64,000 nt of DNA, taken from the IMG/VR virus record IMGVR_UViG_3300028388_003280, positions 54,197-118,196 of that record; one strand, 5' to 3'. Shown here piece after piece: positions 1-64,000 of the stretch. The stretch comes from a virus. The translations under genes and the position numbers were made by a program. The notes beneath the pieces were generated by a model that was not told the DNA's origin, made no database searches, and saw only the letters and a program-made list of their open reading frames with translations. Within the stretch, counting starts at the first letter, position 1. Each line of letters begins with the position of its first letter.

Positions 1-15
1 CTTTGAGGAGCAACT

Positions 16-714
16 ATGAAAATCGCACTTGGCATTGGGACAATAAACAGGGCAGACATTCTACATCGAAGCCTCGAGGACTTGTCTGAAAATTTTGCAG
101 AGATGCTTACTGATTTTGTCATCATTGACAACGGAAATCAGAACATCGTGATACCGGATAACTTGCCACAGAATATCATCCGTCCAGCCAAGAATCAAGG
201 TTGCGGTGGGAGCTGGTCAATGATTATGGATCACTTTGTTGATAGGCCAGACATTGACCACATCATCATGCCAAGTGACGATGTCATTTTGGGCAAACGT
301 TTTGCAGACGATCTAGAGACAGCGCTTTCACAGCCATATGATGTACTGTTACCAGAGGTTAACTATCACTGGTCTGTTGTCTCAATTTCAAAGCATTGCT
401 GGAAGACTGTTGGTCGATTCGATCCAATCTTTTATCCTGCATACCATGAAGATTGGGACTACTGGTATAGGGTTGAGCTTGCTGGTATGAGTCTAACCCG
501 CACGCCCCTATTCAATCCGGGTGAATTTACAAACGGTGGCTCAATTTCAAAGGACAGATCCCTCGCAAATCATCAGACTGGCAGCTATTACCAGAGAAAG
601 TGGGGTGGCTCGAGGAACGGCAAGACTGAAAAGTACACTGAGCCATATAACGGTGACGTTGAGATGCAGAGGCAGATGCACATACTTGGTCAGCGAAATC
701 TTGGAAGGATTTGA
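16..714 (+). CDS. Glycosyltransferase family 2 (GT-A fold)
   Basis: IIDNGN, NQGCGGSW, SDDV (DxD-like), VGRFDPIFYPAYHEDWDYWYR motifs; GGAG RBS. Confidence 0.85.
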   Translation: MKIALGIGTINRADILHRSLEDLSENFAEMLTDFVIIDNGNQNIVIPDNLPQNIIRPAKNQGCGGSWSMIMDHFVDRPDIDHIIMPSDDVILGKRFADDLETALSQPYDVLLPEVNYHWSVVSISKHCWKTVGRFDPIFYPAYHEDWDYWYRVELAGMSLTRTPLFNPGEFTNGGSISKDRSLANHQTGSYYQRKWGGSRNGKTEKYTEPYNGDVEMQRQMHILGQRNLGRI

Positions 715-715
715 C

Positions 716-1729
716 ATGCAACCACGCAAACTATTCATTGACGACAGCCAGGACCCATGGATCACTTGGGACTCAGACCTATACAAACTACAGGAAGCTT
801 CCAGGGGTACACCCAAGGATATGCCAGGTTTCTATGGCATCGAGGTCGTAGCTAACCCATGGATGGCAGACCTGTTCTTCATCAACCACAACACAATCGA
901 CATCCGTGATGAGCTGTTCAAGGGCAAGGACGTGTTTGTCTTCATGCCTGAGTTTCCACAGAACGCACAAGAGCAGCTGAAGACACTCCAGGATGTCAAG
1001 TACGCAGATGACAACAATTGGACCGTGGTCACCGAGAGCCAAGAGCTCTATGATAAGCTCCAGGGTCTAGGATTGAAGCAGGAGCCGTGGCTGTGGCGCC
1101 GACCAAGCAGAGTGTCAGCAGACGAGGTGTTCAATGAGACCCCACTCAATGAACGCAAGTGCAAGATCGTAGCTGTGTTTGATGCCGGACATCCGCTCAG
1201 CCATGCTGCTGAGCTCGTCAAGGGATATCTCAGTGCGTTCATGGTCCTCCGCGATGACTACAACACAGAGCCAATTCTTGAGATCTATAGCCACTCTGAT
1301 ATGCCGTTTGAGCCATTCAATGAGATCCACTTCCAAGGTATGACGCCCAACAAGCGCATGTTCAAGGCGCTCAGGGACGCCACACTGTTCATCTTCCCAT
1401 CAGAGACGGACAAGTATCCTAACACCATGATGGAGGCTGCACAGCTTGGCGTACCATCAATTCAATTCTGGGATGATAGCAGCCCCATCCGGCAACACCT
1501 GATGTTCCCAGACCAAGAATGGTCCAGGTTCAGGACTTCAGAAGAGCTCGCCGACAAGATCGTTGAGCACTTCAGCACATTTGATGATTTGGACCGCGTC
1601 AACGACACCATCAACCACCAGAAGTCGGTGGTCGCCGAGGAGTCCATGGAGTACGGCTGTGAGATCTTCATCACAGAGATGGCTAGAAGGCTATCCTTGG
1701 CAATGTTTGCTGACGAAGAGGCCCTGTAA
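716..1729 (+). CDS. Glycosyltransferase, GT-B (GT1/GT4-like C-terminal domain)
   Basis: ALRDATLFIFPSETDKYPNTMMEAAQLGVP motif; start taken at ATG 716 just after the upstream stop. Confidence 0.75.
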   Translation: MQPRKLFIDDSQDPWITWDSDLYKLQEASRGTPKDMPGFYGIEVVANPWMADLFFINHNTIDIRDELFKGKDVFVFMPEFPQNAQEQLKTLQDVKYADDNNWTVVTESQELYDKLQGLGLKQEPWLWRRPSRVSADEVFNETPLNERKCKIVAVFDAGHPLSHAAELVKGYLSAFMVLRDDYNTEPILEIYSHSDMPFEPFNEIHFQGMTPNKRMFKALRDATLFIFPSETDKYPNTMMEAAQLGVPSIQFWDDSSPIRQHLMFPDQEWSRFRTSEELADKIVEHFSTFDDLDRVNDTINHQKSVVAEESMEYGCEIFITEMARRLSLAMFADEEAL

Positions 1730-1738
1730 TATTCGGGG

Positions 1739-1767
1739 TGTACAATGGTCTGCCGGTCTGGTAGGAT
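1739..1767 (+). promoter_or_regulatory. Early-class promoter
   Basis: TGTACA-N17-TAGGAT with CTGG before -10; matches a motif found 9 times. Confidence 0.65.
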
Positions 1768-1785
1768 CGACAGCGGAGGTATATC

Positions 1786-2520
1786 ATGAGCTCCATCAAC
1801 GAGCACAGGCTAGCGCCTGTTATTCACAAACTAGCAGATCAGGTGCGGGCCGAGAAGTTCGTCACTGATAAGTCAGGCGTCAAGCTTGTCGAGATCATTG
1901 CGGAGCCCATCACTCTTGATCCAACACAGCCAATCCTCGAGTTTGGCGAAGCCCGCAAGACGCCCATGAAGTACGTCAATGCTGAGCTTGAATGGTATCT
2001 GAGCATGGATCTCAGGGTAGACGAAATTGCCAAACATGCTGGCATCTGGGCCAAGGTTGCGGATTCAAACGGCTTTGTCAACTCCAACTATGGGTGGTGC
2101 ATCTTCTCACCACAGAACGGTGCACAGTACGAAAACTGTCTTAGTGAACTCATCGCCTTCCCCGACTCTCGCCGCGCGGTGATGATCTACAACCGGCCGG
2201 AGATGTGGCAGGATTACAACCGTGATGGCATGTCGGACTTCATGTGCACGTTTGCAACGCAGCACCTGATTCGCGACGACAAGCTGGTCTCCATCGTCAA
2301 CATGCGAAGCAACGATTTCGTATTCGGCTTCTTCAACGACTTCTACTGGCAGGCGTGGGTGCACAATCACCTTCTGCACGCACTACAACGAGCGGCGTAC
2401 CCTGATCTCGCGAGTGGCAAGATCGTGTGGGTCGCCAATTCCCTACATGTATACGAAAGACACTTCCCAATGTTGCTCAATATTGAGCGCTGGTTGGAAA
2501 CGAAAGGACACGATGGCTGA
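1786..2520 (+). CDS. gp42: dCMP hydroxymethylase (T4 gp42-like, thymidylate synthase superfamily)
   Basis: VNSNYGW, PDSRRAVMIY, DYNRDGMSDFMCT, VNMRSNDFVFGFFNDFYWQ, SLHVYERH; Asp at the position of T4 gp42 Asp179 (Asn in ThyA). Confidence 0.88.
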   Translation: MSSINEHRLAPVIHKLADQVRAEKFVTDKSGVKLVEIIAEPITLDPTQPILEFGEARKTPMKYVNAELEWYLSMDLRVDEIAKHAGIWAKVADSNGFVNSNYGWCIFSPQNGAQYENCLSELIAFPDSRRAVMIYNRPEMWQDYNRDGMSDFMCTFATQHLIRDDKLVSIVNMRSNDFVFGFFNDFYWQAWVHNHLLHALQRAAYPDLASGKIVWVANSLHVYERHFPMLLNIERWLETKGHDG

Positions 2521-3124
2521 GTGCTTCGTTTACTGGATCACACCAGATCCGTCGTTGGACATATCCACATGTGGGTATGTTGGCGTGTCCAAGGATCCGG
2601 CGAAGAGGCATAAGGTTCATATCCGAGAAGGCCGTGTTCCTTCAGGTACTAAGCAGTTCATCATTTTCTCTGGCACCCGTAAGCAGTGCTTCGCCAAGGA
2701 ACGAGAGCTAAGACCTAAGAAAGGGATTGGGTGGAATCGTGCAGTTGGTGGCGCGCATGGATATCGCGAGGGGTTCGTGATGCCTCAATCTGCTATCGAT
2801 AAGTCACGAGAGAATAGAGACTATGGGGACCCCTGGAACAAAGGCCTAACCCACGCTGAAGACCCAAGGATTGCCACTGGAAACACTGACCCGTCTCGGG
2901 CAGATCGAATGAGGAAAGTGGGCAAATCAAATCTAGGTAAGACATCGCCACACAAAGGAAAGCACCACGGTCCACGACCACACACAAAAGAGCACACTGA
3001 AAAGCGGCTTGCTGCAACTAGGAAGTTTTGGGATGATCCCGAGAAATCAGAGCATCTCAGAAAACAACGATCTGAACGTATGAAGAAATATCATGAACAG
3101 AGGAGACTAAATGGTAAAGCCTAA
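2513..3124 (+). mobile_element. Free-standing GIY-YIG homing endonuclease with NUMOD3-like basic repeats
   Basis: FVYWI...GYVGVSKDPAKRHKVH...E...GWN; PWNKGL and SPHKGKHH..HTKEH repeats. Confidence 0.75.
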
Positions 3125-3788
3125 CCTAATCGCGCACGAGCTGGGACATGTCCTGTTTTCGTATCTGTATGACAAGGATTCATACCCAACCTCTATGGTT
3201 CTGAAATCTGATGGCAACACAGCGGCGTGTGTCAACTTCGACGAGTACGAGGATCTCCCCGTTGCCAATGGTCAGATTGCTCGGATCCCGTCGGCGTCGT
3301 ACCTTGGTGGCATGTTCGGCGAGTTCATCTGGAACGGTCGGTGCCGAGTCATGGGCATCCGCGCAGACATGGATGAGCTTCTGACTGAATACCGGTACAT
3401 CAAGAATGGTAAGCGTCCTGGCGGTAAGGGCGGAGTTCACGATAGTGAGCACCGATACCGTCGTTCACAGTCCAAGCTCTTCAAGGAGCTATGGGCTTGG
3501 TTCTACACAGATCGAGACCAGTGGTCATATGGCGGCATGATGAAGCGGTGGATGGACTGCCCGAATAACCGGTCGGGTACAATCATGACGACCAGCCGCT
3601 TCAAGAAGCGACTGCCTGAGACCTACAAGGTATTTGAGACGTTCTGCTCAGACATTGATCTTGACGAGTTCGTCAACTCGGTCACTGATATTCAGAGGTC
3701 GAGCTCGACCAGGCTTCAGAGTCGAACCCTACGTAAGTACGGCCGCCGTATCATCCCAGATACGGTCATGCATCCGGAGGACATCTAA
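3111..3788 (+). CDS. Zn metallopeptidase-like protein (M41/FtsH protease-domain-like)
   Basis: IAHELGHV (HExxH) and YLGGMFGE. Confidence 0.55.
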   Translation: MVKPNLIAHELGHVLFSYLYDKDSYPTSMVLKSDGNTAACVNFDEYEDLPVANGQIARIPSASYLGGMFGEFIWNGRCRVMGIRADMDELLTEYRYIKNGKRPGGKGGVHDSEHRYRRSQSKLFKELWAWFYTDRDQWSYGGMMKRWMDCPNNRSGTIMTTSRFKKRLPETYKVFETFCSDIDLDEFVNSVTDIQRSSSTRLQSRTLRKYGRRIIPDTVMHPEDI

Positions 3789-4105
3789 TGGATTGGCTAC
3801 CTCTAGCTTCTTACATCACAAATGGCATCCTCGTTGTAATAGTAGCCCTGGGAATCATCGTGATTCGGGGTATGCTAGCATCAAGAGATAGTATGATTGA
3901 CAGCTACAAGCGCCGAGATTTGACTGGACGTGAACGTGAGGATATCAGGAGACGGCTGTTGGCTAGTGGAACATCTGCGATCCACCCACATGAAATCTTG
4001 GACCTGATCTACACGTTCCGCAGTGTCGAGCTCGGTCAATACGAAGATAAAGACCCATACGTGCCAGCGGACCCATATGACGACATTGAGGAGTACATTG
4101 GATGA
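3788..4105 (+). CDS. Hypothetical membrane protein
   Basis: N-terminal hydrophobic helix; coupled start/stop. Confidence 0.6.
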   Translation: MDWLPLASYITNGILVVIVALGIIVIRGMLASRDSMIDSYKRRDLTGREREDIRRRLLASGTSAIHPHEILDLIYTFRSVELGQYEDKDPYVPADPYDDIEEYIG

Positions 4106-4356
4106 TGAAGACTGTGCTCAAACGAATTGCACCCGGATACTACTCGGGCCTTGGGAAAACGACCGTCGACGGCAAGCCAGTAAAGCTGAAGATCAACGTT
4201 ATCAGAGCTCAAGCTGGAGCTTGGTATTGGCAAATTGACAATGAAGACGCACACGATTGGTACCCAACGAAAAGGGACGCAAAGGATGCCCTCGACCGCG
4301 TCCTTGCAACGGGGTTCAGGCTAGATCCCCGCTACGGTCGAGTCATCGATCGGTGA
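4102..4356 (+). CDS. Hypothetical protein
   Basis: ATGA-coupled ORF. Confidence 0.6.
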   Translation: MMKTVLKRIAPGYYSGLGKTTVDGKPVKLKINVIRAQAGAWYWQIDNEDAHDWYPTKRDAKDALDRVLATGFRLDPRYGRVIDR

Positions 4357-4399
4357 TCTTCCGAGGCCTCGCGGGTAATTAGAGATACAGGAGCACACA

Positions 4400-4765
4400 G
4401 TGCCTAGGAATAGAGATTACTGGAACGCACTCGAGGCCCACATACGTACGAACCCCCACGACCTGTATGGTATGGGTTCAACACATGGCGCAAACGCACT
4501 GCGCCGGCTCGCCAAGCTCATCGCCCGTCATGCCAAGATCCACAAGAGCAGGGAAGACACTATTGCGTACGCTCATAGCAAACTCGCTGATCTTCATGCT
4601 ACTGGTTATATCCAAGCTCTCAGTCCTGGAGCCTGTAAGGGCATCTGCGAGCTCATTGCACCGATATATGACTTCAATGGATGGAAGCCGATCGAAGCAG
4701 ATGAGCTCCTCACAGCAGGAGGCGACGATGCACAGCCACAAGTTCAACTACCCCGCAAACATTAA
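4400..4765 (+). CDS. Hypothetical protein
   Basis: AGGAG RBS, GTG start. Confidence 0.6.
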   Translation: MPRNRDYWNALEAHIRTNPHDLYGMGSTHGANALRRLAKLIARHAKIHKSREDTIAYAHSKLADLHATGYIQALSPGACKGICELIAPIYDFNGWKPIEADELLTAGGDDAQPQVQLPRKH

Positions 4766-4988
4766 CCCCTGCCGCTTCTGCGGTAGTGAGGACGTAGCGC
4801 TCGACGCTGCACTTATCCGTTTGAATGACGGACACCTCACAACGCTATTCAATCTCGGATGCACAGAATGTGGCTATACCACTCGAGACTATGAATACCC
4901 TGACATTGCTGCCCACGCTTGGAACATGGCGGCCAAGCTTGAGATCAATGCGCTCCTAGACGCGGTGGCAGATCCTACAGAGCAATGA
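4728..4988 (+). CDS. Lar-like (restriction alleviation) zinc-finger protein
   Basis: PCRFCGS...GCTECG...AAHAWN; AGGAGG RBS. Confidence 0.6.
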   Translation: MHSHKFNYPANINPCRFCGSEDVALDAALIRLNDGHLTTLFNLGCTECGYTTRDYEYPDIAAHAWNMAAKLEINALLDAVADPTEQ

Positions 4989-5191
4989 GGGCCTACGACA
5001 TCATGCCAATTGGTGGATCCTGGCCGTGGATCCAGGCTGAGCGCTTCGACGGAAAGTCGATGTACCGCTTAGCCCTGCCTCCAGATGTGCTTACAGAATG
5101 GCATGTACATTTACCCGATGCTATAGTAGAGTGGAACGACATGGCAGCAGTACGCTCAATGAAGGAGATCGTCGACAGTGAAGAAGATTAG
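4985..5191 (+). CDS. Hypothetical protein
   Basis: ATGA-coupled; AIVEWN resembles the Lar-like C-terminus. Confidence 0.55.
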   Translation: MRAYDIMPIGGSWPWIQAERFDGKSMYRLALPPDVLTEWHVHLPDAIVEWNDMAAVRSMKEIVDSEED

Positions 5192-5687
5192 CGCCCTTGC
5201 GGTGCTTTGCCTATTCATTGCCGTCTTTCAGACAGTATCGGATAACAGGCATGAGCCACGAATGCACAATTGGGAAATCGTCACGGATGATCCGGGAATC
5301 CCGGTTCTTCCAGCGCCGCTCCACATTCCAGTCACCGTCACAATCTATCACCCAGTTCCCGAGCAGACCGACTCAACCCCAAACATCGTCGCCTCCGGCA
5401 AGAAGATCAAGATCCACCGCGCACGCTATTACCGCTACGTCGCTGTATCACGCGATCTGCACAAGCGTTGGGGCGGACCTCTCTCGTTTGGCGACATCAT
5501 TGAGCTCAAAGATGCGGGCTATCTTTCGGGCTTCTACATCGTCGAAGACACGATGAACGCCCGTTTCAAGAATCATGTAGACGTCTTGCTTTCGCCGGGC
5601 GATCCGCTAGCAAAGTTCCCTAACGCACTACTGGTGATGACCAATGGCACAACACGGATGGAAGACCCTCCACGGGCAGCCTATTGA
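5178..5687 (+). CDS. 3D-domain (MltA-like) cell-wall protein with signal peptide
   Basis: Signal peptide; VTIYHPVPEQTDSTPNIVASG, VAVSRDL, VEDTMNARF...HVDV. Confidence 0.75.
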   Translation: MKKISALAVLCLFIAVFQTVSDNRHEPRMHNWEIVTDDPGIPVLPAPLHIPVTVTIYHPVPEQTDSTPNIVASGKKIKIHRARYYRYVAVSRDLHKRWGGPLSFGDIIELKDAGYLSGFYIVEDTMNARFKNHVDVLLSPGDPLAKFPNALLVMTNGTTRMEDPPRAAY

Positions 5688-6195
5688 AAGCATCTATGAC
5701 GAACTCGCAACCGTTTTCAAGGAGGCGTATGAGCAAGACTACGACTGCTTTGTCTACGTCGGAACAGACAGCCAGAACCTCGGCTCACGAACCTCGTTCG
5801 TACAAGTGGTTGCTGTCCACATTCTCCGTGACACTGGCCGTGGTGATGGTGGCCGTGTTTACTATATCCGCCATCTGGAGCGTAGGTATCGCTCTCGTCG
5901 CGAGCGTCTTCTCAGGGAAGCAGAGTTGAGCATCAACCTTGCCCAGAAGATTAACCCAGTTTGTGAAGAGCACGGGATTGAGTTTGAGGTCCATGCTGAC
6001 GTCCACTCGAGCCCTGGCCGCAATAACGAGAACAAGAGTCACGAGGTTCACGACGCTGTGGTTGGCTGGGTGAGCGGCATGGGATACAAGTGCGTCACCA
6101 AGCCTGGCGCCTTCGTTGCCAGCATCGTTGCAGATAGACACACCCGCGGGGTCAAGCAACCGCGAAGATTCAAGAAGCACAAGGCCAATAGCTGA
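5644..6195 (+). CDS. RNase H-like YkuK family protein
   Basis: VYVGTDSQ, RLLREAELS, EVHADV, ASIVADRH. Confidence 0.8.
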   Translation: MAQHGWKTLHGQPIESIYDELATVFKEAYEQDYDCFVYVGTDSQNLGSRTSFVQVVAVHILRDTGRGDGGRVYYIRHLERRYRSRRERLLREAELSINLAQKINPVCEEHGIEFEVHADVHSSPGRNNENKSHEVHDAVVGWVSGMGYKCVTKPGAFVASIVADRHTRGVKQPRRFKKHKANS

Positions 6196-6196
6196 G

Positions 6197-6202
6197 TATT
6201 TA
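6197..6202 (+). promoter_or_regulatory. Late-class promoter TATTTA
   Basis: GTATTTAGA upstream of GGAGG RBS; recurrent before virion genes. Confidence 0.6.
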
Positions 6203-6219
6203 GATATTGGAGGTCCAAC

Positions 6220-6423
6220 ATGGATTCAAGACTAGCACGAAAGATTCAGTCAGAGGCAAACGATCTCATGCGCCTCGGCAAGCAGGCCGACAAGCTACGG
6301 CTGATGGAAGAAGACGACGTCGAGGAGCTGTATGATATCTCGCAGGACCTCATCGCATCAATCCAGGCACTAGAAGAGGTCGTTACTGCGCTTCGCAAGG
6401 AGGCACGCAAGAATGAGCGATAA
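6220..6423 (+). CDS. Small acidic helical protein (paralog A1)
   Basis: MDSRLARKIQSEANDL; similar to 6706..6897. Confidence 0.7.
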   Translation: MDSRLARKIQSEANDLMRLGKQADKLRLMEEDDVEELYDISQDLIASIQALEEVVTALRKEARKNER

Positions 6424-6706
6424 GCTACCCAAGTATACCCGCGTCATCGTAGAAGGCGAAGAGCAATTCATTCTACGTGAAGCACAGTTCGACCCACGAA
6501 AAGCAAAGCGGCTGCTGAGCCAATTCGGAAGTGGTCTGTTCGGCTATGCAGAAGATGTTAAGGGCGCCCTCGGAGAACAGGATCCTGCATACGCAGCAGA
6601 GTTGATCGAAGACGTTATATACGATCTTCAAGACCTCGCTGCAGACATGGAAGAGCTCCACGACGAAGCTCGTGCAGCAATGGACGACGACCCGGAGGCC
6701 TTCTAA
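6413..6706 (+). CDS. Small acidic helical protein (paralog B1), LxE site
   Basis: KLPKYTRVI...ILREA; similar to 6894..7166. Confidence 0.7.
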   Translation: MSDKLPKYTRVIVEGEEQFILREAQFDPRKAKRLLSQFGSGLFGYAEDVKGALGEQDPAYAAELIEDVIYDLQDLAADMEELHDEARAAMDDDPEAF

Positions 6707-6897
6707 TGGATGCACGACTAACACGAGAAATGCAAGCATTCGTCAATGATCTCAAGTCATACTCTCAGGATCTTGCTCGGATCCGCGTTGCATCAAATCC
6801 AGATGCAGAGGAAGAAGTACAAGACGTCATCGAAGGCATTGTATACATGCGCGATGAACTCGAGTCTCTAGCATACAAACTAAGGAGACAGGGATGA
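6706..6897 (+). CDS. Small acidic helical protein (paralog A2)
   Basis: MDARLTREMQAFVNDL. Confidence 0.7.
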   Translation: MDARLTREMQAFVNDLKSYSQDLARIRVASNPDAEEEVQDVIEGIVYMRDELESLAYKLRRQG

Positions 6898-7166
6898 GCA
6901 AGCTACCACGGTATCGCAAGGTCATCAATGAGCATTCAGATGTTCCGGAGCGTTGGGTCCTTCGCGAAGGGGTTGAGAGCGACCTGAAGATGTACTCACG
7001 AACATTGGCTGATATGTCCAAGGACCTGAAGAAGGCTATGGGCATGGAACCAGCAAAAGCTGCTGAAGCCCTCAGCGATCTAGTAAACGATTGCAATGAG
7101 CTTCTGAACGAACTCGACGGACTTCAAGACGATCTCCGCGATGAACTCGAGGACCTAGGATACTAA
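6894..7166 (+). CDS. Small acidic helical protein (paralog B2), LxE site
   Basis: KLPRYRKVI...VLREG. Confidence 0.7.
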   Translation: MSKLPRYRKVINEHSDVPERWVLREGVESDLKMYSRTLADMSKDLKKAMGMEPAKAAEALSDLVNDCNELLNELDGLQDDLRDELEDLGY

Positions 7167-7169
7167 TCC

Positions 7170-7391
7170 ATGGCATCTATTTCTGAAGAGCGCGCTGACC
7201 AGATGATCGCCCAAATCATGGACGAGTATCCGCCTGGCAAGAAGCGCAAGTTTCTGTTGAAGCAAGTCTTCACGGCCTTCATGAAGGGCATGCCTAAGAA
7301 GCAAGCCGTCATGCGGGCCAACAACTTCGTTCTGAAGTACAATCTTGACCAGACCGACAAGATCCCACTCTTTCGGTATGGCCGAGGGTAG
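7170..7391 (+). CDS. Hypothetical basic protein
   Basis: ORF with phage-typical codon usage. Confidence 0.6.
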   Translation: MASISEERADQMIAQIMDEYPPGKKRKFLLKQVFTAFMKGMPKKQAVMRANNFVLKYNLDQTDKIPLFRYGRG

Positions 7392-7420
7392 TGTGCAACG
7401 CCTACCCGTTCTGGTATAGT
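7392..7420 (+). promoter_or_regulatory. Early-class promoter
   Basis: TGTGCA-N17-TATAGT, CTGG before -10. Confidence 0.7.
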
Positions 7421-7448
7421 CTACTCACCCTAGCACAGAGGTTCCAGC

Positions 7449-7790
7449 ATGGAAATGACTCTCATGGAAGTCAAGATCGGCCCACGGGCCGTTAGAATCG
7501 TAGCCGGCGATCCGAAGACCCACGTCAGTCGGATTCCCCACACGACCGTAGAAATCGTCGATCAGTACGGCGAGGTCGAATACGCCTATCTGTACGAACA
7601 CACCCACCCCATGAATGAAATGGAAGCGTGGAAGCAGTTTGGTGACATCTGTCGGCAAGAGGCAGAAGTCGCAATGGATAGGGCGGCTGTGCGGCACGGA
7701 GTTGAGGCAATTGCCGCCAACGGCTTCATCGGTGACTGCATCATCGGCGTTCGTCCGAAGGCAACTGAAAACGATTCTCAACTAGCGTAG
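7449..7790 (+). CDS. Hypothetical protein
   Basis: GAGG RBS downstream of promoter. Confidence 0.6.
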   Translation: MEMTLMEVKIGPRAVRIVAGDPKTHVSRIPHTTVEIVDQYGEVEYAYLYEHTHPMNEMEAWKQFGDICRQEAEVAMDRAAVRHGVEAIAANGFIGDCIIGVRPKATENDSQLA

Positions 7791-7832
7791 AAACTGCCCT
7801 AAAAAGTGTGCACATTTTTTTGTCGGAAACTG

Positions 7833-7861
7833 TGTGCACGCCCCTACTCGGCTGGTATGAT
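7833..7861 (+). promoter_or_regulatory. Early-class promoter with AT-rich upstream element
   Basis: TGTGCA-N17-TATGAT, CTGG; A/T tracts at 7801-7821. Confidence 0.72.
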
Positions 7862-7921
7862 CTATACACATCGACGCGGTGCGAAGCGCCGCCAGAACAA
7901 ACCAAGCCTACGAGGTGCACA

Positions 7922-8425
7922 ATGACCGTCAACGCCAAGCAGGCGTTCGTTGCGGTGCGCGAAGCACAGCAGCGCGTCAACGACCGGGTCCTGACCCTTT
8001 CGCAGATCTCCGAGCTCCGCAAGGAGACCCTTGGATGGGACAGCCCCGTCACGCAGTTCCGCAAGTACGCCGACGAGCAGATCAAGGTTCTGCCGCGCGG
8101 TGACAAGCAGAAGAAGATTCTGCGCTCGCAGAAGGCCGACCTCAGCAAGATGGTCAACGCCCTCCGCGATTCCATGTCCTCGTACGAGGACCTCATCCGC
8201 ATGAAGCGCGCGGAGGCTCGTGATAACAAGAGCGCCGTGCGTTTTGAGAAGGCCCGTATTCAGATCGTGGACGCAGTGCGTCGCATGATTGAAGAGGACC
8301 GCGCCAACGCCTACTCCTTCCTGCTCACGCAGTTGGAGCGTGCCGAGGCGACGCAGACGGCTGACGCCGTCGACACCGACGCAGAGAGCGTCACTGACGA
8401 AGAGCATGTCACTATCACTGACTGA
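7922..8425 (+). CDS. Hypothetical helical protein, likely highly expressed
   Basis: GAGGT RBS; strongly C/G-ending codons; own promoter and downstream hairpin. Confidence 0.7.
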   Translation: MTVNAKQAFVAVREAQQRVNDRVLTLSQISELRKETLGWDSPVTQFRKYADEQIKVLPRGDKQKKILRSQKADLSKMVNALRDSMSSYEDLIRMKRAEARDNKSAVRFEKARIQIVDAVRRMIEEDRANAYSFLLTQLERAEATQTADAVDTDAESVTDEEHVTITD

Positions 8426-8447
8426 CAAGCAGACAACTGAACTGCTC

Positions 8448-8494
8448 GGCTACGCCCGTCCGTGCTCGCCCTCCTGCACGGCGCGGGCGTAGTC
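8448..8494 (+). terminator. GC-rich hairpin after 7922..8425
   Basis: GGCTACGCCCGTCCGTGC / GCACGGCGCGGGCGTAGTC imperfect inverted repeat; weak U-tract. Confidence 0.5.
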
Positions 8495-8513
8495 TCGTTC
8501 CCCCTAAGGTATC

Positions 8514-9137
8514 ATGAGAACAATAGCAATAGACATCGACGGCACACTCCGCAACCTAGACATCGCACTTGAAAAGTACTTAGAAGTCGACCACCCACAC
8601 AGAGTCAAAACCTTCACCAGCAATCCGGAGTCGTGGAATAAACTCGACCTCGCATTTGGTGGAGACCGCGACGCAGTCATGGATTGGCTCTATGGAACTC
8701 GTGCGTTCCAGACGTTTGGGCAGGCACCAAAGATGTACCGCGATGTCATTGACCACCTCAATGCATTGGACAAACGGGCTAGAGCAGTTGGGGATAGGAT
8801 AATCCTCTCCTCTGTTCAGCGTGAGCAGTCAATCACTGCGACCCTATTCTGGCTGGCAAAGAACGGATGCAAGGTGCATCACTATCGTTTCTTTGATAGC
8901 TTTGATGAAAAGATGGGGGCCGGATACGACATCGTCGTTGACGACCATCCACAGGTTCTGGAAACGGCCAAGGACTTCGGGTCCGAGGCTATCGTGGTTC
9001 CGCATCCGTACAATGAACACCTCACTACGGAGGACGGATACAAGCGCCTTGACTACGAAGGCGAGAAGCCGACAGGTCTAGCCGGTCTAGCAGATCTGGT
9101 CGGCCTCGGCACATACCAAATTGTCGAAGGAGACTAA
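8514..9137 (+). CDS. HAD-family 5'(3')-deoxyribonucleotidase
   Basis: IAIDIDGTLRN (DxDG) and DIVVDDHP, VPHPYN. Confidence 0.8.
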   Translation: MRTIAIDIDGTLRNLDIALEKYLEVDHPHRVKTFTSNPESWNKLDLAFGGDRDAVMDWLYGTRAFQTFGQAPKMYRDVIDHLNALDKRARAVGDRIILSSVQREQSITATLFWLAKNGCKVHHYRFFDSFDEKMGAGYDIVVDDHPQVLETAKDFGSEAIVVPHPYNEHLTTEDGYKRLDYEGEKPTGLAGLADLVGLGTYQIVEGD

Positions 9138-9139
9138 GT

Positions 9140-10291
9140 ATGTCGATCACCAAGAAGGACATCGAGGACGTCATTGGTAAGCTTGAAGAAGGCGACTACC
9201 GTGCATTGTTCCTATGTCCCGATTTTGAAAAGCCATCCGGTGGAGTGGGCCTGATCTACGATCACGTCCGCATCCTCAACGAGCTGGGCTTCAATGCCTC
9301 GGTCGTCCACCAGAAGGATGGTTTCGTGCCTGAGTGGCTGGGAGACCGAGCCGAGGGCGTGCCTATCATCTACACGGAGAAAGGCGACCTGAACATCAAC
9401 ATGCAGGACTTTTTCTTCATCCCTGAGGGGATGACGAATGTCATGCAGCAGATGCAGCAGCAGAACGTGCCAGCCAAGAAGATCGTCTTCTGTCAGAACT
9501 GGTACTACATCCTGAACGCACTGCAGCCCGGCCAGACCTGGCAGAGCCTTGGAATCGGCGACTGCTTGTCGGTCAGTGAATTCCAGACACGCTACATCCA
9601 GAGCATTATGCCAGGCATGCGTTGCAAGAATGTCGTCGGCAGCATTGATCCTGAGGTGTTCTACCCGCCTGAGAGCGATGTTGAGAAGAAGCCAATCGTT
9701 AGCTTCTACCCATCTCGTGATCGTGGTGGCATGAAGAGCACCAACGTCATCAAGACGTTCTACCTCCTCTTCCCGCACTTCAAGTGGATCCAGTTCCGCC
9801 AGATGGGCGGTCTTGAGACCGAGGACTTCGCTGCGGCTCTTCGTGAGTCTGCCTTCTACGTTCACTTCGATGAGTACAGCTCGTGGGGCACTGCACCTAT
9901 TGAGGCATGGCGAAGCGGTTGTCACGTCGCAGGCTGGGACGGACTCGGCGGATCTGAGTACATGCGTCCCGTCAACCTCAGCGATTCCGGTGGTCACAAG
10001 ACTGGCAACATGTGGATCGCGCCGAATGGTGACATTGTGAAGCTTGCTCTGTTGATCGGTAACATGATCGAGCAGTGGATCACCGACAACATCGACAAGC
10101 AGATCGTCAAGAACGCCAAGGCTGCGTGTGAGAACTACACACCAGAAGCAGAAAAGGATTCGATCCTCCGTGCACACAACGAGTACCGGGAAGATCGCAT
10201 CAAGGAGCTCCAGGGCTTTGCTGATAAGCTTCCGGAGATCGCTGACACCGAGAACATGGAGGTAGTGAGCAATGACGCGCAAGGTAGCTGA
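9140..10291 (+). CDS. Glycosyltransferase, GT-B fold
   Basis: PSGGVGLIYDHVRILNELG; ALRESAFYVHFDEYSSWGTAPIEAWRSGCHVAGWDGLGGSEY. Confidence 0.8.
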   Translation: MSITKKDIEDVIGKLEEGDYRALFLCPDFEKPSGGVGLIYDHVRILNELGFNASVVHQKDGFVPEWLGDRAEGVPIIYTEKGDLNINMQDFFFIPEGMTNVMQQMQQQNVPAKKIVFCQNWYYILNALQPGQTWQSLGIGDCLSVSEFQTRYIQSIMPGMRCKNVVGSIDPEVFYPPESDVEKKPIVSFYPSRDRGGMKSTNVIKTFYLLFPHFKWIQFRQMGGLETEDFAAALRESAFYVHFDEYSSWGTAPIEAWRSGCHVAGWDGLGGSEYMRPVNLSDSGGHKTGNMWIAPNGDIVKLALLIGNMIEQWITDNIDKQIVKNAKAACENYTPEAEKDSILRAHNEYREDRIKELQGFADKLPEIADTENMEVVSNDAQGS

Positions 10292-11078
10292 TCTAGCTGT
10301 CATCATCCCGTCGCACGAGAAGACTGACACGCTGTTGAAGGCGATCGATTCTGTGTTTGCGCAGACGACCCATCCCAGCATCGTCCTCGTTGCAACGAAG
10401 GATGTTCTGAGCACCATCGACGACGACCGAGCCCAGCGCATGACACTCGTTGAGGCTGGTGAGGATACTTCGTATCCGGCCTTGGTCAATCAGGGCATCG
10501 AGGCAGCCAAGGAGCTCGAGGGCGTGAACTGGTTCACCATTCTTGAGCACGACGATGAGTTGCTTCCTAAGGCAGTTGAAAACTTCGTTGCCTATAGCAG
10601 CCACGATCCCGAGACTCCAGTATGGTCTGGCCTCGGACTGCATGTAAATCGTGGCAACGGCGATGGTCCGCCAGAGCTCAAGAGCATGCTCAACGATGCC
10701 GCGTGGGCTCCGAACATCATGGAGACACCAGGAACCACGGATTTCAACGCCATGCTGCGCATGAACTTTGTGTTCCTGAACGGATGCTTCTTCAAGTTCG
10801 AGGTCGTCGATGAGGTTGGACTTCTCAAGCCGAACATGAAGATGTTCGCTGACTACGAGTTCCTGCTTCGCGTGGTCTACAACGGACACGACATCCGCAG
10901 CATCCCGAAGGCAACACACTACCACTATGCTGGTGGCAAGATGACTCAGGATCTGAACGGCACAAAGCGTGAAGAGACTGAATTCTGGGTGACTGCAGCT
11001 CGTAAGGAGTACTTCTACGAGTTCGACCGCGAGATTGCCTACGAACCCGCGGAGGAGACAGAAACCGCGGAGGCTTGA
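10272..11078 (+). CDS. Glycosyltransferase family 2
   Basis: VIIPSH, KAIDSVFAQT, NQGIE, ILEHDD, ADYEFLLR. Confidence 0.85.
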   Translation: MTRKVADLAVIIPSHEKTDTLLKAIDSVFAQTTHPSIVLVATKDVLSTIDDDRAQRMTLVEAGEDTSYPALVNQGIEAAKELEGVNWFTILEHDDELLPKAVENFVAYSSHDPETPVWSGLGLHVNRGNGDGPPELKSMLNDAAWAPNIMETPGTTDFNAMLRMNFVFLNGCFFKFEVVDEVGLLKPNMKMFADYEFLLRVVYNGHDIRSIPKATHYHYAGGKMTQDLNGTKREETEFWVTAARKEYFYEFDREIAYEPAEETETAEA

Positions 11079-11079
11079 C

Positions 11080-11808
11080 ATGACAGTCAAGAATTCCGCC
11101 GGTCTCACCAAGAAGCGCAAGCGTGAGTACTGGAGCGTCGAGCAGGAGGAGGCCGTTAAGGCCTACCTCCTGCTCGAGCCAGATTCTCGCGAAGCCGACA
11201 AGCTATTCGCAGGGAAGATCTATCCTTCCTTGCGGCAGCTTGTCGAGAACATTGCGTTCACCTACCACCTGACAACGTCCGAGACACCAGTTCGCGAACA
11301 GATCGATGACTGCATCGGACACGTCATCGTGAAGTTCAGGAAGTACGATCCAGACAAGGGCAGCAAGGCATTCTCATACTACGGCACCGTGGCCAAGAAC
11401 TACTTCATCCTCGCACAGAACAAGGCGTACAAGAAGAAGATCCAGACCACGGAGATTGATAGTACGGAGGGCTTGGAGATGATCCTCGACCTCGCCATCG
11501 ATCATGAGTTTGAGCGTGAGCTTGACAGTCCCGAGTTCTTCATTTCACACTTGGCGGACCATCTTGAGGGAATCCTGGAAACAGACATCAGTCTACACAC
11601 CAACACTTGGAAGTTGGGAGAGGCTATCGTCTACATTCTCAGGAACTATGCCCACATCCAGATGTCCACAAAGAACACGTTTTACCACATCGTGCGTGAG
11701 ATGACTGGGTTGACTACCAAGGAGATATCCAAGGCTCTAAAGGAGTTGAAGACAGTGTATGCAGAAGTGCGTGCTGACTTCATCGCCAACAGGACCACCA
11801 CCCTGTGA
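11080..11808 (+). CDS. Phage sigma-70-like transcription factor (putative late sigma)
   Basis: KFRKYDPDKGSKAFSYYGTVAKNY (region 2-like); C-terminal HTH-like REMTGLTTKEISKAL. Confidence 0.7.
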   Translation: MTVKNSAGLTKKRKREYWSVEQEEAVKAYLLLEPDSREADKLFAGKIYPSLRQLVENIAFTYHLTTSETPVREQIDDCIGHVIVKFRKYDPDKGSKAFSYYGTVAKNYFILAQNKAYKKKIQTTEIDSTEGLEMILDLAIDHEFERELDSPEFFISHLADHLEGILETDISLHTNTWKLGEAIVYILRNYAHIQMSTKNTFYHIVREMTGLTTKEISKALKELKTVYAEVRADFIANRTTTL

Positions 11809-11809
11809 G

Positions 11810-11815
11810 TATTTA
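11810..11815 (+). promoter_or_regulatory. Late-class promoter TATTTA
   Basis: GTATTTAGA then AGGAGG RBS. Confidence 0.62.
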
Positions 11816-11832
11816 GAAGCAGGAGGTCCATC

Positions 11833-12219
11833 ATGAGCAAGGACATCAAACTAGAACTGAGCAACACAGCCTTGATGGCCGTACTCCAGATCGCTCTGGA
11901 CTCGGCCATTGAGCAAAAGGCCCAAGCTATGGGGCACCATGAGCAGGTGTCCCGTACGCTTGAGGTCCCTGAAGACGGACGCCTCACTGTCGAGCGGGCT
12001 ATGGCGATCAAGGAGATCACCGACCCGATCGAGAAGTACCTCAAGTCCGCAGACGCATCTCTCGACAAGATCATCAAGATTGCCCGCCTGCTCGCAGACG
12101 TTATGCTGCGCCAGCAAGACGAGGACTATACAGAGATGACCCAAGAACAGCGCGAGGCGATGCAGAACGACATCCACGAGATGTTGAACCTAGCCAAAGA
12201 AAACAAGGACGAAGACTGA
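11833..12219 (+). CDS. Hypothetical late protein (helical)
   Basis: Strong RBS after late motif. Confidence 0.65.
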   Translation: MSKDIKLELSNTALMAVLQIALDSAIEQKAQAMGHHEQVSRTLEVPEDGRLTVERAMAIKEITDPIEKYLKSADASLDKIIKIARLLADVMLRQQDEDYTEMTQEQREAMQNDIHEMLNLAKENKDED

Positions 12220-12446
12220 TGCCTCTCAACTCACGTCTCATTGCAGATCGTGTCATCGCCGAGTTCGACGAGATCGGAATCAGGTCTCGCGTTGGTGGTA
12301 AGGAGAGCGAGACAGCCGCGCTCGTGCGAGTCATTTGTGACAAGGTAGTCGAAGCTATCCGCAATGAAGCCATTGTCACCACCACAGTCGTCACGGCAGG
12401 TTCACCAACCAGTCACACAGGAACAGGCACAGGGAGTATCAAATGA
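12219..12446 (+). CDS. Small putative baseplate/spike-associated protein
   Basis: C-terminal TTTVVTAGSPTSHTGTGTGSIK; lies before gp25. Confidence 0.5.
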   Translation: MPLNSRLIADRVIAEFDEIGIRSRVGGKESETAALVRVICDKVVEAIRNEAIVTTTVVTAGSPTSHTGTGTGSIK

Positions 12447-12634
12447 CTGACCTATCGGTTCTGACTACGAAGCAACTAATGGAACGCCACGGCCAATTGG
12501 CTGATAAGGCGCTTGAGATTCGGGAGAAGATGGAGATCATGCTCGGCGAATTTGAGAAGGTCCGCAAGGAGTTTGAGCTGATCGACGGTGAACTCCGAGA
12601 AAGAACAGGACAGGACCAGACCTCTCCGGAGTGA
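12443..12634 (+). CDS. Hypothetical coiled-coil protein
   Basis: ATGA-coupled. Confidence 0.6.
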   Translation: MTDLSVLTTKQLMERHGQLADKALEIREKMEIMLGEFEKVRKEFELIDGELRERTGQDQTSPE

Positions 12635-12640
12635 TATTTA
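12635..12640 (+). promoter_or_regulatory. Late-class promoter TATTTA
   Basis: ATATTTAC before gp25 RBS. Confidence 0.55.
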
Positions 12641-12658
12641 CCCTAGAGGTATTGTGCT

Positions 12659-13069
12659 ATGGCGTTCATCAACAAGCAAAAGCTCAACCGCACCAAGCCG
12701 TTGGGCATCCGCGCACCGATTAGGAACGCTGCACTCGACGGCGTCTTTGACGTCAACACCATAACAATAGAACAGGTGAAGAGTGAGCTGTATGTGCTCC
12801 TCTTCACGTCTAAGGGCTCGAGGGTTCAATTGCCTGAGTTCGGCTCACCTGTATACGATCTACAGTTTGAGCAGGTGAGCCAAAGAGACTTTCCAGAGAT
12901 CGGCCGATCTATCGAGGATGCAATTGCCAGGTGGGTGCCAAAGGCACTCGTGAACGATGTCGAGATCACTCAGCTGACCGAGGCACCGAACACCTTTGAG
13001 ATCGTCGTCCGGTTTTCACTTCGGGACAATCCGCGCCTCGAAGATAGTCTTGTTATCACAGCGAGGTAA
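12659..13069 (+). CDS. gp25: Baseplate wedge protein, gp25/GPW family
   Basis: LLFTSKGSRVQLPEFGS..LQFE...IEDAIARWVP. Confidence 0.88.
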   Translation: MAFINKQKLNRTKPLGIRAPIRNAALDGVFDVNTITIEQVKSELYVLLFTSKGSRVQLPEFGSPVYDLQFEQVSQRDFPEIGRSIEDAIARWVPKALVNDVEITQLTEAPNTFEIVVRFSLRDNPRLEDSLVITAR

Positions 13070-13072
13070 CCA

Positions 13073-14914
13073 ATGGCTCCACGAGCAAACATCAAGTACA
13101 TCAATAGGGACTTCGACAGTCTAAAGCAGGATCTGCTAGAGTACGTCAAGCTCACCTATCCTGATCGCTACAACGACTTCAGCGAAGCTTCAGTTGGCAT
13201 GATGCTGCTGGAGCTTAACGCGTATGTGGGGGATGTGCTTTCCTACCACCTCGACAAGCGGTACAACGAGATGTTTGTTGAGACAGCAGAGCAGCGGGAA
13301 TCGCTGTTCCGCTTGGCTCGCAATCTCGGGTACAAGCCCCGCGGGAAGAGAGCTAGCGCTACACTCGTTGATCTCAGCATCACAGTCCCTGTTGCAGGCG
13401 ATACATTCGACGCAGACTATGCACTCACCTACCAGCGAGGCATCCAGCTTCAATCAGAGTCTGGTGCATTCTTTGAGATCCTCGAGGACGTAGACTTCAG
13501 CAGCCCCAACAGCTTCCGCGGCGTTCCAAACCGCACAGTCACTCCGGTTATCGCAGGTGGCGAGATCGTCGAGTACGTGCTCACCAAGAGCGTCGTAGCT
13601 GTTGCAGGCCGATCAATTACAGAGACCCTGGAAGTCACCTCGTCAAATGCCCGCCCATACATGACATGGACGCTATCTGATGACAGCATCCTAGAGATCC
13701 GAAACCTCATCAACTCAGATGTGTCATCTGTGCCAACCACCGAGAACGGTTGGGTTTCAAACGCAGATGATATCTGGTACGAAGTTGATTACCTCTCACA
13801 AAGCCAGGTCTTTGTCGAGACCACGATCGGTGACACAGCGGCAACCCGCACAGGATTCTGGCGCAGCGTGCCTAAGCGGTACGAAGCAAACTTCAACGAG
13901 AACGGCGAGCTCACACTCACGTTCGGCGCAGGCACCCAGAACTTTGACCTATACGCAAACTGGCTGGCTGAAGGTGCCACTGCATTGCAGAGGCAACAGC
14001 TACTGAACAACACGTCCATGGGTGTCATCCCAGCCCCAGGATCTTACCTCCAGGTGAGATATAGAACTGGTGGAGGCGTGGAGTCGAATGTCCCTCAGGG
14101 AACGATCACCACAGTGTTGCAGGCTGATGTGTCGAACGTACCAGCTGCTGCGCCAGATACCATCACCCTGGCCAATGTTCAGTCATCTCTCGAGGTCAAC
14201 AACCCCATCCCAGCAATTGGTGGTGCGGACTACGAAACCGAGGACGAGATCAGAGCAGCTGCTGCTGGTAACTTCGCCACGCAGGAGAGAGTGGTCACGA
14301 TTGATGACTACATCTCCCGCGCTGCCCAGATGCCATCTCAGTATGGCACGGTCTTCCGCGTGTACGCAAACAATGACCAGTCAAACTTCGTCACCAGACT
14401 CTATGTCTTGACCAAGGATGAGAATGGCAAGCTGAAGAACACCGGCAACGACCTAGTGAAGCGGAACCTAGCAACCTATCTCGAGCAGTACAGACTGCTC
14501 AACGATGTGGTTGAGATCTATGATGGTCGCATCATCAACATTGGTGTTGACTTCACAGTGCTCGTCGAGTCTGGCTTGAACAAGCGCCAGGTCGTTTACC
14601 AGTGCATCCAAGAGCTCAACGACTACTTTGCCATCGACAATTGGCAGATGGCACAGACACTCTACATCTCGCAGATCACAGACATCTTGCGGGAGGTTCA
14701 GGGTGTCGTCAATGTCGCAAGCCTCAGCATCGTCAACAAGTACGGTGAGGGCTATAGCGATGACGTCCTACCCGAAGCACTGCTCCAGGGCCAGGTCGTT
14801 GACAGCACGGGTTCAAATGTTATCAGGCCCGTGAACAACGCCATCAAGTGTGCTGTGACGAGCATGTTTGAAGTCAAGTACCCGAACAGGGATATTGTAG
14901 GAAGGGCATTATAA
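13073..14914 (+). CDS. Baseplate wedge subunit (T4 gp6 / baseplate J-like)
   Basis: YINRDFDSLK, AYVGDVLSYHLD, GGADYETEDEIR, QERVVTIDDY. Confidence 0.88.
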   Translation: MAPRANIKYINRDFDSLKQDLLEYVKLTYPDRYNDFSEASVGMMLLELNAYVGDVLSYHLDKRYNEMFVETAEQRESLFRLARNLGYKPRGKRASATLVDLSITVPVAGDTFDADYALTYQRGIQLQSESGAFFEILEDVDFSSPNSFRGVPNRTVTPVIAGGEIVEYVLTKSVVAVAGRSITETLEVTSSNARPYMTWTLSDDSILEIRNLINSDVSSVPTTENGWVSNADDIWYEVDYLSQSQVFVETTIGDTAATRTGFWRSVPKRYEANFNENGELTLTFGAGTQNFDLYANWLAEGATALQRQQLLNNTSMGVIPAPGSYLQVRYRTGGGVESNVPQGTITTVLQADVSNVPAAAPDTITLANVQSSLEVNNPIPAIGGADYETEDEIRAAAAGNFATQERVVTIDDYISRAAQMPSQYGTVFRVYANNDQSNFVTRLYVLTKDENGKLKNTGNDLVKRNLATYLEQYRLLNDVVEIYDGRIINIGVDFTVLVESGLNKRQVVYQCIQELNDYFAIDNWQMAQTLYISQITDILREVQGVVNVASLSIVNKYGEGYSDDVLPEALLQGQVVDSTGSNVIRPVNNAIKCAVTSMFEVKYPNRDIVGRAL

Positions 14915-15022
14915 TGCGTAGGAAGAAGACACTCGATGTGCTAACAGAGCATGAAGAAGAAGCTCGAACTCGCCGCCGCGAACTACAAGGCTCTGCGTCG
15001 CCTCGGCGACAAGCCAGCATAG
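14914..15022 (+). pseudogene. Possible frameshifted/deleted small head-protein gene
   Basis: Coupled start MRRKKTLDVLTE in one frame; phage-like codons MKKKLELAAANYKALRRLGDKPA* in another from 14951. Confidence 0.35.
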
Positions 15023-15037
15023 GAATTACGGTACACC

Positions 15038-15229
15038 ATGGACTTTAGTTGGATCAGCGATCTCAAGGATCTCTTCTTCGAAGCAATCACTTACCTCGAG
15101 AGTGTCAATCCGTGGTTGGGCGTTTCCGCGGTTGTGATCCTTATACTGGCTGTCGCAGCCCGGATCGCTGATCTTGATGAAATCATCAGGGCATGGAAGG
15201 CGAAGGGGAACGACGATGAAGAAGAATAA
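15038..15229 (+). CDS. Small membrane protein
   Basis: One hydrophobic helix, acidic C-tail. Confidence 0.6.
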   Translation: MDFSWISDLKDLFFEAITYLESVNPWLGVSAVVILILAVAARIADLDEIIRAWKAKGNDDEEE

Positions 15230-15491
15230 ACCAGCTAGCATCAGAAGCTACCAACTCGCAGGCATCAACGAGAGTGACGATAGGAAGGCGGAGCGCGCAG
15301 CTGCAAAGGCTGTTCACGCAATGGAAAAGACGCACACTATTCTCACCAGCTTGGGTGAATTTGAAAAGGCTGTCGCTTCGTATGTCAAGCGTGAACTCGG
15401 CAAGGGCGGCAAAGTGCCAAGCCCACAAGCAATCAAGAAGTGGGCTTTGAACTACTTCGACGATGAAGAGATCAGACCAAAGAGGAAGTAG
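15216..15491 (+). CDS. Putative head-packaged protein (LAGINE/S leader)
   Basis: MKKNKPASIRSYQLAGINES. Confidence 0.6.
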   Translation: MKKNKPASIRSYQLAGINESDDRKAERAAAKAVHAMEKTHTILTSLGEFEKAVASYVKRELGKGGKVPSPQAIKKWALNYFDDEEIRPKRK

Positions 15492-15495
15492 ACTG

Positions 15496-16032
15496 ATGAA
15501 GAGTTACGATAAAGAAATGTACGTCCAAAATATGCATCTTAACCCGGCCACTCGGGTTCAGAATGAGAGAAAGCACTCAAACATTGCTGCATGTAAGACG
15601 TATGAAGAGAATGTTGTTGGTAATGTTTTGGATGTTGGGTCAGATAATGGTACCCATACAATTTTGGTTGCTGAGTTTGATGGTGTTAATCAGATCACTG
15701 GCCTTACCCTGTCGGCCGAGGGTGTGCAGGCTTCTTTTGATACGTTGGAATTCATCCATCCAAAGTATCGCCAAAAGCTTAACTTTATTGAGGGCAACGC
15801 GTGTGATATGAACATGATCGAGGCTGCCTTTATTGGTGAGCTATATCGTGTATTGAAGCCTGGCCGGTCTTTGATCTTGTCGATTCCATATGAGCGTGCT
15901 CATGACTGCGAAAATCACGTAACATATTGGAATGAGAAATCTCTATCTGAATTGATGACGAAGCATGGCTTCACTGTCGAAGACGTTCATCAGGGCATCG
16001 GGCAATCTTTGAATGGAAGGTTCACAAAGTAA
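15496..16032 (+). CDS. Class I SAM-dependent methyltransferase (possibly internally deleted)
   Basis: VLDVGSDNG, FIEGNA, ELYRVLKPGRSLILSIP; T-rich codon usage. Confidence 0.75.
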   Translation: MKSYDKEMYVQNMHLNPATRVQNERKHSNIAACKTYEENVVGNVLDVGSDNGTHTILVAEFDGVNQITGLTLSAEGVQASFDTLEFIHPKYRQKLNFIEGNACDMNMIEAAFIGELYRVLKPGRSLILSIPYERAHDCENHVTYWNEKSLSELMTKHGFTVEDVHQGIGQSLNGRFTK

Positions 16033-17408
16033 TGGCACGCTATCGCATCTACCCCAGCAAGAACAGCGTCATCTTTGAGGATGACCAAGACCGCAACGTC
16101 GGCCTAAACCCGGTGTTTGAGCTGTGGTATGGTGTAAGCGGGGTCACGCGCGCAGTATTCAAATGGGACTGGTCGGACTACTATGCTGACTTTCTAGCGG
16201 GAAAGGTCCCAGCTCTGACTGATGCGTCACTGACTAACTTCCATGCAGAGTTTACAGCGGTTGCTCCAATCCAACAAGCTGACAATGCTGTTGGGTTTGC
16301 TGAATACGAACTAGAGTGTCCGGACCTCGACAACGCACACCAAATCATTGACTTTGAAGAGGGCATCGGTTGGTGGCACGAGGGTCCAGACATTGTGACT
16401 GGGTTCACAAACTGGGTCAATGCAACCGCTGCTCAAGCTTGGCCTGAGATCGGTGCAGCGCCCAACGGCACATTGAAGGCAACTGCTACTGCTGACCGGG
16501 ATCCGGGTCAGCTCGTCTTCACATGTGCCAATGTAGATGGGGCGGCAGACAAGGTCTGGAATCAGCACGTGGTTCCGGATCAGTATCTTGTCACGGTTTT
16601 GAAATACACCGATGCATACGAATCACTGACAGGCACGACACCTGGCCAGAAGAGGCTGATCTTCTCCAGACACACAAACACGCTCTTCACGCCATATCAG
16701 CAGGTCGATTGGGATGACCAGGTATTGTCTGATCGCAGCTCTGCCATTGAAACGACAGAACACGACCTGTATCTCTTCCTATACAAGAACGGCGTGCTGA
16801 CAGATCCGACATCAGTCGACTCCGTTGAGATCAACTCGGTGACGATCACCACGGGCATCAGTAAAGTCTCTACCGGTATTTACAAGTACACGTACCTAGT
16901 ACCGGCAGGGCTCGATCCATCCAACACCGGAACCACTCTCACCGATACGTGGACCATCACACAGTCTAATGGCTTGCAGGTGACAGTGGCTAACGAGTTC
17001 ACTGTCCGCAATGCAGCATATGCTGGAGACTGGTCTGGAGACACGGCATTGGCGGCACAGCCGTATCAGGTTTCACTGCCCAATCTGCAAGACGAGTATA
17101 CGAAGGGCGATGAGGCATGCATCCGTGTGCTGTTCCGTCCCGAGTTCAGTTCGAACTACAGTGTGCTTCGCAACGCTGAATTCAGAATCCACATCCCAGA
17201 CAAGACAACCAGCGAACCAGCACTCGTCATGTACGACTGGTCGCCGATCAGTTATCGGGTCGAGAGTGATGGTACGGGGGACAACTTCTTCCTGCTTCAG
17301 ACTGGTTGGTTCCTGACTGGCCAGACATACGAAGTCAACATCCGGTATAGCGACGGTGCGTCAACAACAACTGATGTCATCAAGCGAACCTTCAAGGTGG
17401 TAACATGA
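16032..17408 (+). CDS. Putative virion structural protein
   Basis: Long Thr/Asp-rich beta-type protein within baseplate operon. Confidence 0.6.
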   Translation: MARYRIYPSKNSVIFEDDQDRNVGLNPVFELWYGVSGVTRAVFKWDWSDYYADFLAGKVPALTDASLTNFHAEFTAVAPIQQADNAVGFAEYELECPDLDNAHQIIDFEEGIGWWHEGPDIVTGFTNWVNATAAQAWPEIGAAPNGTLKATATADRDPGQLVFTCANVDGAADKVWNQHVVPDQYLVTVLKYTDAYESLTGTTPGQKRLIFSRHTNTLFTPYQQVDWDDQVLSDRSSAIETTEHDLYLFLYKNGVLTDPTSVDSVEINSVTITTGISKVSTGIYKYTYLVPAGLDPSNTGTTLTDTWTITQSNGLQVTVANEFTVRNAAYAGDWSGDTALAAQPYQVSLPNLQDEYTKGDEACIRVLFRPEFSSNYSVLRNAEFRIHIPDKTTSEPALVMYDWSPISYRVESDGTGDNFFLLQTGWFLTGQTYEVNIRYSDGASTTTDVIKRTFKVVT

Positions 17409-17986
17409 GGGATAAGCGACTACTAGGCCTCGCTGGCGTTAGGCGAGTACCAGCGATCCACGAGCGTCGTGGATCTGACTCAACGTTTGAGTTCTGGAAA
17501 GATGCAGATGCTGTAAAGGGCATGTATGATCGTGACATGAAGGAGTACGGCATTCGCTTTAACCAGCCAGTCACAGTCAAGCTCCTCGATAATCCATATC
17601 CAACATGGGGTGGTGGCGACACAAAGAAGCTTGCCACGACCCTAAAGAAGGGTGACACCTTCACCTTCAAGGTCAACAAGGATTATAGCATCGACATCAT
17701 CAAGCCATTCAAGGACAGATGGTCTGCCGGCTGGTATTCGATTGCCCTGCAGCTTGGCCGCAATGGAATCATCAGTAAGGTCAACGAACTCGTTGAAGCT
17801 GGTGACGGCGGCCCGAGTCCGGCAGAGATCAAGAAGCACCTCAATACGGCTGCATCCAACATGGAGTTTGCCAAGGAAGTCATGAAGGCTGACCCAGAGC
17901 TTGGCAAGCAGATGTACGATCACGCAAAGAATCTATGGGATGCAATGCAGAACCTCAAGAAGTCGAGACGCCGAGGCGCAGTATGA
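17405..17986 (+). CDS. Putative head-packaged protein
   Basis: MRDKRLLGLAGV leader; IHE and LVEA sites. Confidence 0.6.
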   Translation: MRDKRLLGLAGVRRVPAIHERRGSDSTFEFWKDADAVKGMYDRDMKEYGIRFNQPVTVKLLDNPYPTWGGGDTKKLATTLKKGDTFTFKVNKDYSIDIIKPFKDRWSAGWYSIALQLGRNGIISKVNELVEAGDGGPSPAEIKKHLNTAASNMEFAKEVMKADPELGKQMYDHAKNLWDAMQNLKKSRRRGAV

Positions 17987-18759
17987 GCACCTGGCATGAC
18001 GTCTTCCGTGAATACCGCAGGCGGCTCAACGAGTCGCCTGATCGTATTGAGCATGAGAAGTATGGAGTGCTCGGGAACTGGGCTGATGATGACGCCCATG
18101 CATTCGGTTACTACAAGGGCATCATGGCTGTCTCTGAACCAAGGAGATCACACGACTCAATCTTCTGGGACGATGTTAACAGAAAGCCGACCACACAGAG
18201 CGGCATCCGCATTGACAACCGAGGCGGCAACAAGAGACTTGACCGATCCAGCTTCACGTTCCCAGGTCGCGTTTGGGTAGACAAGGAGATCATCTCGTTT
18301 TGGGTGTATCCTCCGCGTGGTAGGCTGCGCAAGATCATCAAAGACCTCGAGGATGCACTCCATGACTACTACGGTTACAGATACAACATCACACCCAATT
18401 GGAAGGTTGACATCCCACTCGCCACTCGGTCGAATCGCATCAAGGATGATGGTAGGGTAGCAGACTATGACAACTATGAATCTGATTGGATCTATGACAC
18501 AGACCGCGATTATTCAATGCTCTACACACTAGACCACATCCTCAAGAACAAGCCGATGGAAGGTATCGGCAAGCTCTGGAAGCAGATGGGCATCGACATG
18601 GATACGGGTGAGGCACACGTGGCTTCGCCTATTGCCAAGAAGGTCGACAAGCTCAGCACCAGACAGAAGCGGGATCTGTGGAACTACTTCAAGCGTCTCG
18701 GCGACTGGAGCCCAGCCGACAAGGCACTCTACAACTACATGGCGAGCAAGAACCGATGA
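17983..18759 (+). CDS. Putative head-packaged protein
   Basis: MSTWHDVFREYRRRLNES leader. Confidence 0.62.
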   Translation: MSTWHDVFREYRRRLNESPDRIEHEKYGVLGNWADDDAHAFGYYKGIMAVSEPRRSHDSIFWDDVNRKPTTQSGIRIDNRGGNKRLDRSSFTFPGRVWVDKEIISFWVYPPRGRLRKIIKDLEDALHDYYGYRYNITPNWKVDIPLATRSNRIKDDGRVADYDNYESDWIYDTDRDYSMLYTLDHILKNKPMEGIGKLWKQMGIDMDTGEAHVASPIAKKVDKLSTRQKRDLWNYFKRLGDWSPADKALYNYMASKNR

Positions 18760-19394
18760 CCGACTATCACCAGATGCACAGGAACTGGCGAGCACACCTC
18801 GTCGAAGCCTCGAGCTGCCCCATCAAGACCAAGCTATACGGCGGTCTTCCAGGTGGCGGTGGATACGGCTCGGGCACAGAGTATGAAGTTGGTGCACAGC
18901 AGATGGCCGAAGCGGTTCACTGCATCCTCGGTTCAATTGGTAAGGCCGAAGGCGGTAATGACTACCGCATCGAACGCGGACACATCGAAGAAGAGCTCGG
19001 AATTGTGATGCATGTCCTGAATGAGTATAGCAAGGATCTGTACACAGACAGGATCTGGACAAGCGAAGAACAGCTCCGCGCTGCCAAATATAAGGAAGAA
19101 TGGATTGATAGACTGCTGGGCTATGCACAGAAGTCCGTTAACAGCATCCGCGCCAACTCGCCTGTCCTCGAGCGGACAGCTCGCGCCATGAAGTCGGCTG
19201 TTTCAAAAGACTACGATCCAGTCGTTCAACAGTTGATCGAAGACTGTTATGATGTAGTCATCGTGTTGGCTCAGGAAATGGGCAAGTCCGTAAGTGGTTG
19301 GCCAGATCGCCCAGTTGACAATGCATTCAAGAAGTCCACGCTCCGCAGAGCAGTGGCGAACCTACAACGATCAGTGAAGGAGCTGTACCGATGA
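18756..19394 (+). CDS. Putative head-packaged protein
   Basis: MTDYHQMHRNWRAHLVEA leader. Confidence 0.62.
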   Translation: MTDYHQMHRNWRAHLVEASSCPIKTKLYGGLPGGGGYGSGTEYEVGAQQMAEAVHCILGSIGKAEGGNDYRIERGHIEEELGIVMHVLNEYSKDLYTDRIWTSEEQLRAAKYKEEWIDRLLGYAQKSVNSIRANSPVLERTARAMKSAVSKDYDPVVQQLIEDCYDVVIVLAQEMGKSVSGWPDRPVDNAFKKSTLRRAVANLQRSVKELYR

Positions 19395-19645
19395 GCCAGC
19401 GTGATGATATTCGCAGGGCATTGCAAGAAGCAGGAGACACACAGAAGATGGTAACTGAGGGAGCAAAGGTCAGCCTCCAATTTTGGATTGTGTATCACAC
19501 GGGGAAGTATGAAGCAGGGCAGCCTCTCGTCAAGCCTTTCGTTGTTGACGTATACACAGACGAGAGCAGAGCACGAGCAGCAGCCAACAAGCAACGCGAG
19601 CTCGGATATCAAAAAGTGGACCTGTGGGTGCCTAAAATCTATTGA
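19391..19645 (+). CDS. Putative head-packaged protein
   Basis: ALQEA and VTEG sites. Confidence 0.55.
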   Translation: MSQRDDIRRALQEAGDTQKMVTEGAKVSLQFWIVYHTGKYEAGQPLVKPFVVDVYTDESRARAAANKQRELGYQKVDLWVPKIY

Positions 19646-19703
19646 TAATGCTCGTCAATTGAATAGCGATTCATTTCAGGATCCATGCCAAAAACACTAA
19701 ATC

Positions 19704-19741
19704 AGGGCCCCCAAAATAAAAAAAGTTTGGGGGCTCTTTTT
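19704..19741 (+). terminator. Rho-independent terminator
   Basis: AGGGCCCCCAAA / TTTGGGGGCTCT stem followed by T-run, end of late operon. Confidence 0.7.
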
Positions 19742-19743
19742 CG

Positions 19744-19772
19744 TATGCAAGACGAGCAGGGGCTGGTATAGT
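19744..19772 (+). promoter_or_regulatory. Early-class promoter
   Basis: TATGCA-N17-TATAGT, CTGG. Confidence 0.7.
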
Positions 19773-19798
19773 TAGTCTGTACTTGAGAGGAGGCTGAC

Positions 19799-19960
19799 AT
19801 GACCACGACCCTGACGAGCCGCGATTACACAATCCGCGCGGTGTGCGGCAGCTCGCCGACCATCTACATCGTGTGCTGGAAAGAAGAGCCGATCGCTCGC
19901 ACAGACGACATCACCGACGCCTACATGGCGATGCGTGACCATCAACGAGCGAACTCGTGA
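19799..19960 (+). CDS. Hypothetical early protein (53 aa, not in ORF track)
   Basis: AGGAGG RBS; MTTTLTSRDYTIRAVCG... Confidence 0.65.
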   Translation: MTTTLTSRDYTIRAVCGSSPTIYIVCWKEEPIARTDDITDAYMAMRDHQRANS

Positions 19961-20034
19961 CGTACAGGGGGCCTTGTGCCCCCTCCGATGAGGGCCGATC
20001 GGAATAGTGTACAACCTTAGACCAGAGGTGTATT

Positions 20035-20289
20035 ATGACGCAGGAATTCATCACGACGACGACTCGTGACACTGTGCTGCTGCACATCAACGACGTGGCT
20101 GACGCTGATATCTCGTCCCTCGCGAAGACTAAGGCCTACGAGTGGGTCAAGAGCAAGGCGTGGGACATGGACATCGCAGAGTGGATGGACGAGGGTCACG
20201 AGTTCAACGTCATCGCGCAGTGCATCTGTGAGATCATCCACGACGGTATCGTGGACGGCACCTACAACGCGGAGGACCTCGCGCAGTGA
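20035..20289 (+). CDS. Hypothetical early protein
   Basis: GAGGTG RBS. Confidence 0.65.
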   Translation: MTQEFITTTTRDTVLLHINDVADADISSLAKTKAYEWVKSKAWDMDIAEWMDEGHEFNVIAQCICEIIHDGIVDGTYNAEDLAQ

Positions 20290-20501
20290 GACCTAAGGGA
20301 ACAACCTACGCCGCGCTGCATGCACGGCTTGAAGATCTTGACCAATCTCGGATTCTGTTGTCTGACAGAATCAAGCACAACGAGTATCGTGATGCTGAAG
20401 AGCTCCTGTACAATCTGGAGACTCTTGCACGGATCAACGATTCAATCCATGCCGTGTCGCAGATGTTGCGATACTTCATCCGGGGAGAAGGAAATGAGTA
20501 A
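20286..20501 (+). CDS. Hypothetical protein
   Basis: GTGA-coupled. Confidence 0.6.
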   Translation: MRPKGTTYAALHARLEDLDQSRILLSDRIKHNEYRDAEELLYNLETLARINDSIHAVSQMLRYFIRGEGNE

Positions 20502-20682
20502 GCCCACTGTGAAGCTGGTTGGACGCGACGGAAACGCCTTCGTGATTCTTGGCGCGTGCCAGCGTGCTGCGCGAAAGGCTGGATGGGGCGAGGACCAGAT
20601 CAAGTCTGTGATGAACGAGATGACGAGTGGCGACTACAACAACCTGCTCGCCACCGCAATGAAGCATTTTGACGTGAGGTGA
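20494..20682 (+). CDS. Conserved small phage protein (DGNAF...SGDY family)
   Basis: VKLVGRDGNAFVILG...MTSGDYNNLL. Confidence 0.7.
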   Translation: MSKPTVKLVGRDGNAFVILGACQRAARKAGWGEDQIKSVMNEMTSGDYNNLLATAMKHFDVR

Positions 20683-20685
20683 GAC

Positions 20686-20907
20686 ATGAGTACCAGCGTG
20701 TGGGTCGTCTTTGCACGACATGAGGGGCTCTACTACGATCTGGAGCCGATCCGGATGTTCACGAATCAGAAGGCTGCGCAAGACTGGATCAACATCCAGC
20801 GTGTGAAGCGGCAAATGGATCCGGACTACGGCTATCCCGTGTACGAGCTTGAAGAGTGGGCAGTTTATGACCGCGCAGTGGAAGAGGTGAACCATGAGAG
20901 CCAGTGA
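20686..20907 (+). CDS. Small early protein, DUF7336-like
   Basis: VWVVF...MFTNQKAAQ...YELEEWAV pattern shared with 34936 and 35103. Confidence 0.55.
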   Translation: MSTSVWVVFARHEGLYYDLEPIRMFTNQKAAQDWINIQRVKRQMDPDYGYPVYELEEWAVYDRAVEEVNHESQ

Positions 20908-21100
20908 GTGCTGTGGCGGCCCTGTGCGCTACAACAAGTATCTTGACGCCATGATGTGTGGTGTCTGCGGTGACGAGGACCCCATCGCGAGCGATCGCAT
21001 GTTCCGTGACCGTGAGAGCCGCAGAGCTCGTGACCGCATGCGGAACGCAGACATGCCGGGCTATGACAGCTACGGCTACCCCCTTGCAGATAGGGACTAA
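20894..21100 (+). CDS. Small Cys-rich protein
   Basis: SECCG...CGVCG. Confidence 0.6.
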   Translation: MRASECCGGPVRYNKYLDAMMCGVCGDEDPIASDRMFRDRESRRARDRMRNADMPGYDSYGYPLADRD

Positions 21101-21101
21101 T

Positions 21102-21350
21102 ATGAGCACGATTCGCAAGAACGCCTATCTCGGATTGGCTACGACCGATCACGCCCTGCTTCAGATTGATGAGGCGTACAAGAAGGGCAACGACGTCTTC
21201 ATTCTCAGGGAAGGCCAGTGGTTGACCTACGAGGACCGCGACTGGGACGACGGAGTTCTGCGGTTCTGGCTGACCGACAGAAGCGGCACGGAGTATTTCC
21301 TGCGGCCGCAGGAGCTGGAGTGTGCAGAGTGGTACGAGGAGGTGGACTGA
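21102..21350 (+). CDS. Hypothetical protein
   Basis: Operon position, RBS. Confidence 0.6.
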   Translation: MSTIRKNAYLGLATTDHALLQIDEAYKKGNDVFILREGQWLTYEDRDWDDGVLRFWLTDRSGTEYFLRPQELECAEWYEEVD

Positions 21351-21457
21351 TGCAAGTCAAATGCTACGAATGTGATACCGAATTCCAGTTGACCAGCATG
21401 TTCCCCAGCTGCCCCGAGTGTGGCAGTGAAGACATCGACCTGCCTGAGGAGGACTGA
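21350..21457 (+). CDS. Zinc-ribbon miniprotein
   Basis: CYECD...CPECGS; TGATG coupling. Confidence 0.6.
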   Translation: MQVKCYECDTEFQLTSMFPSCPECGSEDIDLPEED

Positions 21458-21834
21458 TGTTTCACTACGGATCCCGCGTCAAGTACGCAGCAGACTACGA
21501 AGATCCACAGGCGCCAGTCGGGCGCGTGTTCGCCATGCTTGAAGGTGTGGTGCATGTAGATTTCCCACCCGTGGGCGACATGTACGAAGCACACTTTGGA
21601 TGGGAGCACGATCAAGGCGAGCCCGAGATGTTCGTGCACGCCTACACAGGCGAGCCACTCGGAGAGTTCCAGCTTCTTAGTGAACACCTCATTGAGAGCT
21701 TCAGAGCCAACCTGCTCGATGGTGATAGTGAAGTAGACGCAGGCGCCAGCATGATCCGCGCAGATGCAGTGATTGAATGGCTCCGTGAGGAAGTCAACCA
21801 TCTCGAGGTTCCACAGGGAGAAGACGATGAGTAG
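21457..21834 (+). CDS. Hypothetical protein
   Basis: Coupled, GAGGAGG RBS. Confidence 0.6.
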   Translation: MFHYGSRVKYAADYEDPQAPVGRVFAMLEGVVHVDFPPVGDMYEAHFGWEHDQGEPEMFVHAYTGEPLGEFQLLSEHLIESFRANLLDGDSEVDAGASMIRADAVIEWLREEVNHLEVPQGEDDE

Positions 21835-22024
21835 AGGATACCTTGAAGGATATTCGACGTACGAGTACCGCCAGGCTCGTAGTGCAGAGAATCACTGGTG
21901 GAAGCAGGCAAACAGTTACGAGAAGAAGTGGAAGCATCTGCGCAAGCACTTCCGTGACATGGTAAAGAACGGCGCGATCGAGGTTGACGATGAGACCGCC
22001 AAGCTGATTGGACTACGAAGATGA
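21827..22024 (+). CDS. Hypothetical protein
   Basis: Overlapping operon gene. Confidence 0.55.
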   Translation: MSRGYLEGYSTYEYRQARSAENHWWKQANSYEKKWKHLRKHFRDMVKNGAIEVDDETAKLIGLRR

Positions 22025-22512
22025 ACATCAAGAAGATTGCCTGGATCACAGCTGTGCTTGTATTTTCAGCGATTGCCACCTCAGCATATGCAGGTGGCAG
22101 CTACAAGGGGAAAGCTGATGAGCTTTACGCGATCGCACGCTCGACGCCTGAGGCCTTTCAACAGCGGCCTGGTGCGAGTGTGGATCAACTCAGTGGCGGG
22201 TTCATTGGCAGATTTACACGTGAGCATTTCCTGTATGTGCTGTTCTGGGACACGCCCAGCGCCTCGATCGCACAAGAGCTCCGTGAGTACGTCTTGCCCC
22301 TTGATGGCAACGCAGCACGCAATCTGATCGCCGACTGTAGATCTGAGTTGGGCAGTCCAGACCAGGTTTTTGAATTGAAGCGCGGTGAGACTGTCAATAC
22401 GCATGTGTGGAAGATTGACAATAGATACTTTGCCATCGGCGCGTATCAAGATGTCCTGTTCTTCGCCAGCTTCGACATGCTCGGTTTGAGCATTTACTCC
22501 AAACTCAAGTGA
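22021..22512 (+). CDS. Secreted hypothetical protein
   Basis: Sec signal peptide ending SAYA. Confidence 0.65.
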   Translation: MNIKKIAWITAVLVFSAIATSAYAGGSYKGKADELYAIARSTPEAFQQRPGASVDQLSGGFIGRFTREHFLYVLFWDTPSASIAQELREYVLPLDGNAARNLIADCRSELGSPDQVFELKRGETVNTHVWKIDNRYFAIGAYQDVLFFASFDMLGLSIYSKLK

Positions 22513-22515
22513 GGG

Positions 22516-22779
22516 ATGACCATGATTCAGGTAAAGTTTGAAGTCGTCAAGGAGGACCTGCTGTTTGAGGATGTCCGCGATGCCCTCAAGGCAGGTAAGC
22601 GAGTCACCGTGCTTTCGTCTGATTGGCAGACGGGCCTCTTGCAAGAGGAGGATGTCTTGGATGTGGATGAAGAGTACGGAACGATCTGGGTGTGGGATGG
22701 TGACAGCGAAGCGTCTGCTGTCGAGCTCAGCCCACATGCTGAAATGCTGGTCGAGATCCACGAGGAGGTCCCTGCATGA
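22516..22779 (+). CDS. Hypothetical acidic protein
   Basis: Operon position. Confidence 0.6.
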   Translation: MTMIQVKFEVVKEDLLFEDVRDALKAGKRVTVLSSDWQTGLLQEEDVLDVDEEYGTIWVWDGDSEASAVELSPHAEMLVEIHEEVPA

Positions 22780-22991
22780 CTGGAGGACCTAAAGTACGTT
22801 GCAACGTGTGCGGCGTCGTGATACAATCCCTACATCGTCATGACTTCCAGGTCTGCGACTGCGATCCTACGCCTGACGGCACCGGCTCACAGATCTTCGT
22901 GGATGGTGGAGATGACTACTTCCGTATGGGCTTCTGCAAAGACGCAGACTACACCGTGCTAGACGAGGAGAACGAAGATGCACGTGACTAA
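22776..22991 (+). CDS. Zn-binding small phage protein (CxxC...HRHDF..CxC...VDGG)
   Basis: VRCNVCG..IQSLHRHDFQVCDC...IFVDGGDDY. Confidence 0.7.
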   Translation: MTGGPKVRCNVCGVVIQSLHRHDFQVCDCDPTPDGTGSQIFVDGGDDYFRMGFCKDADYTVLDEENEDARD

Positions 22992-23223
22992 GGGACCCGG
23001 ATCTCGCAACTCTGATGAGATCAAGCTGTACGACGACGCCGATCGTTTCTTCAGGGCTCGAGCTCGCCAGTATCGGCGACACATCGAGCATCGTGAGAAG
23101 CTGATCCGCGGTGGAGAAATTACAGCGTGGGAAGCAAAGAGGATGCGTAACGAGAACGAAGCGGACGAGGCTAGTGCCAAGTACTGGGATGCGAAAGCTG
23201 AGTCCTACGAGCCGAGGTTTTAA
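22978..23223 (+). CDS. Hypothetical protein
   Basis: GAGGAG RBS. Confidence 0.55.
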   Translation: MHVTKGPGSRNSDEIKLYDDADRFFRARARQYRRHIEHREKLIRGGEITAWEAKRMRNENEADEASAKYWDAKAESYEPRF

Positions 23224-23225
23224 CC

Positions 23226-23402
23226 ATGGATGCAATCCACGGCGTTCTCATACTGGCTACGCTTGCCACAACCCTTAATTGGATGTTCGCCCTCATCAGA
23301 CTAGACAAACATGAACCCATCAAGGACTGGGAAAAGACAGCACCAGTTGGGATCCTGATTCTCATTGCTGTCATCGCATTCTATGGAGTGTTGAACCCAT
23401 GA
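23226..23402 (+). CDS. Small two-TM membrane protein (58 aa, not in ORF track)
   Basis: MDAIHGVLILATLATTLNWMFALIR...; ATGA overlap with next gene. Confidence 0.6.
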   Translation: MDAIHGVLILATLATTLNWMFALIRLDKHEPIKDWEKTAPVGILILIAVIAFYGVLNP

Positions 23403-23614
23403 AGTTCACGTTTGCGCACGACCAGGCTCTTGTTGAAAGAGCTTGGCACGACTACCTAGACACGCTACAGGAAGACGAGTTCACGACGCCAGAGGTCATC
23501 CGTCGCGATCGCGAAAGTGCCCTGTACACGATCCGCAAGGTCGTCAACCACCAGAAGTGGCTCGACGGCAAGATCACCACAGCCACATACACGAGGGGTT
23601 CACGCAATGTTTGA
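23399..23614 (+). CDS. Hypothetical protein
   Basis: Coupled. Confidence 0.55.
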   Translation: MKFTFAHDQALVERAWHDYLDTLQEDEFTTPEVIRRDRESALYTIRKVVNHQKWLDGKITTATYTRGSRNV

Positions 23615-23837
23615 GACCTACCCAGATTGGAAGTGGTGGTTCAAGACCACCGATTTCATCCGCAACACGACGTGGTACACGTGCAGGTTCTGCATGACCA
23701 CGGGTGCAAACAGCACCGCCAACATTCGGCATCATGAACACTGCAATCGTCCTGACATGGGCAACCCGTGTGAGGACATTGCTATGAAGCCGTACGTGCA
23801 CATTGGCCCGTATGGTGAGAACATCATCGACTGCTGA
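23607..23837 (+). CDS. Cys/His-containing hypothetical protein
   Basis: CRFC...HHEHC. Confidence 0.55.
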   Translation: MFETYPDWKWWFKTTDFIRNTTWYTCRFCMTTGANSTANIRHHEHCNRPDMGNPCEDIAMKPYVHIGPYGENIIDC

Positions 23838-23861
23838 TAACTTCAACGAAGGAATGAACAT

Positions 23862-24098
23862 ATGAAGGTTTTGGGTGATGTACTACTGGGCATGCTTGCT
23901 GCTCTTTTCTTGACTGCAGGGGCTGCCTTCGTGCTATTTATCTTCGTCCTTGGTCCACTTGCTGGGCTGTGGGCTCTGAATACGCTGTTCGGCCTAGGCA
24001 TCGCGTACACGTGGAAGACATGGCTGGCTGCGTTCGTTTTGATCGTGCTCGTCAAGAGCCGCACCAAGGTTACTACAGAGAAAGCAGAGAAGTCTTGA
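23862..24098 (+). CDS. Small membrane protein
   Basis: Two to three hydrophobic segments; WALNTLF. Confidence 0.65.
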   Translation: MKVLGDVLLGMLAALFLTAGAAFVLFIFVLGPLAGLWALNTLFGLGIAYTWKTWLAAFVLIVLVKSRTKVTTEKAEKS

Positions 24099-24349
24099 CC
24101 AACGCAGAAGCACACGTTGACCGTCTCCTCCGCGAGTTCTACACTCGCATGAATCCCCAGGTCCAGTCGGACCAGGTGCCTCAGGCATGGATCGATGCCA
24201 ACCGTGAATGGGCAGCCGATCACCTGAATGAAGCTCACGAAGCAGGCGTGAACATTGGACTCTGCTATGCCTGCAAAAAGAACAGAGTCCCAGGGTCGTA
24301 CTCGCCGTATGACCTCGCCGCGCATGGTAGGTACCGTTCGGGGCGATGA
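24095..24349 (+). CDS. Hypothetical protein
   Basis: TTGA-coupled start. Confidence 0.5.
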   Translation: MTNAEAHVDRLLREFYTRMNPQVQSDQVPQAWIDANREWAADHLNEAHEAGVNIGLCYACKKNRVPGSYSPYDLAAHGRYRSGR

Positions 24350-24477
24350 ACCAAAAACCAAACTGCAGTCGGTGCTCTACATACATCAAAGCCAAGCTTA
24401 CATGCAAGGACTGCCTAGCTGGTAAGGGACTCCACATCTGGAATCCCTATGTGTATAAGACTAAGGAGAAATCATGA
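24346..24477 (+). CDS. Zinc-finger miniprotein (43 aa, not in ORF track)
   Basis: CSRC...CKDC; ATGA overlaps at both ends. Confidence 0.5.
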   Translation: MNQKPNCSRCSTYIKAKLTCKDCLAGKGLHIWNPYVYKTKEKS

Positions 24478-25907
24478 AGCACCTGTATCTAGTTCTACTA
24501 CTGTTCGTGATCGCATGTGGCGATCGCGATGTGGCACCACTAGGAGTAGCCAACGACCAACCGCTCGCAAGAGCGGTTGTCCAGTATCCGGTGATTGACT
24601 CGGCCGTCGTAAACAAAGACGGAACAATCACCGTCGTAGGCAGCAGTTTCGGCCACAAAGACCAGGCAGCTCCATTGTTGTGGGCCAACTTCGAGGAAGC
24701 CACACCGATGGAGTCGTTCCATCCCCAGCTGTATTGGTTCATCTTCAATACGCCAGAGCCAACACTGGTTCCAGACTCTCGACACGCCAATTCGCAATTT
24801 GCATATAGAGCTGACCTGTCCAGTGGATATGATATGACCGCGGCAATCAATGCCGAAGACTCGGCGGACTGGTTCGTATCATATTGGCTCAAGGTCGATA
24901 GCGATGTGCAGTTTGGCAACGGATACGCATCGACCCGTGAGAACCTATCCAACATCAAGATGGTTAGGTGGCATGGACACACCAGTTCAGCCTATGATCC
25001 AAACGAGCCTTTCCTGGTTCATTCATACTACAGCTTTGACGAAGATCCTGGATCAAGGGTAAGCACAATGTCGACGGCGGCTAGTGGTACCATTTGGAAC
25101 AGATTCAACGTTGACGATTGGGTCAGAGACAGTTGGTCAAACCACTCGTACGAGTTCTCTGCAAACGACATCGGACAAGACAACGGGATCCTCAATCACT
25201 GGTACAGGGATCAGCATGTATTCAACGAGATGAACTACGTCTCGCGGGACACCGCTGTTACTAGACTGATGCACCTTTGGGCTATTGGACCGATGAACTC
25301 ATTTGGATACGATGAGCCATCTGCCACGCCCAACTATTTCTGGATGGACGAGATCTATGTCGACAACACGCTAGCCCGTGTCGAGGTGGCGGCCAGTCCA
25401 GACTATGACACATCGCAGAAGGAGGTTCAGATCCCATTTGCCTGGTCTGATTCTGAGATCCGCGCAACTGTCAATGGTGATTTCGACCTCAAGACCGTCG
25501 ATCTTGACGAAGGCTTGTATGTCCATGTCACATCGCCGTCTGGACATAGAGACACCTATATGCTAGACCGAGCAGGACCTAGTGCTTTGTCAATGCTTGG
25601 GGAGCTATCAACCTTCATTCAGCAAGGCTCAGACGCAACGGGCACAGCACCAGGTGCAGTCGCCTATAGGTTCTACAATACACGCGGCCCAGACAGCACA
25701 TACGTGGATATCATCTTCCATGATGGACTGTTCGTGCCAGACACTTTCAAGTGGTCAGGTCCGACGAGTGGACTCGTGTTGGTTGGAAGCTATACAATCG
25801 TTCACAACAATCTGATTGATTCAGACTGGTTGAGCGAAACTGACTACGTTGCCAGCTACAGAGATGGAGGCGTGGTCAAATACATGACTGTCCGTGAGGT
25901 CCGATAG
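24474..25907 (+). CDS. Lipoprotein with jelly-roll/LamG- or polysaccharide-lyase-like domain
   Basis: MKHLYLVLLLFVIAC lipobox; ITVVGSSFG, WMDEIYVD..ARVEV, QIPFAWSDSEI. Confidence 0.6.
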   Translation: MKHLYLVLLLFVIACGDRDVAPLGVANDQPLARAVVQYPVIDSAVVNKDGTITVVGSSFGHKDQAAPLLWANFEEATPMESFHPQLYWFIFNTPEPTLVPDSRHANSQFAYRADLSSGYDMTAAINAEDSADWFVSYWLKVDSDVQFGNGYASTRENLSNIKMVRWHGHTSSAYDPNEPFLVHSYYSFDEDPGSRVSTMSTAASGTIWNRFNVDDWVRDSWSNHSYEFSANDIGQDNGILNHWYRDQHVFNEMNYVSRDTAVTRLMHLWAIGPMNSFGYDEPSATPNYFWMDEIYVDNTLARVEVAASPDYDTSQKEVQIPFAWSDSEIRATVNGDFDLKTVDLDEGLYVHVTSPSGHRDTYMLDRAGPSALSMLGELSTFIQQGSDATGTAPGAVAYRFYNTRGPDSTYVDIIFHDGLFVPDTFKWSGPTSGLVLVGSYTIVHNNLIDSDWLSETDYVASYRDGGVVKYMTVREVR

Positions 25908-27340
25908 TGTCAAGATCCAAGAAGAACACAGCACTCGTATGGTTCGCCATGGCGCTAGGTGTTGCAATGTTCTTGACGATTGGTGGGTGTGAGCGGGACT
26001 TTGACCCGCTTGCACCTATCGTCTCTGAACAGAAACCGGCTGAGCCATATGACGAAGAGTCAGAGTTCCTCGAGCCGCCCGAAGGTTACATGGAATCACT
26101 CATGCCGCAGCGGTCGATCGGTTCAGTACCGGGCGCACCTACTACGGCACGAGAGATGGTGGAGCAGGCTAGAGATCTAGTCATGTCCGCATGGGATCAA
26201 GAGAATGGATACTTCATCTGCAGCTCAACAGAGCTGACCTCGAGCTTTGGAGACATATGCTGGAACTTCACATATGTCTACTCGTTTGATACGTCTGTGA
26301 ATGCAGGGTTTGTGGCTAGCATTGGTCTCACAAACAATGTCAGGTGGTTTGACGAGCAAACACCGTGTCGACAGGAAAACGGCGCATCCCACGTATCGTG
26401 TGGTAGCATGAACCCACCTGCCCATGACTTCGTTGACGCATACAACCCAGACTGTCCATACGGGCGTGAGTATTGGGAGAACCTGTTCAATATGCTGCTC
26501 AACGAGGTCACCCTGCAAGAGTACTGGAACAGCCAGTCAATGGGATGGAACCAGCTCCGCGTTGGATATGGTGGCTTGACGGCGGATGGGGAATACGTGT
26601 ATGAGTTCGCGTATGATTACCCAATCGACACAGTGCCGTCATTCTATTGTGGCGCACCAGGTCCTCCTCCACCTCCACCACCTCCTCCGAGGCCAGGCAA
26701 GGGTGACCTGTTGCCAGACATCCGTGAAGAGCTCGATCAAGAGACTATTGATCGTGATCGGCTCGACAACCCTCAGGGTGGAAGAGGCGGAGTGTATCCG
26801 CCAGATCTTGGTGGTGTAGAGCCGCCGCCTCCGCCCAGCATCATCATCGTTAGTGATGACTTTGAGACAGGAGACTTCAGTAGCAACTGGGGCGATACGA
26901 GTGCTGGATCCTCGCGAGTATACGTGAGCTCAGAATTCGGAGCCAACACAGGGAGCTTCGCTGCAGTCTTCGATAGGGACACGGCTGGTACGACCATCCT
27001 TTCCTACAAAGACCTCAACGCTGATCTGAGCACACACGACGATGTCTACATTAGCTTCTGGGCCCGTACGAACTCAAGCAATGGAAACCAAGCCATCTAT
27101 TTCAAGGATGGTGACGGTGACTTCTCCTACGCGTATGAGCTCAGTACTGCGACCCTAGGAACCAATACGTGGACATTCGTGAGCCTAGACGTGGATGCTA
27201 TCGTGGCTACTATGCCTAGCATCCAAATGGATGCAGGGTTTGAATTTGGCTTCCATGGACAGCCGAATGACCAGTTCCCTGCGAGCGGCCTGATGATCGA
27301 TGATGTTACTGTTGGCACAGGTCCTCCACCAACCCAGTAA
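25907..27340 (+). CDS. Lipoprotein with poly-Pro linkers and C-terminal MAM/ConA-like domain
   Basis: LTIGGC lipobox; P9 and P6 tracts; SDDFETGDFS...ISFWAR...GLMIDDVTV. Confidence 0.6.
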   Translation: MSRSKKNTALVWFAMALGVAMFLTIGGCERDFDPLAPIVSEQKPAEPYDEESEFLEPPEGYMESLMPQRSIGSVPGAPTTAREMVEQARDLVMSAWDQENGYFICSSTELTSSFGDICWNFTYVYSFDTSVNAGFVASIGLTNNVRWFDEQTPCRQENGASHVSCGSMNPPAHDFVDAYNPDCPYGREYWENLFNMLLNEVTLQEYWNSQSMGWNQLRVGYGGLTADGEYVYEFAYDYPIDTVPSFYCGAPGPPPPPPPPPRPGKGDLLPDIREELDQETIDRDRLDNPQGGRGGVYPPDLGGVEPPPPPSIIIVSDDFETGDFSSNWGDTSAGSSRVYVSSEFGANTGSFAAVFDRDTAGTTILSYKDLNADLSTHDDVYISFWARTNSSNGNQAIYFKDGDGDFSYAYELSTATLGTNTWTFVSLDVDAIVATMPSIQMDAGFEFGFHGQPNDQFPASGLMIDDVTVGTGPPPTQ

Positions 27341-27351
27341 CTCATGTATGG

Positions 27352-27380
27352 TGTGCATGGCGGCCTGATGCTGGTATGAT
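27352..27380 (+). promoter_or_regulatory. Early-class promoter
   Basis: TGTGCA-N17-TATGAT, CTGG. Confidence 0.72.
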
Positions 27381-27406
27381 CTAATCACCCTAGCAGAAAG
27401 GCTGCC

Positions 27407-27835
27407 ATGCAGACCTTCCTTCCCTACCCTGACTTCCGCGAGTCCGCACAGGTCCTTGACTACCGACGTCTTGGAAAGCAACGTGTCGAAGCCATGCAGA
27501 TCCTGAAGGCTCTGCGCGGTGAGACCAAAGGTTGGGTCAACCATCCAGCTACCAAGATGTGGTGCGGATATGAGGACGCCCTTGGCCTCTACATGAATGT
27601 GATGATCCGTGAATGGATCTCTCGCGGATACAACAACACCATGGAGCTCTATGACTTCGGAGATCGCCTCGGTGAGCTTATCGACCTGCCACCTTGGTTC
27701 GGAGATCCAGAAGTTCATGCATCCCACAGAGCCAACCTCCTACGCAAGGATCCTGAATACTATGGAGCGTTCAACTGGACTGAAGACCCCAGCCTACCTT
27801 ATGTTTGGCCCAGCGGAGTGGGTTCCGCCGCGTGA
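27407..27835 (+). CDS. Pyrimidine-dimer DNA glycosylase-like (MSMEG_6728 family)
   Basis: MQTFLPY..F..SA..LD.RRLGKQRVEA.QI, HPATKMW, HASHRANLLRKDP, LPYVWP. Confidence 0.85.
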   Translation: MQTFLPYPDFRESAQVLDYRRLGKQRVEAMQILKALRGETKGWVNHPATKMWCGYEDALGLYMNVMIREWISRGYNNTMELYDFGDRLGELIDLPPWFGDPEVHASHRANLLRKDPEYYGAFNWTEDPSLPYVWPSGVGSAA

Positions 27836-28271
27836 TCCTAGTCTGCCTCCGATCATCGGCTGGCGCGCTAAGTGGCACAGGGCATTGGACTTGATTGAGG
27901 CGGCACAGCGTATCTATGCCGAGCATCCATATCACCTCAACGAGCTCGCATTCCTGATCCGCAACGTCCTCTATGACATCACAAACACCAATGATTTCAG
28001 TCAGGGTGTGAGCTACTCCGCACAAGAGCTCAAGGCTTCTGAGCGAGTCCGCGACCACGTTCTCGGTCGTACCTACGCTGCACGACGCATCCTCATGGGA
28101 CCATTTAGTGCTGCTGAGCTCGACGGCCGGAGCATGCGCGGATGGATCGAAGACGCGATCTACGACTATTGCTACACACGAGACGTGACCAAAGAAGAGC
28201 ACGCGAGCATCACTGCTCGAGGCAACTCGGCTGATGCATACTACGACGTACCGGGACCATGGAATGCCTAA
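27801..28271 (+). CDS. Hypothetical protein (possible HNH-like DH...H motif)
   Basis: VRDHVLGR...VTKEEH; start uncertain. Confidence 0.5.
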   Translation: MFGPAEWVPPRDPSLPPIIGWRAKWHRALDLIEAAQRIYAEHPYHLNELAFLIRNVLYDITNTNDFSQGVSYSAQELKASERVRDHVLGRTYAARRILMGPFSAAELDGRSMRGWIEDAIYDYCYTRDVTKEEHASITARGNSADAYYDVPGPWNA

Positions 28272-28425
28272 TCTGCTCCCATCATCGTGTCCTGAGTGTG
28301 GGCATGCACCTACACCATGGCGCATACAGTCATCAAAGACCGTGCACTCAACCGTTTTCAAACCAGTAATGGCAACATGCAACAAGTGTGGTCACACAAT
28401 ACCCCTCGATGGAGGCATAAGATGA
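28264..28425 (+). CDS. Zinc-ribbon miniprotein
   Basis: CPECG...CNKCGH. Confidence 0.55.
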   Translation: MPNLLPSSCPECGHAPTPWRIQSSKTVHSTVFKPVMATCNKCGHTIPLDGGIR

Positions 28426-28754
28426 AAGACTCAATGTACGAACGTCTCAAGGACATCATCAACTACAACCAGAGCGAGCAGGAGAATATTTCATTCTTCT
28501 TTTGGGCTGATAATCGTGCCGCAGACGAGCCAAAGCCTGCTCCGCTCTGTATGTTCCACTGGATGTCCGACAGTGCACTCGCTTCCATCAAGGACCACAT
28601 CCTCGAGATTGAACGAGCTCGTGCCATGCATCGTGATGGATACGAACCAATCAAGACGCCTAAGTTCAAGTCTGTCTGCCGCTCTGGTGATCTGATGGAC
28701 GGTAGTGTTGAGCTAGTACCTACGATCGATAAGACTCGGAGTTGGAGGATCTGA
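28422..28754 (+). CDS. Hypothetical protein
   Basis: GGAGG RBS, coupled. Confidence 0.6.
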   Translation: MKDSMYERLKDIINYNQSEQENISFFFWADNRAADEPKPAPLCMFHWMSDSALASIKDHILEIERARAMHRDGYEPIKTPKFKSVCRSGDLMDGSVELVPTIDKTRSWRI

Positions 28755-29077
28755 CCATGACCGTTCTATTCTGGCTTTTCACCGGACTCGTTCTAGTGTG
28801 GATTGTAGCCACTATCGTTGACACCCATCAGAACAGGCCAGCTGCTCTCATCAAGAAGGAGAAACAGCTCAAGGACGCTGAGAAAAGACGGATGGTAGCG
28901 GAGCTCGAGCATTCAGCCGAGCGACAGTCCGCACTCAATTATATCAGCTATTTGTGCCAGATGTTCAACAACCCTCATGTGGATCAAGAGACTATGTTGG
29001 TCCAATGGACGCCCGAAGGTTGTAAGCAAATTGGTGCAGAGCTCTATGAAGCATACAAGAAACTAGGGGGCAAGTGA
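28742..29077 (+). CDS. Membrane-anchored coiled-coil protein
   Basis: N-terminal TM; true start may be a later ATG after GGAGG. Confidence 0.6.
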   Translation: MEDLTMTVLFWLFTGLVLVWIVATIVDTHQNRPAALIKKEKQLKDAEKRRMVAELEHSAERQSALNYISYLCQMFNNPHVDQETMLVQWTPEGCKQIGAELYEAYKKLGGK

Positions 29078-29289
29078 TGAGCGAAAACTTCATCAACGTC
29101 CACATGGGATACTACAACCAGAATGGCGACAAGATCGAGTTCCAATACTCGACAGATCGCGGCTTCTTCATCGTCATCGACGACGTAGAGCATGAGCTAG
29201 GCACACTAGACGATGTATCCGATTGTGCACTCATCCTACACCAGTTCAGAGATTCAGTCCGTCTCCTCGAAAGCGGGGCGAGGTCATGA
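29074..29289 (+). CDS. Hypothetical protein
   Basis: Coupled. Confidence 0.6.
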   Translation: MMSENFINVHMGYYNQNGDKIEFQYSTDRGFFIVIDDVEHELGTLDDVSDCALILHQFRDSVRLLESGARS

Positions 29290-29564
29290 ACAGATTCATC
29301 GTCCTCACACCAGACGAAGACTTCCACTTCAACCTATCGGCTGAAGAAAGACTACACTCTGACCTCATAGTACAGAACATGGGCAACGGCACCTTCCAGG
29401 TGCTCAAGAGCAGACGTAGACCTCCAGGTCAAATCATCGTTGAACTCGAGCTAGAAGACGAGATCTGGTGGCTGCTGACTAACGAGCCTCGCACACCTGC
29501 TTCCAAATCAGAGTACAAGAGACTCAAGGCGCAGGGATACAAGAACCTACGAGAACCGGAGTAG
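29286..29564 (+). CDS. Hypothetical protein
   Basis: ATGA-coupled. Confidence 0.6.
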   Translation: MNRFIVLTPDEDFHFNLSAEERLHSDLIVQNMGNGTFQVLKSRRRPPGQIIVELELEDEIWWLLTNEPRTPASKSEYKRLKAQGYKNLREPE

Positions 29565-29566
29565 CC

Positions 29567-29851
29567 ATGTTTTCCAAAGACCAAGACTTCCAGAAACTAG
29601 CATCAGAGATCCAGGACTGCAGCCTAAAGGATGCCAACACAGGCCGCCTACACAATCTTATCATGATGACACTCCAGAAGGCCTATCAGATGGGTATGCA
29701 CGATGAGAGAGAAAGACTCCGCCGTTGCCTAGACCCCAAAGCTACGATCCTAGACGAGGGACAGACATACAGATCTGGATACGAAGCAGGCAAGCTAGCC
29801 GAACAGAACCGTTTCAGAGACCTAGGCAAGAAGGACCCGTATAGACCATGA
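29567..29851 (+). CDS. Hypothetical protein
   Basis: AYQMG / GYEAG repeats. Confidence 0.6.
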   Translation: MFSKDQDFQKLASEIQDCSLKDANTGRLHNLIMMTLQKAYQMGMHDERERLRRCLDPKATILDEGQTYRSGYEAGKLAEQNRFRDLGKKDPYRP

Positions 29852-30063
29852 ATGCGCAATCGAACCGGTGGACATGGAACAGCCAGTACGTCCGTGACCT
29901 CGCAGAAGAGCTTCGCTACTCAGCAGTCCATGACGGCTTCGAAGAGAGCCTAGACAAGATCATTGGAACATTGCTATATGCATATTCACGCGGACAGCTC
30001 GATCCGATTCGAACCGTCGACCGGAGCCATGAAATCAGTTTCAATGACGAGCCCGAGGTCTAG
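29848..30063 (+). CDS. Hypothetical protein
   Basis: ATGA-coupled. Confidence 0.55.
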   Translation: MNAQSNRWTWNSQYVRDLAEELRYSAVHDGFEESLDKIIGTLLYAYSRGQLDPIRTVDRSHEISFNDEPEV

Positions 30064-30066
30064 ACC

Positions 30067-30243
30067 ATGAGTGCACACCAGTACGAATACAAGGTCATCC
30101 AGGTAGACAAGCTCAGTCGTTTATCAGACATGGATAGGCTCGAGAACCTGCTCAACCAATACTGGACCATAGACCGAACCGATTCAGCAAACGACACCGT
30201 CGTCTTCGTTCTCAAACGACGCATACCAACCTCACTAGAGTAG
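30067..30243 (+). CDS. DUF4177-like small protein (58 aa, not in ORF track)
   Basis: YEYKVI...LENLLNQYW...FVLKR. Confidence 0.55.
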   Translation: MSAHQYEYKVIQVDKLSRLSDMDRLENLLNQYWTIDRTDSANDTVVFVLKRRIPTSLE

Positions 30244-30258
30244 GAGACTAGATAGATC

Positions 30259-30471
30259 ATGACGAGCTCTATCCCATCCAACTGTCCATCCTGCAATCAA
30301 CCATACACTCTCCATTTCCAAACCACCAGAGAACCATCATGGATACTAGATAGCAGAGGTAGCAGAGTAGGTAAGATCCTCCATTCCCAATACAGATGCA
30401 CAGAGTGCGGACACTACACAGTCACATCTCAACGCATCTCCAATTCACCACAGAATAGACATACGAGCTAG
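30259..30471 (+). CDS. Zinc-ribbon protein
   Basis: CPSC...CTECGH; AGGAG RBS. Confidence 0.55.
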   Translation: MTSSIPSNCPSCNQPYTLHFQTTREPSWILDSRGSRVGKILHSQYRCTECGHYTVTSQRISNSPQNRHTS

Positions 30472-30497
30472 GGTACACTGTCTAGGGGATAAGGTAT

Positions 30498-30532
30498 AGG
30501 GGAGTCTGCAGTACGTAGGCTCCCCTCTCTTA
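30498..30532 (+). terminator. Hairpin/terminator at end of + strand early island
   Basis: AGGGGAGTCTGC-AGTAC-GTAGGCTCCCCT then CTCTTA. Confidence 0.55.
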
Positions 30533-30639
30533 TGCTAAGTTATTGAAAACGCAGGCCGGTTAGGTGTGATTGCACGGCCATATCAAAGTGATATCACATT
30601 GGTATCTGTGCGTGAGGTGGAATAGGATGGGTCTGGTGT

Positions 30640-30693
30640 GGATGAATCTGAGTCTTAGGGGGTGAGTCATAAAAGGCGCCCCCAGACTCATCC
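30640..30693. terminator. Long imperfect hairpin between convergent genes
   Basis: GGATG/CATCC, AGTCT/AGACT, GGGGGTG/CGCCCCC pairings. Confidence 0.4.
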
Positions 30694-30729
30694 AGAGGCG
30701 CCCTAGTGGCATTTCAGTGTGTGGGTGGC

Positions 30730-30948
30730 TCAGCTCATCGGCACGCTCGTGACGGCGTCGAGGACGTACTGGTGATACACCACATGCTCGCAGGCGTCAC
30801 ACGTGTACACGAGCGTGAGCGTCTTCGCACCGATCCACTCCGTGTCGTCGTAGTCGAGCATGCGCTCACACATGGGACACTCCACAGGAGCAGGACCGGG
30901 CTTGTTCGTGCTGTTACGCTGGACCGGATGGTCGTGGATGACGCTCAT
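30730..30948 (-). CDS. Zinc-ribbon protein
   Basis: CPMC...CDAC; ATGA-coupled on - strand. Confidence 0.6.
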   Translation of the reverse strand: MSVIHDHPVQRNSTNKPGPAPVECPMCERMLDYDDTEWIGAKTLTLVYTCDACEHVVYHQYVLDAVTSVPMS

Positions 30949-31145
30949 CGGATCACCTCCAGATACTTGCCTTCGACCCACTGGTCGTACGAGAGCACAC
31001 CGTCACCACTATCACACGGCTCGTCGAGCTCTACCAGATAGCCGAGGCTGGTGTCTTTGGAAATGTGAGTGATCTCGCCACGGTCAACACCGTAGCCAGG
31101 CACTCGGATCTCGACACGATCGCCGACCTTGAACTGCTTGCTCAT
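30945..31145 (-). CDS. Small SH3/KOW-like protein
   Basis: FKVGDRVEI...GEI...GYLVELD. Confidence 0.6.
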   Translation of the reverse strand: MSKQFKVGDRVEIRVPGYGVDRGEITHISKDTSLGYLVELDEPCDSGDGVLSYDQWVEGKYLEVIR

Positions 31146-31411
31146 GATCCACTGACCTCCTCGCCCGTTTGGGCGTAGTGCTGAATGGACTCCCACTCTT
31201 CGTTGAAAACAGCGAGAGCACGGTTGTAGTCGGTGCCGTAGAACAGCTCCGGATGCAGCTTAGCACGCGGAACGCCATGCGGACGGAACACGACACGGTA
31301 GTGACCGTTGCTGTATTCCTTCAGCACGAGACGGCCGTAGCCCTCTGCATCACCGATCACCAGCAAGAAGCCGGACGAGCCGGTCGTGCTGTGCGTCAGC
31401 GTAGTCTTCAT
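31142..31411 (-). CDS. Hypothetical early protein
   Basis: AGGAGG RBS, first gene after - strand promoter. Confidence 0.65.
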   Translation of the reverse strand: MKTTLTHSTTGSSGFLLVIGDAEGYGRLVLKEYSNGHYRVVFRPHGVPRAKLHPELFYGTDYNRALAVFNEEWESIQHYAQTGEEVSGS

Positions 31412-31437
31412 AATCTAGCCTCCTATCAACTACTCTG

Positions 31438-31466
31438 ATTCTACCATACGGGCCGCGCCCTGTACA
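31438..31466 (-). promoter_or_regulatory. Early-class promoter (- strand)
   Basis: Reverse complement TGTACA-N17-TAGAAT with TGG. Confidence 0.68.
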
Positions 31467-32129
31467 CAACTTCCAGAGTGGGGAAACCAAACTGCCAATC
31501 GTCCTAAACTGAATAACCACAACGGCTTAGATCCTATGCTGGATCCAAGTCCCAGAGCTACGAAACCAGTTTGAAGGCACCACATGCAGTGCCTCTAAAC
31601 TGCCATAGAATGCAACCTAGAGCGGCTTGACCCGGACCACTCGAGCTCCGGAGCACCTGCTCGAGAGGCGCCGGAGGGTAAGCCATTGGAACCAAACAGC
31701 TTAAGTGCTGTAGGGGGGCTTACGGACTTTGGTCCCTGACCATCCCCGGTCGAGCTCAAGAGTTTCATACCATATGCAGTAGAGCAGCACGAGCTCGAGG
31801 CACCACCCACTGTATCACTCGACTGGTCCCGGCCGGGCTCGATCGAGGGACCCGGCAAGGACGCTGCAAACCGTTTATTCCCAACACCTTACACTCAGAC
31901 CAGAACCAGCCAGTACGGTACCATCCACCAGGGGATCCCAGGTCCCAGACCGGTAGATGCAAACTTTAGTGCTCAGCTCGAGAGCTCGCATACAACCTGC
32001 TGCGCTATAGGGGGGACCGTGCACGGCGGGCTGTATGTGATCGAAGCTCGGCACGGCGGGGGCTCGAAACAACAATGAAAATTGGCATGAATCCTGAAAG
32101 CCGCTTAGCCCGTAAAAAATTCGGAGGGG

Positions 32130-32182
32130 CCCCCGAACATGGTGGAGCGCTTCATCTACACACCGATTCCCCCGAACATGGT
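32130..32182 (+). repeat. 14-bp direct repeat CCCCCGAACATGGT x2
   Basis: Copies at 32130-32143 and 32169-32182. Confidence 0.8.
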
Positions 32183-32284
32183 TGGGAGTATATGCCCGAA
32201 ACGGAATATAACCTTTTTTGGCTATAATCGCTCATTATAGGCTCTAAAGGCTATATCACACGATTGTGCAAGAGATCCACCACG

Positions 32285-32359
32285 AATCACGCCGTTTGGC
32301 ACGGAACCTGATATTGCACGAGTTCACACAATCACGCCGTTTTTGGCACACTACTTGCA
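32285..32359 (+). promoter_or_regulatory. Repeated AATCACGCCGTTT(TT)GGCAC; second copy is a consensus sigma-54 -24/-12 box
   Basis: TGGCAC-ACTAC-TTGCA at 32344-32359; TGGCAC-GGAAC-CTGAT at 32297-32312. Confidence 0.5.
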
Positions 32360-32413
32360 GGAGGGGGTCCCCTCGCTGCACGAAATTTTTTTCGGCTATT
32401 TCTTCAGTTTCGG

Positions 32414-32442
32414 TGTACTCGTCCCGCGTAGGCTGGTATGAT
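32414..32442 (+). promoter_or_regulatory. Early-class promoter
   Basis: TGTACT-N17-TATGAT, CTGG; T-rich upstream. Confidence 0.72.
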
Positions 32443-32470
32443 CTATACAGTTCAGACAGGGAGGTGAGAC

Positions 32471-32749
32471 ATGACGAGCAAGATGAGCCCCAGCCAGCGC
32501 GGGATCGCCAACACGATTCAGAAGACGCTGGACAAGTATGTGGGCTACGAGACCACGGTGCACAGCGCCGACGGTTCCGATTTCCGCACGGGCGAGCTGC
32601 GCGAGTTGCTGCACGAGCGTGAGAACGGCTTGAAGCTCTTCTATGTCCGCGACGAAAGCAATCCGAATCAGGCGGCCGTGTTCACGGCGCACAACGTGTC
32701 ACATGTCGGCGCGCACGGTGAGAACATCTATCTCTGCGAGGTGGAGTGA
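32471..32749 (+). CDS. Hypothetical early protein
   Basis: GGAGGTGA RBS. Confidence 0.7.
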   Translation: MTSKMSPSQRGIANTIQKTLDKYVGYETTVHSADGSDFRTGELRELLHERENGLKLFYVRDESNPNQAAVFTAHNVSHVGAHGENIYLCEVE

Positions 32750-32750
32750 T

Positions 32751-33029
32751 ATGAAGACGACCCAGTTTCCGCGCGACGAGAAGCGCGTGCACATGACGGA
32801 TCTGCGCGATGGTCGCGAGTTCACCATCGTTCTCGCGATGGAGCAGCAGCCGACGATGCAGTGGGTTGAGTACATCGCGCTCACGGAGCACGATTGCCCT
32901 CGCGGTTCATGGCGCGCCACGACGCGTCACTATCGCGACGGTGTGGAGCAGCACCCGTACGAGCTCATCGCCTTCAACGACGAGTGTGCGAAGCGCGGCG
33001 TGAAGCCGTGGCCGGTTCCGACCGTGTGA
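32751..33029 (+). CDS. Hypothetical early protein
   Basis: GGAG RBS. Confidence 0.65.
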   Translation: MKTTQFPRDEKRVHMTDLRDGREFTIVLAMEQQPTMQWVEYIALTEHDCPRGSWRATTRHYRDGVEQHPYELIAFNDECAKRGVKPWPVPTV

Positions 33030-33087
33030 CAGAGCTGCCCCTCGCGTATGCGAGGGGTGAGGCCCAGCTCTAACGAAAGGCAGATCA

Positions 33088-33402
33088 ATGGATCTGAAGG
33101 TGCGCAACAACGGCTACAAGGTTGACTTGTATGTTCCGTACGAAGAGTACTATCCCTACTGCAGTATGGTCGATGACGGCGATGCTACGGCTGCAGAGAT
33201 GCAGACGGCCGCGGATCACATCACGGCCACCATCATCAAGGCTGCCGCGAGTGGCGATCGCTTCCGCGACAGCTACGACCGCATCACGAAAGTTCTGTAC
33301 AGCTACGGTCGGCTCGGTTTTGCCGACAGTGAGGGCTGTGCTGTGGTGGACGACATCTGCCGCATGATTTGGGGCAACGAAGCGAAGGAGTGGATCGGAT
33401 GA
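33088..33402 (+). CDS. Hypothetical early protein
   Basis: AAGG RBS; coupled to next gene. Confidence 0.65.
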   Translation: MDLKVRNNGYKVDLYVPYEEYYPYCSMVDDGDATAAEMQTAADHITATIIKAAASGDRFRDSYDRITKVLYSYGRLGFADSEGCAVVDDICRMIWGNEAKEWIG

Positions 33403-33614
33403 GGTACGTCGGTGGAACGACGCGGTATGTGAACGAGCATGCCCGCACGAGAGTCATCACGAACTTTCTGTTGGAGTCGATGGACGATGGCCTACTTGCG
33501 CCTCGCGACTTGGCGGAGATGGCGTTGCAGTACATGAGCGAAGACGAGGTTGCGGACATGGCCCGTAGCAACGATCTTCTCGTGGATCTGGAGGAATACG
33601 ATGAGGGACTTTGA
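33399..33614 (+). CDS. Conserved small phage protein (LQYMSEDEVADM motif)
   Basis: LLESMDDG...ALQYMSEDEVADMARSNDL. Confidence 0.65.
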   Translation: MRYVGGTTRYVNEHARTRVITNFLLESMDDGLLAPRDLAEMALQYMSEDEVADMARSNDLLVDLEEYDEGL

Positions 33615-33897
33615 TACGCGTTTCGGTGGCAGCCCGTCTGCCGCACTCAACAAGCACGCGGACGATTGCGCTCGTGAGGCGTTCGGCCGCACGAAGGGCG
33701 ATGCCCACCGTGGTGGCACGTGCATCAAGTGCAACGAGAGCGTGCGTGCGGACTTCAATCTGATCGGTGGATCCGGCCAGCTGCGTCCGGGCGACATCTA
33801 CTCGCCCGAGGGGCTGAAGGAATACGGTATCAGCGGGCTCTGCGAGTACTGCTGGGACAATCTGTTCGCAGACGACGAGGAGGACGACAATGAGTGA
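33601..33897 (+). CDS. Zn-binding small protein
   Basis: CIKC...EYGISGLCEYCWDNLF. Confidence 0.65.
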   Translation: MRDFDTRFGGSPSAALNKHADDCAREAFGRTKGDAHRGGTCIKCNESVRADFNLIGGSGQLRPGDIYSPEGLKEYGISGLCEYCWDNLFADDEEDDNE

Positions 33898-34453
33898 TCG
33901 CCTGTATTGGACGCCCACGCGGTGCCGCAAGGTCACGGAAGCGTGGCAGAAAGAAGTGAATGGCATTCAGCCGGAGGTGGTCATCCAGTGGATCTGCCGC
34001 GAGACCGGCATGAAGCATGTCTCGTCGCCTCGCCAGTTGACGAACGCCACGCTGATGTTCTACGACGAGGAGTTCGGCGAGTTCTACGCGCTCTACCTGC
34101 ACAGCGGCTACGTCCGCCGCGCGATTGGCGCATGGTACGGTTCGCATCGCATCGATGTGGATTGGAGCGTCGACAAGTTCAAGGTTCAGTGGTACCAGCT
34201 GAACAAGAAGAAGACGGACCTGAAGTGTCACGAGTGGACCACTCCTAGTGGCGAGAAGCGTGAGAGCTGGTGGCGCAGCGTGAAGCGCATCCGCATGCCC
34301 TACAACGCTCACGACATGGCTCAGACCATCGTTCGTGCACACAAGATTCGCCACCATCGCAACTACGTGAACGAGCGGGGCTTCGTCTGGCCGCTTTCTC
34401 GCGACCAGTGGGGCACCGATCCGGCTAAGGAACGCAGGGAGTTGAGCATCTGA
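33890..34453 (+). CDS. Hypothetical basic protein
   Basis: GAGGAGG RBS; SGYVRR...YQLN. Confidence 0.65.
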   Translation: MSDRLYWTPTRCRKVTEAWQKEVNGIQPEVVIQWICRETGMKHVSSPRQLTNATLMFYDEEFGEFYALYLHSGYVRRAIGAWYGSHRIDVDWSVDKFKVQWYQLNKKKTDLKCHEWTTPSGEKRESWWRSVKRIRMPYNAHDMAQTIVRAHKIRHHRNYVNERGFVWPLSRDQWGTDPAKERRELSI

Positions 34454-34722
34454 TGGCTAAGGACTATACGATCACGACCGAACACATCACTCGCATCTGG
34501 CTTGAGGAGTCCGGCGAATGCTGGGAAGTGAAGCCGGATGACGACCATGGCGATCTCGTGCAGATCAACTATTTCAGTCAGGGCACCGCGGTACAGTCGC
34601 CAGACTCGACGTTCGTGCTGATGCCCGAAGTTGCAGAGCATTTGTGGTGTGTCCTGCGCGATGCTGCCATCCAGGCGCGGGCCGTGCAGCGACAGATGGA
34701 AGGGGAGAGCAAGAATGGCTAA
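34453..34722 (+). CDS. Hypothetical protein
   Basis: TGATG coupling. Confidence 0.6.
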   Translation: MAKDYTITTEHITRIWLEESGECWEVKPDDDHGDLVQINYFSQGTAVQSPDSTFVLMPEVAEHLWCVLRDAAIQARAVQRQMEGESKNG

Positions 34723-34939
34723 GAAGGTCAAGACTCGCGCCAAGAAGGCGCCTGCAACCCGTCGCCTCGCAATCCACGCCATGTGCAAGGAGTGCCTGTA
34801 TGATCCGGAGCAGCCCGGTGGGTGGCGAGGGCAGATTGAGGCATGCACTGCAACCCAGTGCCCCCTCTACAACTTCCGTCCGATGAGAATCGCGAGCGAG
34901 AAGGCTCGTGCAGCCTCCAACAAGAAGGCGAAGAAGTGA
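34715..34939 (+). CDS. Cys-rich small basic protein
   Basis: AIHAMCKEC...C..TQCPLYNFRP. Confidence 0.65.
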   Translation: MAKKVKTRAKKAPATRRLAIHAMCKECLYDPEQPGGWRGQIEACTATQCPLYNFRPMRIASEKARAASNKKAKK

Positions 34940-35106
34940 GCAAGGTTTGGATCCTGTACGGCGTCACGTATGATAGAGTTGAGCGCACGCTTGGCGTCTA
35001 CGCATCACACGATGCCGTGATGAAAGCTATGGCCGAGTGTGAAGAAGAGCTCGGCGGCGACACCTTTGTCGAGTTCTACTGGGTCGATGAGGAGGTTTTG
35101 ACATGA
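34936..35106 (+). CDS. Small early protein, DUF7336-like
   Basis: KVWIL...LGVYASHDA. Confidence 0.6.
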   Translation: MSKVWILYGVTYDRVERTLGVYASHDAVMKAMAECEEELGGDTFVEFYWVDEEVLT

Positions 35107-35267
35107 CCGTCTACGCGCTGATCGGAACTTGGTTCTACGAGGGCGACACTGTGATCGCCCTCTACGCAACAAGGGATGCAGCTGAGGCTGCTAAGAAACG
35201 TGAGGTTGAGGGTGCGATCCACCCGTACGACCAGTATCGCATCGATGCCATGGAGGTCCAGTCATGA
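35103..35267 (+). CDS. Small early protein, DUF7336-like (54 aa, not in ORF track)
   Basis: MTVYALIG..FYEG..VIALYATRDAAE...YRIDAMEV; ATGA overlaps at both ends. Confidence 0.65.
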   Translation: MTVYALIGTWFYEGDTVIALYATRDAAEAAKKREVEGAIHPYDQYRIDAMEVQS

Positions 35268-35530
35268 TGATTATCGCTCACGAGGTCCGCGCCTGTGGTC
35301 GTGATACGGCGAACCAGACGTTCGTCTACACATTCTGGGCTGACGACGGCACCATCCTCCAGGAGATTGAGGGGGACATCCTCTTGATCGGCGACATCAA
35401 CAAGGGCATGTGTGGCGTTGGTACGATCACCACACCGCCCAACACCAACATGTATTGCGACGCCATCGACGACTATTGGGCTGACATCGACGGCGAAGTC
35501 AACCGTGCACGGGAGGATTACAGGGTATGA
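35264..35530 (+). CDS. Hypothetical protein
   Basis: Coupled, GGAGG RBS. Confidence 0.6.
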   Translation: MMIIAHEVRACGRDTANQTFVYTFWADDGTILQEIEGDILLIGDINKGMCGVGTITTPPNTNMYCDAIDDYWADIDGEVNRAREDYRV

Positions 35531-35751
35531 ACACCCCGAGCTTCAACTTGACCTTCCTCGAGCTCGCTGCAATCCTTGAAGAAGAGCGGATCGAGGAAGG
35601 CCAGCGCATCTACAAGGCGATCAAAGAAAAGGCAAACTTCCGTGGGTGGCACACATGGGACATTCCGTCGCGTGAGCCGTACATCGACATCAACGAGTCT
35701 GTGCTCAAAGAAATCTGTGGCATCGAGGAGGATGAAGACACCGATGAGTAA
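35527..35751 (+). CDS. Hypothetical acidic protein
   Basis: Coupled. Confidence 0.6.
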   Translation: MNTPSFNLTFLELAAILEEERIEEGQRIYKAIKEKANFRGWHTWDIPSREPYIDINESVLKEICGIEEDEDTDE

Positions 35752-36061
35752 GCGGATCACCAAGAAGCAGCTCGAGACGATGGAGAAGTTCTTACGCAGG
35801 CGGCCCCGCAACGCAACGGACCTTATCAAGGAGACAGGCGGAGAGTATCTGCCAATCCTGCGGAAGCTGAACGAGACTACGCCCGTGCTCGCAACACAGA
35901 TCTTTGACAACGGCACGAGATTCATGTATTGGGTGGCGCCCAAGCGTATGGGTAAGAATTGGCGTCGCACTTACGGCCGCCTGCAGGTGCCGCATGACTA
36001 CGACCTAACCATCGCAGACTTCAGCCCAACGGGCCGCACAAACACTTCGCCTTTCGCGTAA
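35744..36061 (+). CDS. Hypothetical basic (wHTH-like?) protein
   Basis: Operon position. Confidence 0.55.
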   Translation: MSKRITKKQLETMEKFLRRRPRNATDLIKETGGEYLPILRKLNETTPVLATQIFDNGTRFMYWVAPKRMGKNWRRTYGRLQVPHDYDLTIADFSPTGRTNTSPFA

Positions 36062-36063
36062 GG

Positions 36064-36092
36064 TGTGCAACCGCAACGGTTTAGGGTAGGAT
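36064..36092 (+). promoter_or_regulatory. Early-class promoter, probably leaderless transcript
   Basis: TGTGCA-N17-TAGGAT; ATG at 36099, 6 nt after -10. Confidence 0.6.
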
Positions 36093-36098
36093 TGATCC

Positions 36099-36299
36099 AT
36101 GACGTTGAGCAACAAGAACCCCGTTCCGAAATCTTGGTTGGCTATAGAGCCCACCAATGAATCGTATTCAGTCGTGCGCTGCTACCCGGATTCCGTCCGT
36201 GTTGAGCCAGTCCGCGACAAGTTCAGAACGATGGAGGCCGCTGCGGCTTTCATTTCCAAGCAGACTACGGCCTTCGGCCACAACGCAGAGGTTGATTGA
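36099..36299 (+). CDS. Hypothetical protein
   Basis: Directly after promoter. Confidence 0.55.
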   Translation: MTLSNKNPVPKSWLAIEPTNESYSVVRCYPDSVRVEPVRDKFRTMEAAAAFISKQTTAFGHNAEVD

Positions 36300-36573
36300 T
36301 GAACAAGCCCCAGTGGAAGCACGGAACCTACGAGGACGCCAACGGCACCAGCCTGCAGGGCTACCTCAACATCTCGTACGATGAGCTCAAGGCTGCGTTC
36401 GGCGAGCCTGAGTCGGGCGATGGTTACAAAGTGGATGCCGAATGGATCTTCTTGGTTGCAGATGGTATCACTGACACGCCGTCCGGTTTGGAGCCGGTGA
36501 CGATCTACAACTGGAAGAATGGTCCAAGGTTCTCGGACTTGAGAACGCAGAAAGTGTAGGGTGGCCGACATGA
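36296..36573 (+). pseudogene. Conserved phage protein (GTSLQG...DGYKVDAEW...TIYNWK) with apparent frameshift near 36525
   Basis: Annotated frame stops at 36559; alternate frame KVLGLENAESVGWPT* ends in ATGA overlap with next gene. Confidence 0.5.
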
Positions 36574-36767
36574 TTGAAGGTGGCTACATCAGCGTTTCGT
36601 GTGACGAGTGTGGACACGAAGAAGAGCTCCCACTCGACGATTTCATGCTCGCAACGGGCTACGACTACAGTTTCGGTCTCGACAACGGTGATGTCAACGG
36701 TGACATTGAGTGGGTCGAACATGAGGGGCGGCACCTCTGTCTTTCCTGCCGCGAAGGAGAAGAATGA
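36570..36767 (+). CDS. Zinc-binding acidic protein
   Basis: CDECG...LCLSC. Confidence 0.6.
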   Translation: MIEGGYISVSCDECGHEEELPLDDFMLATGYDYSFGLDNGDVNGDIEWVEHEGRHLCLSCREGEE

Positions 36768-37036
36768 TGAATCGTTTGAAGCGGGTTGCCGCTCTGTCCG
36801 TCCTTGTTCTGTTCGCAGGCTGTGCCTCTCAACAGGCTGGCTGCAAGAGCATGCAGTCCAGTGTTTCTGGACTGGATCGTGTCGTGACCCTGTATGACTG
36901 CAATGGTGGAGTCATCAAGACGTACGAAGGCCGCATGCTGGTTGGTGATACCAACAACGGCGGCGGCATTTACATTGACATCGTCGGGAAGCAGCGCATC
37001 TTCATCGACGGCACTTACACTGTGGAGGAGAAGTGA
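36764..37036 (+). CDS. Small lipoprotein
   Basis: VLFAGC lipobox; GLDRVVTLYD.NG..IKTYEG. Confidence 0.7.
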   Translation: MMNRLKRVAALSVLVLFAGCASQQAGCKSMQSSVSGLDRVVTLYDCNGGVIKTYEGRMLVGDTNNGGGIYIDIVGKQRIFIDGTYTVEEK

Positions 37037-37401
37037 TGCATCTGGACCTCAATCCCCAACTTGACAACCTCATGCACATCCGGCAGCAGCTGGAAGGAAT
37101 TGCCGAAAAGCTCGGCGAAGTCAGCGAGTGGGATTCTCTCACTGACCTTGAATACAAGCTGGAAGCACTCGACGGTTTTGCGCACGAGCTTGAAGAGCAT
37201 GCTAATGCGCTCGAGGACACTGTCGGCGAGATTGGTGACGAGCTGGACGAATTCAACAATGACGAAGATGTGGATGAAGAGCTCGAAGAAGTAGCTTTGA
37301 ATATCAACCCTTCAATCTGGGCTGAGCACCAGACTCCACATGGTTGCATTGCCAATAGACTCCTCAGGATTGAGAAGTATCTTGGACTGCATGATGAGTA
37401 G
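37033..37401 (+). CDS. Acidic coiled-coil protein
   Basis: GGAGGAG RBS. Confidence 0.6.
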   Translation: MMHLDLNPQLDNLMHIRQQLEGIAEKLGEVSEWDSLTDLEYKLEALDGFAHELEEHANALEDTVGEIGDELDEFNNDEDVDEELEEVALNINPSIWAEHQTPHGCIANRLLRIEKYLGLHDE

Positions 37402-37431
37402 TCCGCTCATTTAGAGTGAGTGGCATGAAGT

Positions 37432-37470
37432 GAGGGAGCAAGCTGTACGGCCTGCTCCCTCTCTCTTACT
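37432..37470 (+). terminator. Terminator-like hairpin
   Basis: GAGGGAGCA...TGCTCCCTC then TCTCTTACT. Confidence 0.6.
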
Positions 37471-37576
37471 TATACACCCACAACGAGTCTGTTCGATAGA
37501 ACATATCTTGCTCGACAGTGCTGAATCTCGCTCATGCGAAAAAAGTCCGTATGCTCTTCTTACCAAACCCTATAGG

Positions 37577-37582
37577 TATTTA
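37577..37582 (+). promoter_or_regulatory. Late-class promoter TATTTA
   Basis: GTATTTAGA. Confidence 0.55.
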
Positions 37583-37613
37583 GAAGAGACCATAGGCGGT
37601 TACGGAACTAGCA

Positions 37614-37913
37614 ATGAGACATATCAGAATACCACCAGGCCCGCGTAGATCGCGGATTCGCAAATCGGAGATAGTCAAGGTTGTCGACAACACGCCGGCG
37701 CCACTGGATCCACAAGAGGCGATTGCATATCACCTCGAGCAGGTCAAGCAGATCATCGCCGACGCAGAGTCGGTATTTACTGCAAAGGACCTCACCGCGA
37801 TCAAGCGGTCAATCGCTTCCATTGAAAAGAAGGTAAGCCCAGATGAAGAAGACAGATCCAGCGTACCGCGATCGCGTACGCAAGATGAACAAGATGCTGC
37901 TGGGGGAGACTAG
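37614..37913 (+). CDS. Hypothetical late protein
   Basis: After late motif; overlaps next ORF. Confidence 0.5.
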   Translation: MRHIRIPPGPRRSRIRKSEIVKVVDNTPAPLDPQEAIAYHLEQVKQIIADAESVFTAKDLTAIKRSIASIEKKVSPDEEDRSSVPRSRTQDEQDAAGGD

Positions 37914-38766
37914 CCGCTACATCGCTGAGGAGGACACCGAGTATCAGCAGTTTTTTCGCGGCGCATTGGATAAGTACGGAGTTTCTTCCCCTGATGAGCT
38001 CGATGACGACAAGCGAGACGAGTTTTACAACCACGTCGACAAAAATTGGGACGCTGGCGAGAATGAAACGGATGTCGATGAATCTAGCCAGCTTGGTGGA
38101 CCGAAGTCTGGTAGCAGATCAGCCCCAAAGAAGATGGGAAGTCGACCAAAGTCTTGGCCTAAGAAGTCCAAGACCGAATCCGACGACATGGACGGCGACG
38201 ACGAAGCGCTTCGTGAAGCAATTCGCGCACTTATTCAGCAGGAGATGCAAGGCGATGATGAGGAGCTAGAAGAAGCCAGTTCCGAGTCGATGGGCTATCG
38301 CGTTTATTGGAAGTCTGCTACGGGCAAAGAAGGGGCCTTGACCGTAAAGGCCTCCAGCGAATCCGCCGCCCGCAAGAAAGCATATGCAGCGGTCAATAAG
38401 AAGCGTGGAGCTCAGCTCATGCGTATTTCGGACATGTCTGCGAACAAAGACGTCCCCCTCAAGGAAGCTAAGGCAACCCAACGTGATAAGGACATTGGAG
38501 GCGCCCCAGGGCGCGGTATCAACGAGTCGATCGCTGACGAGGACTTCGCTAAGTCTGAAGAGCTAGCATCCGAGCTCGCCTATCTCTTTGAAAAGCTCGA
38601 AAAGTTCAGCAAGGAAGTGGATTCTCAGATGTCATCCTTCAACGCTCCAGGCTTCCATGCAATGATGAAGAATGCGTTTTTGGTTGGATTCAAGCGTCAG
38701 TCATCTGCATTCAATCGGATGGCTGCCATCAAAATTCTTGAGTCCTACATGCAACGCCGCGGGTGA
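37843..38766 (+). CDS. Prohead core/internal-protein-like with multiple LxE sites
   Basis: YIAEE, VDES, LREA, LEEA, LKEA, INES; EYQQFF..AL.KYGVSSP.EL module. Confidence 0.65.
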   Translation: MKKTDPAYRDRVRKMNKMLLGETSRYIAEEDTEYQQFFRGALDKYGVSSPDELDDDKRDEFYNHVDKNWDAGENETDVDESSQLGGPKSGSRSAPKKMGSRPKSWPKKSKTESDDMDGDDEALREAIRALIQQEMQGDDEELEEASSESMGYRVYWKSATGKEGALTVKASSESAARKKAYAAVNKKRGAQLMRISDMSANKDVPLKEAKATQRDKDIGGAPGRGINESIADEDFAKSEELASELAYLFEKLEKFSKEVDSQMSSFNAPGFHAMMKNAFLVGFKRQSSAFNRMAAIKILESYMQRRG

Positions 38767-38791
38767 TAAACATACTCACGTCAAAACATCA

Positions 38792-38826
38792 GCCGGGTCG
38801 GTATTTACTACCGGCCCGGTTTGTTG
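38792..38826 (+). terminator. Terminator hairpin containing late promoter TATTTA (38802-38807)
   Basis: CCGGGTCGGTA-TTTAC-TACCGGCCCGG then TTTGTT. Confidence 0.6.
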
Positions 38827-38840
38827 CATAGAGGAGTATC

Positions 38841-41255
38841 ATGAACCAGTTGAACAAAGCCTTCCGCGCAGACCTCGAGCGCAAGATCATTCCGTTCCAG
38901 CTTATCAAGACTAATTACGGATTCTCATCCGCATCTGGCGATGATCTTCTCGCTGTCAACTCTGATCTGCAGCTCCGCGACAAGGGCTTCAGATTGACAT
39001 CTCTGGATCAATCTGCAAGCTTTATTGCCATCGCATACCGTCAGCCTGACCCATCGGCCGTTGACCAGTCACTGATCGTTTCCAGTGTTGCAACTTCGCC
39101 AATAGGTGAAACGGAGCTCCGCCTCTATTTGCAGCCCGGCGAAGATCATGTCATTTACGTTATCAGCAACAAGTACAAGGATGGGTTCATTTCGGAGGTC
39201 ACAGCCAATGGTCGTCCTGGTCTAGTTGATGAGACAGTCAATCAGGAGGGCGCGCAATCTGAAATTGGCACTCCTGCTGAGCGTCGTCAGGTTTTCAATC
39301 TTGGAAGCAGCACAGATCGTATCGTTGTAGATGGTTTGAACCTGTTTGAGACGACACCTGAGGACGACTGGTATCCGTATGAGGGCAAGTACGAAGCCGA
39401 GGGACTGCTTTGGGCAGATCCAACGCCACTATTCACAGTCGCCGAGGGCGTCCAACGTCAGAGCTCGTATTCGTATCTCACATACGAGCGAGCCTACCTC
39501 GAGTCGATTGTTACCGACATTGCAAAAGCCTATGGAGTCGACGGTCCAGATGCTCGGCAGTACTTGGGAGACCTCGTCCGTCGTGATCCCCTAGACCTTT
39601 CACAGACTGATCTCACAAACTACTACAATGCTGACAGTCTTCGTGGCTTCCGTGCTCGTCGGGACACAACGCTGACACACCGCAAGTGGCGCGACAATCC
39701 GCAGCTTACTGGCGCAGACCCATCGGCTCAGACCTTGCGTCGTTTGGAGTCACGCAACGGAGCATACGACGAACGATACTTTCAACTGATTGGTAAGGCG
39801 CCGTCAGATCGTAATGAGAATGATCCACATCCAGAGTGGAATTTGAGGGAATCGCTTGAGCAGCATCTCGCCGGCCTGGTTGTTATTTTTGAGTACGTCG
39901 TCAGGCCATACAACACTGGTCCAAGGTCATTTGACCGAGACTTTAACCGCCAGTCGAGCCCTGGTGGACCCTTTTCCAATAGACAATTTGATGAACTTGC
40001 CCGCCGAGTCCGCGCAAGCCAGCGAGTAATCTTTGAGACTCAGGGTCAGAAGGATGCACCGGTGTTGTTTGAGGAAGGCAACACAGTATTTCAGACGATC
40101 TCCCGTATCATATCTGGTCCCAATGATACCAATAATGGCGGTGACCTTATTGAGTACATTTCTGAGCGTGTAAACTACTATGAGACTATGCTTACCGAGC
40201 GCTCCGATTACGGTGGATTGTTCTACGATCCGTTCACTGATAATCCCGATGACTTTAAGGAAGCTCTGCGAATTCAATCACAGGGTGCACTAGGAGCCGC
40301 ATTTGCATATGCTGATCGTCGCCTGACGGAAATTGACAACAACATCATTCAGCTCGGCGACTTCGCGTTCATCCCAACACCACAAGGTGCTGACGACGGC
40401 GTACCTCCACTTGCACATGAAGCAACGTTACAGAATATCCGCTTCCTACGTAACCTGATTGAGGAATCGCATGAGGACCTTTGGCAGCAGACGTCTAACC
40501 TGAACACGTTTTTGTTGGAGACGATGCTTAATCTGCGTAACAATCTGACGATCGACGTGGCGAGGTCAAACTCAATCACAAACATCACCAACGCTAATCA
40601 GGTTGATCCGTCCCGCGAGATTCAGGTCGTCATCCGAAAGATTGACGAGACAGATTCCGAGTGGCAGCCGCTGATCGGCGAGGTCATCTACCAGGGAAAT
40701 GGTGTGTATTCAATGGACATCGGATACCTCCAGGATCCAGGCAAGTATGCTGTGATGATCCGACCAAAGCCAATCGAGATTGCCATCAACAGGATCACGG
40801 GTGAGGGTATCGTAGCTACACCGAGCCTTGCAGATTACCAGGCTGACAACTACTTCTACGGGTGGAATATTGAGTTCTCCCAAGCTGGCGCACAAGGTTT
40901 GCCACTGGGCGATCAGCGTGTTATCGTTGGATCCAAGTTCTCATCTCAGGCGACCGAGCTACTAATCAGTCCGGTCATTGAGGCATCGCCAGATTTCATT
41001 GAGCAGTCTGTTGCTCGTATCTGGTCCAACAAGTTCACGCCTGTCATGATCGACCTGGACCTCACCGAGTATGATCTTGAGACATTGGCATATGCAAACT
41101 ATGCAAAGCGCGAGTTCAACCGCGAGAACGGTGTCTTGACGCTGTATCGCTTTGACGGATCGGTCTACAAGACCTGGGCCCTGGGCGAGCGTGCAAACCC
41201 TGACGACAGGTTCAGGCCTATTGAGTTCAGGCTACCACTAAACGGCGGTGAATGA
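38841..41255 (+). CDS. Putative virion structural protein
   Basis: 804 aa, GAGGAG RBS, late operon. Confidence 0.6.
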   Translation: MNQLNKAFRADLERKIIPFQLIKTNYGFSSASGDDLLAVNSDLQLRDKGFRLTSLDQSASFIAIAYRQPDPSAVDQSLIVSSVATSPIGETELRLYLQPGEDHVIYVISNKYKDGFISEVTANGRPGLVDETVNQEGAQSEIGTPAERRQVFNLGSSTDRIVVDGLNLFETTPEDDWYPYEGKYEAEGLLWADPTPLFTVAEGVQRQSSYSYLTYERAYLESIVTDIAKAYGVDGPDARQYLGDLVRRDPLDLSQTDLTNYYNADSLRGFRARRDTTLTHRKWRDNPQLTGADPSAQTLRRLESRNGAYDERYFQLIGKAPSDRNENDPHPEWNLRESLEQHLAGLVVIFEYVVRPYNTGPRSFDRDFNRQSSPGGPFSNRQFDELARRVRASQRVIFETQGQKDAPVLFEEGNTVFQTISRIISGPNDTNNGGDLIEYISERVNYYETMLTERSDYGGLFYDPFTDNPDDFKEALRIQSQGALGAAFAYADRRLTEIDNNIIQLGDFAFIPTPQGADDGVPPLAHEATLQNIRFLRNLIEESHEDLWQQTSNLNTFLLETMLNLRNNLTIDVARSNSITNITNANQVDPSREIQVVIRKIDETDSEWQPLIGEVIYQGNGVYSMDIGYLQDPGKYAVMIRPKPIEIAINRITGEGIVATPSLADYQADNYFYGWNIEFSQAGAQGLPLGDQRVIVGSKFSSQATELLISPVIEASPDFIEQSVARIWSNKFTPVMIDLDLTEYDLETLAYANYAKREFNRENGVLTLYRFDGSVYKTWALGERANPDDRFRPIEFRLPLNGGE

Positions 41256-44200
41256 TGGCTGAGCGAATCGACAACCTCGGTTCAGCAGATGAGTTTGGAT
41301 TCCAGCTCAACAAGCCTCAGCCTCCGAGCACGACGAAGAAGGTTGATCTTTCGGAGCTTCAGGATGAGCCTACGTCTTCCCGTGCGTGGACGCTTGAAGA
41401 TCTCACATCAGGCACAACATACACGGCTGCAACGGAAGCTTTGCCACAGGTCAAAGACCCGGTTGAGCTGGATCTAAACTACAACGATACGCAGTCTTTG
41501 GCACTTTTCGGGTCAGTTTACACCCGTGTGGCAATTGCTATTCAGCGCGTCAAGGATGAGTACCCAAACGGATTTCTAGTCACATCGTTTGACGCGGGTC
41601 CACCACTCACAATTCCAACGTCAGGCCTAACAGATCCTGACGGTGGTGCTATCGCAAACTTTGATCCGACCAATGTCCGCGATTGGGAGCCGTATGAGTT
41701 TGTTGTGTTTTCTGCAGATCAGGTCTTGACAGCACATAAGATCTTGAGCATCACGGCAACTGCTACGGAGACATCGTTTACGCTGGTTGGTGACCCAGAT
41801 CTGGTCACTGCTGGCCTGTCGTATGCTATCTCGCCCACACGCTCAGCCAAGGACACGTTCTTTGTCCAGTATCCATATGAGCGCGACATCATTGAAGGCA
41901 CACCCGGCCGCACAAACATTTGGCCATCAACGGCCGGCGTAACAGACCTACTTTTGTTTGCTGGGTCAGAATACGACGAGTTCGTCAATGCAGAGCTCGC
42001 CCTCGCACTGTCTGCTGATACTGTTGGAACACCAATTCCAAGTAATGTTCTGTGGCGGTCACTGACTCCACAGGGCATGAAGTACCTTGACAATGATGAC
42101 CAGATCTTGGAGAAGCTGGTCCTCACTATGGGTATGAGCTTCGACGCCATTGCCAGGTATCAGAACCAGATGGCATATGCCCACACAATGGGCTATCAAG
42201 ATTACGACCATGTGCCACGTGAGCTTGTATATGAGCTCGCCAACATGTGGGGCTGGACGCTATCACATGACTCTAAGGGACAGGATCTTACAGAGTATAG
42301 GCTGTCGATCTTTGACAGCTATGCAACTGGTGTGACTGATTCTCTCCCGCCAATTTCCCCCGCTGACATCAACTTCGAGCGTTGGCGTCGGATCGTGTCA
42401 AGCCTGGTTCGCATCTGGAAGTCTAAGGGAACCCGCCGCGCACTGCAGACCGTCTTCGACATCTATGGCGTGCCTGCAGATTTGCTTGTGCTCAAGGAGT
42501 ATGTCTACTTCTCAGATGTCGCCTTTGTTGAGCCACTGTATCTGCGTGAAATCCCAACCGGAATCTTCCTAAACACTGGCAACACAAAGACTCGTGTCTG
42601 GATTGACCCAGAGGATGCATCCGTTGAGACGATCACCAACAGGCCACTATACAATGCCAGGTACCTCGACGTTGGTATTTCTGAGGCTGAGGCAGTGTTC
42701 AGGGATGTGTACGATTGGGCATCAACAACGGATTTGACATTCACAGATGTTAACGGAGTCGCAATCGAGCTGTCTGCACGCACGGACTCGATCTATGACT
42801 TTGAATACGAGCTCGTCAATGCGTTCGTGCCATCTGATGGTTCACATAGAACAGCACATGGATATCCGCTTCTCGAGGCCGTCTACACAAGCTACCTGGC
42901 AAATAGTGGTAACGCGTACAAGATTGGCGACTTCACGCCTTTCGTTGAGTTCATCGAAGAGAACTACCTCGAGATCGTCCGCCAGCTCATTCCGGCTTCT
43001 TCACGCCTGCTCGCTCAGGGAACGATCATTGAGAATTTGCCGTTCCACCGTGAGAAGCACGTTTGGGAGCCTGAGGGCGACGTCGACCAGCCTTTCAACG
43101 AAGAGCTGGAAATCAAGGTACTTCCGCCGGTCGGAGTCAAGCAACCTAACCCAGCTGCGTTCGTCGACACGACGTCAACTTCTGCGAATAAGCAGCTCAG
43201 ACCTGTTGCCGAGATCGACTCAATGCCTGTCCGGCAAACAACAGTCACTCGTCCAGAGGCAACTGTTGAAACTGTCTCGCCAGCTTCGTTCAAGTCAACT
43301 TCCGCCAGTGTCAATATTCCAACTCAAGCAACGACTGCAGACTACGTTGAACAGCCTCAAGACACATATGATCTCGTTGACGTTCCAGGTGGTGCAGTTT
43401 ATGAAGTCGACACGCCGGTTATCGTTTCATATTCTGCAACGAGTGGCACTGCTGCATTCACTGCGTTTTCAGAATCGGCATTGATTGTAACCAACGACAA
43501 CAAGTTCGATCTGTATCTTTCAGCGTCAAACATGTCGTCCTCTGGTGCGAATCGCATCTCTGTTGAACTGTTTAGGAGGCTATCAGAAGAAGACCGTTCG
43601 CGAATCAGCTCTTCTGCATTCACTGTTATGCAGACATCATATGAGGGATCTGACTTCACACCACAGTCAAATCGCACCGGTGCATACCGTCTAAACACGG
43701 TTCGTGGGCTGGCAGTGGGAGATCAGCTTTCCGCGATTACTCCGCTGGCGCAATACGTCAACACGCTCGTCACCATCCGTGCGATCTATACTGATACGAA
43801 CACAATTGTTACAGCTCCAGCAATCGGCTTGGATGATCTTCCTGTTGGCCGGAATGCCGTTAAGGTTGGTATGCGTACACTGTTCAACAGTCCGGTTCGT
43901 GTGTACCTGATTCAGGCGTTGGAAGATTATCGCGTTGACCCCAATGCAGTGCTCGAAGCCCTGGCGTACCTGTATTCAGAGCTTCGTCCGCCAGCGGAGC
44001 GTAACCTTGGTGACATTGCTGATTACGGAATATTCTTGACCGAGCTTTCTCGCAAGTATGGTATTTCCGATGTGAACACACGTGCGGCATTCACACCGTT
44101 CTATGATTTCACAACTTCAGAGTTGGCCGGCGCACTGATTGTCGTTCCGTACATCCGCGACAATCCTGAGAAGTTCACATTGTCGAACGACGGCCTATTC

Positions 44201-45121
44201 ATTGGTAACAGAATCATCACCGAGTTGGCCAGCGTAACACTGTCTAAGGTGAATGAACTATTTGACTGGGCATCACCCGTTCAGTCTGAGGTGTTCACAC
44301 AGGCTAATCAGGGAAACTTCGTTGGATGGCCAGCAGACGATTCATTGGTGGGCATTGAAGATTTGAATGATGCAGTCATTTCAGGCAGCGTAGAAATTGG
44401 CGGCCTAGACTCCCTCAATGCAGATATTCTACAGGACAAGGAAGAATACTTTATCCGATGGGAAGCCCAAGCTGAGGTAACATCTGGCTTCACGGGGGAA
44501 ACGTACTTCGAAACGATCTACTCTGGTCGTAATGCTGTTGGCTCTAACTATCCGCTCAAGATTATCAACGACATCTATTACTATGGTGACTATTTCGTAT
44601 ACATGCGCACCTCTAAGGAAGCCATTGTTACGACGCAGCCGCTAGAGTCAGGTGCAACTGATACCGCTTCTGTTGAACTAGCATGGCGAGGAGTCGGCGA
44701 TGCAGACCTGCTTGAAGTGCAGTTCTACAACGATGGTCCTGCAACCGGTGACCCGCCGACTCAACAACTCAACGCATCATACGATACAATTTCGGCCGCA
44801 CAGTGGTTTACATCAACAACGATCAACACACCAGTTAAGGAGGGCGCTGACGATCGCACAATCTATACGATCCAGACAACTCTTGAGCCAGAGACGTGGT
44901 ACTGGTGGAGAATTAGAAACACCAAGCAGAAGCTGACTATGTTCGGCTATGTGCTTGAAAGCGTAACGCATACAGAGCCCAAGCTCTTCTATACTGGACC
45001 ATTCCTCGATCGCGACAGCGAGGAGGGTGTCAACCCTGACATTCCCGAGCCCCCAATTAAGCCACCAATTACTGGCGGCGGCGGAACGGGTGATGGCGAC
45101 AATCCGATCTTCCAGGGATAG
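41252..45121 (+). CDS. Large baseplate/tail structural protein (tail protein I/gp7-like segment)
   Basis: VPRELVYELANMWGW...WRRIVSSLVRIWKSKGTRRAL..FDIYG; C-terminal FnIII-like TWYWWRIR. Confidence 0.65.
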   Translation: MMAERIDNLGSADEFGFQLNKPQPPSTTKKVDLSELQDEPTSSRAWTLEDLTSGTTYTAATEALPQVKDPVELDLNYNDTQSLALFGSVYTRVAIAIQRVKDEYPNGFLVTSFDAGPPLTIPTSGLTDPDGGAIANFDPTNVRDWEPYEFVVFSADQVLTAHKILSITATATETSFTLVGDPDLVTAGLSYAISPTRSAKDTFFVQYPYERDIIEGTPGRTNIWPSTAGVTDLLLFAGSEYDEFVNAELALALSADTVGTPIPSNVLWRSLTPQGMKYLDNDDQILEKLVLTMGMSFDAIARYQNQMAYAHTMGYQDYDHVPRELVYELANMWGWTLSHDSKGQDLTEYRLSIFDSYATGVTDSLPPISPADINFERWRRIVSSLVRIWKSKGTRRALQTVFDIYGVPADLLVLKEYVYFSDVAFVEPLYLREIPTGIFLNTGNTKTRVWIDPEDASVETITNRPLYNARYLDVGISEAEAVFRDVYDWASTTDLTFTDVNGVAIELSARTDSIYDFEYELVNAFVPSDGSHRTAHGYPLLEAVYTSYLANSGNAYKIGDFTPFVEFIEENYLEIVRQLIPASSRLLAQGTIIENLPFHREKHVWEPEGDVDQPFNEELEIKVLPPVGVKQPNPAAFVDTTSTSANKQLRPVAEIDSMPVRQTTVTRPEATVETVSPASFKSTSASVNIPTQATTADYVEQPQDTYDLVDVPGGAVYEVDTPVIVSYSATSGTAAFTAFSESALIVTNDNKFDLYLSASNMSSSGANRISVELFRRLSEEDRSRISSSAFTVMQTSYEGSDFTPQSNRTGAYRLNTVRGLAVGDQLSAITPLAQYVNTLVTIRAIYTDTNTIVTAPAIGLDDLPVGRNAVKVGMRTLFNSPVRVYLIQALEDYRVDPNAVLEALAYLYSELRPPAERNLGDIADYGIFLTELSRKYGISDVNTRAAFTPFYDFTTSELAGALIVVPYIRDNPEKFTLSNDGLFIGNRIITELASVTLSKVNELFDWASPVQSEVFTQANQGNFVGWPADDSLVGIEDLNDAVISGSVEIGGLDSLNADILQDKEEYFIRWEAQAEVTSGFTGETYFETIYSGRNAVGSNYPLKIINDIYYYGDYFVYMRTSKEAIVTTQPLESGATDTASVELAWRGVGDADLLEVQFYNDGPATGDPPTQQLNASYDTISAAQWFTSTTINTPVKEGADDRTIYTIQTTLEPETWYWWRIRNTKQKLTMFGYVLESVTHTEPKLFYTGPFLDRDSEEGVNPDIPEPPIKPPITGGGGTGDGDNPIFQG

Positions 45122-45150
45122 AGCTTGACACCAAAAGCAATTGGCTACGC

Positions 45151-45156
45151 TATTTA
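45151..45156 (+). promoter_or_regulatory. Late-class promoter TATTTA
   Basis: CTATTTATA before GAGG RBS. Confidence 0.6.
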
Positions 45157-45173
45157 TACACGTGAGGTAACGC

Positions 45174-45713
45174 ATGAGCGGTTCATTCCTACCCCAAACA
45201 GCAACCACATCCATTGTCAACGTCAAGCTGACTGACAAGGGTCGCGAGCTGCTTACCAAGGGGTTCTTCGAGCAGGATACGTTCGACATTGTGAAGTTCG
45301 CCTTCGGCGATTCGGAAATCGACTATTCGCTAGATGATGAAGACGTCACAGGTAGCACTGTTTCCAGGCCCGATAACTACCAGGTCGATTTTAAGAGCAA
45401 GCTTTACGCCAGTGGAACGATTCCCAGTGGCACGCCGTTTGTAACGCTGACAACGGCAGCAATTGAGCTATCCGTCGACCAGTCTAAGTCGGTACAGGTC
45501 ACAACCTCTTGGCCGCCCGTGCAGGGACAGTACTTTGAGACATATAAGTGGGTAAATCTGGGACCGCTTGAAGATTACGACTTTGCGATCATCCCGGCTT
45601 CTAATACTCGCTCCGCTTCCATTGTTGCTTACGATGTCACGGGGACCACACAGGTCAAGGTCATTGGCCAAACAACGGGTCGGTTTGCGATCCTAGATGT
45701 AAGCGTTGGGTGA
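45174..45713 (+). CDS. Baseplate/tail-fibre attachment protein (paralog X1)
   Basis: KLTDKGRELL...IVKFAFGDSEIDY. Confidence 0.65.
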   Translation: MSGSFLPQTATTSIVNVKLTDKGRELLTKGFFEQDTFDIVKFAFGDSEIDYSLDDEDVTGSTVSRPDNYQVDFKSKLYASGTIPSGTPFVTLTTAAIELSVDQSKSVQVTTSWPPVQGQYFETYKWVNLGPLEDYDFAIIPASNTRSASIVAYDVTGTTQVKVIGQTTGRFAILDVSVG

Positions 45714-45720
45714 TTGACTC

Positions 45721-47760
45721 ATGGAAATTCTAGCCAGCTTCGTACCTAGTTCGACAATTGGCAATGCGCCCTTCGAGGTGTCGTTTACCAATACTTCCTC
45801 TGGCCCATATGTCCGCGTTGAATGGGACTTCGGCGACGGCTCGTCTTCGACTGAGATCAACCCTGTTAAGGTGTTCACGGAGGACGGCAACTATGTTGTC
45901 ACTCTGCGCATCTATAAGGCTGACGGATCAGTTGCTACTTCATCCGCGCCAATCACGGTCTTGGCCGAGACTGCAGACACAACCGAGGATAGTGAATCTC
46001 AGCAAGCGTTGTTCGTTACAAAGCGATTCCTACCTGGTCAGGTTGCCATCAAGCGTGTAACCACCTCAAGCTCATCATTCGAGTCGGATGCATCTCACGT
46101 ACCAGATGATGCGCCAAACGATAACCTGTCTCCAGATGCACAGCCAGTTTTACTCAATGGTAATACGATCACCGGTGGAAGAACGTTTGAGTATGCTACG
46201 TCTGCAGCTGTAGATTCATTGCTCACTAATGCAACGGACCTCACTTTGGCTGTTATCATGTGTGAGACGGGCCGCACGCCCGGCTCAGTAATTGGGTGGG
46301 ACCAGGCCTTCCCAGGAGACGGAACATCGGTACCAGTTTTGTTCTACAAGGTTGTGTCGAGTGACACGGTAAATGAAACGATCACTGTCGACCGTGAAAT
46401 ATTCAATACTTCGAATCAAGCTGGCTCCAACGTGGGCGCATATCTGCTTGGCGTCTGTGGAGACACACGGAGCTATTCAACAGAAACAACCACGATTTCA
46501 GATGATAAGTTTGGCCTAATTGGTACCTCTGGTGTTGATTCTGCGGAGCGCCTATTCTTTGACGGCTATGACTACAACACCTTGACGGCATCTCGCAAGA
46601 CTCGTGGTTTCGCGTCGTATGTCGGATTCACTGGTGGGTCCGGTGCCACGTACGCGATCATCCACCCCGATTTCTCCGGAGCCGGTGTCGTTAATCGCTG
46701 GTATCCGGGCAACACGCTGCTACGCCTGCCGTGGGTGCTGTGGCATGAGAATACATCGCCCGGCCTAGACCTATATGATTCTGCAGATACAACACAGCGT
46801 GACCCGGAAACGGGCTTGCGCTATCGTTATCTCCGAGACGGTGTGACAACAAATGACACAATCGTCGGTCAGGTTTTCTACGATAAGCAGATCGCACTTA
46901 TCACAGATCCAGAACTTGCTGCGGCACTCATGATGATTAACGACCGTTCATGGACGCTGCCTCCTTCTTCTGTGAAGTTTGTTCCGGCAAGCGGTGGTTG
47001 GGTGTCTGGTGCATCTGATGTTTCGTGGTACATCACCTACCGTGTGGTCGAACGTGATCCGTCGGATGGCTCATGGCCAACTACTGAGCTCGGCGGTTCT
47101 TATCTTGGATACGGCGAAGCTCTTGCCGGTCTCCCTTGCCAATACATTCAGCGTGTTGATGTCCCAGCCGACAGCGTTGGAAACTTCAGCGTATCGATTC
47201 CTAAGCTGCTTCAGGCAACTGGTGGAACAAACTGTGTCGCGAATGACGTTGACGGATTCGTTGCATCGTGGGTTGAGCTCTATATGGCAACCGGTGCGAC
47301 AAACGCGTCAGGTCCAGATGTAACCAGTTGGCGTGTGATGACCGGTGTGCCAGCCGAAGCGGCTTGGACTGGAAACTTCTTGAACACATCAACAATCATC
47401 GTTGATGACTCAAGCTCGTTTAGGTATGATCTAAGTGGTGAGACCTATTCGTGGGCTGGAACAAACCTGTCTGGATCTTCTGATCTACAAATTGGTAGCG
47501 AGCCACTCTTGTTTGGATATATGAGCGGCAACTACGCAACTGACATTTACAAGACATCGGCTGTCTGTGTCGCCAAGAACAACGAATTCAACAACACCCA
47601 GAACATCACGTTTGATGAGGGCAGCAACGAGTATGTATACATAACAGAGGTTGGTCTGTACAATGAGTCCAACGAACTGTTGATGGTGGGTAAGCTATCC
47701 CGCCCAATCAAGAAGAACAGCACGAAGTTCGTGACTGTCAAGCTCGAACTAGACCTGTAA
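45721..47760 (+). CDS. PKD-domain baseplate/tail-collar protein (paralog Y1)
   Basis: VSFTNTS..WDFGDG..NP...GNYVVTL (PKD); YITEVGLYNESNELLMVGKLSRPIKK. Confidence 0.72.
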   Translation: MEILASFVPSSTIGNAPFEVSFTNTSSGPYVRVEWDFGDGSSSTEINPVKVFTEDGNYVVTLRIYKADGSVATSSAPITVLAETADTTEDSESQQALFVTKRFLPGQVAIKRVTTSSSSFESDASHVPDDAPNDNLSPDAQPVLLNGNTITGGRTFEYATSAAVDSLLTNATDLTLAVIMCETGRTPGSVIGWDQAFPGDGTSVPVLFYKVVSSDTVNETITVDREIFNTSNQAGSNVGAYLLGVCGDTRSYSTETTTISDDKFGLIGTSGVDSAERLFFDGYDYNTLTASRKTRGFASYVGFTGGSGATYAIIHPDFSGAGVVNRWYPGNTLLRLPWVLWHENTSPGLDLYDSADTTQRDPETGLRYRYLRDGVTTNDTIVGQVFYDKQIALITDPELAAALMMINDRSWTLPPSSVKFVPASGGWVSGASDVSWYITYRVVERDPSDGSWPTTELGGSYLGYGEALAGLPCQYIQRVDVPADSVGNFSVSIPKLLQATGGTNCVANDVDGFVASWVELYMATGATNASGPDVTSWRVMTGVPAEAAWTGNFLNTSTIIVDDSSSFRYDLSGETYSWAGTNLSGSSDLQIGSEPLLFGYMSGNYATDIYKTSAVCVAKNNEFNNTQNITFDEGSNEYVYITEVGLYNESNELLMVGKLSRPIKKNSTKFVTVKLELDL

Positions 47761-47769
47761 GGAGAACAC

Positions 47770-48447
47770 ATGTCGTTCGTAGATAGTGCAAGCACCGTAA
47801 CCGTTCAGGCGTTCCTCACGACCAATGGTCGTGCGAAGCTCCTTGCTGGTATTCAAGGTGACATTGATTCGTTCATCACCAAGTTCGCGCTGGGCGATTC
47901 GGACTGCAACTACGCAGCTATTGATGCAGGATACGGTGCCCTGCCTAGTGGCTTCGTTCCGTCGCCAGGCGAGAAGCTTTCACGCATTCGATCATACGTC
48001 TTGGCTGCTGGCCAATTCCGTCCGGGCAACCCCGGGATTCTTGTTGATGGTAAGCATGCGTCGACTGAAGGCCACTATGTACAATTCCAGGCAAGTGAAT
48101 CTGCCGGCCGTGAACAGCGTTGGAAGGTCGAAACACAATGGCCTCGAGGTGCTGGTTACGATGAAGGATATGATGCGGAGTCATCACTGGTCGACACCCT
48201 TGGCCCAAATGTGCCTGGGTTCCAAGCTGGATTTTATCGTAGCGTTTTTCTGTCCAACTTCGACTGGTCGTTTGATGAAGCAACTTCTGAGCTTGTCTTT
48301 TCACAGACTGGAGACCTCGCCTCGTCGTGGCTTGATCGCTTCGTAGGCCCAGGTACTGGTGCCAACACTGGCTGGTCAGTAGAGTTCAGGCTTGAAGGCT
48401 CAGATACGGGTGCAGTCACCCGAGTCGTGATCGATTTGGTCCGATAG
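47770..48447 (+). CDS. Baseplate/tail-fibre attachment protein (paralog X2)
   Basis: FLTTNGRAKL...ITKFALGDSDCNY. Confidence 0.65.
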   Translation: MSFVDSASTVTVQAFLTTNGRAKLLAGIQGDIDSFITKFALGDSDCNYAAIDAGYGALPSGFVPSPGEKLSRIRSYVLAAGQFRPGNPGILVDGKHASTEGHYVQFQASESAGREQRWKVETQWPRGAGYDEGYDAESSLVDTLGPNVPGFQAGFYRSVFLSNFDWSFDEATSELVFSQTGDLASSWLDRFVGPGTGANTGWSVEFRLEGSDTGAVTRVVIDLVR

Positions 48448-48456
48448 GAGTAGACA

Positions 48457-49650
48457 ATGAGTGACATTAGAAAGTTCAAGGTGCTAGCAACCGAGGATCG
48501 CTTCGTCGGACTGGATACAGATTACAGCTCAGCACTGTATGCGTATGGAGACGGGTCTGGCACTGAAGATCAGGGTCTCACCTGGTACATGGTCGATCGT
48601 GATGTGTCGCGGTGGAATACGGATGACCTGAAGCACCTCTTCATGTCATTTGGTCTCTCGCGCGAACGTGATCTTGACGAGAATGAGATCAACGACCTCT
48701 TCGGCGCAATCGACTGGTATGATGCTGACATCATGCTCATCGCAACGATTCCGCAGTCTGGCTGTGGAACATACATTGATGGCAACACGGTCCGCCTTCG
48801 TGTCCCAACTGGAACTACCTCTGGCGACTACGTGGAGTTCTTCGGCACATCGTTTGCTGGTGAGTATGACGAGCGCACCACATATGAAGTTGCCCGGCCC
48901 TATGACTATAGCGTCTACGGCGGCGTTTCTTCATATCTCATGCCGGACAGCACTGGTCCAAACAGTATTGGCAAGGGCTCACGCCCAACTGAAATGCCAT
49001 ACACTGGCACGATCAATGAGGTCGTTCATCCAAATGCTGGTCTAAGCAGTTGGACTGGTGCAAACGTTGATGGCAAGGTGTTCTTCCCACACCTCAGGGC
49101 AACACACTTCACACGCAATCCTGATGAGGGCAACGGTGATGTTGTTTACGGTATCTGCTTCTTGGAAAAGGGCATCTTCGTGCTCTTCGATGACAGGTAT
49201 GCAGTGCGAGACAGCCGCGGCTTCTTGACCAACAACGTCGTCTCAAGCGGCATTTGGGCTGCTTCGTCGGCTAGCTTTGCCGCACGCACAGTTTCTGGTG
49301 GCACCAATGAGCAGAGCAACACCGACAATCGTCGAGCAGTGATCTTCACCGGTTCAGCAGCTGAAGAGAATGCACGCCTGTTCTATCGCACCGTGACGGA
49401 GTCGTACAAGTTCGTCTACTTCTGCCACGCCGGCCAGAATGAGTTTAACACGACTGCGAACCACACGTACGACCAGCGCAAGGCACTTTTCCGTCCAGAT
49501 GAAGCTGATGATATTTACATCACAGAGGTCGCACTAGTTGACGACAACAACGTGGTCATGGCGTATGGTAAGCTTAGCGAGCCAGTTGTCAAGAACACAC
49601 TCGAGACACTGACCCTTAAGGTCGAAATCAACATTGGAGCTGAACAATGA
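48457..49650 (+). CDS. Baseplate/tail-collar protein (paralog Y2)
   Basis: NEFNTTANHT...YITEVALVDDNNVVMAYGKLSEPVVK. Confidence 0.68.
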   Translation: MSDIRKFKVLATEDRFVGLDTDYSSALYAYGDGSGTEDQGLTWYMVDRDVSRWNTDDLKHLFMSFGLSRERDLDENEINDLFGAIDWYDADIMLIATIPQSGCGTYIDGNTVRLRVPTGTTSGDYVEFFGTSFAGEYDERTTYEVARPYDYSVYGGVSSYLMPDSTGPNSIGKGSRPTEMPYTGTINEVVHPNAGLSSWTGANVDGKVFFPHLRATHFTRNPDEGNGDVVYGICFLEKGIFVLFDDRYAVRDSRGFLTNNVVSSGIWAASSASFAARTVSGGTNEQSNTDNRRAVIFTGSAAEENARLFYRTVTESYKFVYFCHAGQNEFNTTANHTYDQRKALFRPDEADDIYITEVALVDDNNVVMAYGKLSEPVVKNTLETLTLKVEINIGAEQ

Positions 49651-49940
49651 GAAAGTCCGAACTGCGCCAGATGATCCGTGAAGAGGTCCAGCGAGTCCTT
49701 ACGGAAGCTGGCCCCTCTGTGGAGACAGCTCAGTATGTTGCATCGCATGGTAGGGAACCCAGAGGCACCGGCAACTGGGCATTCCAGTTCCGTAAGACAA
49801 GAAATGACAGAGACGGTCAGATGTATTGGCCAACCCGAGAAGGAAGTGGTGGTCCACTACCACTTAAGAAGGCTTTGGCCATGGCAAAAAAGGAAGCCAA
49901 GGCCCTCGGCGACATCGCATTCATTTACATCATGCCGTAA
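49647..49940 (+). CDS. Putative head-packaged protein
   Basis: MRKSELRQMIREEVQRVLTEA leader; SHGREPRGTGNWAF domain. Confidence 0.65.
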   Translation: MRKSELRQMIREEVQRVLTEAGPSVETAQYVASHGREPRGTGNWAFQFRKTRNDRDGQMYWPTREGSGGPLPLKKALAMAKKEAKALGDIAFIYIMP

Positions 49941-49943
49941 CGG

Positions 49944-49972
49944 TTTGCAACCGGTTCTGTACACAGTACGAT
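49944..49972 (+). promoter_or_regulatory. Early/middle-class promoter for the replication-recombination operon
   Basis: TTTGCA-N17-TACGAT. Confidence 0.5.
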
Positions 49973-49995
49973 GACTTCACCAATGAAGGGTTGTT

Positions 49996-50538
49996 ATGAT
50001 TCTAGCACTAGACGTTTCTACAAGTGTCATAGGCATCTGCCTGCTTGACCCAACCTCAGGAGAGCGATTGAAGTCGCTCGAGTTCCTAAATCTGAAGCGC
50101 GAGAAGAACCTTTTCGCCAAGGCTCTGGACTTCAAGGACCACATCAGCAAGTACAAGAACCTGGGTGTCACCGAGATTGCTATCGAGGAGCCCCTAGTCA
50201 TGTATAAGCCTGGTGCCTCACGCGCACAGATCCTATCCAAGCTGTCCATGTTCAACGGCATGATCGCCGTGATCTGTTTCATGGTGTTTGGTGTGGAGCC
50301 CGTGTACTACAACGTCAACCATGCCCGCAAGCTTGCGTTCCCCGACCTCAAATTCCAGAAGGGTGAGGATCGTAAGATGACTGTGTGGGCTCAGGTTGCC
50401 GAAGCCTTCCCGGGAGTTGAATGGCTATATGGCCCCAGAAGTGGCAAATTAGTCAAGACCAACTTCGACATGGCAGATGCCGCCGTCATAGCGCTAGCTC
50501 ACGAAGCCCATACACTTGCTAACCCCAACATTGCGTGA
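49996..50538 (+). CDS. ruvC: RuvC-like Holliday junction resolvase
   Basis: ILALDVSTSVIG, IAIEEP, FDMADAAVIA. Confidence 0.8.
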   Translation: MILALDVSTSVIGICLLDPTSGERLKSLEFLNLKREKNLFAKALDFKDHISKYKNLGVTEIAIEEPLVMYKPGASRAQILSKLSMFNGMIAVICFMVFGVEPVYYNVNHARKLAFPDLKFQKGEDRKMTVWAQVAEAFPGVEWLYGPRSGKLVKTNFDMADAAVIALAHEAHTLANPNIA

Positions 50539-50547
50539 CGGTGAAGC

Positions 50548-51516
50548 GTGATGACATACATTCAGAAGACAGTCGTTGATCTCCTTAGCGAGATGTTCGG
50601 CTTTCCCCGTCGTTTCTCACATGGCCAAGCGGACGTACCGTTCAACTGTCCAAAGTGTGATGCTGGCGGCAACAAGTACAACCTAGAGGTCAACACAGCC
50701 AAGGGCGTGTTCAACTGTTGGGCCTGCGGCTATCGTGGCAAGCTACTTCGGTTGTTTAAGGACTACGCATCCGAACGCCAGTGGGCTATTCTGCGCACCC
50801 TGCCGATCTACAGTGAGGCAGCTGGCGTCATTGAGACAGCCCCCGCCCGTGGCCCCAAGGTTGACGTCACACCAAAGGAGTCACTAGGCTCCTTCAGGTC
50901 GCTCACTGTGCGGTGGGACGACTCAATTCACTACCTGGCGGCTTTGAACTATCTCAAGGACCGCGGCATCAACGAACGACTAATCAAGAAGTGGGACATT
51001 GCCTATGCCGACGAAGGGCCGAACAAGCATCGTGTCATCATTCCGAGCCGCAATGAACAGGGCGAGCTCGAGTATTACGTGGCCCGTGGGTTCTACGACA
51101 GCGTCTTTCCAAAGTACCGCAACCCAAGCATCAGCAAGCAGAGCATCATCTTCGGTGAGAAGTTCATCGACTGGCGAAGCCCTGTCGTCCTCGTTGAAGG
51201 CGTCTTCGACGCCCTCATCGCACTCAATGCTGTACCGATTCTTGGTACTGAGATCCGCAGTCACAAGAAGCTTCTGGCTAAGATTAGAGCTAACCGTACT
51301 CCGGTCACTGTTTGCCTTGACGCAGAAGCTTGGGACAAGAGCAAGGCGGCGTATAAGGTCCTTGATGATCTTGGAGTTGATGTGCGCATCACAAGAGTCC
51401 CAGACCAATACGGAGACCTGAGCTCCGCATACGAGAAGGGTGGAAAGAGCGCGGTTCTTGGCATCCTAGACTCGGCACATAGAATGACATTTGAGGAGTC
51501 ACTGTGGTCCGCATAG
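50548..51516 (+). CDS. dnaG: DNA primase (Zn finger + TOPRIM)
   Basis: CPKC...FNCWACG; KYRNP; LVEGVFDA; CLDAEA. Confidence 0.85.
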   Translation: MMTYIQKTVVDLLSEMFGFPRRFSHGQADVPFNCPKCDAGGNKYNLEVNTAKGVFNCWACGYRGKLLRLFKDYASERQWAILRTLPIYSEAAGVIETAPARGPKVDVTPKESLGSFRSLTVRWDDSIHYLAALNYLKDRGINERLIKKWDIAYADEGPNKHRVIIPSRNEQGELEYYVARGFYDSVFPKYRNPSISKQSIIFGEKFIDWRSPVVLVEGVFDALIALNAVPILGTEIRSHKKLLAKIRANRTPVTVCLDAEAWDKSKAAYKVLDDLGVDVRITRVPDQYGDLSSAYEKGGKSAVLGILDSAHRMTFEESLWSA

Positions 51517-52241
51517 CACATGTCGCAGATGTACATCTAAGACTAAACCAACGACATGACGAATACCGTCAGGTGTTCCGTCGAATGTTCAAGAAGCTGA
51601 AGGAGCAGAAGCCTGATCGAATCGTTATCGCAGGCGATCTGGTCCACTCCAAAATCACCATGTCTCCAGAGCTGATTTCGCTCATGGAGTTCTTTCTTAA
51701 CGGTCTACGCCGGGTCGCACCAGTGGACGTGTTACCTGGTAATCACGACCTCAACATGTCCAACAAGGGGCGTATGGACGCCCTCTCACCGGTAATCAAC
51801 GCAATCAAGAAGCAGAAGGGCAACCTACATGAGATCCACTACTACACCAAGACTGGTCTCTATGAGGTGCCTGGAACCAACATCGTATACGCAGCGTGGT
51901 CTATGATGGACGGCAAAGAGCTGTCTTTTGAGAAGGACCCTGACAAGACATACATCGGCCTATTCCACGGGGCGGTTCGTGGAAGTCGCATGGACAATGA
52001 TTACTACCTCACCGAAGCAGATGCTTCAGAGGACCAGTTCGATCAGTGCGACATCGTGATGTTGGGCGACATTCATGGTCGCCAAGGTTTCGGCGAAGAG
52101 CGTGAGGTTGAGCTCGAGGAGACACTCACCGAAGAGGAGCTGAAGCGATTGAAGGACCAAGACAACGTCGAGATCATCGAGGTTGCAGATTTGGACAATG
52201 AGCAAGACCTACAAGGTGAGGTATCGCAAGACGCTTCCTAA
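51504..52241 (+). CDS. sbcD: SbcD/Mre11 metallophosphoesterase nuclease, N-terminal part
   Basis: HVADVH, IAGDLVH, PGNHD, LFHG, MLGDIH; ends in acidic tail. Confidence 0.85.
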   Translation: MVRIAHVADVHLRLNQRHDEYRQVFRRMFKKLKEQKPDRIVIAGDLVHSKITMSPELISLMEFFLNGLRRVAPVDVLPGNHDLNMSNKGRMDALSPVINAIKKQKGNLHEIHYYTKTGLYEVPGTNIVYAAWSMMDGKELSFEKDPDKTYIGLFHGAVRGSRMDNDYYLTEADASEDQFDQCDIVMLGDIHGRQGFGEEREVELEETLTEEELKRLKDQDNVEIIEVADLDNEQDLQGEVSQDAS

Positions 52242-54819
52242 GCGCATGCAGTACGCTGGATCAACCATCCAGCAGAACTTTGGGGAGACCCTGGACAAGG
52301 GATATCTCCTGTGGGACATCAAGGACCGCGACAACTACGACAGTGAGTTTGTCAAGCTAGAGAATGACTATGGCTTCTACACAATCCAGGCAGATGGTGG
52401 CGAACTACCAGATATTGAGCTACCTCCTAAGTGCCGCGTCAGAGTCATATGGCCGATCGCCGAGCGAGACATCAGCCGTTCCCTGGTCAATGAGCTCACA
52501 CAGATGGTGCACGACAAGTACAAGCCCCTCTCCGTTCGGATTGATTTCAAGCCGGGCAAGTCACGCGGCACCGACCTAGACATCGACACAGTGCTCGACG
52601 TCCGCGAGCTCAATGTGCAGCAAGATCTACTCAGGAAGTGGCTTGTCGCACACGAGCTCCCGGAAGACATGCAGGCCGAGATCGTAGACATCGACAAGGT
52701 GATCTTCGACAAGGCATCTGATCTTGATATGGAGGACTTCCACCAGAGTGTGTGGAAGATCAATAGCATCGAGATCAAGGACTTCATGTCTTACAAAGGA
52801 CCCGAGATTATCGACTTCCGCAAGCTGCGTGGAGTCGTAGGTTTGTTTGGTGACAACCGGTCTGGCAAGAGTGTCATGATCGATGCCATCCTTTATGCCC
52901 TCTTCAACAAGACCACACGCGATGTCAAGAATCACGAGCTCATCAATAAGGTCACCAAGGCTAAGAAGTGTAGCGTTCGACTCAACATCACGATCCGCGG
53001 TGTAGAGTATCAGATCACTCGCGTGACCAAGATGCAGTTCAAGAAGCGCACAGGTGAGTACACGTGGACACGAACCGACCTCGAGCTCAAGCGGGTTCAC
53101 GAGGATGGCACTGTTGAGGACCTCACAGAGACTCAACGCAACGAGACCGAGAAGATCATCCGTAACGCCATTGGCTCGTATGATGATTTCCTCACAACGA
53201 CGCTAACCACACAGTCCAGCCAGCACGAGTTCATCTTCCAGAATCCGTCAGTTCGTGCAGCAAATATGGCTCGCTTCCTTGGCCTCGAGATCTTCAACAA
53301 GAAGCACGATCTCGCGAAGGAAGTTCTTCGTGAGGTTGATAGCGCCCGTAAGGTGCAGGACCTCGACGCGAAGACTCGACTGCTTACAAAGACTCGCGAA
53401 AAGGCTGAGCAGGCTAAAAAAATGGTAAGTGAGAAGCGCAAGCTATCTCGCGACCTGGGTACGCAACTGCGCAAACGCAACGATTTGCTCGAGACCCTCC
53501 GCAGTTCAATCAATTCCGCAATCACGATCGACAAGACCCGCGAGGAGCTTGAGGATCAGATGGCCGATGTGTCAAACGATCTAGATCAGCTCGCTGAGAT
53601 GAAGCATCAGGAGACTGCGTCACAACTCGACTATCTTGCCCGCGCCAAGAAGGCCGAGGCAATGCTGAAGGACGAGACTGAGGAAATGGTCAAGCTTGCC
53701 GATCAGTTGCCAGAGCTGATGGATGCCGACATGCGCGTCGCTAACCGCATGACGACCTTGCGTGCCCTCAAGAAGAGCTTGAACGAGGAGCTGTCCAGTA
53801 ATCCGTCATGTCCAGTCGGTGAGAACGATGTAACAGCCGGCTGCGTGTTCCTGAAGCAGGCCCAGACCAAGCGCCAGCATCTTGCTGAATACACTGAAGA
53901 GTTGGACGAGCTAGCTGAGAAGGGGGCAAAGCTCTCTCGCAAGATCGAACGCGCACAGAAGGCTGCTCAGCGTCTTGCCGACAATTCTCAGGTTCGCAGC
54001 GCAGTTCAGAAGCTTACACATCAGGCCGAAGAGTGCCGAACCCAGGCCGTTGCGATCGACAGCAAGATTGAGCTAAAGGAAATGGCTCTAGCCATGCTGG
54101 AGGACAAGGTTGAGATCATCGCCAAGAACGAGGAGATCGTCAAGTCCAACAGAGCGCTGACTGAGCAAATTGACGAGACCAAGAGTCAGATCAGGAAGCT
54201 GCAGGATCAGCGCGATCGTGTCAACGACGAGGTTACAGAGGCATCTTCGGACCTTGCGGTGGCTACGGCTCGGATTGAAGAGCTTGAGGCTCTAGTAGCT
54301 GAGATTGCAACCAATGATCGAAAGTACGAGCTCTACAATTGGTATGTCAAGGCGATGCATCGGAACGGCATTCCCATTACGGTTCTCCGCAAGTACGTGC
54401 CTGTCATCAACTATGAGCTAAACAAGATTCTGTCGCCCATCGTCGGCTTCGGCGTCTACTTCAAGATCGAAGATGGGAATGACAACATCGAGATTGTCAT
54501 GCGATATGATGACAAAGTTGACGACACCCGCTCTATCACCATGGCGTCTGGCATGGAGAAGTTCATCGCCAACATGGCTATCCGTCACGTGCTGCTCAAG
54601 ATCAGCACGCTGAACAAGCCTACACTGCGCATCATCGATGAGGGTTTCGATGTACTGGACAACGACAATGTCTATCTAGTTCAGAAGTTCTTCGACAATG
54701 TTAAGGGCGAGTTCGACAACATCGTGCTCATCACGCACATCGACGCCCTGAAGGACTGTGCCGACCACGTTGTCACGGTTTCACAGGTGAATGGTGTGTC
54801 TAAGCTGCGGCTGAATTGA
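52198..54819 (+). CDS. sbcC: SbcD C-terminal part fused to SbcC/Rad50 ATPase
   Basis: YAGSTIQQNFGE; Walker A GDNRSGKS; coiled coil with CPVG...C hook-like region; ASGMEK signature; IIDEGF Walker B; ITH. Confidence 0.85.
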   Translation: MSKTYKVRYRKTLPKRMQYAGSTIQQNFGETLDKGYLLWDIKDRDNYDSEFVKLENDYGFYTIQADGGELPDIELPPKCRVRVIWPIAERDISRSLVNELTQMVHDKYKPLSVRIDFKPGKSRGTDLDIDTVLDVRELNVQQDLLRKWLVAHELPEDMQAEIVDIDKVIFDKASDLDMEDFHQSVWKINSIEIKDFMSYKGPEIIDFRKLRGVVGLFGDNRSGKSVMIDAILYALFNKTTRDVKNHELINKVTKAKKCSVRLNITIRGVEYQITRVTKMQFKKRTGEYTWTRTDLELKRVHEDGTVEDLTETQRNETEKIIRNAIGSYDDFLTTTLTTQSSQHEFIFQNPSVRAANMARFLGLEIFNKKHDLAKEVLREVDSARKVQDLDAKTRLLTKTREKAEQAKKMVSEKRKLSRDLGTQLRKRNDLLETLRSSINSAITIDKTREELEDQMADVSNDLDQLAEMKHQETASQLDYLARAKKAEAMLKDETEEMVKLADQLPELMDADMRVANRMTTLRALKKSLNEELSSNPSCPVGENDVTAGCVFLKQAQTKRQHLAEYTEELDELAEKGAKLSRKIERAQKAAQRLADNSQVRSAVQKLTHQAEECRTQAVAIDSKIELKEMALAMLEDKVEIIAKNEEIVKSNRALTEQIDETKSQIRKLQDQRDRVNDEVTEASSDLAVATARIEELEALVAEIATNDRKYELYNWYVKAMHRNGIPITVLRKYVPVINYELNKILSPIVGFGVYFKIEDGNDNIEIVMRYDDKVDDTRSITMASGMEKFIANMAIRHVLLKISTLNKPTLRIIDEGFDVLDNDNVYLVQKFFDNVKGEFDNIVLITHIDALKDCADHVVTVSQVNGVSKLRLN

Positions 54820-54831
54820 TGGCTGCCCCGG

Positions 54832-54837
54832 TATTTA
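54832..54837 (+). promoter_or_regulatory. Late-class promoter TATTTA
   Basis: GTATTTATA before tail-fibre operon. Confidence 0.6.
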
Positions 54838-54863
54838 TACCCGAAGCCTAGCGGGATGGTGAC

Positions 54864-55499
54864 ATGGTTTACAAGACCAAGCCGTTGGACCTCAGGCCGT
54901 TTGGCGTTTTTGACGTCACCAGGGCGGTTCTGACAGCCGATGCAGATGATGGATGCAAGTATAGGGTAAGCTTTGACGCCGGCCGAACATGGCGTGTCGT
55001 CGAGCTCAATGTTCCGTTCGATGCTGCGGCAACGGATTCACGCATCGTTGTCGAGATTAAGTTCCCGACCAAAGAGTCCGATGGTATTTATACATTGAAC
55101 GCCACCGGCATCTTCCCACTAAACGTTGGCACGACGGTGTATTTCACCGATGGAACCGAGACATTCTCGACAGTTGTTGGCCCACAAGGCCGCTACAACA
55201 TCACCCTGCCAGCCGGTATCTACCAGGTCTACTATAATCAAGCCGGTTCGCGAACTGTCCTCCTTGATGACTACAATCCCGAGGCGTTCGTTTACCGCCA
55301 GCCAGATGACCTCGACAAGGAGAACACCATCCAAATGTTTCTATCGCACATGGATTGGGCAGACTATTCAGTGTATGATACATTCAAGGATGGCTCCAAG
55401 ATCGACCCTGGCTCAACTGCACACATTGACATCATGCAGAATCTAACTGCAACTGGTTCAGATGCTGTGGTTCGCTACTGGGCCCTAGCCTTCAAGTAA
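54864..55499 (+). CDS. Putative tail structural protein
   Basis: VSFDAGRTW; GRYNITLPAGIYQV; upstream of fibre. Confidence 0.6.
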   Translation: MVYKTKPLDLRPFGVFDVTRAVLTADADDGCKYRVSFDAGRTWRVVELNVPFDAAATDSRIVVEIKFPTKESDGIYTLNATGIFPLNVGTTVYFTDGTETFSTVVGPQGRYNITLPAGIYQVYYNQAGSRTVLLDDYNPEAFVYRQPDDLDKENTIQMFLSHMDWADYSVYDTFKDGSKIDPGSTAHIDIMQNLTATGSDAVVRYWALAFK

Positions 55500-58400
55500 T
55501 GAGATCAACATACTATATTCGCAAGCTTCGCAGGGTGGTCAATGGGGTTCCGCTGACCATCATGGAGAAGGTGTTTCTCGATCAGGAGACAGATCTCCAA
55601 GAGGCTGAATCGATTCGCCACTCTGAACTCCTGGGCTTAGATCAGAACGACCATCCACAATATGCACTCTCCGGTAGTGTCCGTGAACTTGCCGATGCCA
55701 CCGAAGCAACTTTCGCACAACTCAGGGAACAGCTTAGAACAGGCGAGATTGATATTGAATCGCTGTCCGTTCTCGACCAGCTTGAGCAGCAGACGCCAGA
55801 CGACGTTACTGTCGAATTCAGTCTGGCCAATATTCCGATCACTGAGTCTTCTCCTCCGCCAAATTCTGTGTTGGCATTTGAGCCGTTCTCACAGACACTG
55901 GTCTGGAGAAATCCTGGCGACCTTCTAGCAGATATCTTTGATGTCGAGTTCAACGACATCCGCGAGTCCGTCACTAATGTTAGTGATTCGCTCGGCGGTC
56001 TAGCTGCACAAGTTAATCAGAACACCGCTGACATTTCGACGCTCGACACCACCATTTCGGAATATCCAAATCGGTTTGACTCTGACTATATCCGCAGCAA
56101 GCTTCTTCATCTGACATTTTTCAACGATGACAGAGGCGTGCTCGATAGCGGCCCAAATGATCTGACTACGAGTCACGGCCTTCAGTGGAACGACCACTCC
56201 ACCAGTGCAGACATGACCGGGTTCTATGCCATCGACGTTGGTAGCGGCGGATCTAGTGCTGAAGCGATCGCCAATGACTACTATGGCTTCAGGTGGACCG
56301 TTGGTGAAAACCACCCGGATGAAGACGAAATAAACTTCTCCATGCGGTTTACGATGTCCTCGAACGCTGATCGTGGCTGGGTCTTTACACGAGTAGGTCC
56401 AGGGTATATCCCAGTTGCAGCTATTGATACGACGGGCAACTTCTATCTTCGCGGAAACCAGATTGGATGGGATAACGCCGAGCCCAAGTTCCTGACATAT
56501 GACAACGTGCCAGACTCAAAGGACGGATACGTTTTCACGTATGATTCTGGTACGTCTGCTGTCACGCTTCAGTTCAACGCCGGTTCTGGCGGCGGAGGCG
56601 TCACCGAACACGGCGATCTAACAGGACTCCTCGACAACGATCATCCACAATACGCACTGACTGGATCGGCTGTTGAGTTTACTGTTGTTACTGCTACGAC
56701 AGGAACGCTCGTCCTCGGCGAAGGACTTGGCAATCCGCTTGGAATGACGTTAAAGCCTGATGTGCCTGGAACATGGTTCATTGGCTGGGACGATACGGTG
56801 GGTGAGCTCTACGCATCAAATAACATGACAGTTGATGGTGACCTGACAATCTCAGGTGATATCATCAACTCTGCGTTTACTGAGCTCAAGAATCACCGTG
56901 AGCGGATTGTTACGCCGTATGACTTTGGCGCCGTTGGCGATGGTCTGACCGATGACACAGCTGCCATCAACGCAGCGTTTCAGTATTGCTTTGAGCTCAA
57001 CACGGCTGCAACACCAACGTATATCACTGGATCGGCTAATGCAGTCAACGCGGCTCGGCTTCGAGCCGCTGAAGAATCATGGCAGGTACAGATGTATGGC
57101 ACGTTCCTCGTGTCAGATACCATCATGGCAAAGGCTCCAGTCAGGGGTCGTACCGCAACACTCGTCACACCAGAATCTGGGTTCACGGGAACAGTTCTTC
57201 AGATTGATAAGGGTGCGCCACGAGATACAACTGATTACGCAGGCTTGAATGGTGAAGGTTTCTGGTCGCAGTTCAAGGACTGCACCATGGAGCTCCCGTC
57301 CATCCTCATTCGACGCACGCCAGAATATCCAAGCAATGGCGATATCTTCCCACCGATCACTGGCGTTGAGATCTACAACATGACCTGGAGCACAGTGTAT
57401 TTTGGCGCTGTGCATGATTGTGATACCGGCGTTCTACTCACGGCGCCAATCAACGAGCCACGTGGTACAGAGCACAACCACTTCTTCCTCAGCGCCATCA
57501 AGGGCTGCAAGATCGGCTTGCTCCTCGATACTTCATACTCAAATTCTGGCTGGGTCAACGAGAACACGTTCTACGGCGGTGACATCAATGCTGGCGTATC
57601 TACGGGCGGCACCAGAGTACCCGGTATCAAGCACATTTGGATTCGGTCGAAGTACATGCCAGACGGCAGGCTTCTCGGTCCAGGCAAGAATACGTTCGTG
57701 CGCCCATGTCTCGAGGGATCTCGTGAGGAGTACACAATTCTATGTGAGGGTGCGAACAATGAATTCTGGCATCCACGGATCGAGACGTTTGGGTTCACCG
57801 GCGCGCAAATCTGTTTCTCTGGAAGCAATGTGGACTCTGCAGACTTCCGCGGCGGACACCAGAATGTGATCCGCGGTGGACTTGCTATTGACTGGATGCT
57901 CGACCCGGAAAATGACTACGGCTTCATTTCGTGGTCAGGCATCACGCCCCAGCAGAATACAAACCAGTTTTGGACCTCGAAGCACGCGGTCCAGTTCAGT
58001 ACTCGTATCCTTGATAAGGATGAGACTGATGGAAGCAACACAGCCGATATAATCTTTGGCAACTTTGATAGCTCGCATCCGTTTGGTCGACGCATGCAGC
58101 GTATCATGACATCACGCTCAGCATTCTTCCAGGATCCCGAGGGAATCTTCTCTGCAGATACAGGCAGCTTGTTCCTTGGTGGTAGTAGTGCCGCCGGCGG
58201 CAACATGTATCTGAAGACCAAGAGTACTGACTGGTCCGAGACTGGTTGGACAAAGGTTCATTCAGATCAAGATGGCGTTCGCAACATCACGGGTAGTCTC
58301 TACGTCAACTACGATGGTGAGAACGCCGCGTCGACTATCTATTTCTATGACGAGAACGGCTTCATTAACCCACAGGGTGCGCTCAGTCATTTTCTGCAAC

Positions 58401-58603
58401 CAATGAGGTCATTGCAGACGAAACACTGCGCGTCGGCGCGTCATATGCAGCTGTTGGAGTCAATGACAGCATCATCCAATTCGCAGATGGCTCAAAGAAT
58501 CTCCGGTGGGAAGCATCGCTTCAGCAATTCTCATTCAACGATGCGCTTGAAGTCCCTGGCATTACTACTGATCCCTACTTCAAGGCTGATGCCGACGGCG
58601 TAG
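55499..58603 (+). CDS. Tail fibre/tailspike N-terminal part with pectate-lyase-3-like beta-helix (depolymerase); frame likely lost after ~58390
   Basis: Two H.xL.GL..NDHPQYAL.GS repeats; VTPYDFGAVGDGLTDDTAAINAAF; beta-helix-like WVNENTFYGG. Confidence 0.75.
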   Translation: MRSTYYIRKLRRVVNGVPLTIMEKVFLDQETDLQEAESIRHSELLGLDQNDHPQYALSGSVRELADATEATFAQLREQLRTGEIDIESLSVLDQLEQQTPDDVTVEFSLANIPITESSPPPNSVLAFEPFSQTLVWRNPGDLLADIFDVEFNDIRESVTNVSDSLGGLAAQVNQNTADISTLDTTISEYPNRFDSDYIRSKLLHLTFFNDDRGVLDSGPNDLTTSHGLQWNDHSTSADMTGFYAIDVGSGGSSAEAIANDYYGFRWTVGENHPDEDEINFSMRFTMSSNADRGWVFTRVGPGYIPVAAIDTTGNFYLRGNQIGWDNAEPKFLTYDNVPDSKDGYVFTYDSGTSAVTLQFNAGSGGGGVTEHGDLTGLLDNDHPQYALTGSAVEFTVVTATTGTLVLGEGLGNPLGMTLKPDVPGTWFIGWDDTVGELYASNNMTVDGDLTISGDIINSAFTELKNHRERIVTPYDFGAVGDGLTDDTAAINAAFQYCFELNTAATPTYITGSANAVNAARLRAAEESWQVQMYGTFLVSDTIMAKAPVRGRTATLVTPESGFTGTVLQIDKGAPRDTTDYAGLNGEGFWSQFKDCTMELPSILIRRTPEYPSNGDIFPPITGVEIYNMTWSTVYFGAVHDCDTGVLLTAPINEPRGTEHNHFFLSAIKGCKIGLLLDTSYSNSGWVNENTFYGGDINAGVSTGGTRVPGIKHIWIRSKYMPDGRLLGPGKNTFVRPCLEGSREEYTILCEGANNEFWHPRIETFGFTGAQICFSGSNVDSADFRGGHQNVIRGGLAIDWMLDPENDYGFISWSGITPQQNTNQFWTSKHAVQFSTRILDKDETDGSNTADIIFGNFDSSHPFGRRMQRIMTSRSAFFQDPEGIFSADTGSLFLGGSSAAGGNMYLKTKSTDWSETGWTKVHSDQDGVRNITGSLYVNYDGENAASTIYFYDENGFINPQGALSHFLQPMRSLQTKHCASARHMQLLESMTASSNSQMAQRISGGKHRFSNSHSTMRLKSLALLLIPTSRLMPTA

Positions 58604-61600
58604 CCCTTGGTTGGCAGACCACAGACGGTTTCTACAACGTCTCGATGACTGGTGTGGTCGGTTTGCTGTCTGGTGCGTTGCAAACGAACCGCATTCAACT
58701 GTACAACACCCCGACTGTTCTCGGCGCCGCCACGCGAGAAGCGTCGATCGACTTTGCGAACGACGTCGGTACATCCAAGTTCTGGCTCCACCTCGATTCG
58801 GGCAACTCGTACAATACGCTTGTCCTGAAGGATGCCAACGTTTCAAGCGCGCCGATCATGACATGGGATCGCGAGTCTGGTGCGACCTACGCTGGCGGCT
58901 CCATCATTGTCAATTCAGAGGATCTCGGCGTCAGTGACGGTGGAGCATCCGGCTCAAAGATCTTCTTCGAGAACGGCACCGATCTGTTCACACATCGCAT
59001 CCGCGTCAACACAGGCCAGTTTTTCATTGAAGGCGGTGACACCAACGTCCAGAATAACCTTGGCGTTGGCGAAGATGCGTATATCCGCTCTGCAAACCTC
59101 TCTGACTCAGATGCATACGTTTATTTCTACGACGGTGGATCTGTCACCGGCCAATATCTCCGTTGGGACGACAGCGCACAAGAATTCCAATTCTCGACTA
59201 TACTTAGCGCTACGACCCTCCGCACCGATAACCTGAACTTGAACGGCACGTCTGTTCTGTTTAACGCTGATGGACCAAACAGTAATATCAATCTTTACTT
59301 CTATGATGACACACCAGTTGGCCAGTATATTAGATGGCTTTCAACCCAATCTAGGTTTGAGTTCAGCACTGACATTCAGGTAAATGGTGGCATCACAGCC
59401 CACACAGATTCTTACTTTGGCCAAGAGCTCTACCTTACAGCTGGTTCTGTTGTTTACCTCACAGACGCAGTCTCTGCTACAACTCCGTGGGCAAATGGTA
59501 CGCACTTCGCGTTCGGTGATTCGCTCACTGGTACGATGGCTATCTGGGGTGCATATGGTTTGGAGCCCGAGAGCGTTGAATACATGTTCGCTGGCTCGTC
59601 GTGGGACAATGCGCCCCTCAAGGTTGTACCAAGCAGCGGATACGTTGGCATCAATGTCCCAAGCACCAATCTCCCAGTCTATGAGCTCGACGTCTATGGA
59701 TCCGGCCGATTCAACAATGATCTGATCGTCAGTGGTAACATCCTTGCAGATGCTGTATCGTTGGCATCACTCGAGGCTCCACCATATTTCAAGGCAGACT
59801 CTGATGGTGTCGCCCTTGGTTGGCAGACAACCGATGGTTTCTACAATGTCTCGATGACCGGAACCGTCGGCCTTCTGTCTGGCTCACTACACACAGGTCG
59901 TATCCAGGTTTACAATTCACCAACGGTGTTTGGTGATACTACCGCAGGCCGCGAAGCTTCTATTGACTTTGCCAACAGTCTTGGTACACCTATATTTTGG
60001 CTATATGCCGATTCCGGAACTGGTTACAACACTCTAGTTCTAAATGAGGGCTCAATCGGATCCAACGCCCTCATGACGTGGGATAGGCTAAACGATCGCG
60101 TCGGTATCAATCAGGCCACACCGGGCCGAAGCCTTGATGTCTGCGGCGACACGCGCCTTGCTGGTGCTGTATTCGCCGGCGGCTCACTGACAATCAATTC
60201 AGAAGATCTAGGCAATGGCGACGCAGGCGTAAATGGGTCCAAGATCTTCTTTGAAGATGCCGGTGACCTTACGACGCACCGCATCCGGGTTCAGAACAGT
60301 GCATTCAATGTCGAAGGCGGCGACCTAAACTCCGATAGTAACATCACTGCTTATCTCGACATGGCGTTGGGTACACAGCCCGGCGCCCGCGATCCAGCAA
60401 CAACTGACACGGTGCTGTATTTTGGTGCCGATATTGATCGCGAGCTCAGGTGGGATGCATCTGACCAGCGCTTCGCGTTCAATTATCCACTATTCGTCGA
60501 TGGCACATTCAGTGCAGATTCTTCTTGGTTCAGTGGTGCCGTAACTGTTGGTGCACAGAATAACACTGTTACCACTGACTCTGTTCTGTTCTTCACTAAC
60601 GATTCTTCAAAGAACTTACGCTGGGATGCAAGCGCACAAGCGTTTAGGTTTACAGATTCCCTAAGTGCATCGTCGTTTGAGACTGGCCGCTACTTCAAGG
60701 CTGATGCTGATGGTGTAGCCCTTGGGTGGACCACCACAGACGGTTTCTACAACGTCTCGATGACTGGTGTGGTCGGTTTGCTGTCTGGCGCACTCCATAC
60801 GAACCGCATTCAACTGTACAACACACCAACTGTCCTCGGTGATGGCTCCCGCGAGGCCTCGATCGACTTCGCAAATGACATTGGTACATCCAAGTTCTGG
60901 CTTCATCTTGATTCAGGCAATTCGTACAACACGCTTGTTCTGAAAGACGCTAGCGTTTCAAGCGCGCCGATCATGACATGGGATCGCGAGTCTGGCATGA
61001 CGTATGTTGGTGGCTCTCTTGTCATCAACTCGGAGGACTTGGGCAACGGTGATGGTGGTGCAATTCAGGGCTCAAAGATCTTCTTTGAGAATGCTGGTGA
61101 TCTAACGACATACCGTATCCGCGTCCAGGGCGGCCAATTCCTTGCAGAAGGCGGCGATTGGAACACGGACTCAAACTTCGTCGCAGCCGAAGAAGCCGCA
61201 TTCGGTACCGAGCGCGATCCAGCAACAACTGATACTAACATCTACATTGGTTCTGCACTTGACCGCACTTTGAAGTGGGATGCTTCAGAACAGCAATTCG
61301 TTTTTAGTCATGAGCTTTATGCACCGACTATCACGGCTGATACGATTGATGTGGGAACCTTCAGTACGGCTACAGTGTGTGGTACGACAGCTGTTGTTTC
61401 TGATGGAGCACTGTACACGAACTATAATGAGACTGCTGCCGATAGCGTTGTTTATTTCTCAGGAACAGAGCACGACCTAAGATTCTCCGATAGCACTAAG
61501 CGCTTCGTGTTCAGTGAGGGCCTTTCGATACCAACTGGTGGCATCCAGGTGACCGCAAATGTCTCCGCATCGAACTTCAATGCGACGGTTGGTGTCAATT

Positions 61601-64000
61601 CTGACGGTTATGTGCGCGCAGATACTGATGTCTACATTGATTACGATGAAACTGGCGGAGACAGCTTCCTGTACTTCTGCGGCACTGAACGCCAGTTGCG
61701 CTGGGACAGCTCGAATGATTCATTCGTCGTTAACACCGCGCTTTCTGCAACTGGCGGGATAACCACAGATTCTACACTTAGAGTGGGTGCCGCAAACGGG
61801 GCTACCGGTGTAATTGACAGCGTCATCCAATTTGCAGATGGGTCGAAGAATCTCCGGTGGGAAGCGTCTAATGCAACCTTCTCGTTTAACGATGCTCTGG
61901 ACGTTCCAACTATTACTGCTGATCCCTACTTCAAGGCCGATGCTGATGGCGTAGCTCTTGGTTGGCAAACTACCGACGGTTTCTACAACGTCTCGATGAC
62001 TGGCACTGTGGGTTTGTTGTCTGGTGCACTTCACACTGGCCGTATTCAGCTGTACAACTCTCCAACTGTGTATGGTGAGGAGGGTTCCCCCCGAGAAGCA
62101 TCAATTGACTTTGCAGACGACGCCGGTGCATCTAGGTTCTGGCTGTATGCTTCATCTGGTAACTCCTACGACACACTAATACTCAACGAGGCCTCAGTCG
62201 GCTCAAATGCGCTCATGTCTTGGAGCCGCACAAGCAATCGTGTTGGTATCAATACGGACAGCCCGACGTATTCCCTCGATGTTGTTGGAGAAATTGCTTC
62301 GACGTCTAACATCTACGTTGATTATGATGGGACTGGCGGCAACAGCTACGTATTCTTCTGTGGTACTGGTCGATACCTTACATGGGACACCGCATCTGAC
62401 CGCTTCGAATTCAACAAAAATGTCTACACAACTGGGTTCTTTGAGTCTGTAAATGGTGGCACGTTCGGAGTCCGCGTCAACACGCCAGAACTTCGCGTGT
62501 CCGGGGAGGACATCTTCCTTGGGCATGATTCTGGTGTAAACCAAGATCTGACCATCTATTTCCACCACGACGCAAGCAATACAGGTCGTTGGCTTCGTTG
62601 GGACACGAGTGAGGACCGCTTCGCGTTCAACGACGATCTGTACACGGAGGGTCAGGTTCGTGCGAACTCTTCGATTTGGGCGCAGGCGGGAAGCCTTCTG
62701 ACGAGTGCTAATCTCTATCTTGGCTACAACCAGTCCGACGGTGACCGCTTCATCTATTTCGCTGAAGGTACGAACACAGGTCGCCACCTGAAATGGGACG
62801 ACGGCTCCAGCCGATTTGAATTCAACGATACAGTTTATGCCGACGCATTCTGGTCAACAGGCAATCTGATTTCCAACAACGACCTGTACCTGAACTACGT
62901 TGGTCCCGACGGCGATGCGAGCATCTACTTCTACGAAGGTGGCTCTGCAACCGGTCGCTACCTGTCGTGGGATGATAGTTCGAACAGGTTCGCGTTCAAT
63001 GACACACTGTATGCTCCCCAGTTGACCACACCCGATGTGCTTATCACCCAGAATTCAGGGGATGCACTTCGCCACAATTCATCACTGACCGTCACCATGT
63101 CCGGCACATCCGCTGGCTGGTACCGTCTCGCAACGTGCGGAAGCGGATCAGGTGAGCGTGGTGGTTTCCGTGTTATTCTCTCAACGCTCGGTGGCAACTG
63201 GGCTCCAGCAACATTCATCATTGATGTCTTCACAACCTGGGCAGCAACGTCAGGTGATTCAACTGTCCACATCACAAAGCATGGGACACCAAACTACATC
63301 CTTGACGCCCGCATTGCTTACCGAGGAACTGACAAGTCCCTTGAAGTCTATGTGCCCGCTGATCCTGACGGTCATCAGTTCACTGTTTACACTCAGACCA
63401 TCAATGGCTACAACCGAGACTGGCAGGTTGAGACTGGAACCCTACTCGAGACTACAGCTCTCGGAGTCCCTGACGCCACTATTGCTCAGGCATCCTCGAT
63501 CACATCTGCCGCCGGACAGACATACGAGAACCTTGGTGTCACCGACAACATCTACATCGGTGTTGGTGGTGGATACGAAGGTGACAAGGACCGCTTTATC
63601 TACTTCTACGACGGTGCCAGCGACACGGGCGAGCATCTCAGGTGGGATGACAGCGAAAATAGCTTCTACTTCACGAACAATCTCAACGTTAGCGGTGGTG
63701 TCCGAGGCGATACACTTTCGTCCGAGGGCGGCGTATTTGTCAACATCGATGGTCCAAACTCCGATTCGTACGTGTACTTCTATCAAGACACACTCGTCGG
63801 TGCGTATATGCAATGGGACACCAGCGACGAGAGGTTCACATGGAGTCATGGTGCGTATGTTGGATCTGGTGGTCTTTCTGCAGCTACTCTTTATTCAGAC
63901 TCGTCACTGAGGCTAGACAACAATGATTCTGGAACCGCGCAGATTTTCTTTGACGACGCAGGTCAGAATCTAACGTACAATGCATCTAACCAGTATTTCT
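58369..64000 (+). CDS. Tail fibre C-terminal repeat region (frame 1, runs off window; not in ORF track)
   Basis: Frame-1 reading shows repeated YF...LRWD..S..RF.FN units and four YFKAD.DGVALGW modules; no stop in the stretches read. Confidence 0.8.
58576..62230 (+). repeat. Four ~300-bp module repeats (start 58576, 59785, 60691, 61927)
   Basis: YFKAD(A/S)DGVALGW.TTDGFYNVSMTG.VGLLSG...REASIDFA...FWL...GNSY.TL.L...MTW.R. Confidence 0.85.

Follow-up and report, generated by a model that had tools for sequence, protein, structure and literature searches.

Sugar-modified cytosine is known from T-even phages, whose glucosyl-hydroxymethylcytosine pathway comprises gp56, gp42, gp1, alpha-gt and beta-gt in T4, and from RB69, DLP3 and RL38J1, whose arabinosyl/glycosyl-5-hydroxycytosine systems combine a thymidylate-synthase homologue with a Tmk-like kinase, a GT4-type GT-B, a HAD phosphatase and sugar-nucleotide genes (PMC13326640). 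Metaviromes hold cytosine sugar-hypermodification clusters with GT-A and GT-B enzymes, in which secondary glycosyltransferases, sugar-modifying genes and structural genes lie near a thymidylate-synthase homologue (Pyle et al., bioRxiv 10.1101/2023.12.21.572611). The DNA glycosyltransferase folds described in these two sources are GT4-type GT-B and GT-A. Virus-encoded glycosyltransferases also act on virion proteins, as in mycobacteriophages with glycans on the capsid and tail tube (Freeman et al. 2023, as summarised in PMC12619734).

We analysed a 64,000-nt window (positions 54,197 to 118,196 of IMG/VR record IMGVR_UViG_3300028388_003280), the source contig being ~57% complete. The phage carrying it is an uncultured, distant T4-like myovirus; it appears lytic, and Pfam scans found no integrase family. 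The original prediction had read a gp42-like dCMP hydroxymethylase, four glycosyltransferases and a HAD deoxynucleotidase as a candidate multi-step system that may decorate 5-hydroxymethylcytosine. The genes at the start of the window are:

16..714, + strand: GT-A/GT2-like glycosyltransferase, 232 aa (PHROG 29879 and structure match)
716..1729, + strand: GT4-type GT-B glycosyltransferase, 337 aa (AlphaFold2/Foldseek)
1786..2520, + strand: T4 gp42-type dCMP hydroxymethylase, 244 aa (PDB 1b49 match, signature residues)
4467-4988: Lar-like restriction-alleviation gene (Pfam scan)

The hydroxymethylase assignment held up well. The product of 1786-2520 matched Pfam PF00303 (E 2.2e-16), and its best PDB match was 1b49, the T4 deoxycytidylate hydroxymethylase (E 1.1e-59, against 4.5e-13 for MilA and 1.3e-7 for the best ThyA). 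In alignments it was 49% identical to T4 gp42 and 24% identical to both RB69 gp48 and E. coli ThyA. It carries catalytic Cys154 within SDFMCT, RSNDFVFGFFND with Asp in place of E. coli N177, Asp151 at the L143 position and, in RSND, Asp rather than Asn at the D169 position. We took these diagnostic positions from PMC13326640, according to which all tested 5-hydroxy-dCMP synthases have Asn at D169 and such enzymes were long mis-annotated as gp42. Because the enzyme keeps Asp there, unlike those of RB69, DLP3 and RL38J1, its predicted product is 5-hydroxymethyl-dCMP; the signature excludes 5-hydroxy-dCMP. Its identity as gp42 and the prediction of 5-hydroxymethylcytosine are well supported, and the phage DNA likely contains this base.

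We also searched the rest of the genome for nucleotide enzymes and found a kinase:

genome 32541-33230: Tmk-like kinase (PHROG 761, E 5.9e-16)

The kinase is 33% identical (E 1e-30) to one encoded directly upstream of the gp42-like gene of another phage, L008. Like the T-even phages, this phage encodes a dCMP deaminase and Dut. Unlike them it has a thymidylate-kinase-like kinase, and the 118 kb of the record hold no homologue of gp56, gp1, alpha-gt, beta-gt or Dam. The layout is similar to that of RB69, DLP3 and RL38J1, except that here the kinase is not adjacent to the thymidylate-synthase homologue. Neither a second ThyA nor a ThyX was found in the 118 kb, where the source of thymidylate is not seen. 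In the predicted pathway, the gp42-type enzyme would convert dCMP to 5-hydroxymethyl-dCMP, the Tmk-like kinase would phosphorylate it and the phage polymerase would then incorporate the product.

The sugar cluster upstream of gp42 proved larger than originally reported, beginning ~8 kb before the window. The window cuts into an operon: the gene for a DegT aminotransferase runs up to window base 19, its stop overlapping the start of 16-714 by ATGA. The upstream part adds three glycosyltransferases, two methyltransferases and this aminotransferase, giving the order GT1, HD, DUF6165, FkbM methyltransferase, GT1, GT2, class-24 methyltransferase, DegT aminotransferase, GT-A (16-714) and GT-B (716-1729). 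Both glycosyltransferases predicted immediately before gp42 are real. The GT-A matched PHROG 29879, 'galactosyl transferase' (E 5.8e-17), and grouped with GT2-like viral clusters in the ESM Atlas (TM 0.75-0.80); it reached only E 0.1 against Pfam GT2, had only two homologues among 5.8 billion proteins, and had none in the loci of the sister phage G002 by tblastn. The GT-B, for which we moved the start from 521 to ATG 716, is encoded on the strand of gp42, with 56 bp between its end and that gene. It scored 24.2 bits against Pfam GT1 (cut-off 27), and its AlphaFold2 model (pLDDT 68.2) matched GT4-type GT-B structures by Foldseek (E 2e-7 to 2e-5), among them GtfA, SenB, BshA, MshA, PimA, the phage HY126 glycosyltransferase, 7qsg and 8x3q. 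Four homologues are 48-54% identical to it; orthologues in the sister phages G001 and G002 are 27-33% identical.

A second group of sugar genes lies beside the baseplate wedge genes, which anchor it:

8514..9137, + strand: predicted HAD-superfamily phosphatase (PHROG 420, E 1.7e-12; PHROG 415, E 7.2e-8)
9140..10291, + strand: retaining GT-B glycosyltransferase, AmGGT-related (PDB 8xsg, E 7.4e-19)
10272..11078, + strand: GT2 glycosyltransferase, 268 aa (PF13641, 31.1 bits; PF00535, 26.6 bits; both above cut-off)
11035..11808, + strand: conserved 257-aa protein (28-48% orthologues in eight loci, always after the GT2)
12659..14914, + strand: baseplate wedge genes, gp25-like and gp6-like (PF04965, E 3.9e-15; PF04865, E 2.2e-5; PHROG baseplate wedge families)

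Here too the matches bear out the GT-B, whose best structure, 8xsg, is the retaining GT-B glucosyltransferase AmGGT, and the GT2. For 8514-9137, the alignment motifs (DIDGT, Ser, Lys, DD) uphold the HAD assignment. Deoxynucleotidase is at most a candidate function: it was a relative's orthologue that approached Pfam NT5C (E 2.7e-5, 24.6 bits, below the cut-off of 24.8), and 8514-9137 matched nothing in the PDB by sequence or profile. Its orthologues (38-44% identity in five related records) persist in relatives lacking gp42. The GT-B has 61 homologues at 43-77% identity and is a conserved gene of the phage lineage. Among 75 gp6-anchored loci, it lies upstream of gp25/gp6 in eight, in which the HAD gene and the GT2 (25-35% orthologues) accompany it; gp42 occurs in none of the 75.

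Of the seven glycosyltransferases, five have orthologues in sister phages from IMG/VR. Relatives that have ThyX and no thymidylate-synthase homologue carry orthologues of the 716 and 9140 GT-Bs, the 10272 GT2, the HAD gene and the two upstream GT1 genes. The closest large sister contig, G002 (152 kb, 69% complete), encodes ThyX, has no PF00303, Tet_JBP or C5-methylase match in its 152 kb, and retains a GT1 (59% identity), the HD gene, a second GT1 (38%), a class-24 methyltransferase, and orthologues of the 716 GT-B (27%), the HAD gene (40%), the 9140 GT-B (55%) and the GT2 (33%); it adds a sugar C-methyltransferase and a 4,6-dehydratase of its own. The gene after the 716 orthologue is not gp42: it is ThyX in G001 and an IMPDH/GMP-reductase (IMPDH-family) gene in G002. 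With its contig at 69% completeness, G002 could still encode a hydroxylase in the missing part.

Most of the sugar genes thus also occur in sister phages without a gp42-type enzyme, and for this reason it is unlikely that those around gp42 make up a system dedicated to decorating DNA. The reading we prefer, with about even confidence, is that a real hydroxymethylcytosine enzyme sits beside an older, variable glycan island that is not dedicated to it. Since G002 has ThyX and lacks both gp42 and the Tmk-like kinase, the hydroxymethylcytosine pathway looks like a recent gain. The older glycan apparatus would consist of the hypervariable island and the conserved HAD/GT-B/GT2 block, its soluble enzymes building a tailored glycan with amino and O-methyl sugars here and C-methyl 6-deoxy sugars in the sister phage. 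None of the glycosyltransferases or sugar enzymes has a predicted membrane segment, and Pfam scans found no flippase or polymerase family. On this reading, the ancestral acceptor could not have been hydroxymethylcytosine; most likely it would be some component of the phage in the cytoplasm, for instance a virion protein. We favour a virion component as acceptor, with DNA possible; 16-714, 716-1729 or the upstream GT2, which are phage-specific or fast-evolving, may additionally act on hydroxymethylcytosine. Mycobacteriophage virion glycosylation is similar in its several soluble, virus-encoded glycosyltransferases; in our phage these are accompanied by methyltransferases and an amino-sugar enzyme, one block is near structural genes, and gene content differs from relative to relative. 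Glycosylated virion proteins would be a prediction in our lineage. Counting against our reading, every characterised phage in Table 1 of PMC13326640 that makes C5-hydroxylated cytosine also glycosylates it.

The original prediction, in which both groups of genes build a di- or oligosaccharide, possibly with amino and O-methyl sugars, on 5-hydroxymethylcytosine after replication and so protect the DNA from restriction or CRISPR, now seems rather doubtful. Its enzymes are real and adjacent; adjacency is what speaks for their joint function, and the orthologues in gp42-less relatives weaken it. The GT-A and GT-B genes immediately precede gp42 in one transcriptional direction, much as T4 b-gt and the RB69 arabinosyltransferase adjoin their thymidylate-synthase homologues, and the 716 GT-B shares its BshA, MshA, PimA, 7qsg, 8x3q and HY126-type neighbours with proven DNA arabinosyl/glycosyl transferases (PMC13326640). 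There is also precedent: Pyle et al. report GT-A and GT-B enzymes adding mono- to trisaccharides to DNA, from clusters that, like ours, come from IMG/VR contigs and include secondary glycosyltransferases and sugar-modifying enzymes (bioRxiv 10.1101/2023.12.21.572611). Such clusters being already described, the presumed novelty of GT-A plus GT-B enzymes that place di- or oligosaccharides on hydroxymethylcytosine falls away. The sections on these clusters name hexose, HexNAc and heptose and describe no aminotransferase or O-methyltransferase tailoring, and the survey places ~65% of related glycosyltransferase contigs away from a base-modification enzyme. Unlike in T4, the adjacent enzymes are GT2-like and GT4-like; Pfam searches turned up neither the alpha- nor the beta-glucosyltransferase family of T4, our HAD and GT-B lack sequence similarity to RB69 gp51 or gp46/47, and no profile similarity links the glycosyltransferases to gp46/47 or T4 b-gt. 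Three other gp42-bearing phages (L008, L009 and L010) have no homologue of them near their gp42-type genes, and in deeper relatives too the second block stays beside baseplate genes.

Restriction-site avoidance points both ways. We compared observed with expected counts of G+C-containing 6-bp palindromes and counted six-mers at z<=-4. Our genome shows no avoidance (O/E 0.98, one six-mer), which, with the Lar-like gene, speaks for the original prediction. G002 carries the five shared glycosyltransferases and strongly avoids restriction-type sites (O/E 0.70, 13 six-mers), a contrast that may reflect different hosts; G001 (1.04) and G008 (1.02), short fragments in which no thymidylate-synthase homologue was found, show no 6-mer avoidance. 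At the same locus the sister contig G005 carries a different DNA-modification cassette, in which a thymidylate-synthase homologue (Asp at N177) is joined by an asparagine-synthase-like enzyme and by an N6/N4 methylase; this could make the island a hot spot of anti-restriction functions.

Comparative genomics makes virion or surface glycosylation, originally offered as the alternative, at least as likely. Within it, we consider it improbable that the enzymes alter a glycan of the host envelope (LPS, capsule or a teichoic-type polymer) during infection, for instance to mask receptors or exclude superinfecting phages, and that gp42 has no part in this. Their nearest characterised GT4 and GT2 relatives act on envelope glycans and glycolipids, and O-antigen-type clusters typically include DegT, FkbM and class-24 methyltransferases, but none of the enzymes has a membrane segment, the scans showed neither a priming transferase nor a flippase or polymerase, the phage seems lytic, and conservation beside the baseplate genes is left unexplained. 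It is very improbable that 1786-2520 encodes a thymidylate synthase of the ordinary kind, a hydroxymethylase acting on dUMP or an RB69-type 5-hydroxy-dCMP synthase, given its Asp residues at N177, L143 and D169 and its closeness to T4 gp42, despite the missing second ThyA/ThyX and the history of mis-annotation.

Two small genes border these clusters. The 257-aa protein after the GT2 matches Sigma70_r2 weakly (E 0.13), and directly after gp42, with no homologue in G002, lies:

2513..3124, + strand: possible GIY-YIG-type homing endonuclease (weak; Pfam GIY-YIG E 0.037 only)

The window is the final 64 kb of a linear 118,196-bp IMG/VR virus record with an estimated completeness of 57%, whose + strand carries 144 of 175 greedy ORFs. 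The 54 kb upstream hold a T4-type terminase, portal (PF07230, E 7e-77), prohead protease, gp23 capsid protein (E 1e-78), sheath, gp19, gp32 and RecA-like UvsX, together with a DnaB-type helicase, class II ribonucleotide reductase, Dut, family-B polymerase and dCMP deaminase. Judging from this T4-type gene set and from the capsid protein, which is nearest to those of Flavobacterium phage immuto, Microcystis phage Mel-JY01 and an uncultured 484-kb phage (43-47% identity over ~70% of the length), the source phage is a distant T4-like myovirus. A megablast search of 50,697 phage records with window 1-11200 returned no nucleotide-level relative.

The gene at window 1786-2520 had been read as a dCMP hydroxymethylase of the T4 gp42 type, and comparison with gp42 and ThyA upheld this. 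Its best PDB match is 1b49 (E 1.1e-59), with MilA at 4.5e-13 and the best thymidylate synthase at 1.3e-7; it has the thymidylate-synthase fold (PF00303, E 2.2e-16), shares 24% identity with RB69 gp48 and the same with E. coli ThyA, and carries signature residues as in T4. In the sections of a 2026 paper drawn on here (PMC13326640), many 'gp42-like' enzymes, RB69 gp48 included, are flavin-dependent 5-hydroxy-dCMP synthases; dCMP preference is read there from the E. coli N177 position and water access from L143 (section 24), and all tested 5-hydroxy-dCMP synthases carry Asn at the D169 position (section 28). The window protein has Asp at the N177 position (FFND...), as for dCMP preference, and Asp151 at the L143 position, an acidic water-access residue three residues N-terminal to the catalytic Cys154, the counterpart of T4 Cys148 and E. 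coli Cys146 in the alignment. At the D169 position it reads RSND, as does T4, where RB69 gp48 reads RSQN; lacking Asn there, it does not belong with the 5-hydroxy-dCMP synthases of the RB69 gp48 / DLP3 gp80 type. On the basis of its 49% identity to T4 gp42 and these three signature positions, its predicted product is 5-hydroxymethyl-dCMP and not 5-hydroxy-dCMP, dTMP or hm-dUMP.

An ORF at 2513-3124 overlaps the end of gp42 by 8 bp and resembles GIY-YIG homing endonucleases (Pfam E 0.037 only); its presence may be a sign that gp42 is a mobile insertion. In T4, seg-type endonucleases likewise adjoin gene 42 / b-gt and gene 56. In another IMG/VR phage (L008:5033-13197), a gp42-like gene (53% identity) lies in a block with guanylate kinase, a DAHP/KDO8P-synthase-family enzyme, UDP-galactopyranose mutase, a sulfotransferase, a Tmk-like kinase and two RimK-type ATP-grasp ligases, with two collagen-repeat proteins upstream.

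We consider it very probable that this phage makes hydroxymethylcytosine (hmC). The dCTPase and dNMP kinase proposed as companions of gp42 were found in part. A thymidylate-kinase-like protein is encoded at genome 32541-33230 (PHROG 761, E 6e-16) and is 33% identical (E 1e-30) to the kinase directly upstream of the gp42-like gene in L008; kinases of Tmk-like type also occur in the clusters of RB69, DLP3 and RL38J1, as described in the same sections of PMC13326640. Both this kinase and gp42 are missing from the closest large relative (G002). No T4-type dCTPase gp56, gp1 kinase, Dam, alpha-gt or beta-gt was detected in the 118 kb of the record, from which ~43% of the genome is missing. Of a T-even-style replacement pathway, the ~57% of the genome recovered shows the Tmk-like kinase and no gp56 or gp1 homologue, so cytosine replacement may be partial, or the missing genes may lie in the absent 43%.

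The four glycosyltransferases and the HAD protein of the original prediction are real, by profile, PDB or structure matches.

Glycosyltransferases and HAD protein of the window
16-714: GT-A, GT2-like by PHROG 29879 and an Atlas structure only (Pfam E 0.1)
716-1729 (GT-B-716): GT4-type GT-B, Foldseek probability 1.00 to many GT4 enzymes, with TM only 0.3-0.5 and model pLDDT 68; start corrected to ATG 716, one base past the stop of 16-714
8514-9137: HAD protein, phosphatase-type, catalytic motifs present
9140-10291, + strand (GT-B-9140): GT4-type GT-B, PDB 8xsg (E 7.4e-19)
10272-11078: GT2/GT-A, PF13641 and PF00535 above Pfam cut-offs

PDB 8xsg is described in an excerpt of PMC12159676 as AmGGT, a retaining glucoside-glucosyltransferase. 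The HAD protein keeps its family, and its proposed role of deoxynucleotidase stays tentative: it has no NT5C match at E<=5, and its orthologue in a relative (L012) scores 24.6 bits against the NT5C cut-off of 24.8. A profile search with it against PDB gave no match, and comparison with RB69 gp51 gave no sign of relationship. A 425-aa ORF antisense to GT-B-9140 (9212-10489, - strand) was set aside as a shadow frame, since it is the + strand protein that has a relative in PDB, along with 61 homologues (43-77% identity).

No glucosyltransferase of the T4 alpha or beta family was found. Pfam AGT (PF11440) and T4-Gluco-transf (PF09198) had no matches at E<=1 in the 118-kb record, and T4 a-gt and b-gt gave only E>2 by tblastn against it. 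GT-B-716 was rejected as a relative of b-gt (hhalign profile probability 0.05) and, by profile comparison, of RB69 gp46 and RB69 gp47. By tblastn against 50,697 phage records, neither GT-B-716 nor GT-B-9140 found a match, and the GT-A of 16-714 found three (two records of one Synechococcus siphovirus and one Pontimonas phage). Related-locus searches with GT-B-716, GT-B-9140 or the protein P0005 singly gave no loci, and a metagenome scan recovered only one 1.6-kb contig. GT-B-716 has only four closer homologues (48-54% identity), the closest (P0005 and P0007) on contigs of 17.6 and 22.1 kb. In the only fragment seen with its neighbourhood (L011), a class-24 methyltransferase and an FkbM methyltransferase lie directly upstream of the homologue, which ties GT-B-716 to sugar methylation and not to gp42.

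The sugar cluster extends upstream of the window, beyond what the original prediction could see.

Sugar island upstream of the window (genes 1-8 in 5' to 3' order, followed by the aminotransferase)
Aminotransferase, DegT/PseC/ArnB-like, stop overlapping the ATG at window base 16 (PF01041, E 3e-72; reaches the equivalog cut-off of no NCBIfam model)
Upstream gene 1: GT1, 383 aa (PHROG 7162)
Upstream gene 2: HD-domain protein
Upstream gene 3: 286-aa protein without an assigned family
Upstream gene 4: DUF6165
Upstream gene 5: FkbM methyltransferase (TIGR01444, 60 bits against a cut-off of 37.7)
Upstream gene 6: GT1, 354 aa
Upstream gene 7: GT2, 263 aa
Upstream gene 8: class-24 methyltransferase

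The 118-kb record thus totals seven glycosyltransferases, two sugar-type methyltransferases and one aminotransferase. Farther upstream, a 615-aa protein (genome 40165-42012) has a cytidylyltransferase-like motif at its N-terminus. We weighed it as a possible sugar-nucleotide synthase and left it out of the system, as it has no PDB match and its Atlas family is exclusively viral, with DUF6267 or DUF5661 frequent among the members; a 40% identical homologue is present in the sister phage G005.

If the glycosyltransferases were built to act on hmC, they should travel with an enzyme that hydroxylates C5. Syntenic relatives were recovered from IMG/VR. One of 30.9 kb (G001) reads, in order, a GT-B-716 orthologue (33%), ThyX (PF02511, E 4e-57), a homologue of window 3788-4105, the HAD protein, a GT-B-9140 orthologue (55%), GT2, a homologue of the 257-aa gene that follows GT2 (window 11035-11808), gp25 and gp6. 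G002 (152 kb, 69% complete) also has ThyX and gave no matches to PF00303, Tet_JBP or C5-methylase. It retains the 383-aa GT1 (59% identity), the HD protein, the 286-aa protein (45%), the 354-aa GT1 (38%), the class-24 methyltransferase, a GT-B-716 orthologue (27%) and the entire second block (HAD, GT-B-9140, GT2), and has a sugar C-methyltransferase (PF08484) and an NDP-sugar 4,6-dehydratase of its own in the variable slot. Its GT-B-716 orthologue is immediately followed by an IMPDH/GMP-reductase gene (E 1e-78), with ThyX after that. From the genes that follow GT-B-716 in these two relatives, the adjacency of GT-B and gp42 marks where the sugar island meets a variable slot for nucleotide metabolism and is no conserved pair.

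The expected co-occurrence was therefore not found: five of the seven glycosyltransferases have orthologues in G002 or G001, which carry ThyX and no PF00303 match, the comparison covering these five as the two phage-specific ones have too few homologues. Among 75 loci anchored on gp6, eight carry GT-B-9140, GT2 and the 257-aa gene upstream of gp25/gp6 (four of the eight being records already among the syntenic relatives) and none carries a gp42 homologue. Homologues of this phage's glycosyltransferases were likewise absent within 10 kb of the gp42-like genes of three other phages (L008, L009, L010).

We give an even chance to a model in which the glycan apparatus is not dedicated to hmC and its ancestral acceptor was something other than DNA, most likely the virion. 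In mycobacteriophages, phage glycosyltransferases are known to glycosylate the virion (Freeman et al. 2023, as cited in an excerpt of PMC12619734). The original prediction, a multi-step system that decorates hmC with an oligosaccharide, keeps its components, gp42 and the glycosyltransferases both being real; the link between them is weakened by the sister phages that pair the glycosyltransferases with ThyX, and by the lack of a conserved GT-B/gp42 pair in G001 and G002. We regard it as a tentative second reading, one that has several points in its favour. GT4-type GT-B and GT-A are the folds of proven DNA glycosyltransferases, and the PDB neighbours of GT-B-716 (BshA, MshA, PimA, 7qsg, 8x3q and the phage HY126 glycosyltransferase) are those given for the RB69, DLP3 and RL38J1 enzymes in the portions of PMC13326640 used here. 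In T4 and RB69, too, a transferase gene lies beside a thymidylate-synthase homologue. The kind of system is already known, its ambiguity acknowledged in print: as described by Pyle et al. (bioRxiv 10.1101/2023.12.21.572611), mono-, di- and trisaccharides (hexose, HexNAc, heptose) are put on 5hmC by phage GT-A and GT-B enzymes, ~25,000 related glycosyltransferase contigs were found, ~95% of them in IMG/VR, and GT-B types are associated with a thymidylate-synthase homologue in ~28% of cases.

A further point in favour of modified DNA comes from G005 (115 kb, 50% complete), which at the same locus lacks the 354-aa GT1 and GT-B-716 and carries a DNA-modification cassette, with ThyX 3 kb downstream.

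DNA-modification cassette of G005 (L106:65-3533 and L105:18962-19627)
Weak dUTPase_2-like protein
Thymidylate-synthase homologue, 227 aa, Asp at N177 and Asp at D169
Asparagine-synthase-like enzyme (amidotransferase)
N6/N4 DNA-methylase-like protein
Sulfotransferase

The cassette is a candidate system for another type of cytosine hypermodification, one without sugar, and given its position the locus may be an anti-restriction hot spot at which the sugar island is one option.

Three enzymes of this phage have no counterpart in G002: the GT-A of 16-714, the upstream GT2 and the DegT aminotransferase. They could have arrived with hmC or been re-aimed at it. It is rather unlikely that, once gp42 was gained, an older, hypervariable glycan island was turned on the phage's own DNA, so that hmC would carry an oligosaccharide of 4-amino and O-methylated sugars; such a structure was not found reported for any DNA in the literature examined. 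On this reading, the same island would decorate something else in the sister phages and the acceptor would have switched from the virion or another target to DNA, a natural example of a glycan pathway changing its acceptor. Remodelling of the host envelope by the glycosyltransferases, genuine as these are, is improbable; no membrane segment is predicted in any of the seven, in the two methyltransferases or in the aminotransferase, and Pfam scans of the record found no flippase, polymerase or priming-transferase family.

Modified DNA should be relieved of selection against restriction sites, and we compared observed words with maximal-order Markov expectations. In this genome, 6-bp palindromes containing G/C occur 1732 times against 1774 expected (0.98), and one six-mer reaches z<=-4. 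In G002 they occur 998 times against 1422 (0.70), 20 of 56 being absent, and 13 six-mers reach z<=-4 (CATCAG 7 observed and 72 expected, CACCTC 1 and 35, ACATGT 1 and 27.5); shorter words are depleted as well (CTCAG 16 and 100, GGCC 89 and 201), which suggests heavy restriction pressure on an unmodified genome. With orthologous glycosyltransferases, no hydroxymethylase and strong avoidance, G002 behaves like a phage with unprotected DNA, and the gp42 phage does not. The ratio is 1.00 in G005 (47 kb; a different thymidylate-synthase-homologue cassette), 0.78 in G006 and 0.74 in G007. This contrast is supportive and not decisive, as the short fragments G001 (1.04, 19 kb) and G008 (1.02, 22 kb), in neither of which a thymidylate-synthase homologue was found, show no avoidance, hosts differ, and G002 is incomplete. 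GATC is wholly absent from the G006 and G008 fragments (0 against 44 and 0 against 55 expected).

The one strongly depleted six-mer of this phage is TGATCA, with no occurrence in the whole record against 43.5 expected (z -6.6); each of the other 15 NGATCN contexts occurs 28-95 times, and TGATCA is found 68 times in G002, where 70.8 are expected. The pattern indicates BclI-like or GATC-directed pressure peculiar to the host of this phage. We rejected its use as evidence against a bulky cytosine modification, since the heavily glycosylated T4 and RB69 also deplete GATC (67 observed against 201 expected, and 14 against 93).

If the glycan sits on DNA, amino- and methyl-sugar chemistry would join the known phage DNA hypermodifications and offer new enzymes for 5hmC labelling. 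If it sits on the virion, a T4-like myovirus would have virus-encoded, strain-variable virion glycosylation of a sort so far documented for mycobacteriophages. Either way, the sister phages form a natural experiment on base modification and relaxed selection against restriction sites, and they caution that adjacency of a glycosyltransferase to a hydroxymethylase is insufficient to name a DNA-glycosylation system.

Several neighbouring genes also stand out. A protein with a Lar-like restriction-alleviation domain and a hydrophobic segment (4467-4988) has no homologue in G002, nor has a class-I methyltransferase amid baseplate and tail genes (15463-16032; Methyltransf_23, E 4.5e-6, 26.9 bits against a cut-off of 27). 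Two adjoining ORFs of 477 aa each (24474-25907 and 25907-27340), without a Pfam match, may be tandem paralogues. An HExxH-motif protein (3111-3788) is kept in relatives beside ThyX, and an RNase H-like PF04308 protein (5644-6195) is kept in relatives at 51-59% identity.
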